From contig NW_026889772.1 in assembly GCF_033153115.1 (NCBI RefSeq), positions 6,262,001 to 6,326,000 of the forward strand: a DNA stretch of 64,000 bases, in the 5' to 3' direction. The translations under genes were made by a program, and so were the position numbers. Under the pieces are notes generated by a model. It was not told the DNA's origin and searched no databases. It saw nothing but the letters and a program-made list of their open reading frames with translations. The DNA comes from Saccostrea echinata. Taxonomy: Eukaryota. This document shows positions 1-64,000 of this stretch, in pieces. Position 1 is the first letter of the stretch. Every line of letters starts with the position of its first letter.

Positions 1-888
1 CTAACAGTTTAGTTTGAGGGGTCGACAAAACCCATTTCTCCCGAGAACACAATCAATAAATGTTTTGTTATACCTTTTTTTTGACATACATGTACAAAGT
101 ATCTTGTGCTGGCTTCCATGATATAAATTTCCTTCACCAGCACTGTGGTAAAACTTGGTCAATTCGGTCAGTGTCAAATACCAAGGAATGCAAAAAAGAT
201 TTAGCTGATACCGTCCACAGTGTGACGTAAGTGGTCCAATATCTCATCCACAGGTCCAATATCTCACTCTGAGGTCAAACATTTTTTTTATGACCGCTCA
301 GAAAAACATTGGAAATGTTAGACTTCTTTTTTTTTTACTATAGCTATAGACAGGAACCAATTTTAAAAAGTATAATATATCTTTTTCACTCACTGAATAC
401 TGGAAACATAAGGGGATTCATTTTGTTTTGATGGTGGTGTTGTTCGGGTGGGGGTGGGGGTGATGTCTCTTTAGAGATCACATTGGACATTATTTATAAG
501 AAGATGTTTTCAGCCAGTTTAATGAAAAGTACCGGTATTTGTTTTGTGTGGTCATATGAAATGTACAGGAAATTTGTCAGCAGTTACCTGGGTATCTTAA
601 GGGCATTGTGTTTTAAAGCATCTTTTGAATTGTTCCTGAAAACTGTGCATTTAGAGTGCATCATGCTTTTGAAATGATGAGTTGTTTTCAGTTTTAATTT
701 ATATATGGATAAATGTAATCACCACTCCAAAGATTCAAAATTTCACTTTTGTACTCGCTAAGAATCTTAAAATATTCAAAAGTGTTAAGATGAGCACGTC
801 TTTCGACATATTAGATTATAAACTGAAAAATAATAGCTAGGAAAATTGAATATACATGTAGTACATAATATTTAAACTAGTCTAATTC

Positions 889-920
<32 letters not shown>

Positions 921-1170
921 TGTATGTGACTTACTGTAGAAGTACTTTTTTCCATGTGGTATTTATATACGCTATTTACACAGTCACAAATTTTCCATGG
1001 AAATTTCTCAGCTTACTTAAAGTACATTTAAAGCATATAGTGGCAATCTAAGAAATCTGCGTAATTTTTAACCGGCGGATTGAACAAAAATTCTGATTCC
1101 ACAGAATTATGACCCCCCTGGAAAAAGGTATGTTTACAGTACGTAGTAATATAAAGTTGTATCACAATAG

Positions 1171-4100
1171 GCAGGCCAGAACTTTGACCACATTCCCAAA
1201 GAAGACCAACTGGCTCATGTAAAGATGATGTGTGGGACCTATCTAAACACACCCCCAGAACTGAGACTCCCAGAGAAAAGGATGGTGCCTCTTAAGGACA
1301 TCCCAGAAACCTTTGATGCCCGAACTCAGTGGACCAACTGCCCAACACTGAAGGAGGTCAGGGACCAAGGAGCTTGTGGATCTTGTTGGGTAAGGTCTGG
1401 GAAAGGGGAGGAGGATAGATGGGATAGGTAGTGAAACTGAATTACTGGGAGGGATCTTAATGGCCTCTGCCAAAGTAGATGGAATGAGGATATCTTGTCA
1501 GTAGGTTTATCTGTCAATTAAACAGTTGTAACAGGTTTCTTAAGTCAGTGCTTGTCTTCAACATTGATGTTTTAAAAATATTTCAATCATCTTCCTCAAT
1601 TTATGAGTATAGAGAACGTTATAACTTAATGTGATACTTATTTTATTTCAGGCTTTTGGTGCTGTTGAGGCCATGTCTGATCGTATCTGCATCAAGTCTC
1701 AGGGAAAAGCAAATGCTCACATCTCAGCAGAAGATCTAACAGCCTGCTGCAGGACCTGTGGAAATGGGTAGGTGGATCATGTACTGTAGTTGGAAATTGG
1801 TGGGTGGATCGTGTACTGTATTTGGAAATTGGTAGGTGGATCATGTACTGTTAGTTGTAAATTGGTGGGTGGATCATGTACTGTTAGTTGGAAATTGGTA
1901 GGTGAATCGTGTACTGTTAGTTGTAAATTGGTGGGTGGATCATGTACTGTAGTTGGAAATTGGTGGGTGGATCATGTACTGTAGTTGGAAATTGGTGGGT
2001 GGATCGTGTACTGTTAGTTGTAAATTGATGGGTGGATCATGTACTGTAGTTGGAAATTGGTGGGTGGATCATGTACTGTAGTTGGAAATTGGTGGGTGGA
2101 TCGTGTACTGTTAGTTGTAAATTGGTGGGTGGATCATGTACTGTAGTTGGAAATTGGTGGGTGGATCGTGTACTGTTAGTTGTAAATTGGTGGGTGGATC
2201 ATGTACTGTAGTTGGAAATTGGTGGGTGGATCATGTACTGTAGTTGGAAATTGGTAGGTGGATCGTGTACTGTTAGTTGTAAATTGATGGGTGGATCATG
2301 TACTGTTAGTTGTAAATTGGTGGGTGGATCATGTACTGTAGTTGGAAATTGGTGGGTGGATCGTGTACTGTTAGTTGGAAATTGGTGGGTGGATCATGTA
2401 CTGTAGTTGGAAATTGGTGGGTGGATCGTGTACTGTAGTTGGAAATTGGTAGGTGGATCGTGTACTGTTAGTTGTAAATTGATGGGTGGATCGTGTACTG
2501 TTAGTTGTAAATTGGTGGGTGGATCATGTACTGTAGTTGGAAATTGGTGGGTGGATCGTGTACTGTTAGTTGGAAATTGGTGGGTGGATCATGTACTGTA
2601 GTTGGAAATTGGTAGGTGGATCGTGTACTGTTAGTTGGAAATGGGTTGGTGGATTGTGTACTGTAGATGGAAATTGGTAGGTGGATTGTGTACTGTAGTT
2701 GGAAATTGGTTGGTGGATTGTGTACTGTAGTTGAAAATTGGTACACGCCTACAGTGATCAAGTACTCATAATATCCAGGCCAACTTGTATATATCGAAAA
2801 TTCAATGAACTGATTTGTTGACAAAATACATTTCTTGGCATGTAAATCATTGTTAAGGATGAAACACAAAATCCATGAACATTGGTCCCCCACAAATGAT
2901 GATTCCAAAGTAGGTATGGAAATAACTTGATATGGAGTTTGATGCATTTTGTAGATTGGCAAGCTTTTAGTACATTATACAAATTCAGTAATAATAATGT
3001 GAGCAGCCTTAAATATTTAATTGTGATGAAAACATACAGTAATTTCCCATTGCATTAAAGATTTTGGTAATCTCTTTAAGGTATGTCACTCGTGAAATTT
3101 GTTATATCAAGGATTTTTTGAGAAGTATATTTTGGATAAGTACTCATATAGTATGACTCAAAATTGCTGAGAAAATGGGGGGTCAATGTGCATCTAAGTG
3201 AGCTACAGTACAATTAAGTTGACCTTTTTGCACTTAAATTTAACTCGTTGGTTAATCACTTTAATCGTTATCATATTAAAATTTTATCAGATGTAACCAT
3301 GGCAATAAACATAATCTTATTTTACGTAAAATAGTTTGAATAATATTTATCATTGAACAAATCATGCAAATTAATGCGCCTAAATTATTGTGTGACCTTT
3401 TTGCACTAAAAAATCTCATATTTGGGGTATTAAAAATCTAAATAGACAATAGAATATTTTCATGTATCAAACTTTTTACGACTTAAGTGCTGATCGGTCA
3501 AAAGTATCGAGTAGTTTAAAATAATGAAAGAAAAATTACGGGTCAGTGATGTAAATTTTGTAATATTGGTCAAAATATGCGATTTTCTGGCCAAAAACTG
3601 TAAATTTTATCTCGACTTCTTTAATACATCTTCATTTTTTGGCAAAGTTTGTTGAGCGAAGGTGTAAATTTTGTTATAAAAACATAAATTGAGACCTATA
3701 TTTAATATTCCAGGCATATCATAATGGAAAATGTTCCCTGAGTAAAAGTATGTGAGGCTAAAGTTCCAAGATATTAAATTCAATAAATGTGTAGATTTGC
3801 AGAATTTTCTGCTTAATATCCTTCCACCACAAGAAATAGTCCCTTACAAATCTCGCTTCTTTATGAATTTTTGAGCAGTTTTTTAATTGAATGTTGAACA
3901 TTTTAGATTGTTTAATTGAAATATGTTATAAAGATTGAATTGTAATAAATAGTTTTTAAGTAAGAGGTTCTGACTGAACTTTTGTAAAAGGCTGACGAGT
4001 GACATACCTTAATGTCGTAATCTTTCTTTTAAATGTTTCTTTCAAATTTTCAGCTGTGAGGGGGGTTTCCCATCTGCTGCCTGGAGTTATTATGAAAGAG

Positions 4101-7100
4101 ATGGTCTTGTAACCGGAGGGCAATACAACTCACACCAGGTAAACAAACAAACAAACAAAAAAAGAACAAAGGCTTAACAATTGGTTTGAAAAATGTCAGC
4201 CAAAATACGATCCAATTGTAGGGTATATTTGCTAACAAGGTCATTATAACAAACATAGAATTTATGAAATGCTGACTTTAAACAAGGTTGTTGAATTCCT
4301 TGTTACATCAACTTATCTGTCAGTAGCCTGCCTTGGTGTAAAAATTGGTCACACCCAATATGCTTTTGAGTATCAAATAAGTTGAGAGATTTAAAAACCC
4401 AGATGCAGATGATAGTGGAATATTACTACATACCACTCAGACAGCATCAAAGTCCTGATCATTTAATAAATACAGTCAAACTTGTCATAGCGGTCACCTT
4501 TATTCAGTAGTCACCTGTCCTATGCAGTCATTTTATTTCCTCCGAATAAATATTCCTATATAATGTAACTCTATTAAGCGGTCACCTGCATATTTATGTA
4601 TCATATACAGAACCAAGAATTAGCACAAGGTTAGCATACACTCTAATATGTGTAACAGGAAAGGAGAAAATGTATGGCTGGGCCTGGAATTGAACCCGGG
4701 ACCCCTGCATCACTAGTCAGGTGCTCTACTGACTGAGCTACCCAGGCCGATATCCAGGGCCCAAACCATTACATATGTCTCCTATATGCATGGACTACAC
4801 TAACCCCAGGTTAACATAAGTACTCAGTGGTTTTAATGCTTTGTAGTACACAATACACAAGGACATTTTTGATATGCTATGCCTTTAATGATCTTTTACA
4901 AATATTAAGTGTATGTGTTTAGGAGGGGGGCATATTAATTTCTGCATGCATGGTTTCAGTATTTAGAGATGATGGTTCAATGAATATCACTTGTGATTGC
5001 ATTATTTGTACCTACGTGTATTTGCACTTGCAAATTAAAATTTTATAATACTTGAGTATTTTACAATATGTCTTCATTTTGAAAATAAGCCTGACTATTA
5101 TCATGTTACAGGGGTGCCTACCATACACAATCAAGGCATGTGATCACCATGTGGTAGGAAAACTCCAACCATGCTCCAAAAAGATTGGCCCCACCCCACG
5201 CTGCGAGAAGAAATGTGAAGCTGGCTACAATGTCACTTATGCTAAGGATAAGCACTATGGTAAGGAAGGGCTTGAGCAATTGATGAAAGAAGATTTAGAA
5301 CTTCATATGATACTGTGCTGCTTTAAAAAGAATTAGCCCCTTGTGCCTCTATACTGAAAAAATTAACATTAATTTGTACAATAAAATATGCATATATAAT
5401 AAAGTGCCAGGGAAGGCCAATTTTGCTTCATTATAATTAAACGTACATGTAATTCATTATATCTGTTAAGTTCACAATATAATTTAAAGCCACGGGGAAT
5501 GAAAATCAATTTGCTGTAATCTTCAATTCATTGTAACTGTGTTTGCTATAAGCATGTTTTACTGTATATCAGTCTTAATGCATATATTTTTTGTATTTGA
5601 AAACCAAATACTTGCATGTGTAGATGTGTCTGAACAATAAAATTATTGCATTTGTTTGTTTTGTAGGAATGTCTGCTTACAGCGTACGTGGTGTGGAGAA
5701 AATTCAGACAGAGATCATGACTAATGGCCCAGTAGAGGGCGCTTTCACAGTCTACTCTGATTTCCCACAATACAAATCTGGTGTGTTTAATTGTATAATT
5801 GTGCTTGTATCCTTGGCACTTTTAAAATCATACATGTTGATTTGAAATGATGTGAAGTCAAATATAAATCAAAGTACAGGTATTTTTTCTATATTTGTGG
5901 CATACCTGTTTATTTTGGTGTTTTATTAATTTCTGTTTTATCTTGTAGGTGTTTATAAGCACACAACTGGAAAACCCCTTGGTGGACACGCCATTAAGAT
6001 TCTGGGGTGGGGAACTGAGAACGGAGATGATTATTGGCTGGTGGCCAACTCTTGGAATCCTGACTGGGGAGATCAAGGTAAGGTCATATATATGTGAAAT
6101 AGGTCAAGGTCACTCACACTAACTCCTGCAACCCTGACTGAGGTGATCAAGGTAGGGTCATAAATATGTGAAAGGTCAAGGTCACTGACATTAACTCATG
6201 CAACCCTGACTGGGGGATCAAGGTAGGGTCATAAATATGTGAAATAGGTCAAGGTCACTGACTCTAACTCCTGCAACCCTGACTGGGGTGATCAAGGTAG
6301 GGTGAGAAATATGTGAAATAGGTCAAGGTCACTGACACTAACTCCTACAACCCTGACTGGATGATCATGGTAGGGTCATAAATATGTGAAATAATTCACT
6401 CTGATAATGTTTAAGGAGGTTGGCTCTTGCTATCAGAAGTCTTAAGATCTTTTGTTAAAGTATATTTTTTGGTATCTAAAAGATTTTTATTTTTTTTAAA
6501 AATTCAAAAAATGGGAGTCAGTATGCTTCTTTTAGTGCTATGGTGCATTTTATATGACCTTTGTGCACTGTAGTTGTGTCTTACACATAAATAACTTTTT
6601 CCTTCAATAATCTTTATCTTAAAAAAAATCATGGGACCAAATGCAATCTAATTCTATCCTGTCAATGAATAGAAACATTTAAAATTGTGACAAAGAAAAA
6701 GTTTCAAATTACATGTACTTTGCATAATCTTTAACAAGCAATAAAATTATTTTAAAGTCTTAAGCTTTTATTGAATTTAATAAAGCAGAATAGTCAAAGT
6801 TATCTTATATATTCAGAAAAGAAAATCAAAAGAACAGAGTGTCTATGATGTATATTTTTTGGTATTTGTTAATTTTAAGCTAAAATTGGGGCTATTTTTT
6901 CTGGTCTTTCACAATATACATGTATTTGCTACATTTGTCAGATATATTGAAAGCATTCATAATAGTTATTAATAATTTAATGTATAATTTGGGACCAGCG
7001 TAAAACATTTCACTGCACAAAATAAATGTGTTTAGCTTGCATGGAAAAATAGAAATCTAAACTGAACACGTTATGTTAATACTTCAAATGAGAAAAATCT

Positions 7101-7286
7101 GTCATTTACTTCTAAAAAAAAAAGTTTGCCACAAAATGTTAATTGCTTTATAAAACAAATTATAGTAATATAGAGTGAAAATTAAATGTAGGTTTTCTGT
7201 TTTTAGGATTTTTCAAGATCCTGCGAGGCCGAGATGAGTGTGGAATTGAGTCCCAGATTAGTGCAGGAGAACCCAAACTACAATAA
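1171..7286 (+). CDS. CTSB: Cathepsin B (papain-family C1A cysteine protease), 5'-partial; coding exons 1171-1389, 1652-1767, 4054-4138, 5112-5259, 5667-5780, 5949-6077, 7207-7286
   Basis: Spliced translation gives [30 protein letters not shown]|[13 protein letters not shown] (catalytic Cys), GCEGGFP, the occluding-loop [16 protein letters not shown] (catalytic His), [13 protein letters not shown] (catalytic Asn), [15 protein letters not shown], then TAA at 7284-7286. All introns are GT-AG with compatible phases. The signal-peptide/early propeptide exon was not located and is probably upstream of the window. Confidence 0.97.
1758..2741. repeat. 32/33-bp minisatellite (TTGGAAATTGGTGGGTGGATCATGTACTGT[T]AG), ~30 copies, in a cathepsin B intron
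   Basis: Directly visible tandem array. The first unit overlaps the exon end and donor (TGGAAATGG|GTAGGTGGATC). Confidence 0.95.
3080..4008. mobile_element. Non-autonomous DNA transposon, Kolobok-like (TTAA TSD)
   Basis: Perfect 14-bp TIRs GGTATGTCACTCGT / ACGAGTGACATACC flanked by TTAA on both sides. GG termini favour Kolobok over piggyBac. Confidence 0.8.
4651..4773 (-). mobile_element. Solo LTR containing a tRNA-like (Thr-AGT-like) sequence; Helenus-type TRIM-like
   Basis: TGTAA...TTACA termini and a 4-bp TSD (TATG) on both sides. The minus strand contains A/B-box tRNA-like GGTAGCTCAGTCAGTAGAGC...GGTTCAATTCC at 4675-4748. Confidence 0.75.
6047..6393. repeat. ~73-bp tandem repeat (5 units) copying the 3' end of a cathepsin B exon plus its splice donor
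   Basis: Units start at 6047, 6121, 6193, 6266 and 6340. Consensus AACTCCTGCAACCCTGACTGGGGTGATCAAG|GTAGGGTCAT... matches the exon end AACTCTTGGAATCCTGACTGGGGAGATCAAG|GTAAGGTCAT. Confidence 0.92.
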
Positions 7287-9247
7287 ACTCGAGCCTACGG
7301 ACTCATTGTTACATTCCATTACTCACAAACATGAGATTACCAAGTTGTTTAACTCACATTGTGAAAAATAATTGAAGTGATACTTTGAAAATGGTGCTCA
7401 ATAATTTTATTTTCAAGCAGTGTTGTTCTTTATATACATCTTTGTACAAATGAGATTTGATACTTTAATACACACAAGTTTTCAAAAAATAAATTTATTA
7501 AAAAGATTGATACATGTATGTGTTGTTACTAATTTTGGAAACCAAAGATACCGTCATGTGAATACATGTACATGTATAAGATGTACTGGTTTCAGTTTCT
7601 TTAATTAAGGGGATGAACAAAGATTTGAAGTTTAACCTTCAAAATTTTGGTAGAATTTCATGACTTACATATTGCAAGGGCTTGTAGATAATTATATGAT
7701 GAAAATCTATTTAGAAACTTCTGCGCCTCGGTTGACAATGGTTTTCTTGGGGTGAAAATTTTCAATGTTACACTCAACAACATGCAATCTTTATATAATA
7801 GTAATAACAAACGCAGGTATTTTGTACAAGGTTATGAAGAATGCCGTTGTCATTGAATACTAATAATTTCCATGCACTTCAAATCATTTAAGTGACAATG
7901 TGTGTTCATGCTCATCTGTTAGAATGTTTTTAATCAACCTGTCTCTCAGTGTGGGACTAATTAATCTTCAGGAATTTGACAGGGACAATAAAAAATCATG
8001 AAAATTTTTCAAAGAGAACCTTTTCTGTATTGGAAAGAAACTTGCCACAAATATAGGCCGCTAAAAATTTAGCTTTTATCTGAACTTTGAAATGTAAAGC
8101 ATTCTCAAGTTTCTCTATGGAATTCTCTGTGGAATCATCTTAATCTGTAGGGGGTCAATGTTCATGGTCAAGCAAAATTTTACTTGTTCGTGGGGACAGA
8201 ATTTCGTGGGTTACTTGTTTATACAGTAGATTCAACAAACCTAAGGAGTTGGAATCCTTGATACTCAAACTTGATCTACTACTCTACTTCAATAATAAAA
8301 TTCTTATCCCCCCCCCCCCCCAAAATAAAAGAAATGAAACCTCATGAAACTGAAATTTGACCTACAATGTACACAACCACAAGCAATAATATATCAAATC
8401 ATTCAAAAATCTCAAAGTTTCATCCAAATAAACTTCAGAAACAGACTGTTATCAATTTTGAAATGGTAAAGGGCCACAACTCCAATCAAGGCAACTGAAA
8501 GTTGAAATTCAATGAGTCTCAAAACCAGATAACTACATGTATATAAAGACATATTAGTTGTCATAATACCAAATCAATCCTTATCCAACATCTCAAAGTT
8601 AAATTCTAAAAAGAAAATAGTTTGGAAAAATCTCCAGTCATAAAGGACCATAACCCTGGTTTCAAGGGTTAATACATGTATTTGATGAATTTGTTTTTAT
8701 TCTCACTTATCTGCAACTCTTGTATGCAAGCATGTATTAAATTGCAATCCATTATCTCAAAATTAAACCCTCAAAAATTTCTTAAAATCAAATCAAAGAA
8801 GTGGACAGGTAAGTGAAATTAGTATGGGACTTATGACCTGTTAGATAAGAATTTGCCAGTGACCTCGCTTGACATATTACTATATCCTTGAAATCATAAT
8901 CTAATTGCACTAGGCGTATTTTATTGATAACATATTTATACTAATACTACTGAATATCATCTCAATAAGCCTAAAGCTCTAACAGCTGACTATACAACAG
9001 TTTCCATATAGCCATAAATGGCAATGTTATTTACATGTACTGTTATTTCAACAATTTTCCTGGGAATCAGGTTTCATGGTTTTGACAGAAAATACAATTT
9101 TGTTGATACATATGTTAATTCTTAGACAGCTACCTTGTCCTATTCAACGATAGTCAAATTTGTAAATTGTTAGTCACCTTATGTCAACCACAAGAAAGTG
9201 AAAATTGATGTTCAGCAACAAAATCAGTGTAATTAGTGTTAATTTAA

Positions 9248-9924
9248 GGATATCCGATCCTCAGCCAGGAAGGATAACTCTTTAATTTATTATTTAATTC
9301 CAAAATTCTCAAAATGAAGCTTAAATATGAAATCTTTTCAAGCAACAATTTTCATTTTATGCATCTCAATGTGATTCAAGGTTCTTTGAAGTTTTAGAAA
9401 CAGTCTTTTAAAACGTTGATAAATTTACCCTATAGAGATATGTTAAAATACAGATTTAAAGAAATCGACTTTTCTTTTAATTTAGCCTTAGATACCAATG
9501 CTAATTAGCATACTATGAAATTAGGAATGATTTATGGTGTTTTGCAGTGATAGGAAACATTTTATAAACTATGCATTATAAAATAATTGAAGTACATAGA
9601 AGCAATTAAATCACTGTATAAAAATCAGGCAATTTTCTTCAAATGCCTGGATACCTTTAGTTTTTTAGCCTAAAATGTTTTTGTTGATCAATTTCCAATT
9701 AGAAAATGCATAGTAGGTGTCTTTATTCGCATTTCCTGAAAATTTATACAAAATTTACTCATTTTTCCTGTAATATTTTTCCTATATAATATGATTAACT
9801 TTAATGATGAAGTTTGAACAATTACCGTGGGTAAATTTACATTACTTGGAGAATTCAGGGACATTTATGAGAGCATTTTCAATTATTCAATGCCTGATTT
9901 TCAGAACCTGAGGATTGGACTACC
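9248..9924. mobile_element. Non-autonomous DNA transposon, Kolobok-like (TTAA TSD)
   Basis: Imperfect 17-bp TIRs GGATATCCGATCCTCAG / CTGAGGATTGGACTACC, with TTAA on both flanks. Confidence 0.65.
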
Positions 9925-11297
9925 TTAAAAGGTTTATAAAAGTGGAAACTTTGATCATGAATATTATTTTCAATTGTTCATTCCCAAATAAAAAATGTCA
10001 AGCATTATGGTTTACAATGACAAGATCTGTGTAACTTCTTTTTATTTAGGTCTTTTTTGCAGATATGAAAACACCCACCTAAAAAAAAGACACAAAATCT
10101 GGTATACCATATGACTTTTCTGCGTCACAGGATCATCTATTCTAAATGATAACCCTGCATCTAAACTTGATAAACTTTACGTAGAGTAACCATGACCCAA
10201 ATTAACAGATATCTATGTACATCTGTATTTATGTCATTAATGTGAGGAACATGAAGCAAAACATCACATTTATTAAATTTATTTTAAAAACTGTCTTTGA
10301 CAGATCATTTCACAGATTCAAAATCATACACTAATTGCTGCTATGTGAACGTCAGGATGAAGATAATGAGGGGTATATATTTATATAATATTATGTAACA
10401 ACCTGTATTCATATTTCAAGTATTCTTTGCTATTATGTATTTCTTAAAATCTGTGTTTTAAAGAGGTTCTCTAAAATTTAAATATTGTCAGAGTATAAGA
10501 GTGTAATGTTATATAAATTACTACAGAACAGATGTTTTGTGTAGTGTAAATGGTCTTCAACAGATTTACAAATTACATATACAGTACAGGTAAAAACCGG
10601 TAATAGTTATCTTATCAAATGTTGTCACATTTTTAAAAATATCTACAATGTAAAGGGAGATAATCATATATTGTTCTTTTTTTAACAAGCATTTTGCATT
10701 AATTTCAGAGGGCTCTGATATCCAAGATTCAACAGAAGATACAAAATTATTCATATCAAAAATTTCTAAGACAGATTTTTGAAAATTTTATAAGATACAT
10801 GATTCAGATTTCAATGAACTTACCAATTGCAAATTTTGCAATTGATCACCTTTGCTGTGACTGATTTACACTGTATCAGTCAGCAAGTAAAAAATTACAA
10901 TCCCTCATGCAAACATCTTCATTTAAAGATGAAAAGGCAAAAAGGCAATTCAACAATTAACAAAAAGTAAAATTATAACACCTATAAAATATGTAATAAA
11001 GCATTTACTATGTTGAAAGGTAAAATATTAATAATCAAGAAAACAAATTCATACAAAGAATGCAATAAGACCAAAACAACAAAATTTCAGCACCGTTACA
11101 CATACAATTACATATCATGTATTTGATTTAAATTACAGATAATCCTGATGTTTTAGCTGATTCAACAGGGACCATAGTAATTATTAATAATAATTGACCT
11201 TTCCCCTTTTCACCTCCCATTACTCTATAAACAAATAAATACACATGTACATCATGACAGTATTTTCCCCACCCCCCAATATCTGAGAGCTCTATCA

Positions 11298-14200
11298 CTA
11301 CCCTAGTTTTAATTTGTCCATTTTGTCCTCATCAGCATTCCTCAGTTCCTCTTCCACATCCTCGTCATCCTCTTCCTCCTCCTCTGAATACTGGCCTCCT
11401 GCCTCGTCCTCTTTGTCTTGTAGAGATTTCTCATAAAAATACTCAAACGGATCGTTCCTGTCCTCTAACATCTCCTCCTGCTCCTCCCCAGCTTCCTCTA
11501 ACCGGTCCTGCTGGGACTTCTCAAAGTAGTAATCAAACGCATACTCCTTCATAGAAATCTGATGTGCCAGTAACTCGGCACTTCTCTCCTTGTCATATCT
11601 CTGGACCTGGGCGGCAAACTCGGCACCTTTTCCTTTGATATTAAGTCTTGTGATTTGATTAAACAGTTTCTCTGGTTCTTTAACACCATGCACTCCTGCC
11701 TTTTTGAAGAACTGAAAGAAATAAATGGTAATGCTAAGAAATAATTGCCTTTTACCTCAAAGTTATGACAGAGATAATCATGATTATATTGCCTTAGTCC
11801 AGTGCTGATATGAGTTATATTGATGATTGCATCATGAAATGGGAAAAAGGATAAATGATATGCACTTTAAAAACTAATCCTTTTATAACTTTTCACACTT
11901 TGATTGAACTCATTAGTTACATGTATTGAATTTATACCTAAATATTGAAAGATTGTAATTGGCAAATCTATAAGTACTACAAGAATGCTCAGAAATTCTG
12001 GGATCAATACAGCTATATATACCTTGCACACATTTGTGCAGTCACGGAACAAAAATTCCATGGCCTTGGGGTGGGTGAGTTCTACAGCTTGGCTGACATC
12101 TATGACCCACACTTTATCTTGGTACCAGAGTAGATTGTACTCACTCAAGTCGCCATGAACCAAGGCACATTTATTCTGCATTGTATCCATTATCTAAAGA
12201 TAGAACACAGATTGATAGGAAAAAAACTGATACTGTAAAAACTTTCACATGTATATTGACACTTTCATCGACAGTGACACTATAATTATGAAGGGTACAG
12301 GTCAACCATCAATAGAAAATTGTTATGGTAACTAATATAATTACATATGTAAAGTATAACTGTACAGCCCTCCTTATTCATGGGTTTTGTAGAGCTACAT
12401 TTATAAAATGATAAAATTTTATGATTAACAATCTAATTTTTAAGATTTTACAAGAGTCAATCCTAATATGCTATCCACCTACATGAATGTTACCTGTGGA
12501 AGAAGCTCACCTTTATAACCTGTTCATAAGCATCCTCATAATCTTCCACAGAAAGCTGTGCATCCTTTAGTTTGGGGGCGGGGCATTGGTCCTCTCCTAT
12601 AAAACTCATCACTAAGATGTGCTTGTTCAGGACTTGTACAGCAGGGCAAGGAATTCCAAATTTCTTCATTCTATAAATGAGGAAGGTTTCAATAAGTATA
12701 TAGAGATACATGTATATATATACAGCACAGAATTTTTAGTACATAGTTAAGTAATATGCTAAATCACACACTTTTTTGTTTATTTTACCAGACTCTAATA
12801 CAGTAAACCAACTATTAATTGTGATAACTTTTTCTTGTGACTTTTCAGTGTGATTTCTATCTGCGATTAGTAATTTCTTTGACCAAGGATTCATTTTACA
12901 TAAATACACAATGAAATAAATAATTCATGGCGAAATATATTTGTGAGAAGAAGAAGGTCGCAAAACTGAAGGATATTTCCCGCATATGATTAAAAGTTGG
13001 TTTCCAGTAATTGGACTATTACTGCTTACCTATTGAGGTTAGCTGTTTCTTTTTCCCCCCAGATTCGAATGACTTTTCTTGGGTTGTTTTTCTTAAAGTC
13101 GTCCCTTGAAAACCTGTGATCCCCATCGACATACGCTCCCCTGTTCTTAAATTCGTTTAATGTTGTCTTGTAGATCTTGACTGCACACTCAGTTGACAGC
13201 AAAACCCCCTCTTTGCTAATAATAGTAACAAGGAATTATAAGCACATTTATTTATTAAGTTTTTGAGTTAGTTCATTACAATATAACAGAATCAGACAGA
13301 GACTTTATTGTTCAGACAATGTCAGAATAAAAATCAACTATAAAACAATTATGGAGAGGATTCTGGAGCTCCAATGTCTTTATGATACTTCGTATGACAA
13401 AGCAATAAACTACAAGATATCCTATCTCGGACTCCTTTCTATACTCAGACATTATAACCAGCATTACCTCCCCCCATAGGCGTGATACACCACAGACTCC
13501 TTCCCCGAGCTGATGCTTCCCCCTACTGACTCCAGGGTCCCGTTATTCACCATCTTATACAGCAGGAGTTTGGTGCGGGGATCTAACACTTGTTCCTGTT
13601 AATAAAGTCAAGTCCATTTCTCAATCTAATCAGTACATAATACATTTATAACATTTCAAGGAACTTTCTTCCCAATTTCTAAGTTCAAGATTTCATTTTA
13701 TCAGATTTATTGATATATGTGTTTGTTTTAAATTTGCATTGGTACTGTACACATCAAAAATAAAATAAAAAATTCGAAGTCATACAAAATTCTGACAGCT
13801 CAAACATTGATCTTTGACAGAGAAATATTACAGTTTATTATGACTTACGGATGTAGAAAATTCCTTTTTCTCATGCAGTCTCTGACTTCTCTTGTTTTCC
13901 GCCAGTGAGTGCAGCTTTAGTTTGTTGTATACTTTATTCGGTAGCTTCATGTCAATCCCTTCTCCATCACCCGAGTGAAATTCTGGTGGAAGCTAAAAAA
14001 GAGAGCACAGATTCATTGGTTTTTACCTCATCTAGCATATACATCTATACTATCAAAAGCTGGATTTTTGGGGCTTGTTTATTTGCTTGTGAGGAGGGGG
14101 TCCTTTCTCATATAAATGTGATGGGTACTTATTTAGCTTGACTCACAAACTTTGATCTAGGATCTACTTACATCCATTAATCTAGATGCATTTCTCCTAC

Positions 14201-17168
14201 CACAAATCTCTGCATCATGTTTGGTAGTTATATTCTTGCCTTTGCCAAATACTCCAGATTTGTTGAACTTAGGACTTGGACTATCTGAATATGATATTTT
14301 AAATTTTAATTAGACAAGAATGTTTCCTTCAACATGTACATGTACTACATAGCACATTCACTGATACTGTTTACAAATACACTTGCCAGGACTGCCAAGA
14401 TATGCAGTGCTGACATTTTATAAATAGAGAAGTGCTTCAATTAGGAAATTAAAAATATCATAAATTTCAAAACACAATTTCCTTACTATTTAATTAGTGA
14501 TAAAAAGAGGCAGGCAATTAAATATTTTTTCAAATGGAAATATTTTGCAAAATACTGATATATTAATCTTTAACTTTGCTACATCATTAAAATTTCAGGA
14601 AAAAGTTGTGAAATACCCCATTCACTTTTCCTGTTCTCGATTTCATCTGGATCTATTTCATCTTCTTCTTCCTCATCTCTGTATGCTGGATGTACCACTC
14701 TGTAGTTCTCAAAAGAAATTGACACTGAAAATATAAAAACATCATCAAAACCACACGTATTTTAAACATAAGATAAAGAACAGAATGCACTTTCCTTAAA
14801 TAAAAATGTTGAAAAAATACATCACTGGTAATTCCATAAACTATCTAGATTTTACAATACAAACAATTTTGACACATAGGTAAAGGACTTTTAAAAAAAC
14901 AAATTCCAATATGCACCTTTATTATTTCCATTGAACTTTCTTTCCTCTATTTTGAGTGCCTGGTCATGCTCTCGGTCGTACTCCTGTTGTAGCATCTGAG
15001 CCAGTAAATAGTCATCTGTTGTTTCTGGGTCCTCACTGGCTGCTGCTAAGATCTCCTGGAAGGTCCTTGTCTCGTCAACTTTCACACTGTAAAAGATGGC
15101 TTCCTTGTTTTTATGATTAATTCACTAACAGTGTTTACGCATTGTGTGTTATTTATTCTGAATCAAGTGGAAAATTTCTTTTTCTGTTAATATTATAAAA
15201 ATATCATTACATTTGATTTTGTGAGTTTTTCTGAAAGCTATTCCTTTTAGAATAAAGCTCTCTGAACAATTTCACAACCATATTGGGTTTATCACGAACA
15301 ATTAAGAGTTCATCCCATGCTGTTCCTTCTTTTGGTATAAACTGATTATGTCTCACTTGAGAAGAAGCTTACTTTGTTGTATAGAACATTCTATTGTTAA
15401 AATGATAATTGTTGTACAGACCTCTTTAACCATAGAATTCAATCTATGTGTTGGCAATTAAACAGGGGCAAATAATTCTTATCTACATGTATACTAAGAA
15501 CAATTCAGAGAGTTTTAAATGTCAACATGGAAAATAAATTTGAAGCATTGCTGACCTTGAGCAAGTAAAAAAAAAGTTAGAAAATCCATCAAAGATCGGG
15601 ACATACTACACAAAAGGACCTGGACCAACTGGAAAAGTGGGCATTGGACTAGGGAATGAGATTCAATGCAAAGAAATGTTATATATGAAGTCTACGGAAA
15701 AAAATTAATAGCCAGTACACCCTTGAAAACCACACTCTAGAACAAGTGGCATCAAATCCTTACTTAGGATTACAAATATCCGAAGACCTTAAATGGAAAG
15801 AGCACATAAATAACATCTCAAATAAAGCCAGTGCCACCTTAGGCTTCCTAAGAATGAATTTACAACACTGTCCAAGAGAATGTAGGAAAATGGCATACAT
15901 CACACTCGTAAGATCTATAATGGAGTAAGGAGCTATCATCTGGGACCCTTACACCAAACAGGAAATATCTAAATTAGAATGTATATAAAGAAGGGATGCA
16001 AGATTCATAATGAAAGATTATAAATCAAGGGAAGAGGGTACAATGTCTAAGATGCTTAAAGAACTTGACCTTCCCTTATTACAAACCAGATGCCAACATC
16101 AAAGGCTGATCTTTTTCTACAAAGTGGTTGAGGGGTAGATACCAGCTATAGCACCTGACCAATTCATTAAACCCCCAAAACAAAAAAGAAACATCAAACC
16201 TAAAGTTTTTGAAGATTATGAAACAACAAATATAATAGATAGTAGAGTAAGGAATAATAGCAAAGCAGTGGAAATACCAAACGCAAAAACAGACCAATAC
16301 AAGAACTCATTCTTTGTCAAATTGTGCGCACTGCAATAGCCTGGAACCACCTGGAAGAAGAAGTTGTCCGCACCCCAAAGCCAGAAAGCCAAGTCTGCGC
16401 TACAACAACGTCGCTACTAAGTGTGCCCTCCCCCGTCACATTAAAGCCCCAAAGGGATTCTGTGATGTACAGATACAGATACAGACACAGAAAATATGTT
16501 GCATTTTTCCTTTATATGAATTAATTTTTGTTTGTTATGATTAACTGGATGGTTATTTTCAATGAATGTTCTATCATGATAAATGTCCGACAGACCCATT
16601 TTAATGATAGAATGTGTTCCATGTATTGGCAATGTAGCAAAGCAAACATGGGTGACAACTCTTAGTGCATTTACTATGACGAAAAATGACGAAAAATCCA
16701 TAGAGTTCCAAATGTCAACATGGCATGTAAATTTGAAGCAAGTAAAAAAGTTGAGAAAAAGTGTTGAATTCTTCCATTATATGGATTAAATTTTTGGTTG
16801 AAATGTATCCAAAGTCTCAAAAAGGTATGTTATGATTACCTGGATAGTTATTTTCAATACAACAGTTAATTAGATTATTCTAACTAGAGGCAAATTTGCA
16901 AGTAAGGTCAGGACTAGTAAAAAAAAAAAAGGGAAGTAACCAGCGGTCTAGTACTCATAAAAGTGCAGCATTTTGCTTCGTACCTGTTTTCTTCCTCCTT
17001 CTGCTGAAGATCAAGTGCAAGCTGTTCACTCATTACGTCTTGTAGTGAACATGGCATAACAGGTGCTGCCTGTATCTTACCCCACGGCGTAGTCATACTT
17101 GTGCTGGATACTGTATTTATTATATCTCCTATAGAAATGTGTGGTCTTTGAAATTCACAACTTTCCAT
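11298..17168 (-). CDS. RIOK3: Serine/threonine-protein kinase RIO3; coding exons 16984-17168, 14917-15086, 14617-14724, 14172-14284, 13849-13992, 13468-13595, 13030-13215, 12511-12670, 12023-12193, 11298-11711
   Basis: RIOK3-type N-terminus (PW...CSLQDVMSEQLA; LLAQMLQQEYDREHD...EERKFNGNNK|VSISFENYRVVHP; TKHDAEICGRRN). RIO kinase motifs ISSGKESVVYHA, AVKIYKTTLNEFKNR, LVHGDLSEYNLL, VIDVSQAVE. All introns are GT-AG with consistent phases. The true start may be the downstream Met (MTTPWG, ~17097). Confidence 0.95.
15580..16491 (+). mobile_element. 5'-truncated, decayed non-LTR retrotransposon (CR1/L2-like RT C-terminus) in RIOK3 intron 1
   Basis: Translates to DLDQLEKWALD*GMRFNAKKCY, PYLGLQISEDLKWKEHINNISNKASATLGFLR, AYITLVRSIME*GAIIWDP, with stops and frameshifts. 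Ends in a (TACAGA)n-type 3' tail. Confidence 0.85.
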
Positions 17169-17606
17169 TTGATAAATATGCTAAATATTGAACCGAAATA
17201 ATGAATCTTTTCGACGTCTTTTACTTGTAATATTTGAATAACGTTTTACTTTTTAGATTACAGTATATATAAGCAATTTCAAAACGAAAATAAATTTAGA
17301 TGTCACGAGCTAAAATTATAATTTATGTGTTACTACCTTGTTGTGCAATATCCAACTCAAAAACCGGAAATAACCGTATTGACAGGTTTTTGTTAATTTG
17401 TACACGTTTTTTTCCTTCATTTTACCATTCGAATTATTCTATGTACGAAGTATTTGAAAGTTACACGCGGGAAATGTCAAATTCCCATCAGGCGATACTT
17501 CTAAAACGTTAGACCCGTTCTTTCTCTTCAATGCGGGGATGAATTGTATTGATATTTAAAATTTTAGTTGAGAAGAGGAGATCACTTATTATTATTTAGT
17601 CTGAAT
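17169..17606. promoter_or_regulatory. Putative bidirectional promoter/5'UTR region shared by RIOK3 and the CCDC73-like gene
   Basis: Divergent start codons are only ~440 bp apart. Local CpG enrichment relative to flanks and an ETS-like ACCGGAAAT near 17362. Confidence 0.55.
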
Positions 17607-20600
17607 ATGGACAACGTGTCCTATGATGGTGATAAAACGTTGTGCGAAAACATCAAGGACACGATGGGTATATGCTTCAATATATCTACACCCCAGGATG
17701 ATAAATATTTAATTTGTAACAAACTTCACAGACTTCACAAGAAACGTCAATTGTCTTAACTTCCATTTATAATGCTTATGATATGTTAAGAATTCATAGT
17801 GTACAGATGCAGGGCGTTTTCAGCTTAGTTTGAATTTGTTTACTAAATAATAAGATACACAGTCGGCAATTTTGAGAACTTGCCAGTCTGGTACAATCAC
17901 TAGATTTAGCTAGTAGCTTGAATTACTTAAGTAGCTTTATTTACCTACCTGAAGTAGCTTTATTTAGCTACTAAATGAAACATTTCTTAGATTAGCATTT
18001 CCCCCCAGAAAGTGCAGAAAATTGCACTTTGATGTCTTTTCTGTGCAATTGCAGTCAAAGTACTAAAAGTTTAGGGGCTATATACAACAGTTAATTTGTG
18101 ACCTAACAGTTACTTCTTGAGTGAGACCAGTTATGGTTAACATGAGCACAAGTAATCATACTTATCCATGCCTCATCGCACACAAGGTGGTGCACAGTTA
18201 CTCAAACAATGGAAATTCATCTTTTCCTTAAAAGTGTTCAAATGCAGCAATGTTAAAAGTATCTCTGCTTTAGATTGATTTTTAAATAATACCTAGAATA
18301 AATATAAGTAGACATTTACTTGCGAATTTTTGAAAATTTGCCTTGAAATAGCTATATAAATAAAGCTACCGGTACCTGAGGTAGGTAAATAAAGCTACGG
18401 TAGATAATTTTAGCTACATAGCTAAATGTACTGATTGTACTGGACCTGCTTGCTTGTTATTAGGGTCCTGCTCTGCGGATGCCCAGTTGTGATCTGTCTG
18501 TCTGGCCGGCCGTCTATATCCATCCCATATTACTTATTCTTTGGCCCAATCTTGCTCGTACTTCACCCACAGAATGCCCCTGGGTAAAGGGTGTGCAGTG
18601 ACCTTGAACCAATTTTAGCCCACCTGAGCCTTCAATTGAGCTTTTCTGATTGAAATTTGTCTGTTGTCTGTCGTCGTTCTTGTCATCATCATAAACTTTT
18701 CACAATTTCGTCTTCTCAAGAACCACTAGGCCAATTTTAACCAAACTTGGCACAGAGTATCCTTGGATGAAGAGGATTCAAGTTTGTTCAAATGAAAGGC
18801 CACGCCCTAAACCAAGGGGAGATAGTTACAAAAAAAAGTGAAAAATTAATGGCATCTTTTAAAAATCTTCTCAAGAACCAATGGGCCAGGAAAGATGAAA
18901 CTCATGTGGAATCATCTTCAGGTAGTGTAGATTCAAGTTTGTTGAAATCATGACCCCTGGGGTAAGGCCAAAATAAAATTATTGTTTGTTTGGAATTGCC
19001 TCCCGCCTCATTGAAATGACCCCTCCTGGAAAAATTTTATTGACCAAAAATAAGAAGATTTTTTTTATTCAATCAATTCTTGGCCTGTAACCATATGTGC
19101 CACCCAATCACTTAATAAGTGTAGGATCTAAGCAAAACTGGGTTCCTGGTTGATGGAAGATACCCTTCACAAAAAGGCAGAAAATAATGTGTTCATCCCT
19201 TATTGAGATTTTTATCATTAATTTTTGAATTAACTTTAATTTTGAAAAAAAAAATTCCCTCCCTCCCTCATGGGTCTGAAACCTCCAAGGCGGCAATTCC
19301 AAACAAATAATTTTTTAAGGATGGCCTAGGATGGGGCCACAATGGACGATCGAAGTTTTACATAGGAGTATAGGAAAAACTTTTTCTCAAGAATAGCAAA
19401 GCCATGATTGGTCATGTTTATATAAAAACATCCTCAGATAATGTCATATATCATCATAGATCATAATGTCATATATCATCATGTAAATGAGTAACCCATA
19501 AAATTACGTCCCCTACGAACAAGTAAAATTTTGCTTGCCCATGAACATAGACCCCCTCAAATTAAATGATTCCACAGTAATTGATGAACAAGAATTAAAA
19601 TTTGCATTATTTTTGTGTTTTTGCCCATGAGTAGAAAAAAAGTTACAGAAGGAAGTGAAACGCATTCTAAAGACATTCTCACTCACAGGATATAGAAAAA
19701 TTGTTGATACTATTTTATTTTGTAGCCTTGTTATAATGTTTTTGGTTGAGACAATCTCAAACAATATTCTAATGAGATTTTGGTATTGATGCGGGGATTT
19801 ATCAGTACCTACTCAGGGGCTGTAATTCGTCCTCATTCCCAATTGAAAATGAGTTCAATTTTTCCCAATTTGGCAGTATTTTTCCCAATTGGTGAACAAT
19901 GCTTTTATTTTTAATTATATTGGTCAGATGATCCAAAATTTCAAAATGCAGTACTATTTGATCCATTATATACTGAATCATTGTTAAGTGCTAGTATTAA
20001 GAACTCTGATGTTTTTTTCTAGGATGCAGGGAAGAAGATACAGATAAGGACCACATGGCAAGGTTTAATGAGAGAAATCCAGAGAATTACATGAGTGCAG
20101 TAGAATGTCTACGATTGAGAAGCAGTTTGGTGGAAATTTTGGAGGAACTGAAATTAAGGAGGGCAAGACTTGAATTCATTTATTGTTTACAGGCTAATTT
20201 AATTTTCTCTATTTCTTATTAACGTACTGTAAATGTGTTGATAGTAACAAGTCTTGTCTGTAACAGGAAAGAAGAAAAAGTATGGCTGGACCGGGAATCT
20301 AACCCGGGACCCCTGCATCACTAGTCAGGTGCTCTACTGACTGAGCTACCCAGGTCGATATCCATGGCCCGAACCATTACATTCAAATAATGGTTCTCGC
20401 TTTGGAAAGTTTACAAGTGAAAACTTTATGTTGAATAAAAATTTTATAACCAGAGCATATATATGTACTAGATTCTTAATTGAACCCTGATGTTTACACT
20501 CACCATTGCGTAGGCTCCTTCAATCTTTGCAAGAAAGGCATATATAATTTGTAAGTCATCTGTGCATTGAAATCATTTTGTGTTGCTTTGCCCTTTTGTT

Positions 20601-23600
20601 GTTGTCATATATATGTCAAGATGTTTTTTCCTTTATCGTTATTTCTTACTTTGGTATCTTTTTCTCTCACATCTTGAAGAAATATGACAACAATTAAGGA
20701 AGTGATTTTATATAGGTCTCTGACTAGGACCTCACTGAAATTGTTTTATTTTATTGCTTTCAACAGATGAATGACAAAGATAATGAGGAGAGAATAAAAA
20801 GGGCTGATCAAGAAAAATATCAACTAATCAGAAAATGTGTAAGTTCACCAGATTTGATATGAAAAAATATTTTTTAAAAAAATTTACTCTATTTTGCGTC
20901 ATATGAATTTCACATAAAGAGTTGTTTCCCTTAGCTTGTAATTGACAATCATTTCAGGAGTCAGAATCACAGAAGTTAAATGAGGCAACCAAGCAATACA
21001 GGAAGCACTTACAGGATAAAGATAGGATGTGTGAAGAGAAGTTGTCCAGGATGGAAGAACAATTGGTCTGATATAGATTGTCACCCTGTAATAACTATAT
21101 CTGATATAGAATGACACCCTATAATAACTATATCTGATATAGAATGTCACCCTGTAATAACTATATCTGATATAGAATGACACCCTGTAATAACTATATC
21201 TGATATAGATTGTCACCCTGTAATAACTATATCTGATAAAGAATGTCACCCTATAATAACTATATCTGATATAGAATGTCACCCTGTAATAACTATATCT
21301 GATAAAGAATGACACCCTATAATAACTATATCTGATATAGAATGTCACCCTATAATAACTATATCTGATATAGATTGTCACCCTGTAATAACTATATCTG
21401 ATATAGAATGACACCCTATAATAACTATATCTGATATAGAATGTCACCCTATAATAACTATATCTGATATAGAATGACACCCTATAATAACTATATCTGA
21501 TATAGAATGTCACCCTATAATAACTATATCTGATATAGAATGTCACCCTGTAATAACTATATCTGATATAGAATGTCACCCTGTAATAACTATATCTGAT
21601 ATAGATTGTCACCCTATAATAACTATATCTGATATAGAATGACACCCTGTAATAACTATATCTGATATAGAATGTCACCCTGTAATAACTATATCTGATA
21701 TAGAATGTCACCCTGTAATAACTATATCTGATATAGAATGTCACCCTATAATAACTATATCTGATATAGAATGTCACCCTGTAATAACTATATCTGATAT
21801 AGAATGACACCCTATAATAACTATATCTGATATAGATTGTCACCCTGTAATAACTATATCTGATATAGAATGACACCCTATAATAACTATATCTGATATA
21901 GAATGACACCCTATAATAACTATATCTGATATAGAATGACACCCTATAATAACTATATCTGATATAGATTGACACCCTATAATAACTATATCTGATATAG
22001 AATGTCACCCTATAATAACTATATCTGATATAGATTGACACCCTATAATAACTATATCTGATATAGAATGACACCCTATAATAACTATATCTGATATAGA
22101 ATGACACCCTATAATAACTATATCTGATATAGATTGTCACCCTGTAATAACTATATCTGATATAGAATGTCACCCTATAATAACTATATCTGATAAAGAA
22201 TGACACCCTATAATAACTATATCTGATATAGAATGTCACCCTATAATAACTATATCTGATATAGATTGTCACCCTGTAATAACTATCTCTGATATAGAAT
22301 GTCACCCTATAATAACTATATCTGATATAGAATGACACCCTGTAATAACTATATCTGATATAGAATGACACCCTATAATAACTATATCTGATATAGATTG
22401 TCACCCTGTAATAACTATATCTGATATAGAATGACACCCTGTAATAACTATATCTGATAAAGAATGTCACCCTATAATAACTATATCTGATATAGATTGT
22501 CACCCTGTAATAACTATATCTGATATAGAATGACACCCTATAATAACTATATCTGATATAGATTGTCACCCTGTAATAACTATCTCTGATATAGAATGTC
22601 ACCCTATAATAACTATATCTGATAAAGAATGACACCCTATAATAACTATATCTGATATAGAATGTCACCCTATAATAACTATATCTGATATAGATTGTCA
22701 CCCTGTAATAACTATATCTGATATAGAATGTCACCCTATAATAACTATATCTGATAAAGAATGACACCCTATAATAACTATATCTGATATAGAATGTCAC
22801 CCTATAATATCTATATCTGATATAGATTGTCACCCTGTAATAACTATATCTGATATAGAATGTCACCCTATAATAACTATATCTGATATAGAATGACACC
22901 CTGTAATAACTATATCTGATATAGAATGACACCCTATAATAACTATATCTGATATAGATTGTCACCCTATAATAACTATATCTGATATAGAATGACACCC
23001 TGTAATAACTATATCTGATATAGAATGACACCCTATAATAACTATATCTGATATAGAATGTCACCCTATAATAACTATATCTGATATAGATTGTCACCCT
23101 GTAATAACTATATCTGATATAGAATGACACCCTGTAATAACTATATCTGATATAGAATGACACCCTGTAATAACTATATCTGATATAGAATGACACCCTG
23201 TAATAACTATCTCTGATATAGAATGACACCCTATAATAACTATATCTGATATAGAATGACACCCTGTAATAACTATCTCTGATATAGAATGACACCCTAT
23301 AATAACTATATCTGATATAGATTGTCACCCTGTAATAACTATATCTGATATAGAATGACACCCTGTAATAACTATATCTGATATAGAATGTCACCCTGTA
23401 ATAACTATATCTGATATAGAATGTCACCCTGTAATAACTATATCTGATATAGAATGTCACCCTATAATAACTATATCTGATATAGAATGTCACCCTGTAA
23501 TAACTATATCTGATATAGAATGACACCCTATAATAACTATATCTGATATAGATTGTCACCCTGTAATAACTATATCTGATATAGAATGACACCCTATAAT

Positions 23601-26600
23601 AACTATATCTGATATAGAATGACACCCTATAATAACTATATCTGATATAGAATGACACCCTATAATAACTATATCTGATATAGATTGACACCCTATAATA
23701 ACTATATCTGATATAGAATGTCACCCTATAATAACTATATCTGATATAGATTGACACCCTATAATAACTATATCTGATATAGAATGACACCCTATAATAA
23801 CTATATCTGATATAGAATGACACCCTATAATAACTATATCTGATATAGAATGACACCCTATAATAACTATATCTGATATAGATTGTCACCCTGTAATAAC
23901 TATATCTGATATAGAATGTCACCCTATAATAACTATATCTGATAAAGAATGACACCCTATAATAACTATATCTGATATAGAATGTCACCCTATAATAACT
24001 ATATCTGATATAGATTGTCACCCTGTAATAACTATCTCTGATATAGAATGTCACCCTATAATAACTATATCTGATATAGAATGACACCCTGTAATAACTA
24101 TATCTGATATAGAATGACACCCTATAATAACTATATCTGATATAGATTGTCACCCTGTAATAACTATATCTGATATAGAATGACACCCTGTAATAACTAT
24201 ATCTGATAAAGAATGTCACCCTATAATAACTATATCTGATATAGATTGTCACCCTGTAATAACTATATCTGATATAGAATGACACCCTATAATAACTATA
24301 TCTGATATAGATTGTCACCCTGTAATAACTATCTCTGATATAGAATGTCACCCTATAATAACTATATCTGATAAAGAATGACACCCTATAATAACTATAT
24401 CTGATATAGAATGTCACCCTATAATAACTATATCTGATATAGATTGTCACCCTGTAATAACTATATCTGATATAGAATGTCACCCTATAATAACTATATC
24501 TGATAAAGAATGACACCCTATAATAACTATATCTGATATAGAATGTCACCCTATAATATCTATATCTGATATAGATTGTCACCCTGTAATAACTATATCT
24601 GATATAGAATGTCACCCTATAATAACTATATCTGATATAGAATGACACCCTGTAATAACTATATCTGATATAGAATGACACCCTATAATAACTATATCTG
24701 ATATAGATTGTCACCCTATAATAACTATATCTGATATAGAATGACACCCTGTAATAACTATATCTGATATAGAATGACACCCTATAATAACTATATCTGA
24801 TATAGAATGTCACCCTATAATAACTATATCTGATATAGATTGTCACCCTGTAATAACTATATCTGATATAGAATGACACCCTGTAATAACTATATCTGAT
24901 ATAGAATGACACCCTGTAATAACTATATCTGATATAGAATGACACCCTGTAATAACTATCTCTGATATAGAATGACACCCTATAATAACTATATCTGATA
25001 TAGAATGACACCCTGTAATAACTATCTCTGATATAGAATGACACCCTATAATAACTATATCTGATATAGATTGTCACCCTGTAATAACTATATCTGATAT
25101 AGAATGTCACCCTGTAATAACTATATCTGATATAGAATGACACCCTGTAATAACTATATCTGATATAGATTGTCACCCTGTAATAACTATCTCTGATATA
25201 GAATGTCACCCTATGATAACTATATCTGATATAGAATGACACCCTGTAATAACTATATCTGATATAGAATGACACCCTATAATAACTATATCTGATATAG
25301 ATTGTCACCCTGTAATAACTATATCTGATATAGAATGACACCCTGTAATAACTATATCTGATAAAGAATGTCACCCTATAATAACTATATCTGATATAGA
25401 TTGTCACCCTGTAATAACTATATCTGATATAGAATGACACCCTATAATAACTATATCTGATATAGAATGACACCCTATAATAACTATATCTGATATAGAT
25501 TGTCATCCTGTAATAACTATCTCTGATATAGAATGACACCCTATAATAACTATATCTGATATAGATTGTCACCCTGTAATAACTATATCTGATATAGAAT
25601 GACACCCTGTAATAACTATATCTGATAAAGAATGTCACCCTATAATAACTATATCTGATATAGAATGACACCCTATAATAACTATATCTGATATAGATTG
25701 TCACCCTGTAATAACTATCTCTGATATAGAATGTCACCCTATAATAACTATATCTGATATAGAATGACACCCTAATAACTATATCTGATATAGAATGACA
25801 CCCTATAATAACTATATCTGATATAGAATGTCACCCTATAATAACTATATCTGATATAGATTGTCACCCTGTAATAACTATCTCTGATATAGAATGTCAC
25901 CCTATAATAACTATATCTGATATAGAATGACACCCTATAATAACTATATCTGATATAGAATGACACCCTATAATAACTATATCTGATATAGATTGTCACC
26001 CTGTAATAACTATCTCTGATATAGAATGTCACCCTATAATAACTATATCTGATAAAGAATGACACCCTGATAACTATGATATAGAATGTAACCTTATAAT
26101 AACTATATCTGATAAAGAATGTCACCTTATTAACAATATATATGATATAGCGTATCACTATAATAATTATACCTGTTAAAAAGGAAATCATTAACATTTT
26201 GTATTAGCAACAGACTGTAGTCCATGTATATAAGACTCTAGATGTTTGAAATGTTCACCTACTTGTTTACTGAAAGTAATTACATCTCCAGTAAAAAGAA
26301 ATGACATCCTCAGTAGAGAGACTTGTGTACGTATAGAATGAAAAAGGTGAAGATAACAAACAGTGATCGATCTCAAAAAATCTATAAATAATACAATTCT
26401 GTGAAGAGGGCATACAACATGGACCCCTGGAAATTCCAGAGGTGGGATCAGGTGCCTAGGAGGAGTAATCATCCCCTATTGACAACCGCCATGATCCCAA
26501 AATATTGATCAGGTAGACGGAACATTCCGTAGTTGAATTCAGTATAAAAACAAAGGCCTGACAATAGAAATATCTTTTACATTGAAGAGTTTTTAATGCA

Positions 26601-27148
26601 TAAAAATGTTATGAACATCAAACTTATTTACTTTATGTGTCTGTCACAGAAACAACACAAGGTGTTTAAAGATTGTACAGACAAAGAAATTAACCTGTTG
26701 AAGGATGAAATTCGGAAATTAGAGGTGAGAGTATCTGAAAAGCCCATTCCTTAGCCAAAATAAAAGGAGACCATTTTACATTTACATTCAATAGAGGTAA
26801 AATATTTCTTCCTATGAAAGGATTAAACATAGCTAATATTGAACTACACATATGGTAACATTCTTGATAGATGTGGTTTATTATTAAAGGCAAAAATTTT
26901 ATATGATATAGAATGTTGATATAATCTGACAGCTGAGAAACTGGACATACCAATGTTGTGGATTTAATTTAAGGTTGTGAAATACAAGCTGGAGAAAGAT
27001 GTCACAGAACAGGAAAGAAAGCTACATCTTCATGTCCAATCTTCAGAGCAGCATCTGAATCAACTGACAGAAACAGAAGAGAGTTTCAAGTCCCTCTACA
27101 CTCAATGTAAACAGCTGAGCGAGGCACAGGCACAGCTAGAGGAGAGTG
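17607..27148 (+). CDS. CCDC73: Coiled-coil domain-containing protein 73-like, 3'-partial; exons 17607-17667, 20023-20162, 20767-20838, 20958-21065, 26650-26724, 26974-27148
   Basis: Spliced translation ...LRSSLVEILEELKLRR|MNDKDNEERIKRADQEKYQLIRKC|ESESQKLNEATKQYRKHLQDKDRMCEEKLSRMEEQL|KQHKVFKDCTDKEINLLKDEIRKLE|VVKYKLEKDVTEQERKLHLHVQSSEQHLNQLTE... lines up in register with the vertebrate CCDC73 N-terminus as I recall it (FKTSLLEALEELRMRR ... [21 protein letters not shown]). Phases are consistent; intron 2 has a GC donor. The last exon seen ends at a GTGAGT donor and the downstream exon was not identified. Confidence 0.8.
17884..18448. mobile_element. MITE/foldback element with ~100-bp imperfect TIRs
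   Basis: CAGTCTGGTACAATCACTAGATTTAGCTA... pairs with ...TAGCTAAATGTACTGATTGTACTGGACCTG. A 5-bp direct repeat CTTGC sits on both flanks. Confidence 0.7.
18613..19440 (+). mobile_element. Helentron/HINE-type non-autonomous element (same family as 58201-58730), interrupted by a MITE
   Basis: Starts TTTAGCCCACCTGAGC, has a GTCT-type microsatellite and internal repeat TCTTCTCAAGAACCA...GATTCAAGTTTGTTCAAATGA, colinear with the copy at 58.2 kb. Confidence 0.75.
18963..19328. mobile_element. MITE nested in the Helentron-like element
   Basis: Inverted termini AGGCCA...AATTATTGTTTGTTTGGAATTGCC / GGCAATTCCAAACAAATAATT...TGGCCT. It interrupts the GGGGT^AGGATGGGG junction that is intact near 58560. Confidence 0.65.
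20259..20381 (-). mobile_element. Second solo LTR with tRNA-like sequence (same family as 4651-4773)
   Basis: Near-identical to 4651-4773 with TGTAA...TTACA ends. TSD not preserved. Confidence 0.75.
21067..26130. repeat. 33-bp satellite array (~150 units; TCTGATATAGAATGTCACCCTATAATAACTATA) in CCDC73-like intron 4
   Basis: Highly homogeneous tandem array starting at the splice donor of exon 20958-21065. It produces the spurious 1623-aa antisense ORF. Confidence 0.98.
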
Positions 27149-27162
27149 GTGAGTTAACAGTA

Positions 27163-27515
27163 AAGTAACAAAATATCTCTATTGTTAGAGTAGTAACAAA
27201 ATATCTGTATTGTTACTTTGAGTAGTAACAAAATATCTCTATTGTTACTTAGAGAAGTAACAAAATATCTCTATTGTTACTTAGAGAAGTAACAAAATAT
27301 CTCTATTGTTACTTAGAGAAGTAACAAAATATCTGTACTGTTACTTACAGAAGTAACAAAATATCTCTACTGTTACTTAGAGTAGTAACAAAATATCCCT
27401 TCTGTTACTGAATATCTCTACTGTTACTTAGAGTAGTAACAAAATATCTCTACTGTTACTTAGAGTAGTAACAAAATATCTCTATTGTTACTTAGAGTAG
27501 TAACAAAATACTATT
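27163..27515. repeat. ~32-bp minisatellite (AGTAACAAAATATCTCTATTGTTACTTAGAG[A/T]) with an internal hairpin
   Basis: About 11 tandem units starting ~14 bp after the donor at 27149. Each unit carries the inverted repeat AGTAACAA/TTGTTACT. Confidence 0.9.
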
Positions 27516-29143
27516 GGTTTATATAGTAGGTGTCACACTAATAGAATGTCTCACTAAATAACAGAATGTCTCACTAAATAACAGAATGTCTCTACTGCTT
27601 TAAAAAGTAGGTGTGGCACAAAATAACAGAATATCTCTACTGCTTTATAAAGTAGGTGTCACACTAAATGGATACTTTGAAAAGCATTCCCATGTTCTAA
27701 GAAAGGATAAAATTGCAAATTTTTAACATCTTGGCAGAAAGTTGGAGGGGATATAATAGCTTGTGTTTGTGTGGGTGATTGTGTGTGTGTGTGTGATATA
27801 GAAATTGATGTGCTCTTGTGCAAGGGGATGCTCCGCTTTGCGGCGCCCTTGTAAAGTAATTTTATTTTGGCGCTTCATCAAAAGCCACTTGAAAAAGGAT
27901 ATTGGTGCTAAAAGATTACAATTTCATGGTATTTAAGTCCATAAGTTATACTGGTGTTTCTATTACTAGAATTATGTAGGATTTTCCCTCCAGATTTTCA
28001 TAAGGTTCTTAATTGTTCAATGAGTGAAAGGACTAAATACTTTTCTCCGAAAGCTCATGAATGGTGGATGATTGCATCACAAAATCTTTTAATCCTTACA
28101 GTTCATTCATAAAAGAAAAAAATCTCATCAATATTTATATTGAATTTATTTCAGAAACAAACATAACAACAAGAAAGGTACTTTTAGAAGTTAACCATCA
28201 ACAAATGCATAACTAACACCTTAACCATAGCTTGTGTCCAAATAACTACATAACAGAGGACACCACTGGTTTTAGAGATCAGCAATATGTTGATCCTAAA
28301 AGTTAAAAAATCTAACATCAGATTTGCATGATGTCTTCATATAACAAGTTATAACAATAAATATTTCTAAAACTTAACAAAGAATGTAAATAAATTTATA
28401 ATGTAATTGTCTAGGATGATATAACAATGGAATGGTAACTGAGGGTGATATGGAATGGGGAACAAGGCCAGTTGGTTTTAAATTAGGCTTTTTGTTAACC
28501 TGTTACTAACATGTTATAACAAAGAGAAAGCATGATGGCACACAAGGTCTTATTTCATAATGTTCAAGGTAACAGTGAAATAGAATGAAAACTCTTTGTG
28601 ATTTTGGCTAAAGATCAAAAACTTACAGAGGGCAGTGATAACATTTAGTATTCTGGAAGACATACAATGCTTTAAAAGAACGGTTTTCTTTTGGAAGAAG
28701 GCATTTAAATAAATTTAAATGTAAATATAAAAAATTCTTTGTGTTACAATGTAAACCTTGCAGGTCTTTTATACAGTGAAATATATACACAATTTTAAAG
28801 TTACTCTCTGCTTAATAATCTGGCATCAATACAAGTCATTCCAATTATATACAGACACACGCATGCGGGTTTTAATCATCTATGAAAATTAATGCAGTTT
28901 TTGTAATGCATTATAAGCTCCTCTTATTCATAATTAAAATATTTAATTAAATGAAGACTATATAACTTGGCACAGTTTGCAATTATAAAAATTAATATAT
29001 GAAATTTTTTTTTAAAAAAGTTGTAAAAATATTTTGATTATTTACGTAAATGTAATTTAATAACCTGTTGTAAAATATAATAATAATTAAATAAAAGTAA
29101 CAATAAAATATTTACATTCGCTTGTTTTGTAGGATTTGATTGT

Positions 29144-30333
29144 TTAGCTCTGATAAAGCCTAGCTTCACTATACATGTAATTGTTGTATATGTTGTAATT
29201 GTGGGTGATTCTTGTTGCTGATTGGCCAGCCTCACTGTAAGTGTCCGTGGTCTCAGTATTAAATCCTTCTTCCTCCTCGCTATCTTCCTGGGGGTCCGAG
29301 TTAGAAGAGGACCCCGTGTCACTATTCCCTGAAAAGTCAGAAGATTCAGAGTGCTCTCGTGCCCTGTCCATAGTCCTTAAACCCAAACATGAACTTAGCA
29401 TAGGCATGGACAGCAAACTCTGACGAACCCCTTCTCGAACTTTTTCACGAATTTCTTGGTCCATATTTTTGCGTATTTTTTCGTTTTCCCTCCTGAGCTT
29501 TTCCACTTCTTCCTTCAGGTAACTCATTTCTTCAGCTTTCTCATCAAGTTCACCGTTTTTAGCTTTGACTAATTTGGCACATAAGGCTTTGGCATCTTTG
29601 ATTTCTTTTTCCTTTTTGTCACAGTAATCTTTAACAATATCCTGGAAATGTCGGGTTTCACAGCCAGTAAAAGTGTCCCTACAGTCCTCAATTGTTTTCA
29701 TGAAGACGTTCATTCCTTCCACTAGTTTTTGGTGTCCTTTTGGATATTGCTGCTTGTGACATGTACCATAGAGAACAGCGTATCCCCTCTTAAACAGAAT
29801 TTCACTGATTGGGTGAAGTTGATTACAATTACTGTTCTTTATTTTGTTTTCTTCCTGCTCTTGCCTCGAGCGATAATATCGCACTTTCTTATTTAGTTTT
29901 TTAACAATAAAAATGTTTCGTGTCTCTAACAAGAGGGCATCTGTCATAACCTGAAGTGGCTGTTCTCGGTGTTGTAAGATCTGTATGAGCTTCTTGATCT
30001 TTTGTGAGGATGCCCCATGAATCTGAAAAAGAAGTTACCTCATCAATTTCAAAACTGGCATGCATAATTGACAATTTTACAAAAACCATGAGTAGAAAAT
30101 ATTTTTTTCAAAAAGTTTATTTTTAATTAATTCAATCAATTTAGCCTAAGTAGCAATAACTAATAATTTATGCCAAGGGAAAGATTTCAAATACTTACTG
30201 ACAAGTCATGTTTTTCAGTTTTGTTGATCTTATTATGTTGCAGTAAGTGCCTAAGAATGCGATCTGTTATAACCATGTGGCTCTGCAAATCATTCCTCAA
30301 GTTATGTAATGCCTGTTTCTCTGCAGAATCCAT
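29144..30333 (-). CDS. Cluster gene A: CARD-like + coiled-coil protein with acidic Ser-rich linker and C-terminal HNYNIYNN motif (~337 aa; exons 30199-30333, 29144-30022)
   Basis: Exon 1 is 45 codons (MDSAEKQALHNLRNDLQSHMVITDRILRHLLQHNKINKTEKHDLS) ending at a GTAAGT donor. The ttttcag acceptor continues in frame IHGASSQKIKKLIQILQHREQPLQVMTDALLL into the 267-aa ORF. Clear paralogue of gene B. Confidence 0.85.
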
Positions 30334-33300
30334 CTTCAGAATATTCTCTCTGCTTGAAAGGAAAATCAAATGTCTGAAACTCTTTCATGTAATTTTTCAA
30401 AGTTTCTCCCAGAATAAACCTGTGATCCTATGTAACGAAAGATTACCAGTATCAGTCTTGAAACAAAAGACGATAACCTGGTGCCAAGCTATGAGTCATC
30501 CAAGTATTGAAATTTAAAAAGACAGTAGCCTACCACCCAAACTGAGTTGGTCTACTTGTTTTTCCCTTGATCTGCAGGATTGAGTTATTGAGAAGCAGGC
30601 CCAAAAACCCCCTATTTATTTTATGATTGCACATATCCCCTTTCTCTACTCTTTTATAAAGAGAACCAATGTCTTGTTTCTCACAGGTTCACGGTGATTT
30701 CTACCAATTTATCAATTTTTGCATTATGGGTATTTTTTTATTGAAAATTTTTCCTGCAATTTTAGGAAAAAATATTCTTTATTTAGTATACCTTTTTTAT
30801 TGCACACCAAAAAAAAAATGAGAGCCCAATACAGGCCATTCCTTCATCTAAGATCTGGTATCGAATATTTTTGATGCATTTAGTCCATTAACTTAAATGA
30901 TTATTTACAATTTTTTTTTCCCACCAGAAAAGTGAAAAAGTAGCTCTGACAATTTGAATTATAATCCCTGCTAAATGGAGAGAGTATCAAACAACAACAA
31001 ATGAAAATACATTAAATTTTAACAAAGTAAGCCATGGACTAGACCCTCATCCTAAATTTCTCATTTTTTAAATAAGTTAATTGATCAGTAAAAAAAAATC
31101 ATCTGTTATTGAAAAATATGATTGAGATATAGGGCCACACATTTGTTATAGAATTCTTCGCAGCAAATGGAAACATTTCAGATAAGAACGGTATTGGGAA
31201 ATGTTTTTGTTAACTTTTAAAAATCAGCCCAAAATGTCTCCAACATTTGGTCCCAATAGTATTCTTAACACACCCTTTTCTTTTAGACATGAAAAATATG
31301 ACTCTGTCACTGCTTGATAAGGATATACATACATTTATTGTTTCAATATCATTTGCAATATCTTGGACTATATATTTGCTGTTCAAACATTAAATTAAAA
31401 AAAATATATCACATGAGGTTAAGAAGTGCTTAATTCTTTTTTTACGTTAACAAAAAAACTTTCTGTCTACATGAAAATGTAGATGTCTGTGAAGCTGTTA
31501 GTATCAATCAAAATAAACTCAGAATTAAATAAATGCATTAAGACTAAAAGTATCTTGTGAAGTATAGATCCAGTCAGAAGGAATGTTATAGCACTATTTT
31601 TTCAGAAAGATAAGTAATTTATAAACGGCACTGTTTTAAAAAGTCATGTAAATTATTTTGTAAAAACTTACCATTAATTTTGGTTATTCTCAGAAGCCAA
31701 ATACAGCTGGCTTTTGGGTAGTTACACTATAAATCCTCTCTAATTGTAGCCCTTTACCTTAGTGCTAAGTCACAAGTGCTGTACACTTGTATTTTAATCC
31801 AATTGACGTCACACAGACAGGGAATCGTAGTAAATTAAATGTATATATGTTACCTACTGGGATTTAAAATAATTGATGAGATTTTTATAGGGTGCAAGAT
31901 TAGAGCAGATTCTTATCTGCTTGCTGATCTTTTTTTAAAAAAAAGATTTTTGTTAAATCACTGCATTTTTAAATTTATTTTAAGGGGTTTTCTTCATGTT
32001 TGGTATGTACACTGTATTCCTGCAATGGATTTTATGTTTTAGGGACAATAAATGATTTTTAACCTTTTCTCTCCTATGTTTATAATGAATCTAATATTTT
32101 TATTCTAATATTATTCGATCATTTTGGAATGATATGACTGGATGAAATCATGTTTATTATTTTCCTTCAGTAAAGACTTCGGTACAATGCACAGGGATTG
32201 AAATGAGCTACAAAGATTAATACTTAATCGTTAATCAGTGGAAGATCCAGAAGCTCGGGAAGGGAGGGGGGGGGGGGGGTTGAAGCCTGATGGACCATAA
32301 ATTTTCTACAAGTTCTATATTGTAAATGGACTACTGAGCTTGAGTTCAGACTTATATAATTGAAGTATACTGTATAGAGGCAATGATTTTTTTGTTTTTG
32401 TTTTATTTTGTTTTTTGTTTTGTTTGAAAGATATATGGCATCAGTTGAAGTGACAGAAGTCCCTCAGTTGCAAATGGACTAAAATTGCATTTTGTTATTT
32501 TAAAGGTTAAACATAATCATACAGGAATGGAAGCAGTATGTATTATACATGATAGACTTATTAATAATAAGATAATAAGTGCAGGAATCTATTAATGTAC
32601 ATTACATGAGAGCTTTTGCAGGTTTAGAAGTTTTTTCCTGTAGCTTGTATATTTTTTATCACATTTATTTTATCACACATCAAAGTTATTCTTGGTGTAT
32701 GAAGAGTCCTGCTGCTATTCTTGGAATACAAATCTTCTTCCTAGTTTTCTTGTTAACATTCAACCCAGTGAGTTGGCGGTATATAAAGAATTTCTTAATT
32801 GTACAATCTGTTTCATTTTCAAAAAATAAAAGAACATTTATTTTTAATTGCACAACTTTTTAATAGCTTGACAAAAGCAAATTGATAATAGTATGAAGTA
32901 TGGTATTGAAATTCAAGATTTATTTCAAAACTCTAATTATGCTGTCAGTTCAGCTAAGATAAAATCAGATTTCACATGCAAGATAGTGTAAGGTAGTTTC
33001 AAAATTCCCAAGTCTTTGTCAAATGATAGAATGTCTAGTGAAGAATTTCTCTGGATAACCAACAAATCAAAATCTAAAGGTTTAATTTGAGTTTCTCAGA
33101 CTGGTATCTGGGCTGATTTGAATTGAATATTTGAATTGGAAGCCAGCAGTATTTACCTAGTTCTTACTTATATGTGTTCGTGTTGGGGGTCTGGGTTTGA
33201 ACCTCCCCCGAGGAGGGTTAAATACCTGCTTTATTAGTAATTTATTGGCACTCGTCTAAGGATCCCCTCTCACTGTTAAGTTTAATCCATATTTTGTGAT

Positions 33301-35109
33301 ATATCTTTAGGTCAGAAGATTGTGTTGCCTGTATTTCTGTCCAAGAGACTATCTTATCACAGTGGGCATTACCAACTTATAAATCCTTAACCTTGAAAAA
33401 GAAAATGCAAAATGATAGAGAGAAATCGATAAAAAATTAAACCCAATAGCACAAAAATCAGCCTATCCCTTTCAAATAAGACTCATTATATGCTTAAGTT
33501 TGCACATGCATTATCTAATAGCTAAACTTGATGTTTTTATATTGCCATGACAATATTTTAATGTGACAAGATGTTATGTGTTGATTAAGCTGTGACATTT
33601 TAGCAGAGTTGTTTTAAAATTGATTTTTTTTTTATTTGTAAACCAGTTTTTAAATAAATAGATAAAATAATGAAGATTATCAATTGATGAGATAAAATGT
33701 TGACATCTTTTTGTGAAATGATCATATGTTCCTGTATCACAATAGTTCACAGATCCATGTGCATAAAAATATATGACCAATGGAGACAATAAGATCAAGC
33801 TTGTTTATGAAGAAATGGTGTAATCAAGATAATATTTTATTTTGTAACAATTTCCATATAAAGTTAATGTCTGCATGATTTGTCGTTTACTTAGTGCTGT
33901 TTGGGTATTCTGTACTATAACATAGTAAGGACATAACACATGAACATACCTCAAACCACAATATAAATCAAAAATTAAACAAGGCATAAATGAGGAAATC
34001 TGTAATTGATCTGATGTTCTCGTGGTTTTAACTGTTTTTTGTTGATTTTTTTTAATGGTTCAGACTTTTGCATGCAGTTCTGACATTAAAATCAATGATT
34101 TGGAACTCACGATAACTTGCTTTTGTCTCTGTTTAAACGCTCTGTAAGTACTATTGATACCTGTTTATGAGTCATTGCTATGGATTTAAATGCACTGTTA
34201 CACTTTAAATAAAGCTTTCATTCCATTGATATGCATATTGTGTTTTAGAATTCCTATGGTGTTTTATTTATATTGCTCGTCAAGAGTGTAATAATCCCAT
34301 ATATAAGTTGATAATCTTTTTTAGCTAATGGTGTTATGTAAACTAAGGAGGGTTATATTGGAGGTGATGATGTAAGGGGTCTCAGATTAGTATATTAACA
34401 CTCTTGTGTGGTGTATTCAATATGCATGAACTGATAGATATGACATGCTGTTGCAATTTGTCATTTGTGAGACCTGAGATTGTTCTCAGATATATTTGAC
34501 ATAGTTGTCCTTAGTACCAGTAATATCATATGCAAGAAGTGAAAGTACCAGTAAAGGGAAGGATTGAAACTTAACATTTACTTAACATATTTATGTTTAC
34601 CCTCCCTGAAAAAAAGAAATAAATGAGACACTTTTTGCAAGCTTTTTCTTGCATTTTTAAAATGCAATTAGTCACATTTTATCTGTATTGAATATCATTT
34701 CTGTATTGAATATTATTTCCCCCACAATGTATTAATCTCAATCTCACAAAGTAGTGCATTCTGTTTGAGCTTAATGGCTTTACCCTGTTTTAAGCCATGT
34801 TAATCCCCTCTAGATGAGGGGGTCTTTTTTCTGTTCTTTGTCCCCTTTACTTACTTTGGCATTGTAGGTAAAGGTCTATTAACAGTGGTGGTCAGTTATT
34901 GACTTTGGCACCGACTCAAAATGGTAGAACCCATTTCTGAACAGGAATGTTCTTGCAAATGTATAGCAAAAGAGAAGGACATTGAGAAAAAAAAATCACA
35001 CAATCTTCAATAACTTTATTAATAACAAATTTAACAAATTTTTAACTAATCTAATAAACTTAACAAAAACACAACAGTTTTCTAACTAAGATTCACTACA
35101 AAGTTTGAT

Positions 35110-36249
35110 CTAATTTTGATAAATTTTTGTGTCACTGTACATATGGTTGTTGTAGATGTTGTAGTTATGGACAATTTTTGATCCTTTTTGAGTCGTGGAA
35201 GTTGTCATTTTATTTGATGCAGGAACATCACTGTCAGACTCACAATCAGACTCAGAGTCCGAAAGAGAATGTTCCTGAGGCTCGGGGCGTTTTACAGGGG
35301 AACGCTGCCGTAATTTCCTGTCCAAAATGTCTTCCTCGGTTTCGACATAAGGAACTGGATCTGTGGGAGACAGACGGGGAAGCATAAGAAGGCGATCTAC
35401 ATTCTCCTGTACTTTGGTTTTGATTTCTATTCCCATTTTCTTCCGCATGGATTCATTCTCAACTTTCAGCTTCATAAGTTCATCTTGTAAGTCTTTGATG
35501 TTCTTCTGTTTTTCTTCCAGGTCACTGTTTTTGCTTTTCACAAGTTTGGCACACACCAGTTTTGCATTTTCAATTTCCTGGTGCTTCTTTTCTTTGTACT
35601 CGGCAATAATTTCTTGAAAACTTTGTCTCTCGCTGGAAGGCTCCAAACTCTGTCGACATTTAGTGATATCGCCAACAAATTTGTTAATGTCTTCCACGAG
35701 AGCTTGGTGGCTTGTCCCTGCTGTAACTTTTCTGGATTCTCCATATATTGTTAAATATCCACGTGTGTAAAGAATATCTGCCACATCATCTAACTGTCCA
35801 AAATAAGAGGATGTCTGGTTTTCCTGAGCTTGGAGGCGTTTACGGCAGAACCGAACTTTCTTCCTCAGTTTCTGAACAATGTAGTCATTTTTCACATCAA
35901 GAAGAAGTGTCTCGGTTAGAGTTTTCAAAGGCTCCTTTCGATTTTTCATGATTTGCAATATTCTTTTTACTCTTTGGCAGTTGGCACCCAGTCTCTGAAA
36001 AAAATCAAGGTCAAGAATTAGAAATTTCTTTTCAAATATTAAACATAGTTATTGATTGAATGTTAAAAGAAAAAAAGGAACTGTAAGATTTTGTTGGCAA
36101 ACAAAGATACATACTGAGAGTTCATATTTTTCAGCCTTTGTGATTTTTTGGTTCTGTAGGAAGTGAACGAGCATCTTGTCTGTGATTACTGCACAATTCT
36201 GTAGTTCCTCTTTAACATTGTGTAGAGCTTGGCGTTCTGCTGGATCCAT
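35110..36249 (-). CDS. Cluster gene B: CARD-like + coiled-coil protein with C-terminal HNYNIYNN motif (~339 aa; exons 36115-36249, 35110-35994)
   Basis: Exon 1 is 45 codons (MDPAERQALHNVKEELQNCAVITDKMLVHFLQNQKITKAEKYELS) with a GTATGT donor. The acceptor continues RLGANCQRVKRILQIMKNRKEPLKTLTETLLL. Colinear with gene A (e.g. AKLVCAKLVKSKN vs AKALCAKLVKAKN). Confidence 0.85.
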
Positions 36250-38327
36250 TTTCTAGTTTCTTGAGAAAGTTCCTGTTTTGGATAAAAAAAAAAATTGATT
36301 TTCTTGGTCTTCTTTTACCAAAAATCACACCTTTCCTTTTCTCCTGTGACATTTAAATGATCAAACAAGCTAGAGACACACTAATTTTGGAGTCGCATGA
36401 CGTAAATCGGGTTAAAGTTGGCAGGAAATCAGTATTTTAGGAGCATGCTTATCACTACTTAAACTTGTAAGATAAATTAAAAATTCAGAGAATGATAGGG
36501 CAGTATATTGATACAGTTCTTAAAAAGTGACAGTTAAGAATTCCAGGTGAATTTTGATTTGCTTTCACAGAAACCAGATTTTTTTTGTTGATTGATATTT
36601 AATATTTAAAGAATAGTTTCAAATTAAAATTGAAAAAAAATATTGTGTTGCTCTTTATAAAAATGATTTAATAAATACATGTAGTTATAAATTGGTATTT
36701 TGTTCTCATGAATTTTTTTTAGCAGGATCATGTACTGAAGACAACTGTCACTAAGCACTATTTTTATCATACAGGACCTTTGTCTAAAAGACTTTTCAAC
36801 ACTGCAAAATTAATCGAATATAATTAGGGTCATGAAAAATAAGTATATGATAAAAGATAAGGAGGACCCTATGTACTTACCCCGAAATCTTAGATGGTCA
36901 AGACTGCGAGTGCCGCCCGTCCAATCTTTGTGCCGATAGCTGGGATTTCCCAAGCTCATGTGAACATTACATTAGAACTGTGTCAGTATTTCATTTACTT
37001 TATGACGTCAATGACTACCTTGGATTTAAATGACCAAGAATTAAAAGCCTTATGTTGAATGTCCAACCTAGGGATATTTAAATTCTTCTCGTGTTATTAC
37101 CTTTATTTTGGTGATTGGACGCAGTTCAACTCTTCTGTTGGAGTACTGTCAATAAATTTCTCCTACATTTTAAAGATGTGTATTGGGGTATTGACACTAA
37201 TATTGTACCCTTTTTGGCAGCCATCTGTCCTTTAATTATCACTTGGACCCCCTCATTCTATGTATTGAGGGAGATTAAGACTTTCTGCTGGGTAAACAAA
37301 GATCACTTGAAGTAGTCTTATATTGGGAAGTAGTCCTAAATTTTCCTTTGGAGCGGCTATTTGTAACTTATTTATTTAGCAATCTTTGGTAAATCTGCTG
37401 AGGGTTACAATGAAGTTTTACCTTTAGTTAGAAAGAGAAGCATTATTAAAATAAAATTATAGAAATTTCTTTTAAGCGTAAGGAAATATAAACTTAAGGA
37501 TAATGAATATGTTGATTTAATAATTTTCCTATAAAAGAACCATTTTTATATATGTATGATAATACTTCATGGTTATGGTACATATTTATTTTGGTATATT
37601 TAATCAGAGTATTGTGATAATGAAATGGTTAAGTAATCATTGAAGGTTAAGAGTCATGTATAACTTAAGTTGATTTCATTGATTAAAAAATAAAACAACA
37701 CACAAAAACTTTCAGAAGTTATTAATAGTAGGAGATGATGTAGTTTCCGAAAATTGGTTACTGTAACGCAACTGATGGTAATGTAGCTTGTGATTATATC
37801 CAACTCGGCTTAAACCTCAGACAAGTCACAAAATTATGTGGATCCTGTGCTATTCGCAACACATGTGTAGGATTTTGAGATCTTTATAGATCAATAAGAA
37901 CAACACTGTGCTTTTGTAGAATGAATTGTATTATGGAAATTTACATCAACATAACATCATGGTAAAACAAGAAAGAGAAGAGAAGTGCGTGCTGCGCATT
38001 CTCTTGCCATGTATGTTGACAGCCCAATATAGTAAGGCTTCTATTAAGCATCCATTAGGCTTCTATTAGGCACCCAAATAATAGGGCCTCCTACTACATA
38101 ACATAATTAGGCCATCATTAGGTGTCAGGCACCTAGTTATAGGGCCTCCTACCACATAACACTAGACCTCTAAGACATCCAATATTATTAGGATGCCATT
38201 AGGCTAACAGTATAGCTAGTGATAAACAACAACAATAAAATTACTATAAGTATAAAAGTTAACTACTCAAATCTATAACTCAAATAGAAAACTGTATATT
38301 ATGCAATAAAAAACAGTACAGTTACAA

Positions 38328-39457
38328 TTAATACAGAACACTGTCAGCAAGGCCAGGGAAGTCCAGTGTGTTCTGATTCTCATAGTGTGGCTTTTCTGAT
38401 TGGTCGGATTCTGATGTCGAATCAGAATCTAGGTCCATGGCATTGGCACCGCCCATTTGAAAATGTCCATGATTATGAATGTTGATGGTCACACTGGGTT
38501 TAGAGGAGGGTCTAGTATCCACAGGATTCAATCGAAGCAGCCTTTCTTTGACAATTCTGTCTACAGTTTCTCGAATTATTTTGTCTTTTTCTTCTCGTTC
38601 TCGCTCTAGCTCACTTTCAAGTTCTTCCACTTTTGTTGTCAGTTCATCATTTTCTACTTGAAGACTGTCAATCCTTTTCTTCCACACAGTTCTTTCCAAT
38701 CGAAGATCATCAGCAATGGCCTGTGTTTTCTTCTGGAGGTATTTACTTTGCAGATCTTTTAATGGAACATCTGAATTTTCATCCATGGGATCCATTGCCA
38801 TTCTGCAGTATTTGAGGGCTTTCACAATGTCATTGCCATCACAGGTTTGCTTGTTTGTCTCTTCTGAACAATTCCCTTTATTATCACCATGAACCAGTGG
38901 AGCCACAGAATTGTAGAAGCTCTCAAACACCACAGAGGGTTTCGGATATTTTTTGGTCTCCTTGAATGGTTTTCCATCCATGACGAGATCTGTTTCTTTT
39001 AGTTCTCGGAGTCTGTGTTGCTGTTTGTGATGTCGAACCATTTTTTGCATTTTATCCACACAGTACTGGTTGATGTTCCTTTCAAGCATTAAAGCTTCTG
39101 TAAATGCACTGAAACCTTTTTCTTTTTTGCGCATTATTTCTGCTAATTGGGTGTTTCTCTTTGAACTCTGTCTTATTCTCTGAAAGAACAAGAATTCATG
39201 ATTGCAAAAAAATCATTGTAGCACAAATGCAGGTACATTTTTTGGAGCAAGATGGCAGCAGATTTTTCACAAAGTATAATTATTTTTAAGCAGACATTTG
39301 AAATGTTTTTGAGTCAGTTTACCATGAGACACTTTCGGTCCCTGTGGGAGATCATGTCTGTACTTTCTAGTCGGCGAAGAACAGCATCAGTCACTAGAAG
39401 GTTATTGCTGATGTCTTTCCGACAAGTTTCTAAAGCATACAATTCACTGGTGTCCAT
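38328..39457 (-). CDS. Cluster gene C: CARD-like + coiled-coil + RHIM-like protein (~328 aa; exons 39323-39457, 38328-39179)
   Basis: Exon 1 is absent from the ORF track: 45 codons MDTSELYALETCRKDISNNLLVTDAVLRRLESTDMISHRDRKCLM with a GTAAAC donor. The ttctttcag acceptor continues RIRQSSKRNTQLAEIMRKKEKGFSAFTEALML. Heptad-rich segment, then tail VTINIHNHGHFQMGGANAM. Confidence 0.85.
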
Positions 39458-41024
39458 GTTTGGCTTTGAAAATAGAATTCAGATAAAAATTAAATAATTT
39501 CAGGTGCATTAGGAAAAATGAGTATATTTGATTTGCTTTTGAAATAATACTTACAGGTTTAGCCTGGTCGTATCATGAAATTCTGATCTGTAGGTGATAC
39601 TTTCCTTTTAATTTTGTTTCTTTGAATAAAAATATTTAATGAATCAATGACTTAAAAGAAAGAGGACTGGAAATTTGAGCTAGCAAAGATATTTTGTCTT
39701 TTCTTTAAGGGTGATCATATGTGACAGTCACTAGAACTTTACTGGTCAGTAAATGTGAAATACTTGGAGTAGGTTAGGTCCACTGAATAGAATTCTGAAC
39801 AAAGAACAATACAAACAGCATAATTCTGAAATCCTACCAGTTTCTTTTGTGAAAAAGCCTCAGTTCACAAGTCTGTATACCATTTCATACACTCAGTTAA
39901 CAAAGTTAGTGGATGGGGTAATACATGTGTACTAGCTGGCTTCATCTGTTCTGTTTGCTTATGTATTTTAGTCATACATGATCTTTCTCTACAGCTATTC
40001 AATTTTTGTTGACAATTTTTAAAAAAATATTTTTAAAGTTAGATTCTAGGTTTATTTTAGAAATTAAGGGAAAAAATAATGTGTATTATGTCAATGAAAT
40101 TTCTAATGGAGATAATATCTATTATCTCTAAAACTTGTGATATTTACAAACTTCAGTGAATCGATGTTAACATTGTATACCATTCAGACCTGTGCACAGA
40201 TTACTTATTACTGATCTGTCAAAGTTGTTTGTTTTGATATTTTTTGCAGGGTTAAAGCCTTTAGATATAGATAGAATTCCTGTAAAATCCCTAACTTTGC
40301 TTTGAAGAAACATTAGCTTACATTTGGCAAGGAAGTTGCTTCTGACCAAGAAATGGGTCCTAACAGACCAACATCATTTGAACATGCTAGGTCACATGGT
40401 TTATAAATGTAACATTCTCATGAGGGCTATAGTTTTATAGTGTAAGATGAATAAGAGCCCAAACTTGGCACAAAGGTTGAACATGGCTAAGGATGTGTCC
40501 TGACTATGAAGTATAACTCTTTGGACAATGTCACAAAATTGTATGATGTGTAATATAATGATGTTTCTTACATATCAGTAATTTATTATCATTTTTCTCG
40601 ATACTTATCTCTGTATTTTGTAATTGGATAATCAGCATAAAATTTAAAAATTGTGCTTAGTTTGCAGCAGTTTTGATTGCTTCATAAAAGGCTGTCCCAT
40701 TCAGAGATCCGGAAATTTTCTATTAGGCATGCATTTTATTAAATTTTTACTTTTAAATATCAGAATTCTTTAACCATTTTGAAATTCAGGGACAAAATCA
40801 ATGGAAATATTGTACATACTTATTTCTAGCTTTTGATTTTTTGACAGCTACCTAATTTTTAATGTCTGAAGTTGAACCAAAAGTAAAGAAATTAGAGTTA
40901 TGTCCCTCTACATGTACTGCCATAAAACCCACCACAAAAAAAAGCAAAACAAAACAATGTATAAAAACTAGATAGATATGTTTATATTCTATTTGTAAGA
41001 GACTCAGATTAATGCAACTTTAAT

Positions 41025-42252
41025 ATGTCCACCGCTTTTCAAGCGGAGAGGGGTATATATTGATGTATATAGTGATGGGTGTCTCTATGACATCCTTTTA
41101 TCCATACGGCTGTAACACTTGGGGATACCCATCTCTTATCTGCAACGTACTCCTCTTATACAGAGTTCAACACTAACTTTTCTACCCATAAGTACAGCTG
41201 GACTAGTGCTTCTTTACTTTTACTTAAGCCTGCAGGTGTTTTTATTAGACCGTCAAAAAAATGCATCATACATGTTTTTGTAACTACTGATTTTGAATAT
41301 AATATCACAAAGTGCTTCTTACACTATTCGTTGAAGTGAATTGTTCTTTTCCATGAATTTGTTGAAATCAGGAAGTATGATCATGTTCAATCTTGTTCCT
41401 TTATGAATTACACCCAAGATGTCCGACATCTGTCTGTGTCAACATGTACTAACGATCACTAAAGCATTTTACTTCATATTGATCTATACAATTAAGCACT
41501 CAATTGACTTGGAATTGGGCAACTACCCACCAAAAGCTAAAAATACATTTTGGGTTTGCCATTAAAAATTGTCGAAATCAGACATCTGTAATTATTTTTA
41601 TTGTTTACCTGAGAAGTTTTAATTGGTCCGTTTGGACTGATTAGCCACAGATTTTATTGGTCCAAATGAAAATGTTTTAGTAAGTCCGAGACTAAAAGAC
41701 TAATGTTATGCCCAACCCTGCTATACCATGAAAGAAAATGTAATGAGATTTTCATTTTAGAATCTTTATTACATAGTTCCACTGTGCACCTTCTATTTTA
41801 CGATTCAATCAGAGAGATATTTGGGGTTTCCCATAGCAAAATATGGACACTGCAATTTTTTCTATAACATTGGGGTACCAATCTCTTATCCACAATTCCT
41901 CCTATACCTGAATGAAATATAATGAATTTTTATTACACAGTGCCATTGTACATTGTATATTACATTTCAATTAGACAGATATTTGAGTTTCCCATAACTA
42001 AACCTGGACACTGCCAACCATTCTATAATGGGGGTACCCATCTGTTATCTGCATCTCCTCCTTTACCACTGAAAAAATTTTAAGAAGACTTTCACAGAAT
42101 CTTTAGTACATTGTGTCATTGTGGACCTATTTTATGTTCTGATTGGACAGATATTTTGGGTTTCCCTTAGCCAAAAAATGGACTTTGCCATTATACTCCT
42201 GTGGTGGCGGGGGTATCATTTTGTGAGCTCAGTGCTCACAGTACCTCTAGTT
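41025..42252 (+). mobile_element. Degenerate Helentron/DINE-like element with internal ~155-bp repeats
   Basis: Repeated GGGG[A/G]TACC[C/A]ATCT[C/G]TTATC...CTCCT and GACAGATATTT..GTTTCCC blocks. The 3' end has GGGGGTATC and a hairpin GTGAGC...GCTCAC followed by CTAGTTTTT. Confidence 0.5.
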
Positions 42253-42573
42253 TTTATTGAATGTGTACATGATGTCTTTTTTTAGGATTCATCAATCACT
42301 TTGGCTGTTTCTTCATCTCCTATATATTTTATCCAACATGCAAAAGATTTCATCAGAACTCTTTCAGTATTTAAATTGAGATCTGTATCTAGTACCTGTT
42401 TTGACTGCAAACCTGTCTTCTTTTTGTTTATCATATGTACAGCAACCAATTTATACATAGTTCCATAGCAACACAGCAGGAAGTTAAAAATAAAACTATT
42501 GAAAAATAATTAAAGATTTTCATATATTTTGGTTGGCAAAAGAAAAAAAAAATTTGAATTTTAATCATTAATT

Positions 42574-43534
42574 TTAAGCAATTTTTTGTGTAAAAGATTT
42601 TCTTAACACACTTTGCCTTGTCCTTGCAACAGTTTGTCTTAGGATATCATTTTCCATCTCCAGTTCTTTATTCTTTTGTTCGTACTTTTTTAACTGTTCC
42701 CTGATGACACAAGTTCTTCTCTTATAGTCTGATTTCAAATCTACCATAGCTTTCTCTACTTCTTCTAATTCCCTCATCCACATAACAAACTCTGCATTTT
42801 TAGACAGAATGATTTTGACCATCTCTGGAAATGATTTAGCTTGGCCAAAGGTGTCCTGTAGCTGCTGGTGTGCTGAAGTTGTTGTGCTTATTGCTTCTTT
42901 GGATTTATGCAAGTGAAAGTCTATAGAATTATTGTTTACAAAGTATTCACCAAAAGCAAACAGGTAGAGATTGCTGAGTTCTTGTTGAAGCTTAAGAAGC
43001 ATCCTGTGTCTTCTCTCCTCCACTTTCTGTTTGTGAATAAATTCCACTTGATCCACCTCATCTTTCAGTTGCTTGGCAAGATCTGCAGTGCGTTTGTCAG
43101 CCTGGAGTTTGTGGATAAGGAATTTCAGTGCTCCAGGCTTTCTTGCTATCACTTGGAAGAGGAAGTTTTCTGTCCTCTGTGACATTGTGCTTATATCCTG
43201 CACAAAAAATGCATGTTGAATTATAATAGATTAAAATGAAGAATGAAATAACCAAGTATTGAATTGAATTTCCTCATGAATAAAAGTTATTTAAATTGTC
43301 TTGCTTTTTTTAATCTCAAAATAACAATTTTCATGATATTTAAATGTGAATGATTCTGTTTAAAAAATATAAATGATTATTTACACTACAGATACAAACC
43401 GTAATTTTGTTGAAGTCTCTCCCCTCCATGACCCCATGGTTTACAAACCACCCCAGGAACTGGGTTGTGGGGCGAAGTCTCTCCACCAGGGTTGTCCGAC
43501 AATTCTCTAGGGCCCTTCTCTCACAGTAAGCCAT
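42574..43534 (-). CDS. Cluster gene D: CARD-like + coiled-coil protein without low-complexity tail (~252 aa; exons 43400-43534, 42574-43197)
   Basis: Exon 1 is 45 codons (MAYCERRALENCRTTLVERLRPTTQFLGWFVNHGVMEGRDFNKIT) with a GTTTGT donor. Exon 2 begins DISTMSQRTENFLFQVIARKPGALKFLIHKLQADKRTADLAKQL. This is the most canonical CARD-like pattern of the four. Confidence 0.85.
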
Positions 43535-44236
43535 TGAGAATGTCCAAAAGTTGGCATTTCAGGGCATTGTTGTGTTAAGGTTTTGAAATGTAATTACCAT
43601 TTTTGTTGACTTTCAATTAGAATTATACAGTTGACAGGGTCTTGTTTTCAGTTTTTATTGCTTTTAACCTTGATCCTTTTTACTATTTGCATTTAACTGC
43701 TAGTGTATTTTTTTTTTTATTTCTGTGAGTAAAATTTCTTTAAGGGTATGTAAAAACACACACATAAGGAATTAAGACTTGGTTGTTTTATTGTTTCTAG
43801 CTGTAATGAATATTTGCTGGCATTAACTACTGACTCCTTGTACAGATTCTATTGTTGCAATAATTACTATCTTTGTAGATGAATCAATTAGCCTTGAGAT
43901 GAACAAATAATTCAGTGACTACTTTACAAGACTTTTTCCATTGAGTTTAAACTAAGTGAAATTAGAACAGTTAATAGATATAGCAAAATAAACTTGAGTG
44001 TTAATTAGGACATAATTTACACACACAGATAAATGATTACTCATGCCTGTTCACTTTTTAAGCATTTATTTAATTCAGTGCTTTCATCTTCACAACAGGA
44101 GATGGTTTTTACATCAAAGGTCAGTCACATCAGAGAAAATTATCATTCAAACCTTTTCATGCTTAATACTTGCACAGGTTTCAAGATATTGAAGGAACAA
44201 AGGGGAATAACTCTTATTTGATTTGTAAGTTTGTCA

Positions 44237-45811
44237 TCAATAATCGTCTCCATGTAGAGATTCAGAATTTGCAAATGACATGGTTGATTCTGGGCGATAG
44301 ACAAATTCAGTCTCTTCTTGATGTTCAAAGGTCACACTTGGTCCTTGATTTTGGTTGGTCAGCTGTTGTCTGTGGGATCCTGTAGAAATATGCAGACGAG
44401 AACTAGACCGACTTCTGCCACTTTGTACAGACTCTTTGTGAGGTATTGAAGAATTAGAAGTTCTCTCAGGAAATATATGATAGAGATGCAGAGTATTTAT
44501 TGGGCCATGGAAGTGATTGTGATGTTTATTGTCAGAACTTTCATTCTGTTGGTCAGCTCTAGACAAGTTTGTGATGGTTTTGGAACCAGGATTGTTTGAT
44601 TTTGGCACTGTATTTATGGGATTTTCTGTTTGGCAGTGAGTACTAGTACATTCTGCTTTCAGGTTAGCACTGCATGCTTTATCAACTGAAGTTTTATGAG
44701 ACTTTCGCCTGGCCTTTGACATATTGTAGTTTAATTTTTCAGTTTCTTTCAATTTTTCCTTTAATTCATGATACAATTTGTGGAGCTTTCTGCTTTCATT
44801 ATCTCTATGGGCTACCTTTTGCTTCTCATCCTCGAGTAATTTCAGTATCTTTGTCTTTTCTGAAGCATTAAGTTCTTGTTTGTCATATTGTTCCTGCAGT
44901 TTTCTCTCCCATTGTTGATTGCACATTATGAGACCTTTCTCTATTTCTATGACTTGTCTCCTGCACTCATCCTTAATCTTCTCTTTGTCTTCCTCATATT
45001 TTTCTATCTTCATCTCCAGTTTCTGGATTTGATTTTTCTGCCTGATGCTTATTTCTCTGTATTGTTCATGCAGCTCATCTTTATCTTTGTTACTGGTTAT
45101 CCTTTGGTTTTCTGCAACACTGTCCACAAGGTCATGAATTTGCTCTTTGTGGTCCATCTTTGACAAGATGTTTTCAGCTCTTTTGAGTCCTAGATTTTCA
45201 GATTCTATAATACTTATCACGGCTTGTCTAAATTTTCTTTCTCTGAGCTTGAACTCCTCTAATAACATCTTACAGTGGACAAGTGTACCTACACCTTTCA
45301 GTTTTGTTTTTGGTAGGAAGGCCTGCAGTTCGTCTGAAAAAATAAGCTCCCTGCAGCGATTCTGACACTTTTCAATTGATTTTACCTCTTCTCTCAGCTT
45401 CTTGGTGAAAGGAATCGATTCTGGGATATCCGAGAAATCAAAAGACTTGCTAAGTTGAGCAAGGGCTTGCAGAATCTTTGAGGATTCATCCAAGACTTTT
45501 TCAGTGGGTAAAAGTTCACCTGCATTTGCATGACAGAAGGAATAAATAATATGAGCAGCTTTTGTTAGCTGATTAACATCTGTTGAGCAGTCCTCCTCAG
45601 TTTGTGTCCAGCATTCTGTGTACACTTTTTTGGGAGAAATAATTTTGGTAGCTTTCTGACGATTTCTTTGTTTTTGGTTTGCACGTTTAGTTGACACCCC
45701 TGTTAATTCTTTTCCCGTGGTTCTGTTTGTGTTAGGAACAGTTGATTCTTTGGCTGATGGTTTGTATGTGATATTCACAGTTGAGGTTTCTTTACCTGTA
45801 GTTTTATTCAT
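44237..45811 (-). CDS. Cluster gene E: 524-aa coiled-coil protein with His/Asn-rich motif and C-terminal SFANS motif
   Basis: 1.57-kb open frame in AT-rich DNA. Basic Thr-rich N-terminus with short internal repeats (NKTTGKE/NRTTGKE), long K/E/Q heptad region, HHNHFHGPINTLHL, ending TMSFANSESLHGDDY. Probable upstream exon ~46027-46116 with a GTAAGT donor. Confidence 0.8.
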   Translation of the reverse strand: MNKTTGKETSTVNITYKPSAKESTVPNTNRTTGKELTGVSTKRANQKQRNRQKATKIISPKKVYTECWTQTEEDCSTDVNQLTKAAHIIYSFCHANAGELLPTEKVLDESSKILQALAQLSKSFDFSDIPESIPFTKKLREEVKSIEKCQNRCRELIFSDELQAFLPKTKLKGVGTLVHCKMLLEEFKLRERKFRQAVISIIESENLGLKRAENILSKMDHKEQIHDLVDSVAENQRITSNKDKDELHEQYREISIRQKNQIQKLEMKIEKYEEDKEKIKDECRRQVIEIEKGLIMCNQQWERKLQEQYDKQELNASEKTKILKLLEDEKQKVAHRDNESRKLHKLYHELKEKLKETEKLNYNMSKARRKSHKTSVDKACSANLKAECTSTHCQTENPINTVPKSNNPGSKTITNLSRADQQNESSDNKHHNHFHGPINTLHLYHIFPERTSNSSIPHKESVQSGRSRSSSRLHISTGSHRQQLTNQNQGPSVTFEHQEETEFVYRPESTMSFANSESLHGDDY

Positions 45812-48453
45812 ACCTTGAAATTTTAAAAAAGGAAATTAATTTTGATTGCTATAATCAAGAATTATTGACTGCATATTTAAACAACAAATCATCAGTTATA
45901 TATTTTGGTACATTTTATGGCTGATTGGATGAAATAGTTCAAGAAAGTGATAAAAATTGTGGATCAGAATGATGTTTTAGAAAAAAATGTTCTTAATTTC
46001 AGTGATGAAATATAAGCAAAACTTACCTTCAAAGTTGCATATAAATATAAATCTATTAATTTGCACCTCTGGATTGAATTGCTCTGCAGAGTTTCTAGTG
46101 ACATAGTGCAGTGTGCCTGAACAATTAAAACAATGTACAGGACGTACGTCTTAATCTGTTCCATCAATGACTGAGAATCCATTGTCATATATATATTGTT
46201 CGTGACTCATTCAATGCATCTTGAAGTTGCTTTGTAATACCTGAATTTGTTTTGTCAATGTATGGTTCTGCATAGATAAAAAAAGTCTTACTGAAAGAGG
46301 AAAATATTAATACAGTAGTGTTTTAAAAAATTCATCAGTTGTTGGGGGGCTTTATAGAATGAGGTCTTTTCTTAATTGATCTTGTAATAGTTACTACAAA
46401 AAATGTTGGAAAGTTTTCATCTTGATATATTTCTTGCCATATTTTGACCCCAAAATATATATTACCATATCAAAATACCCACATAATGTGGCTAAAATTT
46501 AGCTTTAACATTAATATCTTAATATAGATGTGAAAAGGATGTGTGTTTTAATTTGTTTTGTTTTTTTTTTTATTTTTAATTTATAAATTTAAAGTTGATT
46601 TAAGATATTGAAGACTTTGATTTATTTACTTAGAGGTTATCAAAATGCATTAAATTTTATAAATAAAAAGTGTTTGGAATGTCTAATATGCTTGTACGTC
46701 GTTAGTGTTTCAGATATGAATGTTCAAGATACTAATGTTCAAATATACAATGCTATTGGTTAAATGTACTGGAGGTTAGGAGGTCTGATAGAATACTAAA
46801 ATGTTGCCACATCAACTTGGTCAGACACACTTTCTTTGATTGTATATAATTTTATGTTGTCCTGCTTTGAGTTTGCCTTCTGGGTCATAGTATAAAAAAG
46901 TATAGTTTTGAAAAGGCATTTATTTTTATCTGCAATAAAAAGTGTACTAAAAAGTAATTGATAATTGTAGACTTGATTTTTGAAATACAATGTAGTGGTC
47001 AAATGCTGTTGACTTTCACTTTAAATCTAAAAAAAAAAAAAAAAAAAATTTGCATATATTGATGTCAATCAACTGTTGATTTTATGAGGGAAAAACACAC
47101 TGCAATTTTTTTTCTAAATAAATTAGATACTGTATGTTTCATTATACTTAGAAGTATTATATTCTTTTATTATAAGTCTATTGCACCTATTGTATGGACA
47201 TAGTTTTTAGAGATTATGAAAGCAGCTGAATTCTTTATTTTTCACTGCTGTAAATGGTATAGTGGTGATTCCTTTTTCTAAGCCATTTCTAAATGAACTC
47301 TGTGAAACAAAAGCTAAGTCAGATCTTTAATACTGAGTAATATGCATTCATATTTGGTTATCTAATTATCTAATAATTAAATACTTTTATGATTAGGTAA
47401 AAAGTTGGCACTTAATCTTGTCTTGAAAAAGAACCACTGCATGATTTTAACTATCCTGAGACCTGTTACAGTAGAGATCAATCAGAGATATAATTATAAT
47501 TCTAGATATCCATTATCCTGATACATACTCTGATCCTATATGACTGACAGTTCTTCACCTTAAATTTAAACCTCATATATATATCAGTCTGGGAATAAGA
47601 TCATAAAATAGATTATTTGAAAATTTAATACATGTATTTTTTTTTTTTTTAAAAAAGAAGCAAATTTACCATTGGGGGGAGGGGGGGGGGGATTTAAACA
47701 CAGTCAGAAAACTTTACTAAATTCCTTTCTTAATGCACTAATTTTTTTTTTTTACCCAACATTTTATAATTCTAACTTCTTTTTTTGGAGGGGGGGGGGG
47801 GGGGTTACATTCCTATACCTTAACATGTTGTTAAATCTCTGTATGTCAGGTCACTCTTCTTATTAATAAGGATATAGTGAAAAACAAATTCAATATACAT
47901 ATATATGTATAAACCATGTACAACACATTTGATACTAGATGAATAATAAATAATTTCTGGACATTTTATTTAATGTACATATATTTACAACTAAAGAAGA
48001 GAGAATGACATTTTTCTGTAGGGCATATCCAATGTACCTAACCTATGATAAAGATAGTCTAAATTAAAAATCATTGTACTATGTATATATGTGTACAAAT
48101 GTTTTTAGACAAAAATCAGCATACATTATTAGGGGCCTTGAAAAGATATTAAATGACCCAATATCTGTTTTGCTTAGAAAAATGCACAAAAATGACCAAA
48201 CATATAATTTTAGCTGGTACTTTCTCAAGATTAGTTTTAAAATAGGTGTGTAAGGCTTCATTAGTCACACACTAGCTGGTACTTCACTAATTAGAACTGA
48301 TCTTCAATTACAAGAATACAGGGGAGAATTCAAAACTATGTTGCATATATCTTAAAGAAAGCTGTCTTTGCTTTCAGAAAAAGCAAAGTCTGTTAATGAA
48401 AAGTCTGAGTCTCATTTTTATGGAATTATCTACAAGATGTTTAACTTAATATT

Positions 48454-49335
48454 TCAACACTTTGTGATATCACTTAGTGTTTCACTGCAGTTTGCAAAGC
48501 TGATATCTGTCTGACCACTGTTTTTTCTTCTTATGGTTGGAACAGGAGAAGTTCCACTATTAGCACAGCTTATTGTCGATATGGCACTGTCAACTCTACA
48601 AGGTTTTTTGAGAAACATTGTTTGTTCTCTGATTTTTTCCCCAGAAAAGGCAGATACAGGTCTGCTTATTTTTGAATGTACTAGATTAGCTTCTTCACTT
48701 CCCAGAAAATCTTTTGGAGATGAAAAAACCCAAGTTTGTACTCTCTCTAACTGCCTGTTTTGTTCCCACTTTCTTTTGGCCTCTTCAAAACGTTCGTTCA
48801 CATCTTTTAGTTGGCACTCAGAATCCTGGAGTTTTGTCTGAAGATCCTGATTAATCTTTGTAAGGTGTTTTATTTTATCCTCAAACTCAATTATCTGCAT
48901 TTGCAGATTGTTTTCTGCATCCTGTAATTTGCGGTGGTAAAAATCAGACATCATTTTCTGCTGTTCAAATCCGGATTCTTTATCTTTTAAATCCATTTGT
49001 AACTGCATGATCATTTTAGAAATTAGATCTGCTAACTTTGCAAGGCATGTCACACCTTGTGCATTAGGTACAAGTTTTTGAGTCTCAATGATAAAATGCT
49101 GCAGTTGGCCAAGGGTTACTTTCACATCAGCAATGGAGTCATTACCAGAAGAATGAGAACCTTGTACAAGTTCATGGATTTGTCTCATCAAATCATCCTG
49201 CTCCTGTGAGCATTTACTGGACTGCTGTTCCTTAGCTCTTCTTGCAATAGTTGTTTTCATAAAAATAGGCTGGCGAGTCTTTCTTTTCTCTGCGTGTCCT
49301 GGCTTCGAATTACTTCGTTTTGGTGGCTCAGGCAT
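48454..49335 (-). CDS. Cluster gene F: 293-aa coiled-coil protein with two S[FC]AN[SC] motifs
   Basis: Single-exon ORF with a basic head, QIHELVQG helix and coiled coil. Tail ISTISCANSGTS...TDISFANCS is shared with the neighbouring genes. Confidence 0.8.
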   Translation of the reverse strand: MPEPPKRSNSKPGHAEKRKTRQPIFMKTTIARRAKEQQSSKCSQEQDDLMRQIHELVQGSHSSGNDSIADVKVTLGQLQHFIIETQKLVPNAQGVTCLAKLADLISKMIMQLQMDLKDKESGFEQQKMMSDFYHRKLQDAENNLQMQIIEFEDKIKHLTKINQDLQTKLQDSECQLKDVNERFEEAKRKWEQNRQLERVQTWVFSSPKDFLGSEEANLVHSKISRPVSAFSGEKIREQTMFLKKPCRVDSAISTISCANSGTSPVPTIRRKNSGQTDISFANCSETLSDITKC

Positions 49336-49848
49336 ATTTTGTTTTTTTTATACAGAATGTCCATGAATATTCTTGAAGCAAAAGTGGACAATCATTAATT
49401 TAGCTTTTTTGGATAACTTTACCTCTGAAGAAGCTTTAGTATCTGAAGTTTCTGTATCACAGTCCACCAAACTTGATTAGTGGTTTGTGGTAAACCCAAT
49501 TGCTTTGTGTGGTGTTTCAATTCATGCACAACTCCAATATCTATTCACTGGACCTTTAACAGTGTTAAATAGATAAAACCAATGTTCCCACATTAATTAA
49601 TTATTCATCACTGATGCCTTTTAAGATAGCTATCTTGTTTTAAACAGGTGTTTCCAAAAGAAAATCAGCTGTGTATTGCATTGCAGTTCCATAAGTAGGA
49701 GGAGTGATTGTCAACAATTTCTTTTTCAATGTCAACAGATGAATTATTTTCAGGGTTTAAAAAACTGTAAAGACCTCTCTTTGATCATCAATTTTCAAAG
49801 ATGTTTTTTTTATGACATAGTAAAGAGAGTAAATGATATATTTTTACA

Positions 49849-50880
49849 TTAATCTTCAGAAATTGAACTGTTTGCAAAACTTATTTCAGAACATTCTGTA
49901 TTTGGAGATAATTGTCTTCCACAGTCTCTGACAAAATTATATTCATTCCTGCAAGATGCACATTTTCCACAGTCATCTTTACCTCCATTTAAATCGGAAA
50001 ACTCAGGATGGTTCTCAAGCCTCTCTTTCAGCATCTCATTTTCTTGATTTAACTTTTTATTTTCTAACATCAGTTCTATGTGTTTTGATCTGACTTCATT
50101 TCTGTATGTTGCCATTGCTTGCAATTCATTATTAAGTTTGTTATTTTTGCTTGTCAATTGTATATTTTCCTTATATAACATCTGAAGGCTTATCGGACTT
50201 GTAGAACATTCCTCCTTTAGTTTACTTTTCTCTCTTTCTAACAGCCCATTGCTTGCATTCAGATTTTCAATTTCATCTTTTAGTTTTTTATTTTCTGCTA
50301 AGTAAAATGTGATGGCATTCCTATGGCTTCTGTTTTCTTGGTCATTACATGTTTCCAGATTTTTAATGTGATGTCTTAATTCCTCATTGCAGTCTTTTAA
50401 CTTCTCTCTTTCTTCTTGTATTTCTGTCAGTTTTCTTTGCATAATTTCAAATTTTGTCATCAATTCTAATTTGCTTTTTCCTCTCATTGATGTAAACTCA
50501 GAAACCATAAAATCTACTTTGTCAAAGAAACCCTCCCCTGTGTTCTTTACCCCAGGAATTTCCTGATCCAGTCTGGTTTTAAGTTCCTGGCCACGATCTA
50601 TTGCATGTCCCATCTTATTTAGTAGAGTATCATTTGACTTTCCCAGCAGAAGGTCATGTAGTTGGCTGCTGAATGTTTTATATACAGGACCATAATGTTC
50701 TGTACTTCCATTTTCCTGATTTCTACGTCTGTGAGGGAGTTTCATATTGACACTTTTGTGTCCATTAGATTCTCTGCCATGAGGCTTTCCTGCTTTACCT
50801 CTGTTTGCTTTTCCTTTTGGAGAATTTTGGATTTTTGACTTTTGTATCTTGTTACTGGTTGTATTTTTTGTGGCTTCCAT
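49849..50880 (-). CDS. Cluster gene G: ~343-aa coiled-coil protein with Cys cluster and C-terminal SFANS motif
   Basis: ORF is open from 50922, with the likely start at MEATK (50880). Basic head, QLHDLLLG helix, long coiled coil, CGKCASC...C, ending SEISFANSSISED. Confidence 0.8.
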   Translation of the reverse strand: MEATKNTTSNKIQKSKIQNSPKGKANRGKAGKPHGRESNGHKSVNMKLPHRRRNQENGSTEHYGPVYKTFSSQLHDLLLGKSNDTLLNKMGHAIDRGQELKTRLDQEIPGVKNTGEGFFDKVDFMVSEFTSMRGKSKLELMTKFEIMQRKLTEIQEEREKLKDCNEELRHHIKNLETCNDQENRSHRNAITFYLAENKKLKDEIENLNASNGLLEREKSKLKEECSTSPISLQMLYKENIQLTSKNNKLNNELQAMATYRNEVRSKHIELMLENKKLNQENEMLKERLENHPEFSDLNGGKDDCGKCASCRNEYNFVRDCGRQLSPNTECSEISFANSSISED

Positions 50881-51532
50881 TTTACAGTAAAAGACCAATC
50901 TGATGGTTGAAGGAATAAACATTGTATTCTTAAGTAACTACATAGTTAAGGTTTCAAGGAAAAAAACATTGAAAAGGAAAAAGAAGAAAAATTAGGCAAT
51001 TATTTGATGGGAAAAAGTATACATACCTGATGTAGGTATTCTCCGTTTTGAAGGGATAGTTAAGAATATTTTTTTACAATGCACATTTTCTGTTCCAAAT
51101 ACTGGCGTTATGTCATTTTGAGAGCTGACAAAGTAATAAGTTTCATTTTCTAGTCATTTTGTTAATTAAGGCTTTTCATTTTTACCAAATAATTGCTGGA
51201 AATGAAATCTTGTTGATCTACATTGTTTTTTTAATTGCTTTGGAAAAATTATTTAGTCTGAGCTTATATAAAGGTGTACATAATTTGTATTGTAAAGAAA
51301 GGGATATTGTGAAATGCCTTTGAAGAAGAAATTCATGTATATATCTCCTTTGTCAGTAATTAAAAATGTATATTTAGAGGAGTTTCTTATTTATCTGCTA
51401 TAATTAAGGTGGGAAGTTTACTGGACACTTTTGTGACCTAAAATGGTAATACAAGATTAGAAGTGCAATGACCATCATGATACCATCATCATTTAAGATT
51501 AATTGAATGTTCAAAATTTAATTCTAAAATGT

Positions 51533-52516
51533 TCAAATAATTTTGAGTTTATCTATGCATTGTTTACATAGAAATACTTGTGTAGTGTTGAACATTTTTG
51601 AACACAGTAAACAAGATGTCCTGAGTTCTGAATGAGTGCTGTTAGCAAAGCTTAACTCTGTCATGTCACTGATCCCTCTGTCTAAATCCCTGAAGCTTGG
51701 TACTGTAGAAATTCCACTATTGGCAAAACTTAAAGGAGAAACACATGTATCCGAGTCGCTTCTTATAGATTTCCCTGAAGTTTCTCTAGAAAAGTTTCCT
51801 GTAGAAGAGGATAAGGACTCAGAAATTGAGGATGAAGATTTTGGTCTTTGATTTTGTTTGGATTCTTTTTGGTTCTTTGACCCGATTTCACATATTTTCA
51901 TTGAAGATATAAATTTCTGCAATTTTTCCTGATACTTTTCCTCTTCCCTTCTAGTTAACTCCTGTAACTTACCATTCTCTTCTGTAAGTGCCTGATTTTC
52001 CATTTTCAGAAGGTTTAACTCTTTAACCAATTCTTGTATTTTATCATCTTTTTCGAGAATCTGAATTTCATGTTTGTTTTGAAGTTCTTTGATTTGTTTT
52101 CCTTTGTATTCCATTAATCTCTCATTTGCTCTACAGTTGGCAACACTCTTTTCAATATCACCTTTTTTCTTCTGATATTCTTTCAAGAGAAGCCCTGTTA
52201 TGCCTGCAAAATAATTCTGATCAGCTAGGTCTTTTGCCCATGGCACCTCTTTCAGTATCTCTGCTTGTAACTGTTCAAGACTTGTTATTGTATTTTGACA
52301 GTTGAGGAAAATATTGTCACTCATGGCAGTTGAACCTAAAAGAAACTGGCACAGTTGATCCACTTTCTGTTTTTGGTGGTCTATCTGTGGTTTAGTGGTC
52401 AAACCTTTGATTTTTCTTGGAGACACAGGATTTCGTGATAGTAGCGGAGTTGGTTTAGATCTCCCCATAGGAATGCTCTGCACCCTTAACCCACTTCTGT
52501 TTGTACGCCCTGCCAT
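51533..52516 (-). CDS. Cluster gene H: 327-aa coiled-coil protein with two SFANS motifs and a terminal C4 zinc-finger-like motif
   Basis: Single-exon ORF with QLCQFLLG helix and coiled coil. Tail LSFANSGIS...TELSFANS followed by CLLC-x11-CKQC. Confidence 0.8.
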   Translation of the reverse strand: MAGRTNRSGLRVQSIPMGRSKPTPLLSRNPVSPRKIKGLTTKPQIDHQKQKVDQLCQFLLGSTAMSDNIFLNCQNTITSLEQLQAEILKEVPWAKDLADQNYFAGITGLLLKEYQKKKGDIEKSVANCRANERLMEYKGKQIKELQNKHEIQILEKDDKIQELVKELNLLKMENQALTEENGKLQELTRREEEKYQEKLQKFISSMKICEIGSKNQKESKQNQRPKSSSSISESLSSSTGNFSRETSGKSIRSDSDTCVSPLSFANSGISTVPSFRDLDRGISDMTELSFANSTHSELRTSCLLCSKMFNTTQVFLCKQCIDKLKII

Positions 52517-63725: not shown

Positions 63726-64000
63726 ACATTGAATTTTCTGTTTGTTACATTTTTTTTGATTTTCTCTTTGCCTCTGTCTTTTCGTAACACATTAGGATCA
63801 TAGGCCGTGATGTCATAGTTGAGCGGTTGAGACATCATAGCTATATAAGCAATTGAGAGATTGAAAAACATTGTAAACATGGCTTTTCTACAACATATTT
63901 GGAGAAACTTTGGCAGTTTTAGTCTCTGTCAGGATGGTTCATTTACTCTCTCTATCTTGTAACAGGCCAGGGAGTTTTTTTTCAAAACACTCTTCATAAT

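What the first reader, a model, noticed from the sequence alone, without database searches (positions are those of the whole stretch)
29144..43534. Four paralogues carry a CARD-like domain split by an identically placed intron (45-codon exon 1, phase 0)
Seen: genes A, B, C and D each have exactly 45 codons from ATG to a GT donor (30333-30199, 36249-36115, 39457-39323, 43534-43400), a 120-200-bp intron, and an in-frame AG acceptor. The ORF track breaks these apart and misses exon 1 of C entirely. Joined, the first ~90 aa follow the CARD helix pattern: M-x3-E-x2-AL-x3-R-x2-L..., a helix ending L-x3-G/K-[IV]-[TMS]-x2-[ED], then SQR/K-x3-L-x2-I-x2-RK-x2-A/GF-x2-F/L-x2-AL. Conserved intron position despite low identity is strong evidence that these are real, homologous genes.
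Basis: partly seen in the sequence, partly recalled or inferred. Interest (0 to 1): 0.8.

Follow-up and report, generated by a model that had tools for sequence, protein, structure and literature searches.

The report
Split-CARD coiled-coil adaptor genes in oyster
Four neighbouring two-exon genes of the oyster Saccostrea echinata really do encode a diverged CARD (a death-fold signalling domain) cut by an intron at the same codon; they belong to a larger oyster-specific CARD plus coiled-coil family, so this is a sound but fairly ordinary addition to a known domain family.

Summary
Genes A-D (minus strand) each have a 45-codon exon 1, a GT..AG phase-0 intron (176, 120, 143 and 202 bp) and one long exon 2.

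- **Public models:** they reproduce the junctions of A (XP_061183119, 337 aa), B (LOC133191383, 339 aa) and C. D has no model of its own; NCBI fuses part of D to C.
- **CARD reading:** it is supported. A family profile hits BCL10 CARD (E 1.8e-6) and RAIDD CARD (2e-4). AlphaFold2 gives a six-helix bundle (pLDDT 85-94). A search of 48,161 PDB chains returns CARDs in the top 31 places (Z 14.4-9.1). Pfam CARD stays below threshold.
- **Gene D:** its first half is clearly CARD-like (E 4.7e-5 to 1.7e-6). Its second half is only marginal (E 0.12).
- **New here:** the cluster runs beyond the window. Two more two-exon paralogues and three canonical CARD plus coiled-coil genes lie on the same strand. 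At least 11 CARD genes in this genome have a 45-codon exon 1, cut between Pfam CARD positions 40 and 41-43. The intron is therefore older than these four genes.
- **Range:** relatives were found only in oysters and pearl oysters.
- **Function:** a role as oligomerising CARD adaptors is inferred, not shown.

Earlier scan notes come only from this same window.

The parts
30199..30333 (-). Gene A exon 1: ATG plus 44 codons, CARD helices 1-3
   Evidence: identical to residues 1-45 of public model P0013 / XP_061183119
30023..30198 (-). Gene A intron, 176 bp, GTAAGT..CAG, phase 0
29144..30022 (-). Gene A exon 2 (292 codons plus stop): CARD helices 4-6, helical linker, coiled coil, acidic Ser-rich linker, C-terminal Asn/Tyr-rich motif
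   Evidence: Pfam CARD sub-threshold on the public full-length model (E 0.014, residues 7-66 against HMM 2-62)
36115..36249 (-). Gene B exon 1, 45 codons
   Evidence: equals residues 1-45 of P0001 (NCBI LOC133191383)
35995..36114 (-). Gene B intron, 120 bp, GTATGT..CAG, phase 0, with an in-frame stop
35110..35994 (-). Gene B exon 2 (294 codons plus stop)
35821..35994 (-). Gene B second half of the CARD (residues 46-103, helices 4-6)
   Evidence: AF2 model helices H50-61, H67-75, H79-103, pLDDT 85-93; aligned to BCL10 CARD
35383..35619 (-). Gene B coiled-coil helix (residues 171-249)
   Evidence: AF2 single long helix, pLDDT 84-97; matches coiled-coil chains (ranks 47-50); 74/79 identical to the C. 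virginica orthologue
35113..35178 (-). Gene B C-terminal Asn/His/Tyr-rich motif (last 22 residues)
   Evidence: no Pfam family; only 10/22 identical in C. virginica
39323..39457 (-). Gene C exon 1 coding part, 45 codons. The exon itself reaches 39463 and is spliced to an upstream exon
   Evidence: NCBI model P0022 maps to 39463-39323 then 39179-38331; contig of run X1 aligns to exactly 39323-39463 with unmatched letters at both ends
39180..39322 (-). Gene C intron, 143 bp, GTAAAC..CAG, phase 0
   Evidence: no contig of run X1 lies on it
38328..39179 (-). Gene C exon 2 (283 codons plus stop)
   Evidence: the Ostrea edulis orthologue P0026 is a stand-alone 328-aa model, equal to 45 + 283
38436..38495 (-). 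Gene C RHIM-like motif (core F-Q-M-G). 20/20 identical in Ostrea edulis while its tail is 20/35
   Evidence: no Pfam RHIM match
43400..43534 (-). Gene D exon 1, 45 codons
   Evidence: E 4.7e-5 against a profile of canonical CARD exon 1s and 1.7e-6 against all other members; covered by a contig of run X1 (43403-43555)
43198..43399 (-). Gene D intron, 202 bp, GTTTGT..CAG, phase 0
   Evidence: no X1 contig on it
42574..43197 (-). Gene D exon 2 (207 codons plus stop): putative CARD helices 4-6 (marginal), then coiled coil; no C-terminal motif
   Evidence: E 0.12 against the exon-2 half profile; no public protein of similar length; residues from 43002 down are used in NCBI's D-C fusion model P0022
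42004..42066 (-). Small exon that NCBI's model P0022 uses to join D exon 2 (donor at 42613) to C exon 1. It lies in repeat-rich DNA
   Evidence: high-depth repeat contigs over 41600-42400

Best explanation
A-D are real, transcribed, tandemly duplicated two-exon genes of the oyster Saccostrea echinata.

**Architecture.** Each gene encodes:
- an N-terminal CARD (six-helix death fold, nearest by sequence to the BCL10 and RAIDD CARDs);
- a helical linker and a roughly 80-residue coiled coil;
- a fast-evolving acidic, Ser-rich linker;
- in A, B and C only, a short Asn/His/Tyr-rich, beta-prone C-terminal motif, which in C looks like a RHIM.

**The intron.** It falls after codon 45, at the end of helix 3, between Pfam CARD positions 40 and 41-43. 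It is inherited from an older CARD gene lineage. The same 45-codon exon 1 occurs in two further two-exon paralogues, in two canonical CARD plus coiled-coil genes of the same about 95-kb cluster, and in three dispersed CARD genes.

**Likely mechanism (inferred, not shown).** The coiled coil holds the protein as an oligomer. This raises the local CARD concentration, so the CARDs can nucleate or join a homotypic CARD filament with one of the many (at least 147 matches) CARD proteins of the oyster, as CARD9/CARD11 do with BCL10. The C-terminal motif would add a second, amyloid-type homotypic contact.

Shown here: gene structure, homology, fold, conservation, transcription. Inferred: oligomerisation, the partner, and the direction of signalling.
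For: **Gene structure**
- Structure and splice sites.
- Public models equal exon 1 plus exon 2 for A and B, and cross the predicted junction for C.
- Intron-less 338-aa orthologue ORFs lie on 1.17-1.26 kb Logan contigs (P0003, P0004, P0030). The same exon 1 followed by intron read-through is seen in genomic ORFs (P0016, P0018, P0021).
- Contigs of run X1 cover only the exons of C and D. The C exon-1 piece ends exactly at 39323 and 39463.

**CARD identity**
- Profile against PDB: BCL10 CARD E 1.8e-6, RAIDD CARD E 2e-4.
- Exon-1 profile: RAIDD residues 1-44, E 1.3e-4.
- Pfam CARD is the best, though sub-threshold, family for A, its S. cucullata orthologue and the Pinctada homologue. UniProt names the Pinctada homologue 'CARD domain-containing protein'.
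- AF2: six helices, pLDDT 85-94.
- Structure searches: Foldseek TM 0.8 to Apaf-1 CARD; VIA Z 14.1-14.4, with all top rows CARDs.
- ESM Atlas neighbours are CARD clusters.

**Shared intron**
- Neighbouring genes J, K and L have an exon 2 that reaches Pfam's CARD cut-off on HMM positions 42/43-84. J and L have 45-codon exon 1s.
- Dispersed genes L004, L006 and L007 have 45 codons.
- Further paralogues M and N have 45 codons.
- All 11 exon-1 peptides align without a gap.

**Purifying selection**
- B against C. virginica: exon 1 42/45, rest of CARD 51/58, coiled coil 74/79, but linker only 33/68.
Against: - Pfam PF00619 never reaches its cut-off on A-D.
- The second CARD half of A-C has lost the canonical L-L-x-x-L-P-x-R-G-P-x-A-F signature. 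A profile of canonical second halves does not find it.
- D's second half is only marginal, D has no stand-alone public model, and its fold was not predicted.
- The AF2 alignment had only 10 sequences.
- No contig bridges a junction in S. echinata itself for C or D, and the X1 run is only guessed to be RNA.
- No interaction, oligomerisation or immune-induction data exist.
Confidence: 0.8

Rival explanations
1. The proteins are decoys or brakes rather than activating adaptors. Their diverged CARD caps or sequesters CARD filaments, as the CARD-only proteins ICEBERG and COP or viral CARD proteins do, and the coiled coil only raises avidity.
For: The second CARD half has drifted from the canonical signature and is invisible to a canonical profile. 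There is no effector domain. ICEBERG is among the structural matches (rank 39). The family is young, tandemly expanded and fast-evolving outside the CARD and coiled coil.
Against: The CARD and coiled coil are strongly conserved between oyster genera. That fits either role. Nothing here tells activation from inhibition.
Confidence: 0.2
2. D is not an independent gene. It is either the 5' part of a D-C read-through gene, as NCBI's 482-aa model suggests, or a decaying duplicate, so only three of the four are stand-alone CARD genes.
For: NCBI model P0022 joins D exon 2 (43002-42613) through a small exon (42066-42004) to C. No database protein of D's own size exists. D lacks the C-terminal motif, and its exon 2 has no BLAST similarity to A-C. 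The mRNA of C has a spliced upstream exon.
Against: D has an intact 45-codon exon 1, consensus splice sites and an open 207-codon exon 2 with its own stop. Its exon 1 is covered by an X1 contig. The fusion model omits D's CARD and passes through a repeat-rich exon. The Ostrea edulis orthologue of C is a stand-alone 328-aa protein.
Confidence: 0.2
3. They are the oyster orthologues of the vertebrate CARD-CC proteins (CARD9/10/11/14) and seed BCL10-MALT1 (CBM) complexes.
For: The order is CARD then coiled coil. The best sequence match is BCL10 CARD, and Z is 10.6 to CARD9 and 10.4 to CARMA1 CARDs. Molluscs have BCL10, CARD-CC and a MALT1-like paracaspase (PMC5978004).
Against: No CARD9/10/11/14 chain appears among the profile hits even at E 10. 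Only 10 relatives turn up in 1.84 billion representatives, all from oysters or pearl oysters where the source is known. A conserved orthologue would be widespread. The coiled coil is about 80 residues, not about 300, and the genes form a multi-copy tandem family.
Confidence: 0.08
4. The N-terminus is just a generic helical or coiled-coil region, and the CARD resemblance is pattern-matching.
For: No Pfam hit above threshold. The single-sequence AF2 model was poor.
Against: Significant profile hits to two solved CARDs. All 38 chains with Z of 8 or more among 48,161 are death-fold domains, apart from one de novo designed protein and one untitled entry, and the top 31 are CARDs. Bona fide Pfam-positive CARD genes share the same exon structure.
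Confidence: 0.02

Closest known systems
BCL10 CARD (PDB 6bze, 8czd, 2mb9)
   Same: Best sequence match of the family profile (E 1.8e-6, end to end over residues 5-92 against 8-94). Same six-helix CARD (Z 11.2, rmsd 2.3 A over 98 residues).
   Different: BCL10 has a Ser/Thr-rich tail and no coiled coil. A-D have a coiled coil, and A-C an Asn/His/Tyr-rich end motif. They are not orthologues, since the family is restricted to oysters.
CARD-CC family (CARD9, CARD10, CARD11/CARMA1, CARD14)
   Same: N-terminal CARD followed by a coiled coil that oligomerises the protein. Structural match to CARD9 (Z 10.6) and CARMA1 CARD (Z 10.4). This is the model for the proposed mechanism.
   Different: No detectable sequence match. 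The coiled coil is much shorter, there is no MAGUK part, and the genes are multi-copy, tandem and lineage-restricted.
RAIDD/CRADD and caspase-9 / Apaf-1 CARDs
   Same: The exon-1 profile matches RAIDD residues 1-44 from Met1 (E 1.3e-4). These give the best structural matches (Z 13.7-14.4, rmsd 1.8 A). The canonical CARD genes that share the intron are nearest to these CARDs.
   Different: Different partner domains (death domain, caspase, NB-ARC). None has the coiled-coil plus motif architecture.
Bivalve and bivalve-iridovirus CARD + RHIM proteins (BiIV1_006R; PMC12452177)
   Same: A CARD combined with a RHIM-type motif in a bivalve setting. Gene C has a conserved RHIM-like core (F-Q-M-G) about 35 residues from its end.
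   Different: BiIV1_006R's best hit is a caspase-3/9-like protein. No viral relative of this family was found in IMG/VR. The Pfam RHIM model does not match C.

Membership tests
CARD (death-fold superfamily, Pfam PF00619) | Six-helix antiparallel bundle of the death fold | tested here: met
   AF2 with the family alignment gives H3-19, 24-32, 38-46, 50-61, 67-75 and 79-103, pLDDT 85-94. Z 14.4, rmsd 1.8 A over 98 residues to the caspase-9 / Apaf-1 CARD. Modelled for B only; A and C are in the alignment; D was not modelled.
CARD (death-fold superfamily, Pfam PF00619) | Closer to CARD than to the DD, DED or PYD subfamilies | tested here: met
   Ranks 1-31 of the unbiased search are CARDs (Z 14.4-9.1). 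The first DD is at Z 9.0, and DED and PYD are at Z 8.2 or less.
CARD (death-fold superfamily, Pfam PF00619) | Pfam PF00619 score at or above the gathering cut-off (23.9 bits) | tested here: not met
   A 15.8 bits, S. cucullata A 17.5, Pinctada homologue 19.8; B, C and all split exons give no hit. Neighbours J, K and L reach 23.9-27.7 bits on exon 2 alone.
CARD (death-fold superfamily, Pfam PF00619) | Significant profile similarity to experimentally solved CARDs | tested here: met
   BCL10 E 1.8e-6, RAIDD E 2e-4. Exon-1 profile against RAIDD E 1.3e-4.
CARD (death-fold superfamily, Pfam PF00619) | Gene D: both halves of the domain recognisable | tested here: inconclusive
   Exon 1 E 4.7e-5 to 1.7e-6. 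The exon-2 half gives E 0.12; it is the best non-member hit but not significant. The joined D protein was not built or folded.
CARD (death-fold superfamily, Pfam PF00619) | Homotypic CARD-CARD binding or filament formation | not testable with these tools
   Needs biochemistry.
CARD-CC (CARD9/10/11/14) | CARD followed by an oligomerising coiled coil | tested here: met
   CARD at 1-103, helical linker, then a single long helix at 171-249 with pLDDT 84-97. Coiled-coil matches. Oligomerisation itself was not tested.
CARD-CC (CARD9/10/11/14) | Sequence orthology to CARD9-like proteins | tested here: not met
   No CARD9/10/11/14 chain at E up to 10. Only 10 relatives in 1.84 billion representatives.
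BCL10 | CARD followed by a Ser/Thr-rich tail, without a coiled coil | tested here: not met
   A coiled coil is present and the tail is acidic and Ser-rich with a terminal motif.
RHIM (Pfam PF12721) | Match to the RHIM model with the core tetrad [IV]-Q-[IVLC]-G | tested here: not met
   No Pfam hit for C's exon 2 or for the 47-aa piece around the motif. C reads F-Q-M-G, a near-miss of the tetrad, and is 20/20 conserved in Ostrea. A and B have no Q-x-G.

The most novel reading that the evidence does not exclude
The family (A, B, C plus the two paralogues beyond the window) may be a new class of double-homotypic adaptor. An oligomerising coiled coil would present a BCL10-like CARD at one end and a RHIM-like or Asn/His-rich amyloid-forming motif at the other. 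This would physically couple CARD-filament signalling to RHIM-type amyloid signalling in lophotrochozoan innate immunity. It could also be the host pathway that the CARD + RHIM protein of bivalve iridoviruses imitates.
Probability: 0.2. Interest if true: 0.7.

Novelty: new member of a known kind. Interest (0 to 1): 0.4.

Why it matters
- **Annotation:** it assigns a domain, a fold and a plausible role to RefSeq 'uncharacterized' oyster proteins that Pfam leaves blank. One is mislabelled 'myosin heavy chain-like' in Ostrea.
- **Gene models:** it flags a probable mis-fusion in NCBI's model of LOC133191548.
- **A marker for diverged CARDs:** an exon-structure signature (45-codon exon 1, phase 0, cut at CARD HMM position 40/41) marks a subfamily of oyster CARD genes. 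It can be used to find diverged CARDs that profile searches miss.
- **Oyster immunity:** oysters depend on hugely expanded innate-immune adaptor families. A tandem cluster of CARD plus coiled-coil genes carrying putative amyloid motifs is a concrete candidate for work on oyster antiviral and cell-death signalling.

The CARD itself and tandem expansion of death-fold genes in bivalves are expected, so the surprise is moderate.

Tried and rejected
- **Pfam on the eight separate exons:** no CARD hit, since half-domains are too short. Pfam on B's public full-length model also gave none.
- **Single-sequence AF2 of B:** poor, pLDDT 55. It was replaced by the 10-sequence alignment run.
- **Word search with D exon 2:** nothing, not even a self model.
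- **Whole-library phmmer with B:** only 10 hits, so no deep alignment was possible.
- **IMG/VR viral contigs:** no relative.
- **Pfam RHIM on the C-terminal pieces:** no hit.
- **Oyster BCL10 and the shared intron:** the candidate split CARD genes L005 and L004 turned out nearest to caspase-9 and RAIDD CARDs, not BCL10. The question stays open.
- **BLAST between coiled-coil parts:** the five [ILVM]-S-[FC]-A-N-[SC] genes of the window are not detectably related to A-D, and no CARD exon was found for them.
- Whole-protein analyses used only public models returned by the tools (P0001, P0013, P0022, P0026 and others). D, which has no such model, was analysed exon by exon only and was not folded.

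Full report
**Source and setting**

The window is Saccostrea echinata (tropical black-lip rock oyster), contig C23:6262001-6326000. It is AT-rich (about 33% GC). It carries a run of minus-strand genes with long coiled-coil ORFs.

**1. The observation**

I read the four loci on the minus strand and recomputed them. Every coordinate in the finding holds.

| Gene | Exon 1 (45 codons) | Donor | Intron | Acceptor | Exon 2 codons |
|---|---|---|---|---|---|
| A | 30333-30199 | GTAAGT | 176 bp | CAG | 292 |
| B | 36249-36115 | GTATGT | 120 bp | CAG | 294 |
| C | 39457-39323 | GTAAAC | 143 bp | CAG | 283 |
| D | 43534-43400 | GTTTGT | 202 bp | CAG | 207 |

- All four introns are phase 0 and contain in-frame stops.
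- The four exon-1 peptides align without gaps (58, 31 and 22% identity to A).
- Public models confirm the splicing:
  - P0001 (NCBI LOC133191383, 339 aa) is exactly B exon 1 plus exon 2.
  - P0013 (XP_061183119, 337 aa) is exactly A.
  - P0022 (LOC133191548, 482 aa) crosses the predicted C junction.
- Orthologues of B exist as intron-less 338-aa ORFs on 1.17-1.26 kb Logan contigs. Genomic ORFs from relatives show the same exon 1 running into a GTN codon (P0016, P0018, P0021).
- I laid one run, guessed to be RNA (X1). It covers only the exons of C and D. Its contig for C exon 1 aligns to exactly 39323-39463, with unmatched letters on both sides. Neither intron is covered.
- No contig bridges a junction, so direct junction reads in this species are still missing for C and D.

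**2. What the domain is**

*Sequence evidence*
- Pfam gives nothing on the split exons or on B's full-length model.
- CARD (PF00619) is the best, sub-threshold, family for A (15.8 bits), its S. cucullata orthologue (17.5 bits) and a Pinctada homologue (19.8 bits, against the 23.9-bit cut-off).
- UniProt already names the Pinctada homologue 'CARD domain-containing protein'.
- A profile of ten public family members (A, B, C and orthologues; alignment A3) hits the following in the PDB:
  - BCL10 CARD at E 1.8e-6, residues 5-92 against 8-94;
  - RAIDD CARD at E 2e-4.

*Structure evidence*
- AlphaFold2 with that alignment gives six helices in residues 3-103 at pLDDT 85-94. It then gives two lower-confidence helices, one long helix at 171-249 (pLDDT 84-97) and a disordered tail.
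- Foldseek lists almost only CARDs (TM 0.79-0.82 and rmsd 1.9 A to Apaf-1 CARD).
- VIA-align gives Z 14.1 on Foldseek's list.
- In a Foldseek-independent pass over 48,161 chains, VIA-align gives Z 14.4, rmsd 1.8 A over 98 residues. Ranks 1-31 are all CARDs. DD, DED and PYD follow at Z 9.0 or less.
- ESM Atlas neighbours are CARD clusters.
- The intron after residue 45 lies at the end of helix 3.

**3. The intron is older than these four genes**

- A six-frame Pfam-CARD scan of the whole genome finds at least 147 matches. Most are unsplit (HMM 2-84). About nine start at HMM positions 37-45.
- Three of these lie 39-59 kb beyond the window on the same strand:
  - gene J (L001) has a 45-codon exon 1 then GTGAGG, and an exon 2 scoring 27.2 bits on HMM 42-84;
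  - gene L (L003) has a 45-codon exon 1 (Pfam CARD HMM 1-40) and an exon 2 scoring 23.9 bits on HMM 43-84;
  - gene K (L002) has the same exon 2 (27.7 bits), but its exon 1 was not found.
  - All three continue into coiled-coil ORFs.
- Dispersed CARD genes on contigs C54 and C30 have exon 1s of 45, 45, 45, 44 and 49 codons.
- A search with the second CARD half of A-C found two more two-exon paralogues at C23:6346698 and C23:6358519. Each has a 45-codon exon 1, a phase-0 intron (532 and 934 bp), a 285-288-codon exon 2 and an Asn/Gln/Ile-rich C-terminus.
- Eleven exon-1 peptides align without a gap. Their profile matches RAIDD CARD residues 1-44 from Met1 (E 1.3e-4).
- A profile of canonical exon 1s alone ranks D, A, C and B at the top of 1,055 window ORFs.
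- The second halves of A-C are not found by a canonical profile, so they have diverged. D's second half is marginal (E 0.12).

**4. Family range and constraint**

- phmmer of B against 1.84 billion representatives finds 10 proteins.
- Named members come from Saccostrea echinata and S. cucullata, Crassostrea virginica, Ostrea edulis (where the orthologue is mislabelled 'myosin heavy chain, clone 203-like') and Pinctada imbricata.
- Identity by region:

| Comparison | Exon 1 | Rest of CARD | Coiled coil | Linker | End motif | Tail |
|---|---|---|---|---|---|---|
| B vs C. virginica | 42/45 | 51/58 | 74/79 | 33/68 | 10/22 | - |
| C vs Ostrea | 42/45 | 49/58 | 51/65 | - | 20/20 (RHIM-like stretch) | 20/35 |

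- B and the C orthologue are homologous over CARD plus coiled coil (BLASTP E 9e-12).

**5. Gene D and the NCBI fusion**

- NCBI's P0022 starts at an internal Met of D exon 2 (43002) and leaves it at an alternative donor (42613).
- It then passes through a 63-nt exon in repeat-rich DNA (42066-42004) and enters C at 39463.
- The Ostrea orthologue of C is a stand-alone 328-aa protein, equal to 45 + 283.
- D has its own intact start, splice sites and stop.
- I therefore read D and C as separate genes and the fusion as a probable artefact or a rare read-through. This is not settled.

**6. Mechanism**

Shown here:
- a conserved CARD;
- a conserved coiled coil;
- a variable linker;
- a short conserved end motif.

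Inferred:
- The coiled coil oligomerises the CARD, so it can seed or join a CARD filament, as CARD9/CARD11 do for BCL10. Molluscs have BCL10, CARD-CC and a paracaspase (PMC5978004).
- The end motif may give a second, amyloid-type contact.
- A bivalve iridovirus encodes a CARD + RHIM protein resembling bivalve proteins (PMC12452177), so such combinations are used in this lineage.
- A decoy or inhibitor role is equally compatible with the data.

**7. Comparison and novelty**

- The domain is a CARD, nearest to BCL10 and RAIDD.
- The proteins are not orthologues of BCL10 (they have a coiled coil and no Ser/Thr-rich tail). They are not orthologues of CARD-CC either (no sequence match, restricted range, multi-copy).
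- I found no paper on this family.
- It is a new, diverged member set of a known domain family in a genome where CARDs are massively expanded.
- The interesting but untested part is the CARD, coiled coil and amyloid-like motif architecture.

**Limits**

Whole-protein work used public models only, and D was treated exon by exon.

Noticed in passing
L009:1511-3032 (G000:C23:6346011-6347532) and L010:1290-3222 (G000:C23:6357790-6359722), minus strand: Two further two-exon paralogues lie outside the window. Each has a 45-codon exon 1, a phase-0 intron (532 and 934 bp) and a 285-288-codon exon 2. Their C-termini are Asn/Gln/Ile/His-rich (S-I-H-L-Q-I-N-N... and S-I-F-I-N-N-H-H...V-I-L-I-Q-N), so five family members carry a beta-prone end motif.
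   Followed up: partly
L001:1472-3596, L002:1217-3331, L003:1861-5809 (G000:C23:6362001-6388000), minus strand: Three canonical CARD plus coiled-coil genes (Pfam CARD at or above cut-off on exon 2 alone) sit in the same cluster and on the same strand. Their CARD is cut at the same place, and two have 45-codon exon 1s. The cluster spans about 95 kb.
   Followed up: partly
window 42004-43002 and 38331-39463: NCBI model LOC133191548 (P0022, 482 aa) fuses an internal part of gene D to gene C through a 63-nt exon lying in repeat-rich DNA. This is probably a mis-fusion, since the Ostrea edulis orthologue of C is stand-alone.
   Followed up: partly
window 38436-38495; 35113-35178; 29147-29212: C-terminal motifs. 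C has a RHIM-like stretch (core F-Q-M-G) that is 20/20 identical in Ostrea edulis. A and B have H-N-Y-N-I-Y-N-N-x-M-Y-S, identical in S. cucullata but changed to K-N-I-T-V-I-N-N-H-I-S-S in C. virginica. No Pfam family matches either.
   Followed up: partly
window 44237-58047, minus strand: Five coiled-coil genes end in [ILVM]-S-[FC]-A-N-[SC] motifs. By BLAST, F, G, H and I are related to one another but not to A-D. No CARD exon was found for them.
   Followed up: partly
window 20899-26197: A very long tandem repeat gives a 1,623-aa artefactual ORF (YIRYSYYRV... units). It is satellite-like DNA just upstream of the gene cluster.
   Followed up: no
window 41600-42400: Interspersed repeat: contigs of both laid runs pile up here at high depth (up to 2,450x) with 90-95% identity and many rearranged joints.
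   Followed up: no
whole genome G000: At least 147 six-frame matches to Pfam CARD. Many sit in about 337-aa open frames with near-identical scores on contigs C5, C33 and C36, which suggests a large recently amplified single-exon CARD gene family.
   Followed up: no

Follow-up and report, generated by a model that had tools for sequence, protein, structure and literature searches.

Can a single protein combine a CARD, a coiled coil and a RHIM-type amyloid motif? This question is raised by a locus of the oyster Saccostrea echinata, where an initial annotation placed a RHIM-like motif in the tail of a CARD-coiled-coil protein encoded on the minus strand (gene C) and proposed that such an adaptor could bridge CARD filaments to amyloid signalling. 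Innate immunity and cell death of animals rely on two main polymer-based signalling devices, RHIM amyloids and CARD filaments, which in mammals occur on different proteins; we know of no characterised protein that couples the two. Here we follow up this annotation for the window, i.e., the whole stretch of 64,000 nucleotides that was analysed. The observation of the motif is confirmed and its interpretation as part of a CARD-coiled-coil-RHIM adaptor is partly supported. The reading with the best support, to which we assign a probability of roughly 0.5, is that a CARD/coiled-coil adaptor carries a divergent cross-beta motif of the RHIM type.

Gene structure, expression and predicted fold of gene C

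Gene C has two coding exons separated by a phase-0 intron (Table 1), and the translation of the terminal one is 100% identical to RefSeq LOC133191548. The first coding exon has the make-up of an internal exon, with an acceptor (ttttcaaag/CCAAAC) at 39463 and a donor (ATG/gtaaac) after 39323. A contig of the public run X1 ends exactly at these two borders, with unaligned letters at both ends, a second X1 contig of 849 nt spans 38295-39143, and in a contig of run X4 the intron of the paralogue that lies upstream is missing. These contigs behave like RNA, and gene C is thus spliced and expressed. The spliced product was examined through the database proteins P0001 (S. echinata, 482 aa), P0022 (Ostrea edulis, 328 aa) and P0031 (S. 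cucullata, 554 aa).

Table 1. Positions of the features of gene C and its surroundings, numbered from the first letter of the window
Feature	Positions	Strand	Remarks
Gene D, second exon	42574-43203	-	Upstream paralogue; C-terminal half of CARD and coiled coil; RefSeq models
Small joining exon of the RefSeq LOC133191548 model	42007-42066	-	Links gene D to gene C; inside high-copy repeat 41759-42255
Gene C, exon 1 (first coding exon)	39323-39463	-	ATG at 39457; 45 codons, MDTSELYALETCRKDISNNLLVTDAVLRRLESTDMISHRDRKCLM; N-terminal half of CARD
Open frame, 287 codons	38328-39191	-	Contains the terminal exon of gene C
Gene C, exon 2 (terminal coding exon)	38328-39179	-	283 codons and TAA stop; C-terminal half of CARD, helical linker, coiled coil, disordered tail
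CARD, C-terminal half	39030-39179	-	About residues 46-95 of 328 aa; predicted (AlphaFold2, Foldseek, VIA-align)
Coiled coil	38532-38762	-	Residues 185-261; predicted single long helix (AlphaFold2, pLDDT 90-97), heptad-like charged sequence
Motif SVTINIHNHGHFQMGGANAMDL	38430-38495	-	Residues 272-293; last exon of gene C
RHIM-like 18-mer TINIHNHGHFQMGGANAM	38436-38489	-	Proposed strands TINIH, FQM and NAM; I, I, F, M at the tetrad-equivalent positions; conserved N, Q, G and N-x-M
Acidic Ser/Asp/Glu-rich stretch DLDSDSTSESDQSEK	38391-38435	-	Directly after the motif; 80% invariant in three species
C-terminal end FPGLADSVLY	38331-38360	-	Conserved second short motif; GLADSVL invariant

The X1 contig over the first coding exon carries 16 letters beyond the acceptor at 39463 and this exon must, therefore, be spliced to something upstream. 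One candidate for this partner is the upstream paralogue, gene D, in which case a longer transcript, beginning in gene D and with gene C as its 3' half, would encode a CARD-CC-CARD-CC-RHIM-like protein. RefSeq does fuse the two genes in frame in its models of S. echinata (482 aa) and S. cucullata (554 aa), but not in O. edulis, where the orthologue P0022, with 328 aa, has as its first residue the Met that opens the 45-codon first exon of gene C and of the paralogues. The S. echinata join is itself doubtful because the joining exon sits within a high-copy repeat, the upstream letters of the X1 contig may represent just a 5' UTR exon, and the contig joints listed include none from gene D to gene C. 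We regard the fusion as rather doubtful; with or without it, the reading of the tail of gene C is unchanged.

The description of gene C as a CARD-coiled-coil protein is borne out at the level of predicted structure. From an alignment of 14 family members, and with P0022 as the target, AlphaFold2 predicted an N-terminal domain of six helices (residues 3-100, pLDDT 83-93), the first of which is split (3-11 and 13-19), i.e., a six-helix death fold with a broken helix 1 that lies nearest to solved CARDs. The best Foldseek match of this domain is the CARD of Apaf-1 (TM 0.86), VIA-align gave Z scores of 14.1 and 14.0 for the CARDs of caspase-9 and Apaf-1, respectively (rmsd 1.6-1.7 A over 92-98 residues), and all of the best 50 VIA-align rows are CARDs. 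Because the predicted fold matches CARDs and is accompanied by the long helix at residues 185-261, the description holds. The Pfam CARD model (PF00619, gathering threshold 23.9 bits) gave no match for gene C or its orthologues; orthologues of paralogue A scored below this threshold (P0029, 21.5 bits; P0026, 15.8 bits), and P0029, from Magallana gigas, bears the UniProt name 'CARD domain-containing protein'. For the coiled-coil region Pfam returned sub-threshold coiled-coil families only. Residues 265-328 of P0022 are predicted to be disordered (pLDDT about 32), and the acidic Ser/Asp/Glu-rich stretch adjoins the motif, in agreement with the disordered S/D/E-rich flanks initially described. Gene C is thus modelled as a protein of 328 residues in which a helical linker joins a predicted CARD to a long coiled coil, followed by a disordered tail.

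Conservation of the tail within an oyster family

A phmmer search against 1.84 billion representatives returned oyster proteins only, and the family is detectable only in Ostreidae; a profile search brought in further oyster members. Four paralogues lie in tandem in the window. The lineage of gene C itself is represented in S. echinata, S. cucullata and O. edulis by one orthologous group. Its sister lineage consists of P0004 (S. echinata) and its orthologue P0027, P0008 (Crassostrea virginica) and P0007, and the lineage of genes A and B comprises P0026, P0028, P0029 and P0030.

The gene C proteins of the three species align without gaps over 328 residues, with 89% invariant positions in the CARD, 61% in the linker and 73% in the coiled coil. 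Within the tail, the block around the motif (residues 269-293) is 92% invariant versus 8% for a twelve-residue tail segment downstream (309-320), and SSKPSVTINIHNHGHFQMGG is the second-longest invariant run of the whole protein. The sole change within the 18-mer is an A to T substitution in S. cucullata, at a predicted loop position. The comparison of the motif with its flanks in orthologues, which the initial annotation had put forward as a check, thus found the motif conserved far above these flanks, and the combination of predicted disorder with confined conservation that is looked for in a RHIM is present in gene C. A caspase cleavage site in MDLD/S was considered and rejected, as it is not conserved in Ostrea (MEMD/P).

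This conservation could, however, also have a cause unrelated to amyloid. The acidic stretch (80%) and the last eight residues (88%) are likewise largely invariant in the three oyster species, so that the tail holds several linear motifs, and paralogues A and B possess a quite different tail motif (HNYNIYNNxMYS) at another position relative to the acidic stretch, from which it follows that the tails are evolutionarily plastic. Both observations would fit a conserved non-amyloid short linear motif, such as a peptide by which the tail docks onto a folded partner, or an element rich in His (H-x-H-x-H) that senses metal or pH; the likeness of this motif to RHIMs would be convergence in N/H/Q/G-rich disorder. 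This is the main rival to the RHIM-type reading and is quite possible, though less probable than that reading. The evidence that bears on it further is the nature of the likeness itself.

Likeness of the motif to RHIMs

Minus-strand translation of 38495-38430 gives exactly the peptide that had been reported. The RIPK3 string with which it had been compared is confirmed by PDB chains (7DAC, PLVNIYNCSGVQVGDNNYLTMQQ), the RIPK1 numbering agrees with a mutagenesis preprint (10.64898/2026.02.19.706818), and the ungapped register match between gene C and these RHIMs is real.

Profile-based recognition failed. The Pfam RHIM model (PF12721, gathering threshold 20 bits), suggested in the initial annotation as a check, gave no match at E<=10 whether the query was a separate exon, the tail, a 37-aa peptide or one of the whole proteins P0001 and P0022, with an exon of the oyster's own RHIM-DD gene as positive control (25.1 bits), and a genome-wide scan with this model lists other loci, not that of gene C. 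A leave-one-out profile of four canonical RHIMs assigned gene C only about 6 bits, a score equalled or exceeded by chance ORFs in 187,000 background residues. Searching the PDB by phmmer with the tail or a 30-mer of gene C gave nothing relevant, and a search of the ESM Atlas gave no usable match. The canonical core (I/V)-Q-(I/V/L/C)-G is replaced by F-Q-M-G in gene C, in which Q and G are present and both hydrophobic residues fall outside the canonical set, and His takes the place of the Gly that precedes the core in the RIPKs. As judged from sequence, gene C does not qualify as a formal member of the RHIM family. That neither the curated nor the leave-one-out profile recognises the motif, and that three alternating histidines are unusual among vertebrate RHIMs, both speak for a non-amyloid linear motif.

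The oyster's canonical RHIMs put these histidines in another light. The genome-wide Pfam scan found one convincing exon, on contig C62 (G000:C62:4204892-4204948), which reads KKTSIHIHNSKNVQVGNNNVMVVNQ and has an acidic Ser-rich stretch and death-domain exons after it; the best PDB matches of this RHIM are the RIPK3 RHIM fibrils. As no kinase motifs were found within about 32 kb upstream, an assignment of this gene as RIPK1 was rejected and we refer to it as a RHIM-DD adaptor. An Imd-like gene on contig C54 (G000:C54:13709095), which the Pfam scan did not list, reads IETDARPG and NIQIGDQNFMVV. Since the oyster's canonical RHIM also reads I-H-I-H-N, His at these places belongs to a local RHIM dialect, and this argues against the non-amyloid rival. 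Gene C shares with these canonical adaptors of the same genome the dialect I-H-I-H-N ... Q-x-G-x-x-N-x-M and the S/D/E-rich stretch after the motif; it differs from them in its core, which is VQVG or IQIG in the canonical genes, of which the C62 gene passes Pfam, and in its setting, a CARD and coiled coil instead of the death domain encoded by the C62 gene.

Aligned without gaps with the Pfam-positive oyster RHIM SIHIHNSKNVQVGNNNVM, the 18-mer of gene C is identical at 8 of 18 positions and attains a BLOSUM62 score of 42. The probability of this score is 1.5e-7 to 3.4e-7 per position with the composition of the protein or of the tail, and 1.9e-5 with that of the motif itself; such a value is significant when a single tail is the target, but not in a blind proteome-wide search, in which 2-5 such matches are expected. 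A profile built from the oyster RHIM and the gene C peptide matched, in the whole PDB, RIPK1 and RIPK3 RHIM fibril chains only, with a best E of 0.0073 versus 0.46 for the oyster RHIM alone. Shuffling of the gene C peptide lowered the scores of this PDB search to about 10 bits, and the real value was reached by no more than 0-1 of 300 shuffles, a control that speaks against the non-amyloid rival. Because the two-peptide profile sharpens the detection of RIPK1 and RIPK3 whereas the four-RHIM profile fails, the sequence evidence is mixed.

Deep mutagenesis of RIPK1 and RIPK3 identified an 'aliphatic tetrad' (Y531/V450, I533/I452, I539/V458 and I541/V460) that, together with M547, is essential for nucleation (10.64898/2026.02.19.706818). 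In the ungapped register gene C carries I, I, F and M at the tetrad positions (i, i+2, i+8 and i+10) and M at the equivalent of RIPK1 M547, positions that are kept in the paralogue lineages, and it also has N at the place of N454, Q at Q459, G at G461 and the N-x-M. Two further paralogue lineages (LQINNVENLQLS and IKIENLGILHLN) show in their tails the skeleton [ILV]-x-[ILV]-x-N-x3-h-[QH]-h-[GSN] with different cores (LQLS and LHLN, with variants LQI(N/I)NVENLQ(L/F)S in the first lineage). This skeleton arises in 1-5 of every 10,000 shuffled tails. The paralogues keep exactly what a RHIM needs while the rest varies. The occurrence of the RHIM-critical positions at the same spacing in three paralogue lineages is an argument against a non-amyloid linear motif. 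Several of the patterns used here were, however, devised after the sequences had been seen.

Could the resemblance be due to chance, the motif having no specific function? Besides the matches expected in a blind search, the genome-wide count of the DNA pattern [IV][HY]N-x3-h-Q-[IVM]-G is near that of the control (27 versus 21), as chance would predict. Only gene C and the canonical RHIM-DD gene have their match in an open frame of more than 100 aa, although short exons could hide more; one match in a short ORF (L016) scores 19.3 bits. Against chance stand a run of twenty residues that does not vary between two oyster subfamilies, in a disordered tail that otherwise evolves fast, the setting of the motif in a CARD adaptor and the recurrence of the skeleton in the paralogues. 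We consider it very improbable that the resemblance is fortuitous.

Proposed mechanism and comparison with known systems

If the motif is indeed of the RHIM type, gene C would be a cytosolic innate-immune adaptor whose disordered tail carries a divergent RHIM-type motif followed by an acidic Ser-rich stretch. The coiled coil would hold two or more tails side by side, which would lower the barrier to in-register cross-beta stacking. The motif could then form amyloid by self-nucleation or be templated by canonical RHIM adaptors, for which the RHIM-DD (C62) and Imd-like (C54) proteins of the oyster would be the candidate partners. The resulting polymer would cluster the CARDs, from which filaments of partner proteins with a CARD might be seeded, unless the signal runs the reverse way; in either direction gene C would bridge CARD filaments and RHIM amyloid. 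By analogy with the acidic gatekeepers D526/E527 of RIPK1 (10.64898/2026.02.19.706818), we speculate that the acidic Ser-rich flank restrains nucleation, as a gatekeeper or under the control of phosphorylation. Equally speculative is the idea that the three histidines could make the assembly pH- or metal-dependent.

A bolder version of this reading extends it to the whole family. The oyster CARD/coiled-coil family would have expanded, with each paralogue bearing its own cross-beta 'barcode' in the tail (FQMG, LQLS, LHLN, and NIYNNxMYS in A/B), and the barcodes would define insulated, amyloid-templated channels that couple RHIM-type polymers to CARD filaments. We consider this unlikely as it stands. 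Were the RHIM-type reading itself true, a natural protein with both polymers, whose coiled coil clusters the amyloid motif beforehand, would offer a simple system for the study of cross-seeding, and paralogues that keep the RHIM skeleton and vary the core would represent a natural experiment on the specificity of amyloid signalling.

Compared with the RHIMs of RIPK1, RIPK3, ZBP1 and TRIF (PF12721; fibrils 7DAC, 7DA4 and 8IB0), gene C shares an element of about 18 residues in a disordered region that aligns in ungapped register, with hydrophobic residues at i, i+2, i+8 and i+10, N at i+4, Q at i+9, G at i+11, N-x-(M/L) and an acidic flank thereafter. It differs in its F-Q-M-G core and in the His for Gly before this core, and it scores below every profile threshold tested. 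The context differs too: the RHIMs of these four proteins occur with kinase, Z-alpha or TIR domains, the motif of gene C with a CARD and a coiled coil.

The order of an N-terminal CARD followed by a coiled coil is shared with CARD9, CARD10, CARD11 and CARD14, and the CARDs of CARD9 and CARMA1 match that of gene C at Z 10-11. Gene C, in contrast, has about 90 residues of linker between its CARD and the long coiled coil, and the phmmer search, with its oyster proteins only, gave no sequence homology to CARD9 or CARMA1-3. CARD9-type proteins are, to our knowledge, not known to carry a RHIM.

The initial annotation regarded the architecture as uncharacterised, a view that needs to be qualified. 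The literature searched describes no oyster-restricted family of CARD-coiled-coil-RHIM-like adaptors whose cores have diversified. The combination of CARD and RHIM as such is not new, being annotated for the ORF BiIV1_006R (GenBank PQ846775) of a bivalve iridovirus (PMC12452177). This viral protein, compared here by description only, forms a precedent for the architecture in a bivalve setting; it differs from gene C in being viral, in having a caspase-3/9-like protein as best match and in that no coiled coil is reported for it (PMC12452177). Bivalve RIPK1 homologues with a RHIM are also known (PMC12119088), and a 'CgRHIM-containing protein' has been published for Crassostrea gigas, as cited in the mutagenesis preprint (10.64898/2026.02.19.706818). 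Moreover, Kajava et al. (2014; PMC4262963) document diverse RHIM architectures in invertebrates, i.e., amphioxus families, Drosophila IMD and PGRP-LC/LE. Like gene C, these have a divergent consensus, belong to innate-immune adaptors and carry the RHIM where death-fold domains usually sit; the passages of that study considered here mention no CARD-coiled-coil-RHIM protein, and the gene C family is found only in Ostreidae. For oyster biology, the proteins described here would add candidates to the RHIM network that bivalve viruses appear to target, given the iridovirus gene with CARD and RHIM.

The fungal HET-s/NWD2 and bacterial BASS systems offer a more distant parallel. These too feature a short amyloid motif, which for gene C is a candidate one, in the disordered tail of an immune or cell-death protein. 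In both systems the same motif is present on an adjacent NLR partner, whereas for gene C no second genomic copy was found: a search of its own genome with the 37-aa peptide, sensitive to close copies, retrieved only the query itself and one with the two-sequence motif profile only its two inputs. The idea developed for HET-s/NWD2 and BASS, that variants of the motif insulate parallel pathways, may also apply to the gene C family of oysters.

A natural variant of the gene C motif, and canonical and candidate RHIM loci in the oyster genome

A natural variant of the RHIM-like motif in the tail of gene C, HNHGNFQMGG, occurs in P0024, a database protein (Logan) from the Ostrea-like orthologue cluster of P0002, in which the His directly before the core is replaced by Asn. 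With a profile built from four canonical RHIMs, gene C not included, this variant reaches 11.3 bits, which is higher than the ~6 bits of gene C.

Elsewhere in the S. echinata genome, the canonical RHIM exon on contig C62 is followed by an Arg-rich and an acidic Ser-rich stretch and then by two death-domain exons (see table). No kinase motifs were seen within ~32 kb upstream of it. The candidate gene on C54 (L039) resembles one for an Imd-like adaptor, and its apparently canonical RHIM core was not among the matches of the genome-wide Pfam RHIM scan. One of its exons encodes IETDARPG, in which an IAP-binding-like A-R-P-G comes after a caspase-8-type site, and an exon downstream of this encodes NIQIGDQNFMVV. 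The open frame on C9 (L016), which scores 19.3 bits with the four-sequence profile, is possibly a small exon encoding the RHIM of a gene on that contig.

Coordinates and strands of the features discussed
Feature	Location	Strand	Pfam score
Canonical RHIM exon SIHIHNSKNVQVGNNNVM	L001/L005 = G000:C62:4197000-4206999	minus	25.1 bits
Two death-domain exons of the C62 RHIM gene	L005 7390-7265 and 6087-5869	minus	
Imd-like candidate gene	L039 = G000:C54:13707595-13710617	minus	
61-codon open frame LAINVYNQSNIQIGNKWK	L016 = G000:C9:47006848-47009876, match at C9:47008348	plus	
Paralogues A and B, C-terminal motif HNYNIYNN(Y/H)MYS...(L/I)YQ(S/N)	window 29144-29947 and 35110-35958	minus	
Five or six tandem coiled-coil proteins	window 44237-58047	minus	
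RIO-type kinase exons (…VHGDLSEYNLLWYQDKVWVIDVSQAVE…), then acidic tail	window 11298-12190	minus	
High-copy repeat	window 41759-42255		
Open frame of >1,600 codons	window 20899-26197	minus	

Neighbouring genes and repeats

The RIO-type kinase gene is probably an ordinary housekeeping gene adjoining the immune-type cluster. The tandem coiled-coil proteins carry one or two C-terminal copies of [ILVM]-S-[FC]-A-N-[SC] (e.g., ISFANSSISED and VSFANSSHSDE). Hundreds of contigs from four runs, with many rearranged joints, are stacked on the high-copy repeat, and exon 42007-42066, with which the RefSeq model joins gene D to gene C, lies inside it. The very long open frame consists solely of an 11-residue repeat (YIRYSYYRVTF and variants) and is a long tandem DNA repeat rather than an obvious gene.

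Tails of paralogues A and B

The tail motif of A and B, CARD/coiled-coil paralogues of gene C, is kept as NIY(N/T)N-x-(M/I)YS...LYQ(S/N) in orthologues from M. gigas and C. virginica. An acidic stretch precedes it, whereas in gene C such a stretch comes after the motif. Unlike that of RIPK1/3, the A/B motif has no Q-x-G core, but its first half is the same as the first strand of RIPK1/3 (Y/V-x-I-Y-N).
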